A stretch of 64,000 bases of DNA from Anthoceros angustus (taxonomy: Eukaryota > Plantae > Anthocerotophyta), in contig VJWM01000259.1 in the NCBI GenBank assembly GCA_010909165.1, positions 1 through 64,000 on the forward strand, given 5' to 3'. Below are positions 1 to 64,000 of the stretch, piece by piece. Made by a program: the position numbers and the translations under genes. The notes below the pieces were generated by a model. It worked only from the letters and a program-made list of their open reading frames with translations, had not been told where the DNA came from and did not search any database. Each line of letters opens with the position of its first letter. The stretch's first letter is position 1.

Positions 1-135
1 ACTGGAGGTGCAACAAGGCGAGGAGGTCGCCATGGAACTGAGCTGGACCTAGAAACGAGGCTAGACCAGTGAATGGACGAAATAAACTGTCCGTTAATAG
101 AGGAAGAGCATGCAAACGGGCCGCGGGAAGAGAGA
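1..135 (+). mobile_element. Fragment of Athila-like gypsy family F (RNase H-integrase spacer region); left flank of element A
   Basis: Matches the reverse complement of ~46620-46745 (ggaggtgcaacaaggcgaggaggtcgccatgg...gaggaagagcatgcaaacgg). Confidence 0.8.
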
Positions 136-790
136 TGTCATGTCGTTGTCAGAGATGGGAAACAGAGCACCTAAGACTCTATGACCGGATATCGACTAGA
201 GCATCCCGGCATAAGCCCGAATGCCGAAATGACTAGATATCGACCGAGCATCTCGCATAAGCCCCGATGTCAAGTGCTTGATGATGTCATGTACATGGCC
301 CATGGATGGCCCGCATGACATGTATGCATGCATGTGTGCATGTATGCATGTATGCATGTGTGCCATGTATGCATACGTATGGAGATGAAGGATGACATGT
401 GATGTATGTGGACATGTGGTGTGATGTGTCATGGCATGCAATCTATATGCATGGTGTATGCATGTAAGGCGATGCTATGACGATATATAGATGATTTATA
501 TTAGAAAATACATAAAAATCATAAATCAAGGAAAAGGAATAGGCTGTTAAACACATAAAATATTATTATTTCAAGGCCAAGGAAAGTAGGATTATAAAGT
601 GCCCACCATCGATACGGTGGACACTTCATCGAGAACTCGGGGTTTTGCCTATATATGTAGGCACCCATGGATTCTTTGATGTTTGTCTTGTTCTAATAGA
701 CAGCCATACTGCCCCTCGTGTCTTTGTCTCCTAGAGGTTCTTGTGGTTCGTTGCATTGTCGTTGGGAGAATTTTCCTTGATTTCACCACA
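136..790 (+). repeat. Element A terminal repeat A1 (LTR-like, TATA-like cctatatatg near 649)
   Basis: Aligns by eye with 29970-30578 (e.g. cacctaagactctatga; gcccaccatcgatacggtggacacttcatcgagaactcggggttttgcctatat; ttgatttcacc). Confidence 0.85.
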
Positions 791-800
791 TCAACAATCC
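788..800 (+). promoter_or_regulatory. Putative self-priming primer-binding site of element A
   Basis: acatcaacaatcc is the exact reverse complement of ggattgttgatgt (30452-30464 in A2), which lies ~30 nt downstream of the TATA-like motif. No TGG-type tRNA PBS is present. Confidence 0.5.
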
Positions 801-999
801 TCTTGTTGGGGACTAAGATACTGATCGGAGGAGACGTGGCTACCGGAGATTGGAGGAAGAGGCGAAGTCGCCCACCATCCAACCTGTGAGACAGCGATCC
901 GAGAAGGTTGAGTGTTGCGTAAGGCAACTAAGAGATAGGCTGATGTTTTTCGATGGACAGTGAATTTCGCCATTGATTATACCTTAGGTGTGGTAGTCT

Positions 1000-2330
1000 C
1001 ACGATTGTTGAGTTAGCGTAATTGTTCGGAGAAGAGCTCGATACATCTGGAGCCGTTTGTGGATAGAGGCGGTGGATGTACTTTTCGCTAGCTGGTTGGG
1101 CTAATGGGAAACAATTTGCCCTTTGACAACATCCGCAAAGGGTCGTGCATAGGAGAAGTAACCATTGATGGTGTTCCTGAGATCAGGGTGGACTGACGAA
1201 AGGACACTGCGCCTTCAGTCGGAGAAGTGCACGACGCTACTACTCGCCATTCAAGAGGACACCGGAACAATACAGAGACAACGCCCCAGTCACAAGGAGA
1301 CAGTTTGGCGATTGGAGAGTCGCAAGAATGGAGCTTGAGTTCACACCAAGTAACGATGTCTTCACAGGAAAACATGGAAGCATGTCTCTTGCAGATTTCG
1401 AGGAGAAGTTTCTGGGCAATGGCGGAAAACAAGATGAAATACAAGGACGAGTTCACTGAGGATGGCGTTCATGAAGATGTCATCCTACCTTGCGGTGAGG
1501 CTCTAATGTATTACGAGATGAGAAAAGGGATCCTGAAGGTGGAGAGAAGAAGCGGTGCATGAGGCGCCAAGAGGGCTGGTTCGTTGCACCCCCGACGAGG
1601 ACAAGCTCGAGCATCCGTGGACTTGATGTTCGCCAAGTTAACCACCATGTTTCCCTCTGACTGAAAAGATCCGAGGGTCGAGGTTTTCTTTCGGGCCTAA
1701 CGAGACATTGCGTGCATCTTACCTCAGTTGAAGGTTACGGTGGAAGACACGGATGTCAAGGCGATGAGGAGGCTGAGATCTTCATGGCGCATTGCCCGCC
1801 GCAAAGAAGGAAGGTGATGGACTCGCGCATGGAGCGATGGGAGAGATATCGGTTGATGACGCCTATCAAATTCGAGAAGGTGCTCAAAGGAGATGCGATG
1901 GCGGCTTACTTGGAGGATCACCAGTCGTGAAGGGCCCTTCGCAGCCGGGTCCGGAGGACACGGAATTCCGAGTTTGTTCCAAGGTACCCGATCGGGCAAG
2001 CCGATCCTCGGGACATGGCAAGCGACCACATGTGCGAAGGAGGCCGACTAACAATGCAGTCAAGCGGGTGAAGTGTGGCGGATGCGGGGCGCACAAGGCG
2101 TTGCGACTACAAGCCGTGGCCGAAGGGCAAGAAGCCTGTAAGTCTTGTGGCGATGGGGTCACATGGAGGCAGCGTGTTGGGAAGCTCATCCAGTCTGAAG
2201 CCCAAGCTTGCATCGGAAGGAGAAGGGCAAGGGCCCAAGTCGTAAGGCTCTCCTCGGGCAAGTGGAGGAGCTCAAGAAGGAGATGGCCAACATGGCGGCA
2301 GCAGGCAGGATTTTGTTCTCGACTCTGAAG
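1000..2330 (+). pseudogene. gag: Element A gag (frameshifted) with zinc knuckles
   Basis: CKSCG-x-GHMEAAC (CX2CX4HX4C across a frameshift, ~2137-2176) and VKCGGCGAH (~2068); position upstream of protease. Confidence 0.6.
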
Positions 2331-2699
2331 ATGAGGCGTTTGGCATGATGGCGGTGCGCAAGAAAAGAAAAGGGGCTTGACTTTGGTGAAGGCGTCCTGC
2401 GAAAGTGCGGGCAGAATCGACCAAGATGCCGGAGAGTTTCCGTCGAGGAAAACTCCACGACACGAAGGTGTCAAGATCGGTCGAGACATTGAGGCGTTCG
2501 GACAAGGCCATGGAGGTGCCTGATGAAGTCTTGTGGATCCGGGAGTGAAGGGCAACAACTTCAAAAACATCATGCGAATGGCTGGAGAAAGGAGCTTGAA
2601 TCCAGGATCTCTTCCTAGTATGGCGGTTGTGTGGCGAGCATCGATGCCGGAGGAGCGAGGTGAAGGAGGTGTTGCCATGATTGATAACACGGACGACGT

Positions 2700-3060
2700 G
2701 ACCTTTGATGGCTATGCTCCGATGAACGTGCTTGTAGACACCGGGCGGATCCGATCTGAGCACGTGCGAGGCACTAAAGTCACGGACACAAGCTCGGCGG
2801 CGTGAACATCACTCTGCGGTACCAAGGAAGTCGGGAATGACGAGGAGGCCCGTGAAGATTGAATTGAAGCGCACGGGATGCCGGCATCATTGAAGTGAGA
2901 TGTTTGGTCACCGGTGCAAGACATATGATGTCTTCTGGGGTCGGACGGAACTCACCGTCGCCATGGGGTTGATCCCTTGCGCACAAGCTTTCTGACCATT
3001 ACGGTGGAGAGGAGATTTCACGCATGTTGCACGAATTCCTCTAAGGATGAATAGGAGTGG
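2700..3060 (+). pseudogene. Element A aspartic protease
   Basis: PMNVLVDTG motif in ORF 2533..2805. Confidence 0.7.
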
Positions 3061-3362
3061 TGGCAAGAGGGGACGAGGATGACGCCATGCCATGATTGCC
3101 CAGGCTCGTGAGTGAGCATCGACATGAGATGTGGGAGGAAACGCAGAGTTATCCTCTCCGGAGATGCCAAGCCAAGAGAGCGAAGGGTGTGCTTAAGGTT
3201 GTGCGCCGAATATTTGGATCAAGCGAGGGTTCGAGAACCAGCAAGGAAGGAGGATCGACCGTGGAATCTCACACATGTCCCGAGAGGTCGATCCTGTATG
3301 AGGCCCGCCAAGTCGGAGATCGACGATCGACGATGCTCTAGTACGATGGAAGGTGGGTCCAA

Positions 3363-4150
3363 GGCATCCATTTGTTGGAGCTCGCCAGAATCAGCAGGCG
3401 GAAGTGCGCGTGTGGCGTCAAGATACGGCAATATACCGCGTGGAAAAGGATGAGAAGATTCAGCTAGGGTCGAATCTCGTGTTCTCGCAAGCGATCCAAC
3501 ACCGAGCGAGGAAGCGCTCGAGGTCGCCGAGCGTGCTTGCGCACGTGAACTCGGTTGCCGGAAGCCATGGATGAATGCAAGACATTTTCGGCGTGAGGCA
3601 AAGGTGAAGGCGTTGTTGGCACCGAGCTCGCATTTAATCACGCGAGAAGTCCAGATTGCGAATCCACGATGTTGGTACATTCGGAGAATGTGTGCACCAT
3701 GGACAAACGCCCCCGTTAGGGCCCGTATGAAGAGATTCGGGCGTGGTTCGCAATGAGTTGATCATGGACGTGCGGTGGCTCATATGCACACAGCCATCGG
3801 ACAAATGTGGTGGACCGGAGGTGCTCGACAAAGACAGAATTTGACAACTCCGGCGGAAGGTTGTGGATGACATCCTAGAGTTGGGAAGGTGCTCACAGTG
3901 AAGAGGATGGACAAGTTGCCATTTTACCGTGAATCGAGTAGGGGAAGCCAAGGGCATGGCCAACTCGTGAGCACACCGCAATCTTATGCCTTGAGCCGGA
4001 GGAGATGGTGTGATTCTGGATTTGAAGGGAATGAGCTTGGAGAGCTCAATGTTGAGCGAGCAAGCGATGGGCTTTGCCAAGAAGGACACTCGGACCATGG
4101 GCATCACGGTCTGCAAGATGCGGGATGCTTGGGAGCATTTGACATGCGGC
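3363..4150 (+). pseudogene. Element A C5-cytosine DNA methyltransferase domain (frameshifted)
   Basis: Motifs in order: GIHLLEL(F)A-I (I); GVKIRQYT-VEKD (II); G(W)ECQ-FS-xGKGEG (IV); NPRCWYI(L)ENV (VI, gagaatgtg 3684-3692); IMD-x-GSYAHR..TN (VIII); EQAMGF (IX); LG-AFDM (X). Confidence 0.8.
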
Positions 4151-4329
4151 GAGGTGGGTAAGCACTTGGCGTTCCAACTTGCAGAAGGAAGCGAAAGCCT
4201 TCCCTCCAACTACTGCAGGATAAAGAGGTTCCTAAGGCAGAGGAAGATGAGCTGGAGAGAGAGGCCGGCTGTGGATCGAATCTACCAAGAGTGTGACGAA
4301 GAGGTTCATGTATGGCACATTGCGTAAGA

Positions 4330-5488
4330 TGTGAGCCGGAAGATAAGGAAAATCATCAACATGCTTGAGAAAAACAAGGGTGCTTTTGCATTCTTGGAAG
4401 GAGCAGGTATGAGAAGATCAAGTTCAAAGTAGTGACGACTCATGAAGAGCCCGTCTTCAGAAGGAGGCATCGCCTCAGTTCAGCAGAATGGGAGATTGTT
4501 GACAAACGCTGTCAAGAGTTGTTCGAAGCGGGGTTGATAAGAAAATCAAGCTCTCAATATGCTGCTGCGACTGTCCTACCGCTCAAGAAGGATGAGAACG
4601 GTGAATGGAAGGACAGGAGGATGTGTGGCGACTACCGACCTCTAAACGAGGTGACTCCTATGGAGCGGTACCCCATGCCTACTCCAGACGAGATTTTCGA
4701 TGCCATAGGTAAGGCAAAGTTCTTACACTTGGACTTCGCTCGAGCTTCAACCAAATTGTGATTGAAGAGCAGACAAGTGCAAGACATGGGGAAGGACCAG
4801 CTTTGGGAGTGGGAGACAATGCCGTTTGGGCTGAAGAATGCTTCTATATATTTCCAAAGAATTGCGGATCTAGAGCTGCGCCATTTGTGCGTTACATAGA
4901 TGATATCATCCGGTCTTCGGTGAGACAATCAAGAACATATGGAGCATCTAGAGATATTGCTCAGGTCAAGCTCAGTTTGAAAGCTCATCCTAAGAAATGC
5001 AAGTTTGCTTTCCAAGATCGAGTATCCGGGGCATGAGATAGTACCAGAGGCATCATGCCTCACCGGCTAAGGTGCAGCCGTGATGCAAATGCCTAGACCA
5101 AAGGATGTAGCGCTCTTAGAGCCTTCCAGGTTTGGTGAACTATTACAGAGGTTTATGAAGGACCTCGGCCCACGTGTAAACCTCTGTATGAGCTGAAGAA
5201 AGACATTGTGTGGAAATGGGACCAAGACCGAGTTGGCTTGGCAAGATCTTCGGACCAGTTGGCGAGAAGCCTATCGGCCAGTGAATTTTGATCACCCTTT
5301 CACTCAGTACATGGAGCATCGGAATTGGGCGGTGTTGTCACAACATGGTGCGATGGTGTTGAGCGAGTGATAGCTTATGCAAGCCGATCTAACAACTCCT
5401 GTGAACTACTCCTCATATGAGGAGAGTGTCTTTGCTACTGTGATATAGTGATTCGCATTCGTGGTCTATATCTACAGATGGAAGTTTC
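4330..5488 (+). pseudogene. pol: Element A reverse transcriptase and N-part of RNase H
   Basis: SSSQYAAATVLPLKKD..RRMCGDYRPLN..YPMPTPDEIFD; MPFGLKNA; YIDDII; HPKKC; VIAYASRSN. Confidence 0.92.
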
Positions 5489-5731
5489 GAAAATATGAGA
5501 ATTGGTGTAGATCAATTGCTATAAAATAACTACATTATTATATTTGTTAAAACAATGAGTATGTAAACCACAAGCAAAATAACTGAACTTAACCTAGGTG
5601 GGGTCAATAGACACACCCCTTCATAAGGACGTAACCCTAATGAACGGGCACCTAGACTTATAATAGCTATGAACGCATTCACTATATATGTACCAAAGCG
5701 AACCCTAATGAATTAACACTTGTTCTCATCA
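5489..5731 (-). repeat. Element B 3' LTR
   Basis: Near-identical to 12966-13207; preceded on the minus strand by PPT aacaagtgggag (5732-5743). Confidence 0.92.
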
Positions 5732-7049
5732 CTCCCACTTGTTAATTATTATGGAGTCGGTTTGCCTCCCCTCCTACGTCCAGTGTTGTGAAGACTGTGA
5801 GTCCAGCTGAGAATCTCGCGATCCTTGTGTGTACTTTGGGACGTAAGCTCAAGATGGCGGTGCTGTGTGTGAAGGCGACCATCTTCAGGTTCGCGCTTCT
5901 TGTAGCTGCCATTTACGTCCCATGCCTCCTGGCAATAAAGCTCGTTGAGCGAAGGCTAAGGACAGTAACAATGGCGTCTCCAGGGTCTGACGATGCTCGA
6001 GCAGCCAAGCGGCGGCGTACGGGACTCGGGAAGGTTCACCACATCGCGTGGCTAGAACAACCGCCATGAACGGGCGGAAGAGCATCAACGCAAGGCGGCC
6101 GGATACACAAGCACGAGGAGGAGGAGGAGGAGGAGGAGCTAGCGGCGTTAGGAGACGGGCGGCGAGGCACTACCAAGGCTAGCTTGAACCAGCGGCGTGA
6201 CATCGCTACATCTGGACTCTCCGTCTCCCCTCCAAGCTTTCGTCTTTCCAACATCAGGGGTGGGAAGTCAGCTGGTCAGGTTACAGCAGCTCCAGCAACA
6301 CGTTCTTTAGGCGCTGTGGATGCGGGCAAGGGTTCAGTCGCAGCACGTGTGAGGACGGCGGCTAGGCCGGATCTTCAAGAGCCGGCATGGGCGGCCCGAG
6401 CCACTCTGAGCTCGTGTACACACGGTATTGTGAAACAGGCGCTTTAATCGAGGTGAGTTCGAATATGAGTCTGACCAACGTCCTCCTGCTCCAACCAGTT
6501 TCCAGTTCAAAAACGTTATGTCGAGACCAAGGTGATCACACACGGTACTTGGGAAGTGCCGGCAGCCATGTGGTACAAGTGCCAAATTTACGCATCACCA
6601 TGAAGAGAGTGAGGGTTGAAATGTTCGTGGAGTGTAAAGGCCATGTGATCGGCTTCTCTGATAAACCTCGCCCATGCACCTTCTTTGTTGATCTCTCTTG
6701 TTGTTGTTTTGAATTTTTCCTTATCCCTCTTGGTAATGGTAGCTTGTGGCATAATTATTTCCTAACCCCGCTTATTATCATCACTTGCGACTTTGCTCCA
6801 CTATCTCCTCAAGGTCCGAGGCGGAGGAGGAGCAAAGCTTGGAATCTAGGGATGTAATCTCCTACGAGGAGAGGAAGAAGGCAGTCTCCTCGTTCGGAGA
6901 ATGAAGTCTTTCCTCGACAACATGGAATATGCTTCATGGGAGAAGCTTGGTGATTCCACCACCTCGAGTAGGGGTTCCTTTAAATCTCCTCATGGAGATT
7001 GAGACAATGATAATGATCGATTGGGGTTGTGAATAGCCCTGGTAGGCTA

Positions 7050-10000
7050 GGGCTTAGAAATGGCAGTGGGATTGCCTTCATGGCTTCCCATGCCAAGTAC
7101 TCTCATGTGTTTTCATGTAGCTCCTTTCCTAGGGGCTTAGTTAAAATATCTGGATTTATTTTCGGCGTAGGCACATACTCAAGGTGATATCTCGGACTTG
7201 ATGAGGTCACGTATAAAGTGATACTCAACTTCAACATGTTTAGTCACAGGTGAAAAAGGATTATGTGCTAAGCTCATTGACCCTTGGTTATCGTGTGGAT
7301 TGTGGTGCATGGAAGGGAATTCAAGTTCCTTGAACATTAGCTTGCACCAAGCTATCTCCTTTGTAAGTACCGATACTACCTTGATGCTAGATATAGACTC
7401 TGATGGGGCTTGCTAGACCAAACAATGGGTCCTCCACCAACATGACAACATAACCGGTGATTTCCTTGTGTCTATATCTCCATACAGAATCGGTGTAGAC
7501 ATCAAGATGTAAGGGCACTCTAGGTATGTGCTTGTACTTTACACCAATCTGTGAGTTCCTTTAGGTATCTGAAAACTCTCTTAACACCTCGATGTGTTTG
7601 CCACGGTTTTCCAGATCGTGATAAGACACTAGTAGAATAAGCTACTCGCCTAGTGGTATTAGCTGCATATATGAGTTTGCCTACGGCTGTCATGAGGACT
7701 AAACTCATCTTCGTTTTCTAATTGTGTATCGGGGCACATGGTTTTACTCATCTTCATCCACAAGGCAAAGGAGTTGCGGAAGGTTTAGCATCCTTCAATC
7801 CAAGTTGTTCAGCACTACTAAGAAGGTAACGTGGGCGTGTTAATGAGATAGTTCTATTCTTCTGTCACCAATTAGAATACCAAGACAGCTCTGTAAGGCA
7901 CCTAAGTGTGTCATTTCAAACTTGGTTGATAATAGCTTGTTTATGTCTTTGATGAAGGTGGGACTGTTACAAGCCAATATGAGGTCATCAACGTCGCTAG
8001 GTAACAAACCACCTCTTTTGTCCTGTGCACGTATAGGCTCCCATCTGAAACACACTCGACAAAGCCTAACGTTCGCAGCTCTTCATCCAGACAACATTCC
8101 ATTCAAGAGTGTTGTTTTAGACCATACAGTCTTAATTAAGCGTAAGACATAATCTTCTTTCCCTTTGACCTCGTATCCTTGTGGCTGTTGCATGTAAATT
8201 TCTGTATCCAGCTTTCCATGTAAGAAAGCTGTCTTTACATCAAACATGTCAAGCTTATAGTCATTGTGTGCTGCCAATGCACAGATAGTGCGGAATGTGG
8301 CCAGCTTAACAACAGGAGCATAAGTTTCAAAGTAGTCAAGGCCTGGTACTTGAGAAAAACCTCTTGCGACAAGCCCGGCTTTATAACGATCAAAGGTACC
8401 ATCGCTTGACCTTTAGCTTAAACACCCATTTGCAAGATCTTGGCTTGCGTCCACGGTAGTTTAGCTAATTCCCATGTTCCATTTTTGATCAAAGAATCAT
8501 ATTGATTGAATGGCCTTCTTCCATTCGGAGACGATTTAAGGCTTCTTCATAAGTGAGGTTCCACGGGATCAAGATCAAAATCAACGCATGTATGGAAGGT
8601 CCCCTAAAGTCTTGTGATTGATAATAATCGGTGCGTCATGCTTGCGGATAACGGCATAGGGAGAGAAGGTGGCTCTTCAATAGGAGCTGGAATATCCTCA
8701 AGGTCACTATCCTCAAGGTCACTACCTCAACATCTGCTGGAACAATGGGTTGATCGAGAGGGCATGAGAAGGTTGGTCACGAATATCGACAAAATCAAGT
8801 TCGATCTGCAGCTTCCTGGTTATCCTCATTATCATTTTGCTGGTTGTCTTCCCCTTTCGAGCAAACTCCTCATTAGGGTGATCGAGAAAAGTGATGTTAG
8901 GAAGAGCGGATAAATCAAAATCATCTAAAGAAGTGGGAGGAGCTCCCCGCGACTTTTGTTCATCAAAAGTAACACTGCGGGCATAAACCACAGTGTTCTC
9001 AGGTACATCGTATAATTTATATGCTTTAATACCTTCAGTGTAGCCTATCATAAGATATTTCTTGGCTTTAGCAGCTAACTTAGGACGTTTTTTCTTTGGG
9101 ATAAATGCATAAGCTATGCATCCAAAGGTTCTAAGGTGTAAGATAGCTGGTTTTCTACCAAAAAAGGCTTCATAAGGGGTCTGTCCTACAAGTGCATTAG
9201 TAGGCAGCCTGTTATGCAAGTACATCTTCTCATAAGGGCCTCTTAATAGCGAAGGCGGAGAAGCTTGATGAAGCATAGGAAGTCATTTCTGCAAGGTCGA
9301 TTCAATGTTCGCCACACCATTTTTGTGGTGTATAAACAACCTGAGTTGCCTTCCGATTCCTGTCGTACAAAAGATTGGAATTCACTAGAAGTAAATTCAC
9401 CCCATTGTCGATCGAGGGTTTTAACGCTTGCCATCCAGTGTTACTTCATATATTCTTTGAAAAGAAAAGCATTCACTTTTGGCTTTGAGGATATAAGCCA
9501 TGACAAACCTTGTTTTGTCATCCATGAATGTCGGAAATATTTGCCTCCACCGATTGAAGGTCGGAGAGAGGTCCACGGATGTCGTGAACCACTCAAGAAC
9601 TTGAAGCCACAGAGGGAGCTTTATTTTAAAAGCTGCGATGACGCGTTTGGATAAAACACGGGCTTCACAGAGAGGTAAAGGTGGCAATGTGCCAATTTTC
9701 CATCAACATACAGTCACTTTGCAAGTTTACGTAACTTAGCACTATGTGGGTGACCTAGGCGAGCGTGCCATAATTTAGTTTTGACTTCTAACTTACTAGT
9801 AGATTCTAGACTTAGAAGCTAAATGTGTTTGTCTTTGTATGGTCATCTGTGTCTGAAAGAGGTCATGTGAGGATGACCCATAAGCTAGGATCTTACGATG
9901 GTCAAAGGCATCAATGATCCTACACTCTGTAGGAGTAAATAGGATGTGAGTATTATTATCCATGTTGAGTCTCCTAACAGAGATGAGATTCCTAGTCATT

Positions 10001-11182
10001 TCTGGAACATAGTACACATCTTTCAGTATGAGTGTTATTCCTGAAGGGACTGGAATCTCTACAGTGCCTCGTCCTTGAGACACTAGTGATCTGTCATCAC
10101 TTAAGTAGACAAACTGATTGTCTACGAGCTTGTAAGTGACAAAAGCATTTTTGTCAAAGCATATGTGCGCTGTTGCACCTGTATCAAGGTACCACTCACT
10201 TACTGGTTTACCTTGTGTGTTTGCAGACAAGCAGGTGGGGTTAACAAGAGGATATGCAAACTTCCTAATCCCTACAGTAAGGGCAGAAGGTGAGCCTTGC
10301 TTTTTCACCACAACATGTGTCTCAGAAGTAGAGTTGCCCTCCTTGCGAGGTACTCCGGCCTGCTTCTTTCGACATTCATTTTCCCAATGTCCTGGAATCT
10401 GGCACCAGTGGCATTTTCCAGACTTCTTGGGTTTCTTCTGTGCTGTCCCTCGCCGTGAGCCGCCAGCACCTTGAAAGGTATTCTGTTTACCTTTGAAGTT
10501 GGGCCTTGCGCCCTTGTTTTTGTTTGTGGTGTAAAAGCCTGCGCTTACCGGCCTGCTTCTCCTCTTGTAGCCTCTTCCCGAGAAGAGCTCCCACTAACTC
10601 GAAAAAGTTGTCTGGTATTGTGACACTGCACCTTAGCAATTTTGAAGCAGTGAGAAGTATTGTAAGAGGTCACAAAATGTGACCAAGAGTCAGGTAGAGA
10701 CATCATGAAATACAGGGTTAGTAGCTCATCAGATAGAGCCTCCTGTGAAGCACTTTCCAACTTAGAAACAAGGGATCGAATGCCCAACATGTTTTTCAAT
10801 TGTCTCTCCTTCTCTCATTCTGCAATTTTGTATGTTGCGAAGTGTTGTCATCTGACTTGTGGTATTAACCCCTGCGTACAGCTCATGTAATCTGGTCCAT
10901 ATCTCAAAAGATGTATTACAACGTCCATGACATGTCGAGGTTAGTCCACTTCTCAACAGTCGTGCCTTCATCCTCACATACCAAGCTTCTTGTAGTTTCT
11001 TTTCGGAGGAAGAGGAGTAGCATCAGAGGCATCAAGTGTTGGACGTGACTCATCTCCTGCTATTCTCCACAACCTCTTACTTTGTAAGGCTCCTTTCATA
11101 CGCATGACCCAAATGTCATAGTCGGTTCCCCAAATCTATCTTTCTCCTTAAAGATATCACCGATTCTGATGGTGTCGACCAT
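7050..11182 (-). pseudogene. Element B copia gag-pol (gag, PR, INT, RT, RH), frameshifted
   Basis: GKCHWCQIPGHWENEC knuckle; EWYLDTGATAHIC; HLRTFGCIAY..YLMIGY; DVKTAFLHGKL..IYMQQPQG; DVDDLILA; TKHVEV. Confidence 0.92.
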
Positions 11183-11384
11183 TTGTTAGAATGTGATTAT
11201 TCTATCCTAAGCTAGGAGAATGGTGTATGCGACTTTGTAACCTATCCGGACAAGGTACAGAGAAAGGCAGGGAAGGAATATGATGCTCTGTTGCATCTTA
11301 GATGAGCTGAGCAGCCCTTTCTACAAAGGGTGATCAAATCTACCAACTTGAGGTAAATTGGCTGTTGATTTGCTAATCTATTTT

Positions 11385-12028
11385 CTATCCTTTGATGTCT
11401 AATCTCCCATCTGTTAAATGCATAAATGAGCATGAAGGGCGATGTGAATTTGGAGCATCAAAAGTGTGTTGCTTATACTTCTTGTTAGCACGTTTGCAAG
11501 CAACACCTCTCAGTGCAGGATTTGTTAGCAAAGCGGGCTTAAGCAAGGTAAGCAACTTGAAGTCCAAATGTCCTATTCGTTCCTTCAAATCTTGCAAGTC
11601 AACACTGACTTCACTATCTTGTGACGGATGCTCTGGAAACGCTCGTCAACATATTGTTGATGTGTTTCTATTCTTGCATTTAATTGTGACACACTAACAT
11701 GTGGTGATGTATGTGTTGTCAGGAAACCCCTAGGGTTACCGTTCACAGTAGGTGGAAGATTAATTTGATTCCTGGGTGGTGGAGCAAGCAACAAATGGCG
11801 CTGTTGTGGGAAGATCGCCTCAATCAGATTATTGAAGGAATCTCTCACAATCCGGGATAGTTCAGGCTGGTCTTGTGTTTGAAGAATCCAATCCAGGGTT
11901 TGGTGGTAGAGTGATTCTGCAAAATTCAGCCTGCCCTCTTGAATTCGTTGTTCTCTGTGAGCATTCCTCTGATGGATGCGCTCAGCAGGGCGTGGCCGCC
12001 ATTGTGGCCCGTCCATCAAATTGGCCAT
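11385..12028 (-). pseudogene. Extra ORF upstream of gag in element B (unknown, partly coiled-coil-like)
   Basis: 147-aa ATG-initiated ORF 11585..12028 overlaps a 70-aa ORF 11385..11597, suggesting a single frameshift; lies between the PBS and the gag ATG. Confidence 0.45.
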
Positions 12029-13145
12029 TCATTTGGCCAGCTTTTATATTTTGTTATTTTTCAAGAAACATTTGTAACTTTGTGAATGATTCTATAATTA
12101 AATATTTGCCAATTCTGGCAGTTGTTCTAGCGTGCCTAGTGCCAGATTGCTTGAGTGCAATTTGACAATGGATGCATTAGAACAACCTACTAGAAATGCA
12201 AATCTTCTAAATATAAAATCAAGAAAGCTATAAACCTATTTCTTGAAATATGTTCTTAAAGTAGTTTCTTTCAAGGAAAAGAACAATAAAACATATAAAC
12301 AAAATACATTGTCACCTCGAATGTGCAGATTTTTATGCATTCTCACAAATGCAATCTACACCTAAACATGGCTCGATACCATGAAATATGAGAATTGGTG
12401 TAGATCAATTGCTATAAAATAACTACATTATTATATTTGTTAAAACAATGAGTATATAAAACACAAGCAAAATCGAACTTAACCTAGGTGGGTCAATAGA
12501 CACACCCTTCATAAGGACGTAACCCTAATGAGCGGGCACCTAGACTTATAATAGCTATGAGCATTCCTCCGTTGGATGCGCTCGGTGACGTTTGTTGCCG
12601 TCCATCAAATTGGCCATTCATTTGGCCAGCTTTTGTATTTGTTATTTTTCAAGAAACATTTGTAACTTTGTGAATGATTCTATAATTAAATATTTGCCAA
12701 TTAGCGTTGTTCTAGCGTGCCTAGTGCGGATTGCTTGAGTGCAATCGACAATGGATGCACTAGAACAACCTACTAGAAATGCAAATCTTCTAAATATAAA
12801 ATCAAGAAAGCTATAAACCTATTTCTTGAAATATGTTCTTAAAGTAGTTTCTTAAAGGAAAAGAACAATAAAACATATAAACAAAATACATTGTCACCTC
12901 GAATGTGCAGATTTTTATATGCATTCTCACAAATGCAATCTACACCTAAACATGGCTCGATACCATGAAATATGAGAATTGGTGTAGATCAATTGCTATA
13001 TAAAATAACTACATTATTATATTTGTTAAAACAATGAGTATATAAAACAAGCAAAATAATGAACTTAACCTAGGTGGGTCAATAGACACACCCTTCATAA
13101 GGACGTAACCCTAATGAACGGGCACCTAGACTTATAATAGCTATG
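11990..13145. repeat. Tandem duplication (~585 bp) of element B leader, PBS and partial LTR
   Basis: ccgtccatcaaattggccattc...catggctcgataccatgaaatatgag...cttataatagctatga occurs twice. Confidence 0.85.
12951..12965 (-). promoter_or_regulatory. Element B PBS (initiator tRNA-Met type)
   Basis: Minus strand reads tggtatcgagccatg, i.e. TGGTATCAGAGC with one base lost; directly abuts the LTR. Duplicate at ~12367-12381. Confidence 0.85.
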
Positions 13146-13207
13146 AACGCATTCACACTATATATGTACCAAACTGAACCCTAATGAATTAACACTTGTT
13201 CTCATCA
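12966..13207 (-). repeat. Element B 5' LTR
   Basis: TG...CA termini; matches 5489-5731. Confidence 0.92.
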
Positions 13208-14640
13208 TTTTCAACTGGTCACAGATCACCAGCCACTTCATTGGCTGATGACCAACATGAAGTTGAGTGGTAAGCTTCTTGGTGGCTGCTGGCTGATGCG
13301 ATATGGAGATCGTGCACAGGGGAGGCAAGGTGCATCACAATGCAGATGGGCTAAGCAGAAACCCGCTAGAGAGTGACAAGGATGTCACAGGAGCTCGACA
13401 GGATGAGGGGCACATGATGGTGCACCCAGCTTCATGGCACTCATGGCGGGATAGATGATCATGAAGAAGGACATGTCTTGAGTCATCGGGGATGTTTGGA
13501 GACATCCTCAAGCCATCGATTCTTGAAGGAAGGCACAATGCAGGAATGGTAGCGAGCTTGGCTAAACTCGGGCGTGGCGGATACTCATGGGAAGATGGTG
13601 AGGCTCATCGGAAGGAGAACTCGTGAGGAAAGTACCAAGTCACGAGGAAAGAGTGGGCATAGTGACCAAGGTGCACGAAACCCTTGGCCACTTTGGTGTG
13701 AAGAGGACACACCACATGTTGAAAATGTACATTATACAGTGGGGATGTATGCGGATGTCGAGAAGGTGGTGGCTAAGTGTCTTGCATGTGATGCGATCAA
13801 AGCTAGTTAACACCGAGGATGTGGTGTTGCACTCCCTACCAATCGGGGCTATTCTTTAGATGGTCGTTGACCTTATGCGAGCTTCCTCTCACAAAGCAAG
13901 GTAACCGACATTGCATGGTCATGATTGAGCATTTCTCTAAGTGGGTTGAAGTAGCGTTCTTACCAGAGAACCGCATTACAGTGAGCTTTCTGATGTGTGC
14001 TCGGCCGATTTGGGGCTGGCAGAGGTGCTCCACGAGACCGAGTAATGAGTTTGAGGTGAATTCGGACCTTGCTGGGCGAGTCTCATTGATCACGGGGAGG
14101 ACATCGAGGATCATCCACGGGCCGATGGCACGGAAAACTAGTGCAGACCTTCAAGGATGCACTAAGGAAATCTTGCATTCTTGTGGAGCCCAAGTGTTGG
14201 GATGGTGCTCCCTTACATCGTGTTGGGAGTGCAGTCGGTGTGACTCTTGGAAGTTTCGATCCATACTTTTTGTTATTGACGTAGCGTGTTGCCAAATGTG
14301 GTGAAGGACACTTACTCCATCCACATTGGAGCAAAGATGCAAATGTGTGCTTGCACGAGTTCAAGCAGGCAGTATTTCAAAGAATTCTTCCATGGCTATG
14401 GACAATTTGGCATGGCCCGGGACAGTGAGGTATGCTTATCTGGAGCTCGTGGAAGCCCAAAGCTTAAGTTTGCATCTGGAGATTATGTGTACTTGCAACT
14501 GCGGGCACGTTAGATGTCGGGGCTTATCTTGAGAGTTGTGCGAGGTTGGTGAGCAAGGTGTGGTTGAACTTGAAGGAAGAGATGGCGAGAAGGTGCAAGG
14601 AACACATGAAGCATTTGGCTCCATGCCATTTGCGATGGAT
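13208..14640 (+). pseudogene. Element A RNase H C-part and DDE integrase
   Basis: LVTDHQPLHWLMTNMKLSGK; HHNADGLSR; HETLGHFGVKRT..CLAC (HHCC); ELPLTKQGNRHCMVMIEHFSKWVEV. Confidence 0.9.
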
Positions 14641-14669
14641 ACCTGACAGTGCCTCGGACACGGGCGCCA

Positions 14670-14803
14670 CCGGTTGCCACAGCGGAGTGTGGGCTGGCGG
14701 CGAAGAATTCATGTTGCTATGTGGTGTAGTGGTTACCATCTGTTTTGCCTCAAACCGATCTTGGATAGTGTTCGGAGGAGAATGGCTATGTGAGCAGCAT
14801 GTA
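14670..14803 (+). pseudogene. PHD finger at the C-terminus of element A integrase
   Basis: EEFMLLC..C-SGYHLFCLKPILDSV(P)-GEWLCEQ, a C4-H-C3 PHD pattern read across frameshifts. Confidence 0.8.
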
Positions 14804-15221
14804 ATGTGCTAAGTGTGAGCGTGGCTCTTCTGAAGGTGGTCTTGATGTTGTCTTAAATTCACACACGGAAGGTGAAGCAGTTGTAGTCTGGATGAAGAAG
14901 GACACAAGATGCTTGGGCCAAATTCACAAAATGGGATCTTGCACATGCTAAGGCGAGAGAGTTGTTGCGAAGCGATTACTGCATGTGCAAGGGATTGTGA
15001 GAAGAGGAATTACAGACGTACAGAGGACTGACAAGCCCGACAAGGGTCTAATTCCTACTAGAAACGAGAGACAAAATTGGGCACACGTAGCTGCGAGGGA
15101 GCATCTCATTTTGGAAGAGGAACCTTTGCATGCACAGACTGACCGGGCGCGCGGATTGAGAATTCCTCACAATGTGTTTCTAAAGGTGGTTTCAGCTGTT
15201 TGGAGCTGGATAGAGAGCGCC

Positions 15222-15674
15222 ATGGTCAGGCCCGTTTCATACGAGCATAGGAGAAGGCGTAAAAGTCCTGCCCTATCCGCAATTACGGAAGGTGAAGCAT
15301 CAGAAGAGGAAGTGCCACCGTCACCCAAGCGCAAGAGGGGACGACCGCGCAAGCATCCTTTATCAGAGAGCATGGAAGCCCAGCAGGAGTTTGGCGTCAG
15401 CCGGTCTCAAATCAGGGAGCGGTCAGTCCGTGCTGACGGCAGCAGGAGAACACCACGCTCGCCTTTTCACGACAGAGCGGTGGAGCACACTGCCTACCTC
15501 CCAAGACAACTGCAGCGTACCTCCGATCCTACTCAGGTACAGCATGTATGTCGGCCTTCGGCAGGTGCTGAGAATTCCAGGGTTGCACCTAGGACTGGTA
15601 GTTCTCACCTGCCTGACCATGGAGGAGGTCTCGCCTGGCGAGGTGGAGATCTTGGAATCCGTGCCCTCCGAGGT
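15222..15674 (+). pseudogene. Element A 3' extra ORF, N-part, with AT-hook
   Basis: MVRPVSYEHRRRRKSP...PKRKRGRPRKHP; interrupted by element C at ...VPSEV. Confidence 0.6.
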
Positions 15675-15816
15675 TGTCGTGCGTCTTCATCATTTGTCGG
15701 TATGACGCAAAACCGACTTGCTCACACTTCTTCTGGTTTTCACCGGCCTTGGTGCAAAGGGAAAAGAGGGCTGCTTGTCGGGCCAAACAAAAGAAAAGTG
15801 CTAAAATTCTACCTAT
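15675..15816 (-). repeat. Element C repeat B2 (3' terminus)
   Basis: tgtcgtgcgtcttcatcatttgtcggtatgacgcaaaaccgacttg...aaattctacctat recurs at 16340-16474. Confidence 0.85.
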
Positions 15817-15821
15817 GCTGC

Positions 15822-16338
15822 AGACATGCACCGGTAGCTCACATGTCTTGATGCTCACTTGATTCGAGAAAATTAAAAGGCTGCCCTACAGGCCCTAAAT
15901 GATAAGTCCCATGAACCGCACATTACACACATTGCCACAATCTTGGCGCGCATACACACAATAGGTCTTTGCATTCTGACCTAGAAATTCGACAACAACA
16001 AAATTGCGTGTGTTCATTAGCGTTCCTCCTAGGGACTTGACAAGCCTTCCACCGCCGCCTTGGTCTTGTGCTCCATAGCCTTGCAACCACCTTGCGTCGT
16101 GATACCGATGGGCACCACACTCTTGGTGCGGCATCCTCTTGGATTGGAGTGATCATATCGCTTTCTCCCACGGTTGTGAGAGGAGACTGGCCCAAGCTTG
16201 GCCATTTTGCGGTTATTTCCGACTTTCTGTTTAAGGGCATTTTAGTAATTATCGGTACCAAGATTAAACTAAGCTAACAAAACCTACTTGCTAAGCCCTA
16301 GCTTCTAAGAGTTAGTTCCTAGCATCGGTTTCACGTCG
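15822..16338 (-). repeat. Element C repeat A2
   Basis: agacatgcaccgg...gttagttcctagcatc-gtttcacgtc matches 28322-28840. Confidence 0.88.
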
Positions 16339-16339
16339 G

Positions 16340-16474
16340 TGTCGTGCGTCTTCATCATTTGTCGGTATGACGCAAAACCGACTTGCTCACACTTCTTCTG
16401 GTTTCACCCGGCCTTGTGCAAGGGAAAAGAGGCTCTCGAGGCCAAACAAAAGAAAAGTGCTAAAATTCTACCTA
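16340..16474 (-). repeat. Element C repeat B1
   Basis: Copy of 15675-15816; separated from A2 by one base. Confidence 0.85.
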
Positions 16475-16715
16475 TACCCCGGTGATGGACAGGCGGGAAC
16501 AACAAAAGAAAGAAAGAACAAGGCATGCAGCGTCTTTGAAACAAATGCCACATGGAACCAAGAATGAGGCCAGCAAGAATCCTAGAACTCCTGCAGCCGC
16601 ATTCACAATGGAAAGCTTGGTGCGTCTAGCAAACAAAAAGGTCCACACAATTCCATCACCCACCAACATCACATGGATGTAAAATCCAAGCAGTCATCCA
16701 CAACAAGCATTTCCA

Positions 16716-16845
16716 GCACACTTTGCACAATACGAGTTGCTCGAGAGCGACTGCGGAGGGTAAGGCAAAACAAATGAAAACCCCATTGCATCCGTCACGG
16801 AGAAGCATAAGCTCCTCATCATCATCCTCCCACAAACCACGCGGG
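16716..16845 (-). pseudogene. PHD finger at the C-terminus of element C integrase
   Basis: (C)VVCGR-DDEELMLL(C)DGCNG(G)FHLFCLTPP...N(W)YCAKC. Confidence 0.85.
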
Positions 16846-16849
16846 TAGT

Positions 16850-19800
16850 GCGGTGGAATCCAGCTGTTGTTATCAACATGGGGTCCAAATTAGGTAAGTG
16901 GCGGGCGCCGGGTTCTTGGTATGGTGCAATAGTCCTACCATCGAGCCACCGCAAAATCAGCACTCCATTGGGCTAACTACCCCTCGGCACATGTCTCTGC
17001 ACAGATGTCCAAGGTGTCCACAGTTTGCCTTTGCAAGTATCGAAATCCCCAATGGAATTTCTTGACTTGGGCTGAATGACCATGCTGGTGTATCTACCGT
17101 AAGGAATCCGGTCTTGAGCTATGTTGAGGTTGGCCATAGCCATTGGCATAACACGAAATAGCGTGCCCGCTCCCCAATCACTCGAGCCCATGTGGCGGGA
17201 TCATCAATTTGTACCACCTCCTGCATCTTCTTAGCTATTGTACTCGGCGGCTCACGACCAAAAAGCAAGTAAGGGAGAAGTGTGCCTGCATGTTTACTCA
17301 TGCGGTAGCCCATAGCGATGTAGGGCGAGAGGTCCCAATCCTCCTTTCCACGCAAGCATAACTTTCTCAGCCCCTTTTGATGGTGCGGACCATCCTTTCA
17401 GCCAGCCATCGGCGAGGATGGTCCCCTAGTCACTTTGTGATCGATAAGCGCAACATCTAAAAGGTCACGAAATTCCTCTAAACTCGAGCCACAGTCGATC
17501 GGGCACTCGGCACTACTACCAAAAGCGGCTAAGCACGTGTGCAAAAATGCAGGGCGTGCTTCGAGGACTTATCGATAGAGCCACAACCTCCACCCATTTG
17601 GAGAAATGCTCCATCATGACAAGTATGTAGACATTGCCTCTCGGCGTCCTAGTCAATTCTCCAATGAGGTCGCGGGACCGGTGAAAGAACAAGCCCATGA
17701 TGGGCGGAGGGTGGAGAACAAGGTCTTTGCATAGTAAAGGAGGCCTTGACTCGGTCACAAGGCTCCGGCCACTGTTCTACTTTTGGTTGTGCATCCCATA
17801 CCAATAAAAATGAGGTGTGAGCGGTGTAAGTCCTTCACACCAAAGTGACCATGTCGTGCACACGGCGTATCGTCGACCCTATCACGGTGGTGGCACCAAG
17901 CGCTCGACACCATTGCCCGACTTGCGAATCATGTAGCCATCACGCCAATAGTCTTTATTCGTCTGACTGCTGCCTGTTCTTTTCGGTGGGTCGGGCCTCG
18001 TCCATGCCACAGTGGTCGGGCACTCGGCACTAAAAGCGGCTAAGCACGTGTGCAAAAATGCAGGGCGTGCTTGAGGACTTATCGATAGAGCCACAACCTC
18101 CACCCATTTGGAGAAATGCTCCATCATGACAAGTATGTAGACATTGCCTCTCGGCGTCCTAGTCAATTCTCCAATGAGGTCGCGGGACCGGTGAAGAACA
18201 AGCCCATGATGGGCGGAGGGTGGAGAACCGGGTCTTTGCATAGTAAAGGAGGCCTTGACTCGGTCACAAGGCTCACGCCACACTGTTCACTTTGGTTGTG
18301 CATCCCATACCAATAAAAATGAGGTGTGAGCGGTGTAAGTCCTTCACACCAAAGTGACCATGTCGTCGTGCACACGGCGTATCGTCGACCCTATCACGGT
18401 GGTGGCACCAAGCGCTCGACACCATTGCCCGACTTGCGAATCATGTAGCCATCACGCCAATAGTCTTTGTTCATGACTGCTGCACCTGTTCTTTTCGGTG
18501 GGTCGGGCCTCGTCCATACGTGCAAATCTTGAAGAGCATTCACATCTTCCCAAATGTCCTTTGCATTGTTTGAGCACAAACAATCATCCAAGGCGGTCAT
18601 GGCAACAAGGGCTGCAAGCGCGGCATGACATCGCACCAATCTCCTCCTCATGGTCCTGCCTAGCCTCGGTGACATCACTGCACGTCCGGATTTCTAGATA
18701 GCATGTCGCATTTTGGTGTGTCACTCCTGTGCTCCACAAGGAAGTCATAATCTTGAAGTATCATGGCCCAGCCGACTTCCCACTCAATTTTGTGTTAGTC
18801 ATCAGCCATTTCAATGGTGATCGATAAGCGCAACATCTAAAAGGTCACGAAATTCCCTCTAAACTCGAGCCACAGTGGTCGGGCACTCGGCACTAAAAGC
18901 GGCTAAGCACGTGTGCAAAAATGCAGGGCGTGCTTGAGGACTTATCGATAGAGCCACAACCTCCACCCATTTGGAGAAATGCTCCATCATGACAAGTATG
19001 TAGACATTGCCTCTCGGCGTCCTAGTCAATTCTCCAATGAGGTCGCGGGACCGGTGAAGAACAAGCCCATGATGGGCGGAGGGTGGAGAACCGGGTCTTT
19101 GCATAGTAAAGGAGGCCTTGACTCGGTCACAAGGCTCACGCCACACTGTTCACTTTGGTTGTGCATCCCATACCAATAAAAATGAGGTGTGAGCGGTGTA
19201 AGTCCTTCACACCAAAGTGACCATGTCGTCGTGCACACGGCGTATCGTCGACCCTATCACGGTGGTGGCACCAAGCGCTCGACACCATTGCCCGACTTGC
19301 GAATCATGTAGCCATCACGCCAATAGTCTTTGTTCATGACTGCTGCACCTGTTCTTTTCGGTGGGTCGGGCCTCGTCCATACGTGCAAATCTTGAAGAGC
19401 ATTCACATCTTCCCAAATGTCCTTTGCATTAGGTGAGCACAAACACAATCATCCAAGAAGGGTCATGGCAACAAGGGCTGCAAGCGCGGCATGACATCGC
19501 ACCAATCTCCTCCTCATGGTCCTGCCTAGCCTCGGTGACATCACTGCACGTCCGGATTTCTAGATAGCATGTGCATTTTGGTGTGTCACTCGGCTGTGCT
19601 CCAAGTCATAATCTTGAAGTATCATGGCCCAGTGAGCCGACTTCCCACTCAATTTTGTGTTAGTCATCAGCCATTTCAATGGCGATGATCGATCACTAAA
19701 GCTGCGACCATACAAATATGGGCGGAGTGGCAAGCGGCCCAAACGCATGAGGCACTCCCCTCATAGCTGTAATTGGCCTCCGCTCGGTTATTACTCCTCG

Positions 19801-22420
19801 AGGCATAAGCGATCACGCGCTCCTTGCCTCATCCTCTTGTGCAAGCACCGCCCAAGTCGCATCCAATCGGTGTGTAACACAAATGGCTTGCTAAAATCGG
19901 CCTAGCCATGGTTGGTGACCTGGTCAATTGCTCCTTCAACATGTCAAAAGCTTGCTGCGCCAACTCATCCATGCCCATTCCACGTCTTTCCTCAACATGT
20001 CATTCAAGGGTTTCGCTGAAATTCGAATGTAAACCTATAATAGTTGCATAACCCAAGAAAGGCATGAAAGGCGACACGTTGGTGGGCTCCTTCACTGCAG
20101 GATAGCCTGTACCTTGGCTGAGTGGGGCATCACCCGTTAGGCACGATTCTGACCTAAATATGCCAGTGTTCATTCCAAATTCACATTTGGACGGGTGACA
20201 TGTGAGCTCGCCTTCCTTAGCCTACGGAACAGCTCCTCTAAGTGTGCCAAGGCATGTTTACTCATGCGGTAGCCCATAGCGATGTAGGGCATGAGGTCCC
20301 AATCCTCCTTTCCACGCGCAAGCATAACTTTCTCACCTTTTGATGGTGCGGACCATCCTTTCAGCCATCGGCGAGGATGGTCCCTGCTAGTCCTTTGTGA
20401 TCGATAAGCGCAACATCTAAAAGGTCACGAAATTCCTCTAAACTCGAGCCACAGTGGTCGGGCACTGCAGCCTACCAGCGGCTAAGCACGTGTGCAAAAA
20501 TGCAGGGCGTGCTTGAGGACTTATCGATAGAGCCACAACCTCCACCCATTTGGAGAAATGCTCCATCATGACAAGTATGTAGACATTGCCTCTCGGCGTC
20601 CTAGTCAATTCTCCAATGAGGTCGCGGGACCGGTGAAAGAACAAGCCCATGATGGGCGGAGGGTGGAGAACCGGGTCTTTGCATAGTAAAGGAGGCCTTG
20701 ACTCGGTCACAAGGCTCACGAGCCACATTCTCGCACTTTGTGCATCCCATACCAATAAAAATGAGGTGTGAGCGGGCGTAAGTCGCTTCACACCAAAGTG
20801 ACCATGTCGTCGTGCACACGGCGTATCGTCGACCCTATCACGGTGGTGGCACCAAGCGCTCGACACCATTGCCCGACTTGCGAATCATGTAGCCATCACG
20901 CCAATAGTCTATTGACCGCTGCGCACCTGTTCTTTTCATTTGGGTCGGGCCTCGTCCATATACTTGCCGTCTTGAAGAGCATTCACATCTTCCCAAATGT
21001 CCTTTGCATTAGGGTGAGCAACACAATCATCCAAGGCGGTCATGGCAACAAGGGCTGCAAGCCGACATGACATCGCACCAATCTCCTCCTCATGGTCCTG
21101 CCTAGCCTCGGTGACATCACTGCGGTCTTGTCCGGATTTCTAGATAGCATGTCGCATTTTGGTGTGTCACTCCTGTGCTCCACAAGGAAGTCATAATCTT
21201 GAAGTATCATGGCCCAGTGAGCCGACTTCCCACTCAATTTTGTGTTAGTCATCAGCCATTTCAATGGCGATGATCGATCACTAACCAAGCTGACCATACA
21301 AATATGGGCGGAGTGGCAAGCAACCCAAACATGCGAGGCACTCCCCTCATAGCTCGTGTGGCCTCCGCTCGGTTATTACTCCTCGAGGCATAAGCGATCA
21401 CGCGCTCCTTGCCCCACTCATCCTCTTGTGCAAGCACCGCCCAAGTCCCGACGGCTCAATCGTGTGTAACACAAATGGCTTGCTAAAATCGCCTAGCCAT
21501 GGGGTGACCTGGTCAATTGCTCCTTCAACATGTCAAAAGCTTGCTGCGCCAACTCATCCATGCCCATTCCACGTCTTTCCTCAACATGTCATTCAAGGGT
21601 TTCGCAATTCTGAAATTAGATGTAAACCTATAATAGTTGCATAACCCAAGAAAGGCACGCAAGGTGACACGTTGGTGGGCTCCTTCACTGCAGGATAGCC
21701 TGTACCTTGGCTGAGTGGGGCATCACCCGTTAGGCACGATTCAGGACCTAAATATGCCAGTGTTCATTCCAAATTCACATTTGGACGGGTGACATGTGAG
21801 CTCGCCTTCCTTAGCCTACGGAACAGCTCCTCTAAGTGTGCCGGTGATCCTCAAAGGCGATCTTGTGAACCCGGCCGTCGTCGATATAGCACAACAAGTT
21901 GGCACATCCACCAAAACGGATCCATCACCCGGAAAAGTGGCGGGTGCGTTCTTGAACCGAATGGCATCACCAGCCATTCCACATTGGGACCCGTGAAGCG
22001 CGGTCTTCTTGATGTCCTCTTACGCAGCGGAATCGTTAAAACCACATCGAAGGTCCAAAGTAGAGAAGAAGCAGGCAATCTTTGTCAAATATCTCCTCTC
22101 GGCATTGGGTACCGATCCTGATGGCGGCATTGATGGGACGATAGTCCCCACATCCGTTCTCCGTCCACGTTGGGCATCCTTCTTTAGCGGCATATGATTC
22201 TTTGCGCCGTCCATTTGGATAGCCGGATAAGCCACCTTCAAGAAGCTCACGACACCTAGCATCGACCATCTCCCTCCGTCTTGCTCAACTGTAGCGGCGC
22301 GGTAGATGGGCTCACTGGCTATCGTTGATCACTGATCACATTGCGGTGAGGTCCTTCATGGTAAAACAAAGCATCACGATACTTGAGCGAGGAGAGTGTG
22401 GATGCGTGTCTTACGCCCAT
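16850..22420 (-). pseudogene. pol: Element C RT, RNase H and DDE integrase, with several internal tandem duplications
   Basis: CGDYRPINA..EEIFD; EWLVMPFG; HPSKCEFG; PLKWLMTNTKLSGKSAHWAMILQDYD; HGHFGVKR; ELTRTPRGNVYILVMMEHFSKWVEVVAL (present four times); WDLSPYIAMGYR. Confidence 0.9.
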
Positions 22421-22669
22421 CTCGATCCATCCCCATGCGCCACGGAAAGTCTCGGCATTTAGCTTAGGCTTTGCGGGACTGATCATCTAAGCGCTCTCTG
22501 GTGGTGAGGCGGAAAAGCACTGTGGGGACGGACTGCTCCACCCCCATCCGGCCAGAAAGGCATGTATGCATATCCGTGAAAAGGGAGATGAAGCTGCGTT
22601 TGGACACATCTTGTGATGGGCTGGTACCATGTTGCCAGCGGCGTGGGTGCCAAGCACAGACTCACTAAC

Positions 22670-23515
22670 CACGTGAGTGCGTGAACATCCATGGCTCGCC
22701 TAGAGCACGCTTGGTGTATGTAGTAGGGCTCAGCAGAATGGGGTGAAAGCCCATAATGCGTTCGCTCCGGCCGGTGGGTTCCTCCTGCTGCGTGTTGGTG
22801 TTCAAATGCTGTCCCTCGACCACGTAAGCGAATGAACGGAAAGCTAACCGGCATGGGCGGTGCCGGCGTGTGTTGGTTTTGAACCAAGGCGCACGCTCAC
22901 TTGGCGGTAACAAGCTGGGCTGGTGATGATCCTCCGGCGATTGAAGGCAAGGACGGGTCCCTGTGTGCCAAAGCAGTGCGGCGAGGCGGGGACCAAGTTG
23001 GTCGATAATTCCTCGAGCGGTGAGCAAAGCGCCCACAGGCCGCATCTAACGGGATGGGAGGCCCGGATGTCTTGAACCGCCATGTCCTGTTGCACATGTG
23101 CTCTGCATCAAATTGCGGTGTATTCTCAAGGAGGTAAGCACACTGGTTGTATTCTTGAGCCCATGTGAGGACTGATGTAGATCCTGAGCATTACGGCGTG
23201 CATCTTGTAGACCAGCTCCATGCCCGGCTTGGGAGAACCCCAGCATTCCGGCCGGCAATCACCATATCCACATTTCCCAAGGCACGAATGTGGCCTTCTT
23301 GAATGTAACGGACATCCTGCGGTAGGCGGTGAAAGCCTTGATAGGCCTCCAAGGCGATTCTTTGTGGAAAACGCTCATGCAGCCCTTGCGGCTGAACTCT
23401 GCGATACGGCGTCTTTGTGACATCATTGTCACAATACACGTATCGGCATATGGGCGATCCATCATCAAGAGAGCCTCCGGCCCGATCAGATCCCGCCAAA
23501 GAGTTCTACCACCGT
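22670..23515 (-). pseudogene. Element C C5-cytosine DNA methyltransferase domain (frameshifted)
   Basis: VVELFGGI-SG(L)EALL (I); ICRYVYCDND (II); LPQDVRYI (III); VDMVIAG(W)EC(Q)GFSQAGHGAGLQDAR (IV/V); AYLLENT (VI); PLDAACG-FAHRSRNY(W)TNL (VIII); EEPT..ERIMGF (IX); RALG-AMDVHAL (X). Confidence 0.9.
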
Positions 23516-24499
23516 CGGTCCCGAACGATGGCGCCCATGTAATCACATTGTGATCCGGCACTTTCGATCTTGAGTGGGCTGGTTAACACTGAATCAACAA
23601 GTGCATCACTGCGCACTTTGTCTCTTCATCTTTTCGGCGTGAGCTGCTGGATGATCGGGTTGTGCAAGGGCATGTTGCAAGCTGTGAGATCCATGGGGGG
23701 AATGGCGTCATCGACTTCAAGATTGTGCATCTTGCTTTGGTTAGCATCTTGGACTAGCTTCACGGCATTGCAGACGGGCTCCTTGCTAGCATGGCACACC
23801 ACTAACGTGATCTCGTGGCCCTGCAGTGTCCAAGGGAATATGTGCTGGCAGTCCTCCTGCGGTCGGGCCGATAGAAGGCACTCGTCAATTATCCACTCCT
23901 CGCCGGTGGGAAAAGAAACTCATCCTAGCGGTGTCGTAGTTTGTGGCCGTGGTCACCAAGCACGCAGAGACATGGTCATGGCATCCGATGAGCTGGATTC
24001 AATGTGATGTGCACGAGCTCAAGTCTCGCCACACAGGCTCCACGGCCCAGTGCGGATGTTCCATGGGGATTTGAAGTGCTTCTCCACCAAACCAAGCCGT
24101 CTTTGGCTTACTATAATGGCGGGCGAGCGCCCGATATCCACCACCACAGGTGCAGCCGTTGATGACCCGTCCTCTCGGTTGTCTGCTGCGTTACTCACTT
24201 TCATTCGCGGCTGTTGGTAGTGGATGCGTGGATGCTCAACCCTGTTGGTCGGTCATGCGGTCATTTGCAATGGAAGCATCCACGGGCTCCACTGAATTTA
24301 CGGTGATCCGGAAAGGAACAAGTCCCCGGACGACTACCAAATCTCCGGCACATGAGCAGCGGGACTTCACAATATCTGCCGGGTTCTGGAGACGCGTTCG
24401 TCATGCCCATGTCCGCAAGGACATTAATGGTGCCCAACAACCGTCTTGCCTGCTCATGTGTGACCAAAGGGGCATCATGTACAATTGCCCTAAGCGAGG

Positions 24500-27400
24500 G
24501 CCTCATCTCTGTCTGCATTGGCTCTGTCTTTGTCACCGGAGTGAAGATGTATCCTGCCCCGTAATGGGATGGCGTTCAGTGGCAAGGGCATAAAGGATTG
24601 AGGCATTGCTGCCCTTGCTCCTCATTGCACAGTGATGGGCCACGTTTGCTAACACGATGTCAAGCCGGCCAAGATTAATGGCATGCCCAACCCATGTAGC
24701 GGCACATCTTCCCTTAGCTTGTCACGAACATGAGGCTGCATCAACACCTCATGTGGGTGTCCATAATCTTCTCATGTTTCATCGAGAACCACTCTGCGAC
24801 CCTGCGAGCTTAGCTCCACCGCTTCTTGAGGCTGGTTGTAAGCGTGCCCACTGTCTTTAAGGCAAAACCGTGGCCTCCGGCGTCATCTTGTCGCGTTCGC
24901 AACCTTGGCTTTCGCTTTCTCCTCATTGCTTGCTCTTAGAGTCCCAGTGCGGAGTTGCTCTATTGTCTTGATGCTAGTAGCATCTCCGGTGATGCCGACC
25001 CATCTCCTCTCGGGTGAAGTTGAAAGCACACGGTGCTCACATGACCATTCTTTTGACAATGAGTGCAAAGAGGCCTTCTGGGCACTTGCAATTCGGTGAG
25101 ATGTGCTCGGGGCGCCACAATGGTTGCACATGGTGGCCGGTATGTGACTGCGATCCTTGTTGCTCCGCCTTGGTGGCTTAGGTGTAGTCCTTGAAGAAGT
25201 TCCCCGTGACACCTTGAAAACATGCCTTGATAATGGTGGAAGGCCTTGGAATGCTTGGAGGAGAAGGCGGAGTAAGCAATCTCTTTCTTCTCCGCTTCCT
25301 CATGTACTGCTGCAAAGTATAGGCATCGCCATACTTATCCACAAGTGAGGACAACGGTGGAAATGAAACGGTGATCACCCTCAAGGTGTGAGGAATTTCT
25401 CCGCTTCTTGGTGCAGTGAGCATGCAGGTCCCATCTCGCAGCTTTTGCAGCCCTACGGAACACATCGGGTGTCTCCTTTCCGGCGTGCAAAGCTTGCGCT
25501 CCATAATCTTCTCGGGAGTCTTGAGTGGAAAAGCCTTCTCGAGGATCTTCATGAACTCTTCCACAGGTTGGCATATTTGGGGTGTGTATGAATTCATCAA
25601 TCCCTGCGTGGTATTGTCCTCTGTGGCCGTGAGAGGAGGCATCACGGTGGGTGGCGGCCTGCGTGGGCTGTTGTCCTCTGTGGCCGTGAGAGGAGGCATC
25701 ACGGTGGGTGGCGGCAGTGGCGGCGATTACTGCAGATATGGCTCTGGTGGGCACTTGCAATTCGGTGAGATGTGCTCGGGGCGCCACAATGGTTGCACAT
25801 GGTGGCGTAGCGTGCGATCCTTCTGTTGCTCCTTGGTGGCTTAGGCTGGTGTAGTCCTTGAAGAAGTTCCCCGAGGCACTTGCTTGAAAACATGCCTTGA
25901 TAATGGTGGAAGGCCTTGGAATGCTTGGAGGAGAAGGCGGAGTAAGCAATCTCTTTCTTCTCCGCTTCCTCATGTACTGCTGCAAAGTATAGGCATCGCC
26001 ATACTTATCCACAAGTGAGGACAACGGTGGAAATGAAACGGTGATCACCCTCAAGGTGTGAGGAATTTCTCCGCTTCTTGGTGCAGTGAGCATGCAGGTC
26101 CCATCTCGCAGCTTTTGCAGCCTCACGGAAACACATCGGGTGTCTCCTTTCCGGCGTGCAAAGCTTGCGCTCCATAATCTTCTCGGGAGTCTTGAGTGGA
26201 AAAGCCTTCTCGAGGATCTTCATGAACTCTTCCACAGGTTGGCATATTTGGGGTGTGTATGAATTCATCAATCCCTGCGTGGTATTGTCCTCTGTGGCCG
26301 TGAGAGGAGGCATCACGGTGGGTGGCGGCCTGCGTGGGCTGTTGTCCTCTGTGGCCGTGAGAGGAGGCATCACGGTGGGTGGCGGCAGTGGCGGCGATTA
26401 CTGCAGATATGGCTCTGGTGGGCACTTGCAATTCGGTGAGATGTGCTCGGGGCGCCACAATGGTTGCACATGGTGGCGTAGCGTGCGATCCTTCTGTTGC
26501 TCCTTGGTGGCTTAGGCTGGTGTAGTCCTTGAAGAAGTTCCCCGAGGCACTTGCTTGAAAACATGCCTTGATAATGGTGGAAGGCCTTGGAATGCTTGGA
26601 GGAGAAGGCGGAGTAAGCAATCTCTTTCTTCTCCGCTTCCTCATGTACTGCTGCAAAGTATAGGCATCGCCATACTTATCCTAAGTGAGGACAACGGTGG
26701 AAATAAACGGTGATCACCCTCAAGGTGTGAGGAATTTCTCCAGCTTCTTGGTGCAGTGAGCATGCAGGTCCCATCTCGCAGCTTTTGCAGCCCTCTGACA
26801 CATATGTCTCCCTTTCCGTGCAAAGCTTGCCTCATCTTCTCGGGAGTCTTGAGTGGAAAAGCCTTCTCGAGGATCTTCATGAACTCTTCCACGGTTGGCA
26901 TATTTGGGGTGTGTATGAATTCATCAATCCCTGCGTGGTAATTGTTGTCCTCTGTGGCCGTGAGAGGAGGCATCACGGTGGGTGGCGGCTGGTGGCGGCG
27001 ATTACTGCGGATATGGCACGGTGGGTGTCACTTGACCGACTTGGCATTGTAGGCCATCTGCGGTGCCCTTGGAATAATGGATTGGAGGCAGAGTAGTTGA
27101 GGTCGGCTCGCTTGGTGGGCTTCATACAAATCCGGGGCCTCATCACCATGTATCTTGATATGTTCGAACATGTAGAGGTGGTTATCGCGCCCATGTTTGA
27201 ACTTGACCCTACTAATTGCCTCATTGACTATGACCTAAAATCCCTCAACGATTGTGTTCTGGCCCGAAATTTCACCGCCATTTGGCCCTCCTTCCATCGT
27301 GTCGAATCACGACGGGTCCTCTTGCCACAGGTCTTACATGATAAATCTCGGGGCCACGAGCCACGAGGAAAGGCCTAATCCCAGCCCTCCGGTGCACTCC

Positions 27401-27640
27401 CAAGCTGGCCCCTGCTCCTCCTTATCAGTCACACACAAGGTGTAAGTGGGGACCCGGAACCCTAATGCAAAGGATCCTTGTCCGGGCTCACATTGCTGTA
27501 GGTCCTCTAAGGACAAATCTTGTGGCGTGGTGCCCTTCTCCTTCTCACGAAAACCACAGGCACGTCCCTCGTTCATAAGCAGTGCAGTGGGCTATCTCCC
27601 TCTTCACCGGTGGCATGCCCCATGTAATCGGCACGCCCGG
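24500..27640 (-). pseudogene. gag: Element C gag and protease region
   Basis: CNHCGAP(E)HISPNC and CTHCQKNGHVSTVC zinc knuckles; KIMDT-like protease remnant near 24760. Confidence 0.65.
25080..27020. repeat. About three tandem copies of a ~670-bp gag segment, with an internal ~57-bp duplication
   Basis: gggcacttgcaattcggtgagatgtgctcgggg at ~25080, ~25750 and ~26420; ttgtcctctgtggccgtgagaggaggcatcacggtgggtggcggc is doubled in the first two units. Confidence 0.9.
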
Positions 27641-28321
27641 TGAGTCAAGGAAGCCAGCATCAATTGTCGGTGCGGAGGAAAACCTTAGCTGCGAATCGGT
27701 GTGAAACACAAACACACCAATCGCAACTCGGATCCTCCCCTGACCTCAAGCTTTTCAGATGCCTCACTCCTGCGAGAATCCTCAGCCTGTTCAGCGACTC
27801 ACTCCTCGTGCTCGTGCTGTACAAGACCCGGCACCTACCCGCAGCAAGAGAAGTGTTGGCTGCACATAGCCAAATTCCCCAACTAAAACCCTTAGTGATC
27901 AACTTCTCCCGGGCATTCAGTCCACTGTTTCTCACTCGAAAGTAGACAAAAATGATACCAACGGATTCGTCTCAACGAGGCAAACAAGATGGTATGCAAA
28001 TTGAAAGCAGCCGACTCGTGTGGCGATCGCTATGAGCTCTGGACGGCCGTGGAAACTTGCTGCGGTTGAGACATGGGAGGACTCAAAAATTATGAGAGGG
28101 CCTTGAGTTGTGCGGCGCAGCGGGCACACAGCTGGCCTGGAAAATCCCCCAGCACCCACGTAAAACCCAACAAGTCCTGCGACAATCGACCATGCGAAAC
28201 CCTAGCAAAATGCACACCACGTCAAGCCCATAGGCGGGGTCAAGCTGAGCCGTGTAAGTGGACTCCTCCATGCTCCAGGCCAAGGCAGAATCAAGTTGAA
28301 TGCTTCTCGGCGGTTGTCAAT

Positions 28322-28840
28322 AGACATGCACCGGCTCACATGTCTTGATGCTCACTTCCGATTCGAGAAAATTAAAGGGCTGCCCTACACGGGCTGCCTA
28401 GAGCTGATAAGTCCCGAACACGCATTACACACATTGCCACAATCTTTGAGCGCATACACACAATAGTCTTTGCATTCTGACCTAGAAATTCGACAACAAC
28501 AAAATTGCGTGTGTTCTAGCGTTCCTCCTAGGGACTTGACAAGCGCCTTCCACAACGCCTTGGTCTTGTGCTCCATAACCGCCTTGCAACCACCTTGCGT
28601 CGTGATGCAGTGGGCACCACACTCTTGGTGCCGCATCCTCTGGATTGGAGTGATCATGTCGCTTTCTCCCACAGGTGAGAGGGAGACTGGCCCAAGCTTG
28701 GCCATTTTGCGGGTTATTTCCGACTTTCCTGTTTAAGGGCATTTAGTAATTATCGCACTAACCGATTAAACTAAGCTAACAAAACCTACTTGCTAAGCCC
28801 TAGCTTCTAAGAGTTAGTTCCTAGCATCAGTTTCACGTCA
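28322..28840 (-). repeat. Element C repeat A1 (5' terminus)
   Basis: Matches 15822-16338; begins TGACGTG on the minus strand. Confidence 0.88.
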
Positions 28841-29706
28841 GGGTGTCCTATGACTGCCGTCAATTCAAGCAGAGTTTGCAGGACAGGATGGGACCCCAAT
28901 TTGTGGATGACGAAGATGCGGGTAAGTGGAGCATCTTCTACTCCCTTGATATGACCGGGCAGTATTCACACAAGTTATGGCCAGGCTTCACATCTTCCCA
29001 TCAGATGTTGAGGAGCATCATGCCGGTTGTAGGGTGGAGCATTATCCTGGAATCGGGATTTATTTGAGCTCCAGCCGGGGTCCTGGCGTTTGCCACAGAC
29101 TGGACAAGCTATCTGAGAGGGTGCATGGAGGAAGTTGCAGCATCACTTCCAAATGCATCAATGGTTTGATGGGATGAGGTTGCCAGCAGAGTTCGTTGAC
29201 TGGGGAGACACATACCCTCGTCGCTTGATTTTTCTCAAGGAGTGGTTTTGAGTTTTCCACCATCTGCGGACAGGGCATCATGTGGTAGGGTGGCCTCGGC
29301 AGTTTTACATTCTGACCAACAAGCTGAGGACCCCTCATGTTGATCAACGTGCTTGGACTCGAGAGGAGAAGGGCCTGTCTCGAGACTCGCCCGGCCCGCA
29401 CATCTACACTTCATGGTTACCGTTTTCAATTACCCAACACAGGAAGCTTACAGTCGGGACATGGATGCTGGACAGGATGGCGTACATCCTGTTTTCAGCC
29501 AGTTCGATGCACAGAAGCGCTTTGTGGAAGAACAGGTTGACAGTCTCTCTGGATTCAAGCTGCCCAGTGAGATTACGATTAAGCAGGAGGCACAAGAAGA
29601 CCCATCAGATGATGAGGATCTAGAAGATGACGCCATTCCTCCTCCTCGGGCAGAACCACCGTCAGTGTTGGACAAGCTACGTTCTCGCTGGTGGGGACGT
29701 TGGTAA
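28841..29706 (+). pseudogene. Element A 3' extra ORF, C-part
   Basis: SYDCRQFKQSLQDRMGPQFVDDEDAGKWSIFY ... acidic tail EAQEDPSDDEDLEDD...RWWGRW*; in frame with the end of 15222-15674 once C and one TSD copy are removed. Confidence 0.55.
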
Positions 29707-29790
29707 GTAGTTGTTTGTTTTTCTAGGCCAAGATGGTCTAAACAATTTTGTGGGAAACCAGGTGGCTAGGCCTCCAAGTTTCCCGAAGTA

Positions 29791-29968
29791 TTCTGGTCCC
29801 TCTCTTAGGCAAACCCAGGCCTCTTTAGTTCGCCATAGGCCAAGGACAAATTAAACTAGGATTATTGCTCTGGGCCAAAGGCCGAGGCCGCCATGAGTAG
29901 GCCGATGCTTAGAAAGGACTTAGCTTTGTGAGGCTAGGTAGGCATGCGCAGCCTGCGGCGCTGTGACA
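29791..29968 (+). repeat. Element A repeat B1
   Basis: tctcttaggcaaacccag...ggccaaggacaaattaa...cttagaaaggacttagctttgtg...gctgtgaca recurs at 30580-30786. Confidence 0.8.
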
Positions 29969-29969
29969 T

Positions 29970-30578
29970 TATCATCTTTGTCGCTGTATGGGAAAGCAGG
30001 CACCTAAGACTCTATGATATTGATATCGACCGGAGCATCCGGCATAAGCCACGATCTTTGAAGTGTGATGATGTCATGTACATGGTCCATGGATGGCACA
30101 TGACATGTATGCCATGTCGCATAAGTGCCATGTATGCATATGCGTGTGGAGATGAAGGATGACATGTGATGCATGTGGACATGTGGCGGTGATGTGTCAT
30201 GGCGCATGCAATCTATATGCATGGTTATGCATGTAGGTACGGTCTATGACGCGTATAGGTAGCATTTATATTAGAAAATACATAAAAATCGTAAATCAAG
30301 GAAAAGGGCGAATAGAATTTGTTAAACACATAAATATTATTATTTGAAGGCCAAGGAAAGTAGGATTATAAAGTGCCCACCATCGATACGGTGGACACTT
30401 CATCGAGAACTCGGGGTTTTGCCTATATGTGGGCACCCACCATGGATTCTTGGATTGTTGATGTTTGTCTTGTTCTAATAGACAGCCATACTTCGTCCCT
30501 GCTGTGTCTTTGTCTCCTAGAGGTTCTTGTGGTTCGTTGCATTACCAGGTTGGGAGAATTTTCCATCTTGATTTCACC
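29970..30578 (+). repeat. Element A repeat A2
   Basis: Diverged copy of 136-790; separated from B1 by one base. Confidence 0.85.
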
Positions 30579-30579
30579 T

Positions 30580-30786
30580 GTTCGCGGTCCTGGGTCTACC
30601 TCTCTTAGGCAAACCCAGTCTCTTTTTGTAGCCTTGCCCTTGGCCATAGGCCAAGGACAAATTAAGGCTAGGATTATTGCTCCTGGGCCAAAGGCCAAGG
30701 ACGCCACAGGCAGGCTGATGCTTAGAAAGGACTTAGCTTTGTGGCGAGGCTAGGTAGGCATGCAGCTATGCGGCTGCTGCGCGACA
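30580..30786 (+). repeat. Element A repeat B2 (3' terminus)
   Basis: Copy of B1; ends GCGACA and is followed directly by copia gag sequence. Confidence 0.8.
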
Positions 30787-31179
30787 TGGACTTGAAGATG
30801 AAGGAAGGGACGAGGATGTCCGATCATCGAATGATTTCAATACCATTTTCAGCGACTCTCATCTCAAGGTATCACATTCCCAGTTAGTGAGAGCTATGTT
30901 TCATTGGTCACATTACGGAGAGTTGGGACACCTTTGCACTCGAGTAATTACACTTTGCTAGTGGTCTTACCATTGTAAATGTAGAAGGTAGCACATTGGC
31001 GAGGTGAGCAGGAAAAATATGGAACCTTCAAAAGGTTCCGGTGCCCTCATAGTGAGAGGGAGGTCCCGCTGCGAAGGGAAGCAGGACGAAGCTTCTCTCG
31101 TAGCAAATCTCGTAGTCGTAACAAGAATGTGGAGTGTCACTATTGTCACAAAGGGTCACTTCAAAAGAGAGTGCGAGAA

Positions 31180-33530
31180 GTTCAAAAGGACCAAGGAAAA
31201 GAAGCGGGCGACAAGAAGGCGACTTAAATGCATCGAGTTGGAAGAGTTAAACTCGTTGAGGACGGAGATGTCCTTATCTCTTCTTACTTGAATCTTGCAC
31301 AATTAACGGTGTGGATAGTCATTTATTACGCAATTGGATAATTGACTCGGTGCATCTTTCCATGTTACTCCTCATAGAGAGTGGTTTAGCACGTATGATG
31401 CTACAAGGAAAGGATCGTTAGGCTTGGAAATAACTATGCATGCGGATCGCGGTGGTGATGTGCAACTCAAGTTGACAACGGATCTTCATTCATCTTTGAA
31501 GGGCGTTAGGCATGTTCGAAGTTGACAAAGAGCATGATTAGCGCGGGAGTTGGATGATCTTTGGTTACCACTTCTTTGGTTTGGGGATCACTCTTGGAAG
31601 ATCTCCAAAGGTTCTCTTGTGTTAGCTCGTGGATCGAAGTGTGGCACTTTGTACTCACTTGTAAACACATCAAAGATCATGTGATCGTGTGACAGCGACC
31701 AAATGTTTCCTTGTGGCATTGCGGTTAGGACATATGTCTCGAGAAGGGAATGAAGGTTTTATCTCGTTACGGTTATATCCTGTTATTCTTACGATCTCTC
31801 GATGTGTGAGCCTTTGTTTATATGGGAAGCAGACAAAATCATCACATCGAACAAGAGGTAAAGTAGGAGTAAACCTCTTGAGTTGGTTCCGTGATGTATG
31901 TGGACCTATGCCTCTGCATCATTAGGCGGTGCCTCTATTTTGTCACTTTCATAGATGATTTCTCACGCAAGGTGTGGGTTTATCCTTTGAGGAAAAAGGA
32001 TGAAGTTACGGTGTTTGAAATTTGTCACCCTTGTAGAGAATCGATCACCGATTGAAGTGTCTAGGGACGGATAATGGTGGAAGTATGTTTAGCTTTCGGT
32101 CATTTACAGTTCGGAATCAAAAGAATTATGCGCCGTATACTCCTCCACAAAATGGTGTGGTGGCGGATGAAAGAACCATTCGGAGAGGATCGTGGTTTGT
32201 TGTCAAACTACGGATTGCCTAATGGGTTTTGGGCGAGCGATGTCTCTGTTCATCTTATTATGATCTCCTAATAAAATTGATGGCGAGTTCGGAGGAGCTA
32301 TGGCGGAAAGAAACCATCCTACAAGCATCTGCAGTGTTTGGTTGTGAGGCATCTTGCCATGTTCAAAAGGACCAAGGAAAAGAGAAGCGGGGATGACAAG
32401 AAGGCGACTTGTCATCGAGTTGGAAGAGTTAAACTGTTGAGGACGGAGATGTCCTTATCTCTTCTTACTTGAATCTTGCACAATTAACGGTGGATAGTCA
32501 TTTATTACGCAATTGGATAATTGACTCGGTGCATCTTTCCATGTTACTCCTCGCAGAGTGGTTTAGCACGTATGATGCTACAAGGAAAGGATGCGTTAGG
32601 CTTGGAAATAACTATGCATGCGGATCGCGTGGGTGATGTGCAACTCAAGTTGACAACGGATCTTCATTCATCTTTGAAGGGCGTTAGGCATGTTCGAAGT
32701 TGACAAAGAGCATGATTAGCGCGGAGTTGGATGATCTTTGGTTACCACTTCTTGGTTTGGGGATCACTCTTGGAAGATCTCCAAAGGTTCTCTTGTGTTA
32801 GCTCGTGGATCGAGTGTGGCACTTTGTACTGTAAACTTGTCAAAGATCATGTGATCGTGAGCGACCAAATGTTTCCTTGTGGCATTGCGGTTAGGACATA
32901 TGTCTCGAGAAGGGAATGAAGGTTTTATCTCGTTACGGTTATATCCACATTCTTAACTTCTCGATCTCTCGATGTGTGAGCCTTTGTTTATATGGGAAGC
33001 AGACAAAATCATCACATCGAACAAGAGGTAAAGTAGGAGTAAACCTCTTGAGTTGGTTCCGATGATGTATGTGGACCTATGCCTCTGCATCATTAGGCGG
33101 TGCCTCTATTTTGTCACTTTCATAGATGATTTCTCACGCAAGGTGTGGGTTTATCCTTTGAGGAAAAAGGATGAAGTTCGGCGGTGTTTGAAATTTGTCA
33201 CCCTTGTAGAGAATCGATCAGCCCGATTGAAGTGTCTAAGGGCGGATAATGGTGGAAGTATGTTTTAAAGCTTTCGGTCATTCTGTGATTCCAAGGGAAT
33301 CAAAAGAATTATGCGCGTATCTCCTCCACAAAATGGTGTGGTGGCGGATGAAAGAACCATTCGAGAGGATCGTGGTTTGTTGTCAAACTGGATTGCCTAA
33401 TGGGTTTTGGGCGAGCGATGTCTCAGTTCATCTTATTATGATCTCCTAATAAATGAGCGGGTTCGGAGGAGCTATGGTGGAAAGAACCATCCTACAAGCA
33501 TCTGCAGTGTTTGGTATGAGGCATCTTGCC
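31180..33530. repeat. Tandem duplication (~1.18 kb) of element D PR-INT
   Basis: gttcaaaaggaccaaggaaaa...gcatcttgccatgttc occurs twice (starting ~31180 and ~32361). Confidence 0.85.
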
Positions 33531-35422
33531 ATGTTCCAAAAGAGTTTCGGGACAAGTTGGCACCTAAGTCCAAGAAATGTATTTTTCTTGGCTATGGTGA
33601 TTACGGTGAGATGGGATACCGTTTGTGGGATCCGAGGCTAGAAAGGTTGTTCGTACTAGGCGTGTTCTTCAATGAGAACAAGATGCACGAAGCCTACTCC
33701 AAGCGTGGAGGTGCGAAGGGTGATCTTCAAGAAGATGGACATGATCATCATGGGCGGGTTGATACCGTGGTAATGTGCGAGCACATTCCTCCGATAGATG
33801 AACCAAGAGTCGAACAAGCACCTATAGAGGTGCACATGCGTGGGTCGAGGCGGGATTACACGACCTCGGCGGTATGATCCATCTGGATTATGTTATCTTG
33901 ACAGTTGTGGGGAACCCTCTTCTTACAAAGAGGCCATGTCAATGAGTAACAAAGTGGGAGAAGGCCATGCGATCGAAATGAATTATTGCATAAGAACCAA
34001 ACTTCGGAGTTGGTTCTGTTGCCTAAGGATAAGAAGGCACTACCGTGCAAATGGGTGTACAAGATGAAGGTCATACCTCATGATGGCAAACCAAAGTACA
34101 AGGCACGATTGGTTGCTAAGGGTTTCAAGCAACAGCCAGGCATTGACTTTGATGAGATTTTCTCACCAGTAGTCAAAATGACAACTTTGCGATGTGTTCT
34201 TGCTTTGGTTGCGAATGATATGGAACTTATGCGGATGGATGTCAAGACGGCATTCTTGCATGGTGACCTTCAAGAGGGCGTCTACATGCAACGAAGGTTT
34301 TGTTGAGAAGGGCAAAGAGCATCGGTGTGCGAGTTGAGGAAGAGCCTTTATGGTTTGAAGCAGGCACCAGTGGTATCACAAGTTCCACTCATTTATGCTT
34401 TCTCAAGGCTACAAGCGTGGCGATGAGGATCATTGCCTCTATCTGAAACAAGCTAAGGATCAAAGCTTGCTCATTTTGATCCTCTATGTGGATGATATGC
34501 TAATTCTTTGGAGCGATCGATGAGATTTCGTTGAAGTCAAAGTTGAATGCTCACTTTGAAATAATGACTTGGGAGAGGCATATACTTGGCATGCGTGTTA
34601 TGAACAGACATAAGCGTCTTTATTTGTCTCGACGGAATACATTAACGGTGCTTCAACGTTTCAACATGGAGAAGGGAAGCCATTGGGTACTCCATTGCCT
34701 CCATATGTGAAACTTTCAAGCGCGGATTGCCCAAGCTCTGAGGAGGACAAAGCTGAAATGGAGAAGGTCCCATACTCATCGGTAGGGAGTTTGATGTATG
34801 CAATGATTGCTACGTCGACATTGCCTTTGCGGTGGGAGTGGTTAGCGGTTTATGTCAAACCACGGCAAGAAGCATTGGGAGGCGATAAAAGGAGTTATGA
34901 GGTATCCGAATGGTACAAAAGCTTTGTGCATATGTTTTGGTAGTGAAGATGCATGTGTGGTTGGGTACAGATCGATTATGCGAGGATATGGACAAAGGAG
35001 GTCCACATCGAGTTATGTCTTCACGTGCCTTTGGAGGGGCGATCTCATGGCGATCTCGTTTGCGATCGTGCATTCGCTATCTACCGAGGCGTATGTTGCG
35101 ACAGCGAGGCTTGCAAGGAAGCCATATGGCTTGCTCGTTTAGTGGGAGACTTGGGGATCAAGGTTGAGTGCCGGTGTTGCATTGTGATAGCAGTGCTATC
35201 AATTGGCAAAGAATCCGATGTTTCATGCGAAGACTAAACATGTGGATGTGAAGTATCACTTCATTCGAGAGGTGTTGGACGGAGGTACAACTTGTCAAGG
35301 TTCACACGAACCTGCGGATATTCTTACCAAGGGACTCTCTCTACAATTTGCACAAGCTCGGACACGATGGGCATGAGATAGTCCATTCTTCTCACAGGTA
35401 AATTGGCCTTTAAGTGGGAGGT

Positions 35423-37778
35423 TGTAAGGGTATTAAAGCCCAATGTACTTAGACTAATACACTTAGTCTAAGTTAGGTGTCGATTAAGTATCATTAGTTT
35501 AGGTGCTAATCACTAGGAAGCTTCTTGTGCTCCTTCCTAGGGCTTCTTGTGGAGCTTCCTAGGGAGCCCTATTGGAGGTATAAATACCCTCCAAGCCTCA
35601 TCTCAATGTGAGAGAGCTACTCTTGCCTCCTCCTCTCCTCTTTCCACCATCATGGTGCCACCATCCTTCAATCTGAGTCCCTAAAATGGGACTGTCTAGG
35701 GGTCAGCACCCACGCCTCGCCTCACGAGAAGGTCAGCAATGACAAACGGCACTCACACATCCGAAATTGAAGCGTGAGTGTCAAATAAGCGTGATCCTCC
35801 TCCCACTTTCACCGAGCCGGACACCTCGATGGTGGGATCTATTCTCCTCTCCAGCACACTGTTCTGTAAGAAACCAGCGAAGTGAAAGGGCGCTCGGCAA
35901 ATCCCAAAATCCCAAAATCGAAATGTTGGCAAAGCGCAATCACTTTGCTCGATCTTGGAATCAAACCAAAGTATCAAACCATGCTGTAGCCCGCCTGAAA
36001 TGGAGATCTTGAATGGCAAGTCTGTCCTCCTCTCCCACAAGCTCTGCTGCTGCAAAGATCGAAAAGGGATGAGAAAAGCGCTCGCTAGATCTTGAATTCC
36101 CAGTGTATTTGGGAAAGCCCATGGATCAGGCCTGGATATGGCCTCCTCTCTAGCACGCCATCACTGTAAGGGGTAAAAGGTGAAGGAATGCCAAGACCTC
36201 GAAATCCCAGCTGAATCTGGGAGCATACAGTGAGCTGGATTGGGCCCATGTGTAATCCTTGTGCTCCTTAGCTTCTTGTGGAGCTTCCTAGGGAGCCCTA
36301 TTGGAGGTATAAATACCCTCCAAGCCTCATCTCAATGTGAGAGAGCTACTCTTGCCTCCTCCTCTCCTCTCCTCTTTCCACCATCATGAGGGGCCACATC
36401 CCATCCCATCGTCCCTAAAATGGGACTGTCTAGGGGTCAGCACCCACGCCTCAGCCTCTGAGAAAGGTCAGCAATGACAAACGGCACTCACACATCCGAA
36501 ATTGAAGCGTGAGTGTCAAATAAGCGTGATCCTCCTCCCACTTTCTAACCAAGCCGAGCCGGACACCTCGATGGTGGGATCTGTTCTCCTCTCCAGCAGC
36601 TGCTGTAAGAAAACCAGCGAATGAAAGGGAAAGGGCGTCCAAAATCCCAAAATCGAAATGTTGGCAAAGCGCAATCCGCTCCGATCTTGGAATCAAACCA
36701 AAGTATCAAACCATGCTGTAGCCCTGAAATGGAGATCTTGAATGGCAAGGTCTGTCCTCCCTCCCACAAGCTCTCTTCTGCAAAGATCGAAAAGGGATGA
36801 GAAAAGCGCTCGCTAGATCTTGAATTCCCTGTATTTGGGAAAGCCCATGGATCAGGCCTGGATATGGCCTCCTCTCTAGCACGCCATCACTGTAAGGCCA
36901 GCAAAGGTGAAGGAATGCTCAAGACCTCGAAATCCCAGCGGGACAGGCATACCAGTGAGCTGGATTGGGCCTGTGAAGGTAATCCTTGATGCTCCAGGCT
37001 CCAAAATGGCGTCGCCCAGCTAGAGGAGGCGCCTCAAATGTCGCCACTCCGCCTTGGAGTGTCGCCCTTGAAGATGGAGTCTTCGAAATAAAGGGATCCG
37101 CTGCGCAATGGCAGGAATCACGAGATTTCTTGAAGATTTCTTGGCCAGCCCAGTTTGCGCTGGCTGGGAGCCTGTAAATCGAGCCTTGGCGCCTTGTAGG
37201 GAAGCACGCGCTGAGCAAAAAACACACAGATCTGATCGATCTTGGATTTCCAGATTGCAAGGGTTCACAAAGTGCTTTCCTCCCTAACCGCGGCGCGCTC
37301 CAGGCACGATTTCGAAGACTACCCTCTGTTCCTTGCCCCACGGTCCTCATTCCCGCGCTCGCCATCATCTCCACGCTCCGCCCAGCTCGATTCCCAGCTG
37401 ATGTTTGCGCCATGATGCGAAAGCAACCCTCACGCTTGGTGGTGCTCCTCCCACGTTGATTAGGTGCCTTGTTTGGGTTTGGGTCCAGTTTGGTTTCACA
37501 CCTAAACTAAGTGGCTTTTCTAGCCTACCTAGTTATCCGTTCATAACGGATCTATTTCCTATAACTAGTATTTAAAGGAAATGAATCCTTGGACTATGGG
37601 CCAATCAAAATAAAGGATATGTTTTCATGTCCTTGGTTAATGAAAATGCCTAACCAAGCGTAGTATATAAAACCAAGCATACATCGAGTTCACATTCTTT
37701 GCATGCGTACCTTAGTTCTTGTGTCTTGACGTTGGGGTGGTGGGCTGCGACAATCCCGTGATCCGTGTGGAGCTACCA
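35423..37778 (+). repeat. Element D 3' LTR (probable), with a ~730-bp internal tandem duplication
   Basis: Follows the PPT; TATA tataaata at ~35579 and ~36308; 35525-36257 is repeated at 36258-36985. Confidence 0.6.
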
Positions 37779-40700
37779 TGTCCCATATGGTGGGAGATCC
37801 AGAGATTACCTTCTCCATCTTGGGCGGTAGTAGCGGCTACGTATATACTCAACAGGCTCACATCACAGTCGGTTCAGCGGACCTTTCGAGATATTACGGA
37901 AGAAAACCGTATCATGCATCTTCGCGTCTTTGGCTCGAGAGCTTTTGCGTACATACCTGTTGAGAAGAGGCGTAAACTTGACAACCGTTCAAATGGGTTA
38001 ATATTTGTTGGTTACAGCGAGATTGCTAAAGCTTACAAACTTATTGATGCAGACACTTTACAGCCTACTGTAGCAAGGAGTGTAACTTTCCTGGAGACAC
38101 TAGAGCCACCAGTCACAGAGGATGGCATATTACTTGAACAACATGATGGTCATTTGACGTTTACAGAGGAACATGTCGACTACCCTGATGACGTTGATGG
38201 AATCTTGCTCGGTGTCCAATCTTTTCCTCTATACGACTGTGTGGTGCCTCAACAGCCTCCGCCATTAGCCCCTGTCCAACCAGCAGTCCTTAATCCTCCA
38301 GCTGGTGATCCACAAGATGATGGACCTGCCGCAAATCCTGTCCCAAATCTAGACAATCACTTAGATTCAGAATCTGAACCTGTCAGTTCTTCCCAAGATT
38401 CTGATTGTGCAGGTGAAGATGAGCCATTACCTGTTCCAGCAGCGGATGCACCTAAGCCCGTTCGTCGGTCTACACGTGTGCATCGCCCTCCCTTTGAGTG
38501 GACAAAACCTCGTTACACATCCATTGATTTCCGCAAGTCAGTGGGAGTCTGCACTCCCACTGTCCACCACGTCTCCCCGCCTGTCATTCCTCCTGAGCCT
38601 GTTACACTCAAGGAAGCCTTCTCAGGCCCAGATAGGGATAAGTGGAAATACACTATGGATGATGAGTACAATAGCTTAATTCAGAATGGTACCTGGAAGT
38701 TGGTTCCCCGTCCTGAAGGCTGCAGACCTATTACGTGCAAATGGGTCTTCAAACACAAACTTAACTCTAAGGGGGAGATTGCCAGGTATAAGGCTCGTTT
38801 GTATGCCAGGGGGTTTACCCAAATTCCAGGCCCAGACTTCCAAGAAACATTCTCCCCGGTAGTCAGATCCCAATCTATCCGTCTCATTCTTGCTCTAGCA
38901 GTTGAATACGAATGAGCTTGAGCAAATGGACTCAAGGGCCGCTTTTACATGGTGTTTAGAGGAAGAGTTGTATATGGAGGAGGCTACGGGGACCCTAGAC
39001 ATCAGTTGGTTTTGCGGGGTTAATCAAGTGCATTTATGGCTCGAGACAATCTGCAGAACGCTGGAATGCTAGACTAGACACCTGCCTGCATGCACTTGCT
39101 TTTAACAGAGTCCTGCTGATCCCTCAGTTTACATCTATGATGATGGCTCCTCTTATGTTCTGTTGGCGGTATATGTAGACGATGCTATATTTGCAGCCAA
39201 CGACAAACAGCTATTAGCAAAAGTTCAAGCTTTGTTACGTAATGAATTCGAGATGACTGATGTTGGTGAGTTGAAGTTTTGCCTGGGCATTCAAGTGCTG
39301 CGAGTGAGAGAGCAGGGAATGATTACTATCCATCAACACAAATATATCAAGAGTGCAGCGATTCAACATGGATGCACTCACAAGTTGCCACACAGGCGGT
39401 GGTGTGAGACTTACAAGTGGATAGTCCACCTCGGCTATGGATATTGAAGATATGAAGGATGTCCCGTATAGACATGCTGTGGGAAGCCTCCTGTTTGTGA
39501 GCAATTGGACACGTCCTGATATCACGTTTGCAGTGAATACTGCTTCTCAATTCTTGGAATGTCCTGGGAGAAATCATTGGACAGCGGTTAAACGGGTATT
39601 CCGTTACCTTAAGGGTACTCATTACTTGGGCTTATGTTACAAGCGAGGAGGTTCACCTACCTGATGGTTTGATCTTGTTGGGCATCGATGGCGATTCACG
39701 TAAAACTTTCACCTATTCCTTTCCGTCTCCTCATTAGTTGGGCCAAAAACAAACAAGTATAGCTCACAGCATGAGGCGGATTATAAATGATGGCGATGTC
39801 GCAAAGAGGTGGAGTGGGAGAGAGCTTTTCTGGCTTCAGTCCATGCAGAGCAGCCATAACCTACCATCCTCTTTTGCGACAATCAGTCTGCTCTTGCCCT
39901 TGTTGAGCGCCCCCGCTTCCACGCCCGTACCAAGCACATCAAGATTCAGTACCATTATGTTAGAGAAGTAAAATCTAGAGGTATCATTCTGCCCACTTAC
40001 ATACACACAGATTCTAACGTTGCTGACATTCTCACAAAATCCTTGCCCAAGCACAAGCATCAGACACATGTAGATGGCCTGGGTCTTGTGGATTTCTCAT
40101 CACACTTTACTGCATAACTTAAGCTTACATGATTGGCAGACCTAGAGTATCTCAAACAAGTTCTAGTTTCTACTTAGTGGTCTTCCCTCATGTTTCCTTT
40201 TGCCTGCATACCTGCACATCACATTCAGGCAAATGTGTGTTTCAGTTAGTTTTCGACAGTACATTTCCCCATACCTTGTGTCCCTTCGGTGGGAGCCCGC
40301 ATAGGTCAGACAATATCAATTTCCATGTATTCAGAGGATGAAGCCAAACACCAATCTAATCCTAGAACATGGAAACACTTGAGTCACGGACAGTGTTACC
40401 TCTAGAGACACGCGCTTCCTCCTTCCTTTGGCATGTACAATCCTTGAGCGGACAATTCCCTTAAGCGAGTCCTTGTATTCTGCCTTATCGGCCTCTCGCC
40501 CTCCTCTATTCTGCCCCGGACTTTAGGCGCGCTTCATGAGATGGAGGAAAGGCGGATTCTTGCCCATACATCGGAAGGTGACAAGGTGGAAGGAGGGAGC
40601 AAAAGGAGGCGAGGCCAATCCCAAGGACATGTCACCACCCCACGAGATAGGACTAAGAATGGTCAATGACCATAAATGAGCTTTGGGAACTGAAGGATAG

Positions 40701-41560
40701 GTGGTGTGAGACTTACAAAATTGGATAGTCCCACCTCAGCTATGGATATTGAAGATATGAAGGATGTCCCGTATAGACATGCTGTGGGAAGCCTCCTGTT
40801 TGTGAGCAATTGGACACGTCCTGATATCACGTTTGCAGTGAATACTGCTTCTCAATTCTTGGAATGTCCTGGGAGAAATCATTGGACAGCGGTTAAACGG
40901 GTATTCCGTTACCTTAAGGTACTCATTACTTGGGCTTATATTCTGGCGAGGTTCACCTACCGTGGTTTAATCTTGTTGGGCATCGATGGCGATTCACGTA
41001 AAACTTTCCATTCCTTACATCCTCTCCTGTTGTTAGTTGGGTCAAACAAGTATAGCTCACACATCAAGCACGAGGCGGATTATCGTCTTAGCGATGCCAA
41101 AGAGGTGGAGTGGAGAGAAACTTTTAGCGGCATTGAGCGCCCAACCTACCATCCTCTTTGCGACAATCGATTACCTCACCCTTGTTGGCGCCACGCCGTG
41201 CAAGCACATCAAGATTGATTACCATTATGTTAGAAGTAAAATCTAGAGGTATCATTACGCCTTACACCTGATTCTAACGTTCTTGACATTCTCACAAAAT
41301 CCTTGCACAAGCATCGAGACACATGTAGATGGCACAGGTCTTGTGGATTTCTCATCACACTTCTTGCATGCTTAAGCTTACATGATTGCTGAGACCTAGA
41401 GTATCTCAAACAAGTTCTAGTTTCTACTTAGTGGTCTTCCCTCATGTTTCCTTTTACTGCATACACGCACATCACATTGAGGGCAAATGTGTGTTTGATT
41501 AGTTTTCGACAGTACATTTCCCCATGCACTGTGTCCCTTCGGGTGGGAGCCGGCCTTAGG
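37779..41560 (+). mobile_element. Element E: partial Ty1/copia (INT C-part, RT, RH), 3' part duplicated
   Basis: 398-aa ORF 37719..38915 (HLRVFGS..IFVGYS..CKWVFK..YKARL); VYVDDAIF; YRHAVGSLLF..TRPDI; KHIKI. 39400-40704 is repeated at 40705-41965, joined through ggtggtgtg microhomology. Confidence 0.88.
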
Positions 41561-41961
41561 TCAGACTATCAATTTCCATGTATTCGAGGATGAAGCCAAA
41601 CACCAATCTAATCCTAGAACATGGAAACACTTGAGTCCGCAGACGATGTTACCTCTAGAACACGCTTCCTCCTTCCTTTGGCATGTACAATCTTGAGCGG
41701 ACAATTCCCTTAAGCGAGTCCTTGTATTCGTCCTTTGTCGACTCTCATGCGTCCTCCTCATCTCTATTCTGCCCCGGACTTTAGGCGCGCCCAGAGATGG
41801 AGGAAAGGCGGATTCTACACATTGGAAGGTGACAAGGTGCAGGAAGGGATGGAGCAAAAGGAGGCGAGGGCCAATCCCAAGGACATGTCACCACCCGGCA
41901 GATAAGGACTAAGAATGGTCAATGACCATAAATGAGCTTTGAGAGCAGGAAGGATAGGTGG

Positions 41962-42995
41962 TGTGGTGACATCCTTTGGGATGGTCTTAGGTGAAGTTAC
42001 TAGAATAGAATTTACCAAGGATCGGACAATAGACTTAGGTGCGGACATTAAATGGCCGTTGGCGGTGAAATAATAGAAAATTGGAAAAGGTGACCTGCAG
42101 TAGGGTCACCTAAGGGAGGTTGTATGTGGAAGACCTCCTATAAGAGGAGGAGGATTTCACAAAGTAAAGTATCATGTCTTGCGCTTCCATACTCCCGAGT
42201 CCTTTGCTCTTGTAAAGGAATTCGTACTTGCGGAGCCAACGCAGTCTGCAGAGAGGAAGTCGCGGTGGTCAGTGCTTGGTGGAGGGCTTGCTTCACTGTT
42301 GCCTAAACGCAAAGTTGCTCTCAGGAGATAGTTCTTTGTGAATTTCTTTGCTTTGGGTGTGTGTGGCAATGCCCGGGAACTCTCGGCTAGAGGTTGATCC
42401 AGGAAAGACTCCACAGGTGCTTCTCAAGTGGTGTCGAACTCACAGCGGCCCAAGGAAGAACTTCTTGGTGGAGGCCGACCGTGCAACAAAGCTGAGGCCA
42501 GGCCAGCCAGAAGCCCTTAACCGAAAGGAATAGGAGGAAGAGGATGAGAAGATGAGAAGATGAGAAGAGGATTAGGGGTGTAGGTGTTAGTGGAAGGCCA
42601 CAGGCGAGCCTAAGGGGCGATCCCAAATGCAAGTAAAGCGCTCCACAGGTGGAGAAGAGTGGTCTTGGAAGTAGGGGCCAGAGGAAATCGCGGTGTGGAT
42701 CGGGGGTCCACAGGCGCCCGTGATAGGCTCCTCGGCCTTGGGGCACGCAATTGTTTTGTCGTTGTGGGTCGAGGATTGGCGATTTTTGAAGCGGTGCAAG
42801 TGGTGCATTTCAGAGGAGAGTAGGCGCCTTGCTCGTTGAGAAGCGCGAAATTTGTGTCTGCGAGATGGCGATTGGTGATCACAAGGCCTCGAACTTTCAC
42901 ACGAGTCTCATGGGGCGAAACCCAGCGTCTGGCAACGATGGGATAAGTGTGGCCGCTATAGTGGGAGGACCTCGGTGCCGGGTTTTCCTACCACA
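41962..42995 (+). repeat. Family F LTR (3' LTR, plus orientation)
   Basis: TGTGGT...ACCACA termini; preceded by purine tract gagagcaggaaggataggtgg; reverse-complement homolog of 54277-55285; no PBS follows. Confidence 0.8.
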
Positions 42996-45900
42996 ACACT
43001 TACACATTGGAAGGCGGCAATACACCCATCCCAATTGGATGTTGTCTTCCCCATCGAAATCACCAAATCTCGGGGTTGGTACACGCAAAACACGTGAATT
43101 GGGGCATTACAAGCTCATTTCCCAGCGTACCTGCCGCTTTTCTTCTTCTTGCCCCTTGCGAGGAAGAACCCTTGGCGGCTCCTTCCCTTGCCTTTTTCCG
43201 GCTCGAGGCATGGTGCTTGGCTCCTCTCAAGTGCTTCAAAGGAGATTACTTTCGGAGAGCTTAGTTCCACACCTCGCGCACTTCTTCCTTATGGTGGTAG
43301 CACCCTCCTGCGGCACACGTTAGCCACAGGTTGAATCTTCTGCCAATTTTCTTTGCGACTTCGGGCGGCGATGTGTCGAGGGCCCTTCACCTTTTGACTT
43401 CCTCGGTCCTCACACCTTGATGCTCGCCCTGGTTCCCGCTTTAAGCTCCGTCTGACGTTTGGCGCGCTCCTCATGCGCGGCTGAAACTCCCTCTCCGGAT
43501 GTTGGATGTCTTCTTTTTCCCGCGCCTTTGGGGCTCCTCTCTCCCTGGCGTCTTCCTTTGCGGTGCTGGCGATGGCGATGGCGGTCTCCTCCTTCACCTT
43601 CTTCTCCTTCTCCTTACGTCCCAACTTCAGTCCGTCGCGAAGTGGAGAAGGAGCTGCCAAATTCGCACTTTGCCCTCCTTAGATGTCTGCCACAGGCCTC
43701 GTAACCCTAGATTGGGTTTTCCATTTCTAAATTCCTATTTCTATCTAAACTACCTATTTTCCTACCCTATGCATATCCCTGAATCAATTACTTTCTAATT
43801 AATCCTATTTATCTATTCCACTATTGGTGAGCATATATAGTGGAGATTCCCCTATATTCATTCCTTTTGGCGAGATTGTCAACCTACGTGATGCACTTGA
43901 TGATGCTTCTTTTCTCGACCTACGGCGTGGTGTGGCGACCTACGGTAGTGCCGACCTACCGCCTTTGGACGCCCTCACCGCCTCGTTGACCCATTCTTCT
44001 TCTGGGATATCCTCTTCATCTTCCTAACAATATCCTACAACTCCAAAGATTCTCGAAAATTTTTGGCATGCTCCTCTTCAATCGTTCTAGCCAAAAAAAT
44101 CAAACTTGTTGTCTTGGGCTCTTTTGGGCTGGTTGCCCAAACTTTTATGTTCCACATACTCCCCACCTCACTGTTTGCGTCCTCGCAACAGACTCAGTGA
44201 GGTACTTCTTGACCTTCCACCCATTACTCGATTCGCCGCCCGGAGTTACGGATCCATTCTCGTATCTGCGACACCTCGTAAGGTCCCATCCATCTCAGCC
44301 TAAGCTTCCTGGAAAGTCTAGGTACTATCATATAGAAGAACCAAATCCCGTCCACGATAGCCTCTTGCTTCCTCAACCTCCCATCATGATCTTCGAGTTC
44401 ACGAATCCATGTTTCTTCTAAAGCATCCTCCCTCGTTCCTCTGCTATGAAGCTTCTAGTCTAGCTACGACTATCTCTCTGATCATCGTTCATCCTCCATG
44501 ATCATGGTAGGTACTTCAAATTCCACGGGCATCACGGTGACATGCCATCGTTAGATAATAAAGGGTCTTCTTGGTGGTTACCTTCTCCATGATCCTGTAA
44601 CAATCGAATGCAACTTAGCATCCCAATCATACATGTGTCCGATTACCTTGGTGAGGATTGTGCGAGCAACCCATTCGTCTTCTCCGTCAATCCATTCGCC
44701 TTTGGGGTTGTAGGGGTCGTCTTCGATGCGAATGTTGAAGTAGGTGGTTAGGGACTCAACGAGTTGAGGAAATGTGTCCCCGGTGACCAACTCTAAAGGA
44801 CATCCGTACCTCGTTATGATGTTCTCGAATAAAAATTTTGCTCTTGGTCGTCGTCCTTCCTCGTTGCTTCCACCATCTTGTACAATAATCCGTAGCCACC
44901 AAAATGTCTTCTTAGTCCATTGCGTTGGTGGTTTGATCGGTCCTCTGAAATCGATTCCCCACTTCTCGAAGGTGCTAGCGGTAAGATGTAGGTAAGAGGC
45001 CATTGTGTCGACAACGTGGGCCCAACCCTCGACACGCATCACACCTCGGTGAACTCCCCACATCCTTTTGCATCGTAGCCCACGAATCATTCAAAATCTT
45101 CTTAACGGTCACTGCGAATAGTGTCCACCTGCCTCGCATGTAATGCCTCGTGCAGTGAAGCTCCTTAACCGAGACGTCGGATCTTCTCGTCCGGCCCAAG
45201 ATGCAGATGCCTTCCCTTAGGCAATAGGGTGCGGCTTTATGGAAAAACAGCCCGCCCTTCCTGACAACCATCCGGCATGATTCCATGCTCCGAGAATTTG
45301 CACTTCTCAACAATATCTTGGGCATGAACGCCCCTCGCGTTCTAATCTCCTCCTTCCGGGCACGTCGCCTCCTCCTAGTCGTCCGTTAGTAGCTCCGGAT
45401 GGCGTGGATCTATCCACAAATCCACTCCGCCTCCATCTTGCGTTCTCTCTTCCTGCGCCGTTTGCATGCTCTTCCTCATTACAATGATTTCGCCATTCTT
45501 GCTGGCTAGCCTCGCTGGGTCACGTCATGGCGACCTCCTCGCCTTGTTGCACCTCCATTGATTTCCACGGATGCCATCTCCCTTCGGTTTCTTCTAAAGC
45601 ATCCTCCCTCGTTCCTCACCTATGAAAGATTCTAGTCTAGCTACAGCTATCCTCTCTGATCATCGTTCATCCTCCATGATCCTGTAGGTAGGTACTTCAA
45701 ATTCCACGGGCATCACGGTGACATGCCATATAGATAATAAGGGGTCTTCTTGGTGGTTACCTTCTCCATGATCCTGTAGGTAGAATGCAACTTAGCATCC
45801 CAATCATACATGTGTCGATTACCTTGGTGAGGATTGTGCGAGCAACCCATTCGTCTTCTCCGTCAATCCATTCGCCTTTGGGGTTGTAGGGTCGTCTTCG

Positions 45901-48900
45901 ATGCGAATGTTGAAGTAGGTGGTTAGGGACTCAACGAGTTGAGGAAATGTGTCCCCGTTGACCAACTCTAAAGGACATCCGTACCTCGTTATGATGTTCT
46001 CGAATAAAAATTTTGCTCTTGGTCGTCGTCCTTCCTCGTTGCTTCCACCATCTTGTACAATAATCCGTAGCCACCAAAATGTCTTCTTAGTCCATTGCGT
46101 TGGTGGTTTGATCGGTCCTCTGAAATCGATTCCCCACTTCTCGAAGGTGCTAGCGGTAAGATGTAGGTAAGAGGCCATTGTGTCGACAACGTGGGCCCAA
46201 CCCTCGACACGCATCACACCTCGGTGAACTCCCACATCCTTTTGCATCGTAGCCCACGAATCATTCAAAATCTTCTTAACGGTCACTGCGAATAGTGTCC
46301 ACCTGCCTCGCATGTAATGCCTCGTGCAGTGAAGCTCCTTAACCGAGACGTCGGATCTTCTCGTCCGGCCCAAGATGCAGATGCCTTCCCTTAGGCAATA
46401 GGGTGCGGCTTTATGGAAAAACAGCCCGCCCTTCCTGACAACCATCCGGCATGATTCCATGCTCCGAGAATTTGCACTTCTCAACAAATATCTTGGGCAT
46501 GAACGCCCCTCGCGTTCTAATCTCCTCCTTCCGGGCACGTCGCCTCCTCCTAGTCGTCCGTTAGTAGCTCCGGATGGCGTGGATCTATCCACAAATCCAC
46601 TCCGCCTCCATCTTGCGTTCTCTCTTCCTGCGCCGTTTGCATGCTCTTCCTCATTACAATGATTTCGCCATTCTTGCTGGCTAGCCTCGTTTCTAGGTCC
46701 AGCTCGTGCTCCATGGCGACCTCCTCGCCTTGTTGCACCTCCATTGATTTCCACGGATGCCATCTCCCTTCGGTTTCTTCAAACTTGCATGGGATGCATC
46801 TCCTTCTTGCCCCTGGTGTCACCTCCCTAGGGCCTTCTTCTCCTCGCCCATGGCGCCCTCTTATCCTCTCGGTTCCAGTTGTCCTGCTGCCTTTTCACAC
46901 TGGTTCCCTTGCTCATTTGGCCTCTCTTCTAGCAAGACTTGCTGATCAATTCTTAGGCCGTCTACAACATGCTCACGTCCTTCTCCTTGACCAGTGCGAA
47001 CTCCTCGTCGAAATCGGTCGTCAGCCTCAAGTCGCTCTCCGGTTTTCGGCGAGAAATGAAATCGGCGTTACGATGTTGCTTCCACAGCCTAGTTTCTCGT
47101 CGTAGTCAAACTCTTGCAGCGGTAGTACCCACGGCAATCCTTCGACAAATCGGCTTGTTGACAAGATACTTCAGCAAAATGGTCAACATGAAGCGTCACC
47201 TTGCAAGCAAGCGGATAGTGTCTAAACTTCTTACGAGTAAATGATACCAAGACCCTCCGCTCCGTGGTTGAGTAGTTCTTTTCGGCATCCGTGGTTCCGC
47301 ATAGAAAATCGGATGATCCGTTTCTTCGTCATCTTAAGAGCGGTCCCAATGGCATAGCGGACACATCCGTATACATGAAGCGGCTTCTCCCAATCTGGTT
47401 GCGTTGGCGCGCTCACCGTCCTTCTTGAAAAGCCTCTGTCTTGCATTGGTCCATTCGAAGGTGTATCCTTCTTGGTCAATTGTGTCAACAAGGCTGCCTT
47501 CTTGGCGAAATCCTTGATGAACCTCTGTAATACCCTACAGCCCTACAAAAGCTACTTTGCCTCACCGTTTGTGGTGCGTCCATCTCGACTATACCTTCTC
47601 CATGATCCTGTAGGCCCAGTCTTGAATGCAACTTAGCATCCCAATCATACATGTGCGTCAGTTACCTTGGTGAGGATTGTGCGAGCAACCCATTCGTCTT
47701 CTCCGTCAATCCATTCGCTTTGGGGTTGTAGTCGTCTTCGATGCGAATGTTGAAGTAGGTGGTTAGGGACTCAACGAGTTGAGGAAATGTGTCCCCGGTC
47801 GTGACCAACTCTAAAGGACATCCGTACCTCGTTATGATGTTCTCGAATAAAAATTTTGCTCTGCGGTCGTCGTCCTTCCTCGTTGCTTGACTTCCACCAT
47901 CTTTGTACAATAATCCGTAGCCACCAAAATGTCTTGCTTCCTCCATTGCGTTGGTGGTTTGATCGGTCCTCTGAAATCGATTCCCCACTTCTCGAGTGCT
48001 AGCGGTAAGATGTAGGTAAGAGGCCATTGTGTCGACAACGTGGGCCGCCCAACCCTCGACACGCATCACACCTCGGTGAACTCCCACATCCTTTTGCATC
48101 GTAGCCCACAGAACCCGCATTCAAAATCTTCTTAACGGTCACTGTGCGAATAGTGTCCACTCTTCGCATATGCCTCGTGTGATGCCTCCTTCACCGAGAC
48201 AGTCGGATCTTCTCGTCCGGCCCAAGTTTATGCGGGATGCCTTCCCTTAGGCAATAGGGTGCGGCTTTATGGAAAAACCGCCCTTCCTGACAACCATCCG
48301 GCATGATTCCATGCTCCGAGAACTACTTCTCAGCAAATATCTTGGGCATGAACGCCCCTCGCGTTCTAATCTCCTCCTTCCGGTACGTCGCCTCCTCCTA
48401 GTCGTCGTTAGTAGCCCCAGATGGATCTATCCATCCTTTTCTCCTGCTCTCCATGCAGTTCACTCTCTTTGCGGCTTGCGCTTCTCTTCCTTCTTGCTCA
48501 TTTGGCCTCTCTTGCATTGGTCCATTCCTGGCTAACTTCGTTCCTTTCGTGTCCATGGCGACCTCCTCGCCTTTTTCTCTGGTGATTTTGTCAGATGCAT
48601 CTCTCCTGTTTGCTCAAACTTGCATGGTGCTCTCAGCCCCGCCCCTGGGATTTCACCTCCCTGTGCCCCTTGCTTTCTTCTCCCTCTCCGGATCTCCAGT
48701 TGTCCTGCTGCGCTTTCACCGCTCCCTTCTTGCTCATTTGGCCTCTCTTCTGGCAAGACTTGCTGATCAATTCTTAGGCCGTCTACAACATGCTCACGTC
48801 CTCCCCTTGACCCGGGCGTGGCAACCAACTCCTCGTCGAAATCGGTCATCTGGCCTCAAGTCGCTCTCCGGTTTTCGGAGAAATGAAATCAGCGTTCGAT

Positions 48901-51900
48901 GTTGCTTCCACAGCCTAGTTTCTCGTCGTAGTCAAACTCTTGCAGATAGTACCCATCGGCAATCCTTCGACAAATCGGCTTGTTGACAAGATACTTCAGC
49001 AAAATGGTCAAGCGTCACCTTGCAAGCAAGCGGATAGTGTCTAAACTTCTTACGAGTAAATGATACCAAGACCCTCCGCTCCGTGGTTGAGTAGTTCTTT
49101 TGACATCTGAGTCTACCGCATAGAAAATCGGATGATCCGTTTCTTCTCATCCCGCTTAAGAGCGGTCCCAATGGCATAGCGGACACATCACATTATACAT
49201 GAAGCGGCTTCTCCCAATCTGGTAAGTTGGCGCTCACCAAGCGTCCTTCAGCTCTTTGAAAAGCCTCTGTCTTGCATTGGTCCATTCGAAGGTGTATCCT
49301 TCTTGGTCAATTGTGTCAACAAGGCTGCCTTCTTGGCGAAATCCTTGATGAACCTCCTCTGTAATACCCTACAGCCCTACAAAAGCTGCCTCACCGTTTG
49401 TGTGCGTCCATCTCATTATCGCTACCTTTATCCTTATCTACACGCAATCCTCTTCGAAACTCGATGTGCTAACAAAATGCCCTCGTCATGCCAAAATAAC
49501 ACTTCCGGATGAAGTTTCATGTTCGACTCTGCACAACATTGCCTCAAATGGTCTAAATGCGTTCCTCCCAAACACGAAATCATCTAGGAATACCTCCATG
49601 AACTTCTCGGAAAATCTCGGAATATCGCGTTCACCACTGTTGAAAGTGGCGGGGCATTGCACAACCCGAAGGAGCTTGAATAAGCGTAAGTTCCCCAATC
49701 CGTTGTGAGCGTTGTCTTGTCTGATCCTCCTTCCTCGCGAAATTTGATTGTACCGAATCCATCAAGCTGTACATCTCATGTCACTCATGTCCGGCCTGTC
49801 CATGAAAGGTAAAGGTGATGATCCTTCTTCGTTGCTTCATTGAGCTTCACGAAATCTTGACACACCGAACCTTTCCTGCTTCTTTGGTACAATCACGATG
49901 GGGCGACCCACTCCTTTGGTGAGCCGGATAAATCACCCACCTCCAAGTATTGGTCGGTGATCCTTAACAACCATGGAATACTTGGGATTCGGTGTATTGC
50001 TTGATCCTCACGGTCTTGCCCTCCTTCAAATCGATTCGATGTATCCCAGTTCTCTTCTGTCATGTCGTAATCTTGAAGGCAAACACATCGACATACTCCC
50101 TAAGCACTCTGAAACTCTTCTTTTCTACACCTAGGTACTTAGAAATCTTGACTACCTTGCTAGGTTCTAACTCTAGGTCTCTACGTCGGGATCTACATAT
50201 GTTCCTACGGGTGCTACCTATCTTGGTTCGGATCCCTCTTCGGAAAATCTCGATCATAGCTTACCCTTCCAAAATACTCCTTCTCTATGGGCCTCATCCT
50301 CGACTCTTCTCTTCCTCTATATGTAAGCATACACCAAAATCACTCTTTATTTTGACCTCGTGAGGACCCCGATATGCTTGGTCCTTTGCAGGAGCTTACC
50401 CGTGCTACGAGGTGTACCCGTCGGTGGTTGCGGACTCCCCTCATAGGAGCCTTGCTCCATGACACAAAGCAATCGCCCGCAGTCCGTTTCTCGGACTTGA
50501 AGGTGATGCCACTCGACCAAAATCAAAAACACCGCGTACCATACAACCAAGGCCTACCTATCAAAACCTTATAGCCTAAATCCGAAAAGCGCATCACAAT
50601 GTAGGTAAGATGGAAGGTGAGTCCCAATTCACAGTGGGTACATTCTTGGCACCCCTGGCTTTCTCCTTGCAGTGCCATCCGTAAAAATACTCGGGCGGGT
50701 GAAACTCGGTGAACCCGAGTTGATGAGTCTCCTCCGTCATCAAGTTGACTCCGATCCGAATCTAATGGCACGTCGGGCACCAAACACCGCAATTTCAACC
50801 TCAATCTCGGGTGCCCCAAATCAGAGTTCGACCACATTTACCTCCAGCGCTTTCTCCTTATGCAGTCGGCCATCCAAAATACTCGGGCGGGTGAAACTCG
50901 GTGAACCCAAGTTGATGAGTCTCCTCCGTCATCAAGTTGACTCCGATCCGAATCTAATGGCACGTTGGGCACCAAACACCGCAATTTCAACCTCAATCTC
51001 GGGTGCCCCAAATCAATGAGTTCGACCACATTTACCTCCAACGGCGTTTCTCCTCCCTCCTTGAGATTCCCTGATCGCCTCCTTCACAATTTTGCGGGAT
51101 CTCGGACTCACAAGCAAGCATCTCGGTGACCACAAATTCGCGGTCAAGTAATGCGTCGTGGCCCGAGATTTATCGACAAGGTTTCCTCCCGCTTGCAGCC
51201 ACAGCTGGTCGACTCCGACCTTATTGGTAAAGCTTCGATTCCATGATCCCTCCTATCGGTGGGACCCTACCGGCGGATCAATAATTCCTCGCTCCACCTT
51301 CCGTGTCGGGTGAGCTGTTTAGCTCATCTTCCGGCATCGCCGCCCGGCTAATGTCGGGAGGAACGTTCCTCCCTCCTTGGCCCTTCTTCGTCGCCCCGGT
51401 AGTGCGGTCTACCCGTTGCCGGACTGGGTAGTCTCCCCCCCTCCTCCCCTCTCTTGCCCGGCGCGTCTCCGGAGGCCAAGGTGAGTCGTCCCTCACCTTC
51501 CTCCTTCCTCTCCTGTGCGTTTTCCGTCGGCCTTTCTCGGCGCCGGTCGTGGTCACCAGGCCACCATCAACCTTCATCCGCTCATCTCTCCTTCATACCT
51601 CTTCCTCCACGATGTCACACGATCCGTCGAGAATCATACTCCTCCACCTTGACACGGTCGGTTCATGTCGCGGTTTCGGTTGGGTCGTGCCTCTTCCTGC
51701 GCTCGGTGAACGACTCACAGTGTCTGGTGTCACTCGCGCCACCCGTGCACAGGATCCCCATTTTATGTCCCAATTCCTTACATACGGCAAAGGGTACATA
51801 ACCCACTTGCTTCGTGGTTACGGGCATTCGTTTGAGTAGTGGGCTCGCAATTATAACAACATCCTGTGGAATCGCCATTGTGATGGATCGGTCTCCATTG

Positions 51901-54261
51901 TCTGGCGATGTCGGTCGCGATCCATACCTTGAGGCGGTGTAGTCGGTTGGTAAGTCGCCCTCATTGATTGAGGTGGCCGACTTCCGGTGACCGCTTGCAC
52001 ACTAGCGCCCCACATACCAATAATCTCCCGGCATGGCGGTTTCCACATGATTTACGTATGGTGGTGCGAATACATTCCGGTTGGTGTGTCCCGTTTGATG
52101 ACAAATTGAATACACCAAGCGCCTTGGTGAGGAGATCTTCGTGGAGCTTGATTCTTCACTGCCTTGACCTCTAACTCGGTCAACCTCTTGGTCAAAGCCT
52201 CCACTTGTCCAGCAATCCCTCCTCCTGCTGCAGACGTTTCTCCCTTCTCCATCCGACGGACCGTCTTCCCTTTCCTCTCCTTCTCCAATGCGTTCCGCCT
52301 CTTCCTGTCGTCTTTTGACCTTCTCCAGGTCCTTCTTCATTCGTCGTTCGTAGGCCTTCTCTGATTCTTCATCCGATGTGGAGCTTTCCTGAGTTCCGCT
52401 GTCCTCACTTCGATGAGGCGGTATGGAGGCAGGAAGCGAGGAGCTAGATCTCCTCGATCCTTCCTCTTCTTATGACTTCGCCTCTTCTTCCTCCTCCCAA
52501 CTCGGCGGACTCCCATTCCTCGGCTAAGCGGAGGCCCCTTAACGTCTTCGTTCCACGCTGCGGTGTACCTCCATTTTCGAGACAAGCCACTCACAAACCA
52601 ATCCAACGCTTGCTCTTGTGAGTACCAGTGGGTGGATCTCCGGCTCTCGGGTGCACATTTGAACTCGATCCGGATATCCGTAAAACCTCTCCACATAATC
52701 GAACAAGATTCTCGTTTCTTCCTCTGAAGGGTTCTCAACTTTGCCAAGTGTGGTGTGCGTGAGCCCTCGGAACCGATTCAAGAAAATGCTTGAGCTTCCC
52801 AATCGTTGGCGCGAATTATAGTGCGACCATACCCTTGCATGCCCTCTCGGCGATCCGGAAGATCGCGATCGATCGGCGACTCCATCCTCCAATTAGCGTG
52901 GGAGGCGTGCTCAAAGTTCTTACGCCTCCGCGTCATCTCCCTTCTTCTTCTCGCGAATTTGGCGTATTCTTTGGCGAAGTTGGCGGTCCTCCTCCTCCAC
53001 CAACTCCACTCATGTTGCTCGTCGGCGTCACACGCCAACACTTCTCGGTAACGAAACAAATCGGGATCCTTGAGCGAAATCTTCTACCAACAAGGGAGTA
53101 GCGACCTCCCCTCTGGTTCGTCCCAACAGATCAATCTGATCGGAGATTCGATCAAGTCGTTCCGCCAAATCCTCCGACCAAGCGAAATTCCCGCTCGGCG
53201 ACCTCGTCGTCAGTCGATTCTGGAGATGAGGTGGTATCGCTTTGAGAAGCAAAGCGTCGCGGGCGTTCGCGCGGCTGGCGGTCGTGCTCGGAGGCGCCCT
53301 TCCTCGTCATGGACACCTTCTCTTCTCGACCTCCTTCCTCTCTCGGTGATCTCGCCTCTTCCTCCTCCACTTCTCCGTCATCGTTCCGCACCTCGCCTTC
53401 CGGGTCAAGGCGACTTCCTCCGTGCTCGTGACTCTACTTCCTCCTGCCCTCGAGTAGCGGTAGCGGTCTCTTCCTTAGTGATTTCTTGAGGCTCGTAAAT
53501 CTCTTGCGGTGGCGGCGGTGGTGACCTTCGTGTATCTCCCGAGATCGACCCCTACGACATCGCAACCATCCTCATGTCCTCCAACCCACGGTGTTAAGAA
53601 GGAAACCCTCTAGTTCGTCCCAACAGATCAATCTGATCGGAGATTCGATCGAGACGGTCCGCCAAATCCTCCGACCAGCACGAAATTCCCGCTCGGCGAC
53701 CTCGTCGTCCTTTCGATTGGAAGTAGGGGTGGTATCACCGCTTCGAGAAGCAAAACGTCGCGGGCGTTCGCGGCGGTTGTGAGGTCGTGCTCGGAGGCGC
53801 CCTTCCTCGTTTGGACACCTTCTCTTCTCGACCTCCTTCCTCTCGGTGATCTCGCCTCTTCCTCCTCCTTCTCCGTCATCGTTCCGCACCTCGCCTTGGA
53901 GTCGGCGACTTCCTCGCGTCGTCTCTACTTCCTCCGCTGCCTCGAGTGGCGGCGGTAGCGGTCTCTTCCTTAGCGATTCTTCAAGGCTCGTAAATCTCTT
54001 GCGGTGGTGTGGTGACCTTCGCGTGTATCTCGAGATCGACCCCTACCAGACATTTGCAACCATCCTCATGTCCTCCAACCCACAGTTGTTAAGAAGGAAG
54101 CAAATCACACCCCTTTAGTGTCTCAACCATTCACCCCTATGACAACTTAGGCAGCGCGAAATTCCTTCTTCTCACCCTATGGTCGACCCTCAGTCCCTTC
54201 TCAAGCACGCTATAGCCTAGCGATGGAAACCACAAGACTTCAACCTTTCAACAACAAATCC

Positions 54262-54272
54262 CAACGGCGCCA
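54262..54272 (-). promoter_or_regulatory. Element F1 PBS (TGGCGCCGTTG, Athila-type)
   Basis: Minus strand reads ...ctaccaca tttt tggcgccgttgg. Confidence 0.8.
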
Positions 54273-54276
54273 AAAA

Positions 54277-55285
54277 TGTGGTAGGGAAAACCCGGGGCAC
54301 TCCCAGGTCCTCCCACTATAAGCGGCCACACTTATCACTTGTCGCCCGTCGTTGGGTTTCGTCCCATGAGACTTGTGTGAAAGTTCGAGGCCTTGTGATG
54401 CCGTCGCTTCGACACACTTCTCGACCTTCTAACAAGCAAGGCGCCTCTACTCTCCCTCTTCAGTGCACCACTTGCCTTTGCCCGAAAATCGCCAATCCTC
54501 GACCTACAGCGACACAACACAATTGCGAGTCACCTTCGGTGAGGAGCCTATCACGGGCGCCGGGGACCCCAGTCCACACGCGATTTCGTCCCTACTTCTA
54601 AGACCACTCTTCTCCACTCGGGGCGCTCTTTTACTTGCAGTTGGGATTCGTCCCTTAGGCTCTGCACTGTGGCCTTCCACTAACACCTACACCTCTAATC
54701 CTCTACTCATCTTCTCATCCTCTTCCTCCTATTCTAACCTCGATTCGGGCTTCTTGGTTTGACTCGCCCTTCAGCTGGCTGGGTCGGCCTCCACCAGCAA
54801 GTTCTTCCTTGGGCGGTTGCTATGAGTTTGACACCATGAGAACGGAGTCTTTCCACGTAGTCTACCCTCAAGCCGAGGTTCTCCACAGGCATTTGCCACA
54901 CACCCAAAGCAAAGCAATTTCACAACAACCATTCACAAGGGAGCAACTCGTTTAGGCACTTGCGTGAGCAAGTCCTCCACCAAGCACTCCAGACCACGCG
55001 ACTTCCTCTCTACAGAATGTTGGCTCCACGAAATTCCTCTGTAATGGCAAAGGACTCGATGGCGTGGGCGCAAGACATGATACTTTACTTTGTGAAATCC
55101 TCCTCCTCTTATAGGAGGCCTTCCACATACAACCTCCCTTGGGTGACCCTCTGCAGTCACCTTTTCCAATATTCTATTATTTCCTACCTTGACATTTAAT
55201 ATACGGCACCTAAATCTATTATGTCCTTGGTAAATTCTATTCTAGTAACTTCACCTAAGACCATCCTTGAAGGATGTCGATTACA
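54277..55285 (-). repeat. Family F LTR, with a PPT upstream and a PBS downstream
   Basis: Minus strand TGT...ACCACA; PPT at 55286-55305; homologous to 41962-42995 and to a partial copy at ~56870-57660. Confidence 0.82.
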
Positions 55286-58200
55286 CCACCTATCCTTCTT
55301 CCCCAAAGCTCATTTATGGTCATTGACCATTCTTAGTCTTATCTCTTTGGGGTGGTGACATGTCCTTGGATTGGCTCCCTCGCCCTCCTTTTGCTCTTGC
55401 CCTTCCCGGATCTTGTCGCCTTAATGTGTGGGGCAAGTACAATCTGCCCTTCCTCCATCTCCATGGCGGCGCCTTCTTCCTTCCGCCATCGCGCCTCCCC
55501 CGCCTTTCTCCCTCCGCCTGGTCGCGTTCATCGCACCCTACGCGGTAGTCAGCGGACTACGGGTGGTGACTTCCATGGTAGTCGGCCCCTTCTCCTTCTT
55601 CCCCGCGCCGGTGAGGTTTCTTGGGTCAGATCTTCCATTGCTCTTTGCCTTGTTTGGTTTGTCCATACCTATCATGAGCACCTTCATCTTCCCCATTGTA
55701 CCATGCCTAACTCTCGGGCCCTTTGCGTTGGTCTCCTCTCGGGTCCGGCTCCTCCCTTATCCGTGGGGGCGGGAACTTCTCACCCTCCCCTTCCTCGCAG
55801 GTGACCGTCTTAGTCTTATCTCTTTGGGGTGGTGACATGTCCTTGGATTGGCTCCCTCGCCCTCCTTTTGCTCTGTCCCTTCCCGGATCTTCCTAATGTG
55901 TGGGGCAAGTACAATCTGCCCTTCCTCCATCTCAGGGGCGCGATTCCTGTCCCCCTCCTTGCTCTGCGCCACCTTCTTGTGGCTCCTCCTCCTCTTTCTG
56001 GTGGCGCCGTTCTCGGCACCCTACGCGGTAGTCAGCGAGACTCGGGTGGTGACTACCATGGTAGTCGGCCTATCTCCTTCTTCTCCTTCCTCCATCGGTG
56101 AGGTTTCTTGGGTCAGATCTTCCATTGCTCTTTGCCTTCTTTGTTTGTCCATACCTATGAGCATCTTCAAAATCTTCCCCCTCGGGCCTTCTCGTTTTTG
56201 CGTCCTCCTCCACCTGGCTCCTCCCTTATCGTGGGGGCGAACTTCTCACCCTCCCCTTCCTCGGCGGGTGGGACCCGTCCTTAGTCTCCTCCGGTGGGGT
56301 TGTCTCTCCCACCACCCAGCTGCTCCTCAGGGGTATACTCGGACCCCGGCTCCTTCATCCTTGGCGGGCCTCCGGCCAACTCCCCAGCAGGCTCCTGCCA
56401 CCTCCCGTGGTCAGCGGGGGCGTGGTCATGTCTACCACGGTCTGGCGGACTACCGTGGTAGGGTGGTCACCTGTAGTGGTGACCCCGGTGGGCTGTCCCC
56501 CTCCTTGCTCTGCGCCATCTACCTTTGGCGCTCGGTGCTCCTCACTCGACTCCTCAGTTCCTCGAGTCCATTTTGATGGCCTCATCAAAATCGGAGGCCT
56601 CTGCACTTTTGCTCCTTGTCATCATCATGAGGACCCAATGTCCTCCTCTTGGCCGTAAGACTTCATTGTTGGCCTTCAAAATCTGTTGTGGAGGTGAGCC
56701 CCAAGTTGATATTGCATTTGGAGATCATCAATCTCGTGGGCCACTCTCCATCTTCACACCTACCTTTGTAGGCGTCCCTTGAGGTGGTCAATTCCCACCT
56801 TGACATGGAGGTTACATTCTCCTCCCTCACTTCCTTTTGGCTGGCCAATTTTGCACGAAGGGCATAGTCACCCAAAATCGCCAATCCTCGACCTACAACG
56901 ACACAACACAATTCGAGTCACGCCTCGGCGAGGAGCCTATCAGGCGGGGACCCCAGTCCACACGCGATTTCGTCCCTACTTCTAAGACCACTCTTCTCCA
57001 CTCGGGGCGCTCTTTTACTTGCAGTTGGGATTCGTCCCTTAGGCTCTGCACATGGCCTTCCTAACACCTACACCTCTAATCCTCTACTCATCTTCTCATC
57101 CTCTTCCTCCTATTCTAACCTCGATTCGGGCTTCTTGGCCCTTACAACTGGCTGCACAGGGTCGGCCTCCACCAGCAAGTTCTTCCTTGGGCGGTTGCTA
57201 TGAGTTTGACACCGGCAGAACCTCCGAGTCTTTCCACACCGTCTACCCTCAAGCCGAGGTTCTGGGCATTTGCCACACACCCAAAGCAAAGCAATTTCAC
57301 AACAACCATTCACAAGGGAGCAACTCGTTTAGGCACTTGCAGTGAGCAAGTCCTCCACCAACACTCAGACCATGACTTCCTCTCTACAGACTGCGTTGGC
57401 TCACGCCGAAATTCCTCTGTAATGGCAAAGGACTCGATGGCGTGGGCGCAAGACATGATACTTTACTTTGTGAAATCCTCCTCCTCTTATAGGAGGCCTT
57501 CCACATACAACCTCCCTTAGGTGACCCTCTGCAGGTCACCTTTTCCAATTCTATTATTTCCTACATGACATTTAATGTCGGCACCTAAATCTATTATATC
57601 CTTGGTAAATTCTATTCTAGTAACTTCACCTAAGTCATCCTTGAAGGATGTCGATCTACACCACCTATCCTTCCGTTCCCCAAAGCTCATTTATGGTCAT
57701 TGACCATTCTTAGTCTTATCTCTTTGGGGTGGTGACATGTCCTTGGATTGGCTCCCTCGCCCTCCTTTTGCTCTTGCCCTTCCCGGATCTTGTCGCCTTC
57801 CTAATGTGTGGGGCAAGTACAATCTGCCCTTCCTCCATCTCTCATGGTGGCGCCTCTGTTATCTTCCATCGCGCCCCTCCGCCTGGCGCCCTTTTCTCCG
57901 CCTCCGCCTGGTCGCGTTCATCGCACCCTACGCGGTAGTCGGCGGACTGGGTGGTGACTTCTACCATGGTAGTCGGTCCCTTCTCCTTCTTCCATCGGTG
58001 AGGTTTCTTGGGTCAGATCTTCCATTGCTCTTTGCCTTCTGTTTGGTTTGTCCATACCTCCATAGGCATCTTCAAAATCTTCTTCTGCGGATCTAACTCT
58101 CGGGCCTTCTTTGCGTTGGTCTCCTCCTCCACAGCCCTTTAGTCTCCTCCGGTGGGGTTGTCTCTCCCACCACCCAGCTGCTCCTCAGGGGTATACTCGG

Positions 58201-61200
58201 ACCCCGGCTCCTTCATCCTTGGGGGCCTCGCGGCGACTCCCCTCTCCGCCCGCTCACCCCCCTACCATGATGCAGCGGACTCGGCGTGGTCTGACTGCAG
58301 TAGTGGCGGACTACGTGGTAGGGTGGTCACCTATGGGGTTGACCCCGAGGTGGGCTTTCCCCCTCCTTGCTCTGCGCCATCTTCCACCTTTGGCGCTCGG
58401 CTCCTCATCTCGACTCCTCAGTTCCTCGAGTCCATTTCGTGATGGCCTCATCAAAATCGGAGGCCTCTGCACGCTCCTTTGTCATCATCATGAGGACCCA
58501 ATGTCCTCCTCTTGGCCAAGTAAGATCTCATTGTTGGCCTTCAAAATCTATTGTGGAGGTGAGCCCCAAGCTATGATATTGCATTTGGAGATCATCAATC
58601 TCGTGGGCCACTCTCCATCTTCACACCTACCTTTGTAGGCGTCCCTTGAGGTGGTCAATTCCCACCTTGACATGGAGGTCACATTCTCCTCCCTCACTTC
58701 CTTTTGGTTGGCCAATTTTGCACGAAGGGCATAATCGCCCTCTCCTTCTCACCACCGCATTGTACCACCTTCTTGTGGCTCCTCCTCTGGACCTCCTTTG
58801 TTCCAATTCATTCTTGGCAAGCCTCCTTCTCCACTTGCCAAGCACTTCCTCGCTCCAATTCTTGTCTGGTCTTGACTCGCTGGCGCTTCTCTTCCAAATT
58901 GAAGTCCTTCTCAACTCCTCTCCCATGTCCGGATTTTGATGGCTTGAGTAGCCATCACACTGCTCATGGCGTCCACTTGTTGGACGCTTCTTCTCCTCAG
59001 AGCCTGTTTTGCCCTTTTCTCTTGCTCTAATTGGGCAAAATGCTCTTCCGCCTTTGCCTCCAAGAATCCTTTGGGTTGTTGCCGAATGGCTCTTTCTTGA
59101 CTGTGACACCTTCCCTCAGGACCTTCTCCCGTGCGCTCTCCATGAGGTCGCTGGAGCTTCTCCTGACCTTTCCAATTTGGCTGCCTTTTCATCGGACTCC
59201 ATGGCCTCCAATTGCCATTTGGTCCACCTTTCCTCCGGCCATGTCTTGAGATTTCACTTCCTCTTGGCATGCCCACAAGGAGGCTGCTAGGTCCCTAGCC
59301 CCTTCAAATCCAGTGAGTGCTTCACAAGCTCAGCAATTCTCCTAGGGGTCCTAATTCCCCCCTTTTCTTCTTCTTTGGAAATTTCCAGCTCTCCTTTCGG
59401 GCCATCAGCCGGCCAGTCCCCTCGTCGCTCCATCCTCTCCCACCAAGGAGATGGTGGCCTCGCGCCCGCGGCTCTTGCTTCTCCTTCCCTTCCCACCGTG
59501 GGCTGCTTGCGGCGTGGGGTGCAGCCTACCAGTGGTGCTCCCTTGCCTACCTACCATGGTAGGCGCCTACGGTAATGCCCACCCCTTGGGTGGCGCCTCC
59601 CCTAGGTAGGTGCCGGGGTGCCTCTCGTAGGCACAAAGGAGATGGTGGGGACTCCCCACTCCTTGGGGCATCACCCCTCCTGTGGTCCTTCTCTCATAGA
59701 CCACCATTCGGCCTTCCTCGGCGGTTCTGTTCTTCTCCCTTGCTCCTCTGTGGGGAAAATTCCCACTCGGCAACCTTGTTGCCTCCCATCCTCCTCTTGG
59801 CCAAAAGCAGATCTCATTGTTGGCCTTCAAAATCTGTTGTGGAGGTGAGCCCCAAGTTGATATTGCATTTGGAGATCATCAATCTCGTGGGCCACTCTCC
59901 ATCTTCACCTACCTACCTTGTAGGCGTCCTCTTGAGGTGGTCAATTCCCCACCTTGACATGGAGGTACATTCTCCTCCCTCACTTCCTGGTGGTTGGCCA
60001 ATTTTGCGAAGGGCATAGTGCCCAAAATCTCTTCCTCACCACGTGCACCACCTTCTTGTGGCTCCTCCTCTGGAACCTCCTTTGTTCCAGTCGCTAATTC
60101 TTGGCAAGCCTCCTTCTCACTTGCCAACTCACTTCCCTCGCTCATTCTTGCTGGTCTTGAGCCTTTCCTCGCGCTTCTCTTCCAAATTGCTTCTTTTCCT
60201 CTTCCATGTCCGGATTTTGATGGCTTGAGTAGCCATCACACACACTCCTTCGTCCATTCTTTGGACCTTCTTCTCCTTCCTAGAGCCTCTGTTTTGCCCT
60301 TCTCTTGCTCTAATTGGGCAAAATGCTCCTCATTTGCCTCCATGAATCCTTTGGGTTGTTGCCGAATGGCTCTTTCTTGACCAACCCCTCTAGGACCTTT
60401 CCCTTGCTCATGAGGTCGTTGGAGCTCTCTGACCTTTTCCGGCTTGGCTGCCTTTTCATCGGACTCCATGGCCTCCAATTGCCATTTGGTCCAGCCTTCC
60501 TCCGGCCATGTCTTGAGATTTCACTTCCTCTTGGCATGCCCACAAGGAGGCTGCTGGTCCCTAGCCCCTTCAAATCCACCGGTGAGTGCTTCACAAGCAC
60601 TCCAGCAATTCTCCTAGGGTCCTAATTCACCCCTCCTTCTTCTTTGGAAATTTCCAGCTCTCCACCCCGGGCCATCCCGGCAGTCCCCTTCACCGTCGCT
60701 CCATCCGCTCTCCCACCAGCGGGATGGTGGCCTCGGCGCCCTTCGCCTTCTCCTTCCCCTTCCACCTCGTGGTAGGCTGCTCGTGGGGTGCACCGCCTAG
60801 CGGTGGCTGCCCCTGGTGCCTACCTACCATGGTGGGGTGCTCCTACCACGGTGGTGCCCACCCCTTGGTGTGCCTCCCTCTAGGGAGTAGGGGTGCCTCT
60901 CCCGTAGGCACAAAGGAGATGGTGGGGACTCCCCACTCCTTGCATCACCCCTCCTGTGGTCCTTCTCTCATAGACTACCATTCCTTGGGTTCCTTCTTCT
61001 CCCTTGCTTGCTCACAGGAAAGATTCCCTCGGCAACCTTGTTGCCTCCATCTCCTCTTGCTTCTAGCATGCTTGTGGAGTCGACCTCCATCTTCCTCAAT
61101 GCAAAGGCAAAGGCCTTTCCAACCTCGGTGGAGATGGATGACCTCAAAGGGATGCCATGCATCTTCAAGCTCCTTGCTTGTGAGAAGTCCTTCGGTTTCC

Positions 61201-62745
61201 CAAATGCACCAAATAGGTGCTAAGGTAGCAGGCCTTGGCCTTCCTCATCCACGAATTTGGCTTGAGGAGCTTCTCGATGGTGGATGTAGGCCTCATGATA
61301 TGGTCCCCAATCGGCTTGGCTCCCATGGAAATCTTCCACAAAAATTGGAGGAAGTTGGTCTTTGAAATAATAGTGCGTTGGTAATTTACCAACACAATCT
61401 TTGCGAAGAGCCTCCACTTGACTCCTTGATGCTCTCGGTCTTCCAGCCATTCTTGGCGTGGGCCTTTCCTCCTCCATCCATCATGTCGAGGAACTCCTGC
61501 GGGATGTCGGAGGCAGTCCTCTTCCCTCCATTCGACCTTTCGAGGAGAGCAATTCAGCTCTCTCCTCCGGTCTTCCATACACTTGAATACTTGGGTCCAG
61601 CGGGGATCGTTCGAGCATTCCTTCCGACGGCGGGTGCTTCCGATTGATGGAGGTTGATGTAACACTCCTCAATCAATTCCAAATTGGTGTAGGCCCATTG
61701 GCGGCCATACACCCATCAGTGGATGTTCTCCTCCTCGCCTTGAAAATCCAAAATCTCGGGGTTGAGCTGCCAAAAAAAAGTGAATTGGGGCATCAGCTCA
61801 TCCCCACAGCGCCACCTTCTTTTCTTTCCTTCGCGAGAGAGCCCTTGGCGGCTCCTTCCCTTGCCTTCCTCGAGGCATGGTGCTTCTCCTTCAAAAGCTT
61901 CAAGGAGAATTACTCTCCAAAGAGCTTAATTTCCACACTCCTTCTTGTTGGGGTACCCTCTGACCACGTTAATACAGGTTGGGCTTCAGGCCAATTTTCT
62001 TCCTCTTCAGGCGCGCCTTGGGTAGTCGCCCTTCACCTTTTACTCTCACCTCCTTCAGCTCGCCATGTTTGCTTGCTCTCCCGCACCCTTTGGCGCGCTC
62101 CTCGTTTGGCTCTCCACGCTCCTGTTGGATGTCTTCTTTTTCCTTCGCCTCGGTGGGGTTTCTCTCTTTCGCGCGCGCCTTTCTCGAGGCGATGGCGGCG
62201 ATGCGATGGCGATTTCTCTCCTTCCTTCTTCTCCTTCTCCGCTCCCAACTCCAGTCCGAAGTGGAAGGGGCGCCGCACTTTGCCCTCCTTGGATATACAC
62301 CCAGGCACAACCCTAGATTGGGTTCATCATTCCAAAATCCTAATTCTATCTAAACTACCTATTTTCCTACTATGCTATCCCTAATTACTTCTAATTAATC
62401 CTATTTATTCCCTATTGGTGAGCATATATAGTGGATATCCCCTATATTCATTGCTTTTGCGAGATTAGTCAACCTACCGCGGTGATACTTGACCGTGATG
62501 GTGCTGCTTCTTCTCAGCCTACGGCGTGGTGTGTGCGACCTACGGTGATACCGACCCAACCTTTGACTGCCCTCACGCCTCGTCGGGGTCATTTGACCGT
62601 TCTTCTTCTGGGATATCCTTCTTCCTAACAATATCCTACAACTCCGGCTTGATTCTCGAAAATTTTCAGCATGCTCCTCTTCAATCGTTTCTAGCAAAAA
62701 AAATCAAACATTATCTTGGGCTCTTTTGGGCTGTTGCCCAACTTT
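55286..62745 (-). mobile_element. 3' region of further family F copies (post-integrase extra ORF, 3' UTR, PPT, partial LTR), rearranged and duplicated
   Basis: 61700-62745 is homologous to 43050-44145; PPT+LTR junctions at 55286 and 57661; duplicated blocks 58500-59780 and 59790-61050. Confidence 0.75.
58500..62310 (-). pseudogene. Family F extra (env-position) ORF, frameshifted, function unknown
   Basis: Chain of same-strand ORF pieces (62033..62308, 61165..61665, 60968..61168, 60236..60600, 58627..59276) downstream of integrase; basic N-terminus and coiled-coil-like C-part. Confidence 0.45.
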
Positions 62746-64000
62746 CCGGTAAGGATCAAGCAATACAGTGAATCCCAAGTATTCCATGGTTGTTAAGATC
62801 GGCTCGATCAATATTTGAGAGGCGGGGAGTAATCACCGGTGCTCAGCGAGTGGGTCGCACCATTGTGATTGTCAGAAAGCGGCGGGGAAAGGTTCGGGAT
62901 GCGATTTGAGCTCAATAACAGAAGAAGGATCATCACCCTTTACCTTTCATGGACGTGTCTTGGACACGATGGCGACATGAGATGTACGATTTTCTTGGGA
63001 GGTATTTCGGTACAATCAAATTTCGCTACGGAAGGAGGATCGGACAAGACAACATTCACGATTGGGGAACTTGCTATTGAAGCTCCCTTTCGGGTTGTGC
63101 AATGCCCGCCACTTTCCAGTAGCGTGGTGAAGCGATATTCGAGATTTCGAGAAGTTCATGGAGGTATTCTGGATGATTTTTGCGTGTTTGGGAGAGGCAT
63201 TTAGACCATTTGAGGCAATGTTTTGAATGCGAGAGTCAACATGAAACTTCATCCAGGAAGTGTTATTTTATGACGGAGGCATTTTGTTAGCACATCGAGT
63301 CTCATGAGGATTACGGTAGATAAGGAGGTAGCGGTGATATGAGATGGACCCAAAGCATGAGCGGTCGAGCTTTAGGACTAGTAGGTATTACGGGAGGTTC
63401 ATCAAGGATTTCGCCAAGAAGGCGGCCTTGTTGACACAATTGACCAAAAGGATACACCTTTGAATGGACGAGCAGGGAGGCTTTTGATTGAAGGACGCTT
63501 GGTGAGCGCGCGTACAACCGCCGGATTGGAGAAACCGTTTCATGTATCGTGGATGTGTCCGCTTATGCCATTGGGACCGTCTTAAGCAAGAAGAAAGCGG
63601 GATCATCCGATTTTCTATGGCGACTCACGGATCTGAAAAGAACTACTCAACCACGGGCGGGAGGGTCTTGGTATCATTTACTCTGTAAGTTTAGACACTA
63701 TCGCTTGCAAGGTGACGTTCATGTTGACCATTTTGCGTTGAAGTATCTTGTCAACAAGCGGTTGTCGGGAAGGATTGCCGGATGGGTACTCTGCTGCAAG
63801 AGTTTGACTATACGTAGAAACTAGGCCGGAAACAAAACTTTCATTTCTCGTCTGGCGGAGGCGACTTGGCCACGATGAGATTTCTGACGAGGAGTTGGTT
63901 GCCACAGGTCGAAGGAGGACGTGAGCATGTTGTAGACGGCCTAAGAATTGATCAGCAAGTCTTGTTGCAGAGGCCAAATGAGCAAGAAGGGGCGTTGTGC
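62746..64000 (+). mobile_element. Family F pol fragment (RT-RNase H), plus orientation, running off the window
   Basis: Reverse-complement homolog of ~48730-50010; EVHGGILDDFCVFG, DVSAYAIGTVL, VDHFALKYLVNK. Confidence 0.88.

What the first reader, a model, noticed from the sequence alone, without database searches (positions are those of the whole stretch)
15670..16474. Split-direct-repeat 3' end (B1-A2-B2) of element C, bounded by a target-site duplication
On the minus strand the order is A1 (28840-28322), coding region, B1 (16474-16340), A2 (16338-15822), B2 (15816-15675). B is absent from the 5' end. The outer ends are TG..CA, the flanks are GAGGT and G-GGT, and removing the element restores the host reading frame. 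B2 is therefore the true terminus of a unit inserted in integrase fashion. No polypurine tract precedes A2.
Basis: partly seen in the sequence, partly recalled or inferred. Interest (0 to 1): 0.87.

Follow-up and report, generated by a model that had tools for sequence, protein, structure and literature searches.

The report
Gypsy retrotransposon with split terminal repeats
This jumping gene carries its end repeats in the split order A…B-A-B, as do its relatives, and the positions of its copying signals suggest that its DNA copy likely has its two ends joined and is then cut open inside the repeat before it inserts.

Summary
The A1…B1-A2-B2 order is real and B2 is the true 3' end. Element C is a Ty3/gypsy retrotransposon (RT, RNase H, DDE integrase, C5-methyltransferase remnant; no tyrosine recombinase found). 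The same order recurs in the host element A of this window and in 10 distinct related metagenome loci, so it is a family trait, not an assembly error. It is in print once, as a figure-legend remark on KnitGypsy-Dnmt3 of Klebsormidium. Two corrections: the target duplication is probably 4 bp, not 5, and a G-run polypurine tract exists, in front of B1 (20 of 22 loci). Relatives also show a strict CA-NN-TG junction between B1 and A2 (12 of 13), a likely self-priming site right after A1, and a variable A2|B2 joint, in one case carrying 134 extra bases through the polypurine tract. Best reading, inferred: reverse transcription makes B-A-internal-B-A; the two ends are joined; integrase cuts the CA-NN-TG site inside the repeat. 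The permuted product that a symmetric cut predicts was not seen (0 of 12), which remains unexplained.

The parts
28841..28844 (-). 5' copy of the target-site duplication (ACCC), 4-bp reading
28322..28840 (-). A1: 5' terminal repeat, starts TG, does not end in CA
28536..28547 (-). Candidate self-primer site inside A1 (11 of 12 bases complementary to the sequence just after A1); suggestive only
   Evidence: score reached by 4 of 120 control windows; duplex energy not significant
28309..28321 (-). Candidate self-priming primer-binding site directly after A1; no TGG tRNA-type site
24963..27027 (-). gag-like region with a CCHC knuckle motif; contains head-to-tail duplications that look like assembly errors
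   Evidence: motif read directly; duplications; no Pfam hit
22900..23505 (-). C5 cytosine methyltransferase remnant, frameshifted
   Evidence: tblastn to P0018 E 1.7e-7; profile of 55 homologues E 3.7e-11 and 1.3e-6
21124..22275 (-). Reverse transcriptase and RNase H, frameshifted
   Evidence: linked HSPs E 1.4e-36; Pfam RT_RNaseH E 1.6e-5
17155..20921 (-). Integrase (H2C2 finger and DDE core by homology), present in several tandem, partly duplicated pieces
   Evidence: against P0001 and P0018, which carry PF00665 and PF17921; duplications
16689..16823 (-). PHD-finger-like C-terminal piece
   Evidence: aligns to P0001 residues 1209-1255; P0001 carries PF00628
16477..16480 (-). G-run (polypurine-tract-like) one base before B1
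   Evidence: same position in 20 of 22 related loci
16340..16475 (-). B1, ends in CA
16335..16341 (-). B1|A2 junction: CA, two bases, then the start of A2 (the T of TG is missing or substituted in this noisy copy)
   Evidence: CA-NN-TG in relatives
15822..16337 (-). A2
15817..15821 (-). Five extra bases at the A2|B2 joint
15675..15816 (-). B2: 3' terminus, ends in CA
15671..15674 (-). 3' copy of the target-site duplication (ACCT)
136..787 (+). Host element A: A1, starts TGTCATG
788..800 (+). Host element A: 13-base site perfectly complementary to a site inside its A2 copy (30452-30464); likely self-priming site
   Evidence: 0 of 120 controls
29799..29968 (+). Host element A: B1, ends in CA; no G-run before it
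29970..30578 (+). Host element A: A2
30599..30786 (+). Host element A: B2, ends in CA, preceded by 20 extra bases

Best explanation
Element C is a Ty3/gypsy retrotransposon whose terminal repeats are split as A…B-A-B, and it likely inserts from a DNA copy whose two ends are joined and which integrase then cuts open at a CA-NN-TG site inside the repeat. Steps: (1) shown: the repeat order, TG…CA outer ends, a short target duplication, a G-run before B1, a 2-base spacer at B1|A2. (2) inferred: transcription starts inside A1; the RNA's own 5' end pairs with the site just after A1 and primes the minus strand, as in Tf1. (3) inferred: the plus strand starts at the G-run before B1, so ordinary reverse transcription gives a linear B-NN-A-internal-B-NN-A, whose working LTR is B-NN-A. 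(4) inferred: the A end is joined to the B start (the A2|B2 joint), before integration as a 2-LTR-type circle or afterwards by host repair. (5) inferred: a staggered cut after CA on both strands of CA-NN-TG gives two ends with the 2-base 5' overhang that integrases use; strand transfer makes a 4-bp duplication and A1-internal-B1-A2-B2. The uncut B1|A2 junction is the template for the next round.
For: Architecture: B-A-B 3' ends in 10 distinct loci, full form in 2 of them (L013, L018), plus window element A. The window's assembly-type duplications are mostly head-to-tail (10 of 11 listed pairs have gaps of -12 to +1), B1/B2 are 523 bases apart. Plus-strand start: run of 4 or more G within 10 bases before the first B in 20 of 22 loci against 386 of 28,786 background windows. 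Junction: 2-base spacer in 12 of 13 distinct loci, CA-NN-TG exactly in 10. Minus-strand start: the bases right after A1 are complementary to a site inside A in four families: 12 of 12 in L007, 13 of 13 in window element A (A2 copy), score 16 in L023 (each 0 of 120 controls), 11 of 12 in element C (4 of 120); in the largest family the best hit lies 31-35 bases behind a TATA box in 9 of 11 A copies. Joint: flush in 7 of 11 loci, extra bases in 4 (+3, +6, +18, +134), also +5 in C and +20 in A; in L019, B2 begins 134 bases upstream of the G-run, at a second G-rich site, and includes the tract. Duplication 13 of 16 bases at 4 bp. Precedent for internal cleavage: HIV-1 integrase cuts the palindromic 2-LTR junction (PMC1905944, abstract; PMC4372172, abstract).
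Against: A circle has two equal junctions, so cutting should also give A-B-A-internal-B; none of 12 5' ends is preceded by B. Self-priming is weak in element C itself and in 7 of 16 A copies (21-72 of 120 controls reach the score); RNA duplex energies were clearly low only for L023 (2 of 125), not for C (35 and 12 of 125). Element A has no G-run before B1 and a 1-base spacer as assembled. Most relatives belong to two families, so counts are not independent. No transcript ends, cDNA or circles were observed.
Confidence: 0.6

Rival explanations
1. RNA-templated regeneration as proposed for PAT/Ngaro elements (model recalled, not read here): the RNA runs from A1 into B2, the internal B1-A2 copy bridges the two cDNA ends, the A2|B2 joint is copied from RNA, and integrase replaces the recombinase at the cut.
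For: Same repeat order as PAT/Ngaro (PMC4157794 passages). 7 of 11 joints are flush. B is T-rich and could hold the poly(A) site (read).
Against: It gives no reason why A should end exactly at a self-complementary site and B should start exactly at the G-run. L019 shows B2 copied from sequence upstream of B1. B1/B2 distance within elements (0.129) is not above that between elements (0.135-0.150), and no 5'-to-3' gradient was seen (0.120 and 0.127), though copies are old.
Confidence: 0.22
2. Ordinary LTR element with LTR = A+B whose present form arose after insertion by deletion and recombination (5' LTR truncated, partial tandem LTR at the 3' end).
For: A2+B2 together read as a normal TG…CA LTR. 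Tandem LTR structures are common in plants (PMC11899658 passages).
Against: The same breakpoints recur in independent insertions of several families; none of 12 5' ends carries B after A1; the G-run precedes B1, not A2.
Confidence: 0.07
3. B2 is an assembly artefact of the noisy long-read-type sequence.
For: The window has many local duplications at 79-97% identity, including inside this element; no reads could be laid.
Against: Those duplications are head-to-tail; B1/B2 are not. B2 ends at CA next to the target duplication. Independent contigs show the same order.
Confidence: 0.04
4. A tyrosine-recombinase element (PAT/Ngaro type) that inserts by recombination at the B|A junction.
For: Repeat order; some likeness between the 5' flank and the B1|A2 junction in element C.
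Against: Integrase homology throughout; no recombinase hit in 114 fragments of element C or in 30 ORFs of L023; target duplications differ among insertions.
Confidence: 0.02

Closest known systems
KnitGypsy-Dnmt3 of Klebsormidium nitens (de Mendoza et al. 2018, PMC5890265; passages, Discussion and text supplements seen, figure not seen)
   Same: Gypsy pol with a cytosine methyltransferase; the Fig. 4c legend says the repeat structure is that of a DIRS element (given in Fig. 1 as A-coding region-B-A-B). Klebsormidium proteins fall in the same tree clade.
   Different: The passages seen give no termini, priming sites, junction, duplication or mechanism. Element C is a different family; identity to the published element itself was not tested.
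PAT, TOC, Ngaro and VIPER tyrosine-recombinase retrotransposons (PMC4157794, passages)
   Same: A1-B1-A2-B2 split direct repeats.
   Different: Element C has a DDE integrase, TG…CA ends and a target duplication; no recombinase was found.
Tf1/sushi and Tcn1 self-priming Ty3/gypsy elements (PMC4600332 and PMC6317226, passages)
   Same: Primer-binding site complementary to a site in the 5' repeat instead of a tRNA; G-rich tract.
   Different: Those have two complete TG…CA LTRs; here the integrase ends lie inside the stretch bounded by the two priming sites.
Retroviral 2-LTR circle junction cleavage (PMC1905944, PMC4372172, abstracts); IS3/IS911 circle junctions (recalled)
   Same: Two att ends abutted in a palindrome and cut by a DDE enzyme.
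   Different: In HIV it is a side route at a junction made by end-joining; here the att junction is encoded in the element and would be the only route.

Membership tests
Ty3/gypsy LTR retrotransposon | pol order RT-RNase H-integrase | tested here: met
Ty3/gypsy LTR retrotransposon | TG…CA element ends and short target duplication | tested here: met
   (4 bp likely)
Ty3/gypsy LTR retrotransposon | Two complete LTRs, each TG…CA | tested here: not met
   A1 lacks B and does not end in CA; none of 12 5' ends has B
Ty3/gypsy LTR retrotransposon | Polypurine tract directly before the 3' TG | tested here: not met
   G-run precedes B1, not A2
KnitGypsy-Dnmt3-like elements | C5 methyltransferase domain in pol | tested here: met
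   Pfam PF00145 E 7.1e-9 in relative L023
KnitGypsy-Dnmt3-like elements | A…B-A-B repeats | tested here: met
KnitGypsy-Dnmt3-like elements | Same RT-RH-IN clade as Klebsormidium elements | tested here: inconclusive
   Shared clade with two Klebsormidium proteins (support 0.945), but these are not shown to be KnitGypsy-Dnmt3 and the window rows have long, noisy branches
KnitGypsy-Dnmt3-like elements | Methyltransferase of the Dnmt3 class and active | not tested
   no DNMT tree or assay
PAT/Ngaro (tyrosine-recombinase) | Split direct repeats | tested here: met
PAT/Ngaro (tyrosine-recombinase) | Tyrosine recombinase gene | tested here: not met
   no hit; fragments are short and noisy, L023 is cleaner
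Tf1/Tcn1 self-priming group | Site after the 5' repeat complementary to the RNA 5' end | tested here: inconclusive
   clear in L007, L015, L023 and element A, weak in element C; RNA starts unknown
Chlamyvir or Tcn1 clade (REXdb) | Phylogenetic placement with reference elements | not testable with these tools
   no reference sequences held; homologues carry PHD fingers and come from green algae, streptophyte algae and a liverwort

The most novel reading that the evidence does not exclude
A whole green-lineage clade of Ty3/gypsy retrotransposons has moved its integrase attachment sites into the middle of its LTR, so that an end-joined, 2-LTR-circle-type DNA, long seen as a dead end, is the obligatory substrate for productive integration.
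Probability: 0.45. Interest if true: 0.85.

Novelty: new member of a known kind. Interest (0 to 1): 0.66.

Why it matters
The architecture is in print only as one legend sentence, without a mechanism in the passages seen. If the inferred cycle is right, an LTR retrotransposon depends on joining its cDNA ends and on internal cleavage by integrase, a reaction known in retroviruses as a side route. It would also be a second, independent origin of split direct repeats, with integrase instead of recombinase. In practice, LTR finders that demand TG…CA on both LTRs (the setting used for REXdb) would likely miss or mis-end these elements, and the A-internal-B form would take the place of the usual products. 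The predictions are directly testable by sequencing extrachromosomal DNA and by an integrase cleavage assay.

Tried and rejected
No whole genome is held, so other copies of C could not be checked. No sequencing run was listed, so no reads were laid. Contigs behind five loci are not held. A junction pattern in viral contigs gave 108 matches, treated as chance for a 14-base pattern and not examined. L015's apparent B/A pairs are a nested ordinary LTR with a TGGTATCA site and were dropped; its real ends come. L021 and L024 duplicate L018 and L022 and were counted once. Hairpins in B are not above shuffles (z -0.83 to +0.79 in 7 of 8 folds; -2.48 for element A's B2), so hairpin priming was dropped. 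A gradient of B1/B2 or A1/A2 divergence was sought and not found. My first reading of a 10-base spacer in element A was wrong. The host ORF fragment 29344-29703 found no homologue. Literature: 'KnitGypsy' occurs in 1 paper; searches listed no paper on an integrase element with split repeats beyond it, judged from listings, plus passages of the Chlamydomonas v6 preprint and the 2026 DAM-LTR preprint (abstract and term search). Subscription journals, Repbase reports, theses and bioRxiv supplements were not searchable and may hold a description.

Full report
Observation. Self-alignment of the window shows A1 (28840-28322) matching A2 at 90% and B1 (16475-16340) matching B2 (15816-15675) at 92%; B has no other copy. 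The element starts with TG and ends with CA. The sequence is noisy: differences are mostly indels and the window holds many local duplications. Ten of 11 such pairs that I listed are head-to-tail (gap -12 to +1 bases; the other 89), whereas B1 and B2 lie 523 bases apart, so B2 is not of that kind. No genome and no reads were available.

What the element is. Pfam on frameshifted fragments found only RNase H pieces. A homologue search with an integrase fragment found P0001; a second search listed 120 of 744 relatives, with RT, RNase H, integrase, usually a PHD finger and often a C5 methyltransferase, named ones from Klebsormidium, Closterium, Calypogeia and Tetraselmis. tblastn places methyltransferase, RT, RNase H, integrase and a PHD-like piece in this order in element C; a profile of 55 homologues confirms the methyltransferase (E 3.7e-11). 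No tyrosine recombinase was found. The host is element A, a related gypsy element on the plus strand, and it has the same order: A1 136-787, B1 29799-29968, A2 29970-30578, B2 30599-30786.

Relatives. A metagenome scan returned the best 80 of 575 loci. Ten distinct loci end in B-A-B, two of them with A1 in view; L023 shows A1…B1-A2 up to the contig end; L035 and L036 show the G-run and junction only. Seven loci end exactly at the first B with no A2, three more end there truncated; in L025 this A-internal-B form has a target duplication. Such short forms could come from integration, B-by-B recombination or assembly collapse. In a FastTree tree of 104 RT-RH-IN rows (loci with fewer than 250 aligned positions left out), all these loci, both window elements and the Klebsormidium and Closterium proteins fall in one clade (support 0.997), apart from L071, which has two ordinary direct repeats. 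The window rows are long branches.

Signals. (a) A run of four or more G lies within 10 bases before the first B in 20 of 22 loci, against 1.3% of background windows; element C has GGGG there, element A does not. (b) The B1|A2 junction has a 2-base spacer in 12 of 13 loci; 10 read CA-NN-TG exactly, and 10 of the 12 spacers are GC or its C-to-T/G-to-A decay, so the likely original is the palindrome CAGCTG (the decay is inference). Element C reads CA-CC then GACGTG, one base short. (c) The bases after A1 hold no TGG tRNA site but are complementary to a site inside A: perfectly in L007 (12) and element A (13), strongly in L023, each 0 of 120 controls; 11 of 12 in element C, 4 of 120; weak in 7 of 16 A copies. 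In the largest family the hit lies 31-35 bases after a TATA box in 9 of 11 copies. Duplex energies supported this clearly only for L023. (d) The A2|B2 joint is flush in 7 of 11 loci and has +3, +6, +18 or +134 bases in four; in L019 the extra 134 bases are the sequence upstream of B1, starting at a second G-rich site and running through the tract. (e) The duplication is best read as 4 bp: 13 of 16 bases in four elements, P about 3e-5 at 0.3 per base, against 7 of 20 at 5 bp. Element C alone cannot decide.

Mechanism. B begins where the plus strand should begin and A ends where the minus strand should begin, so by established reverse-transcription logic the linear cDNA is B-NN-A-internal-B-NN-A. 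Its free ends are not TG or CA; both integrase ends sit together at CA-NN-TG, where a staggered cut after each CA gives the 2-base overhangs of processed ends. To obtain A-internal-B-A-B the free A end must be joined to the free B start. The variable joint and L019 fit an end-joining step. HIV integrase can cut such a palindromic junction (PMC1905944, PMC4372172; abstracts). All of this is inference. One prediction fails: a circle has two equal junctions, yet 0 of 12 5' ends show the permuted form. An asymmetry is needed, for instance use of the junction that becomes double-stranded first, with joining done by host repair; this is untested. I give 0.95 to the architecture being real and family-wide and 0.6 to the mechanism.

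Comparison with what is known. De Mendoza et al. 2018 (PMC5890265; passages, Discussion, text supplements) state in a legend that KnitGypsy-Dnmt3 has DIRS-like repeats with gypsy domains. That is the same kind of element, so I file C as a new member of it. The passages seen give no mechanism, and my searches found no follow-up; sources outside the library were not searchable. Split repeats otherwise mark PAT, Ngaro and VIPER (PMC4157794, passages); self-priming marks Tf1 and Tcn1 (PMC4600332, PMC6317226, passages). Two earlier AI notes on other genomes reach similar readings; I saw them after my own tests and do not count them as support.

Verdict. Real, family-wide, noted once in print, with an unusual and testable replication cycle. 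Interest 0.66.

Noticed in passing
window 1-135 and 30787 onward: Element A's two flanks belong to different elements: the left matches gypsy sequence at 45444-45557, the right reads as Copia gag, and no target duplication matches. A is chimeric here, by recombination or misassembly.
   Followed up: partly
window, at least 11 places (e.g. 11955-13154, 31180-33543, 39398-41965, 44411-46783, 58504-61059): Head-to-tail duplications of 200-1300 bases at 79-97% identity, most overlapping by 9-12 bases: likely stitching errors of a noisy long-read assembly.
   Followed up: partly
window 5490-13207: A Copia element on the minus strand with ordinary LTRs and a TGGTATC-type primer site is inserted in the RNase H region of element A.
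   Followed up: no
window 44400-54300, minus strand: Another gypsy family with a TGGCGCC tRNA-type primer site near 54270; it seems to have ordinary LTRs and would be an internal control.
   Followed up: no
window 14950-15674 and 28845-29703: The region of element A between integrase and B1 holds long open frames with no Pfam or homologue hit; possibly an extra ORF.
   Followed up: partly
L025 5072-13992; L008, L012, L014, L027, L029, L033: A short form ending at the first B is about as common as the full form; in L025 it keeps a 4-bp duplication.
   Followed up: partly
L019 10908-11210: B2 starts 134 bases upstream of the polypurine tract at a second G-rich site, a likely aberrant plus-strand start frozen into the joint.
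   Followed up: yes
L038 about 2975: A more distant relative has the ordinary layout, G-run then one base then TG, and lies outside the split-repeat clade; useful as an outgroup for the origin of the trait.
   Followed up: no
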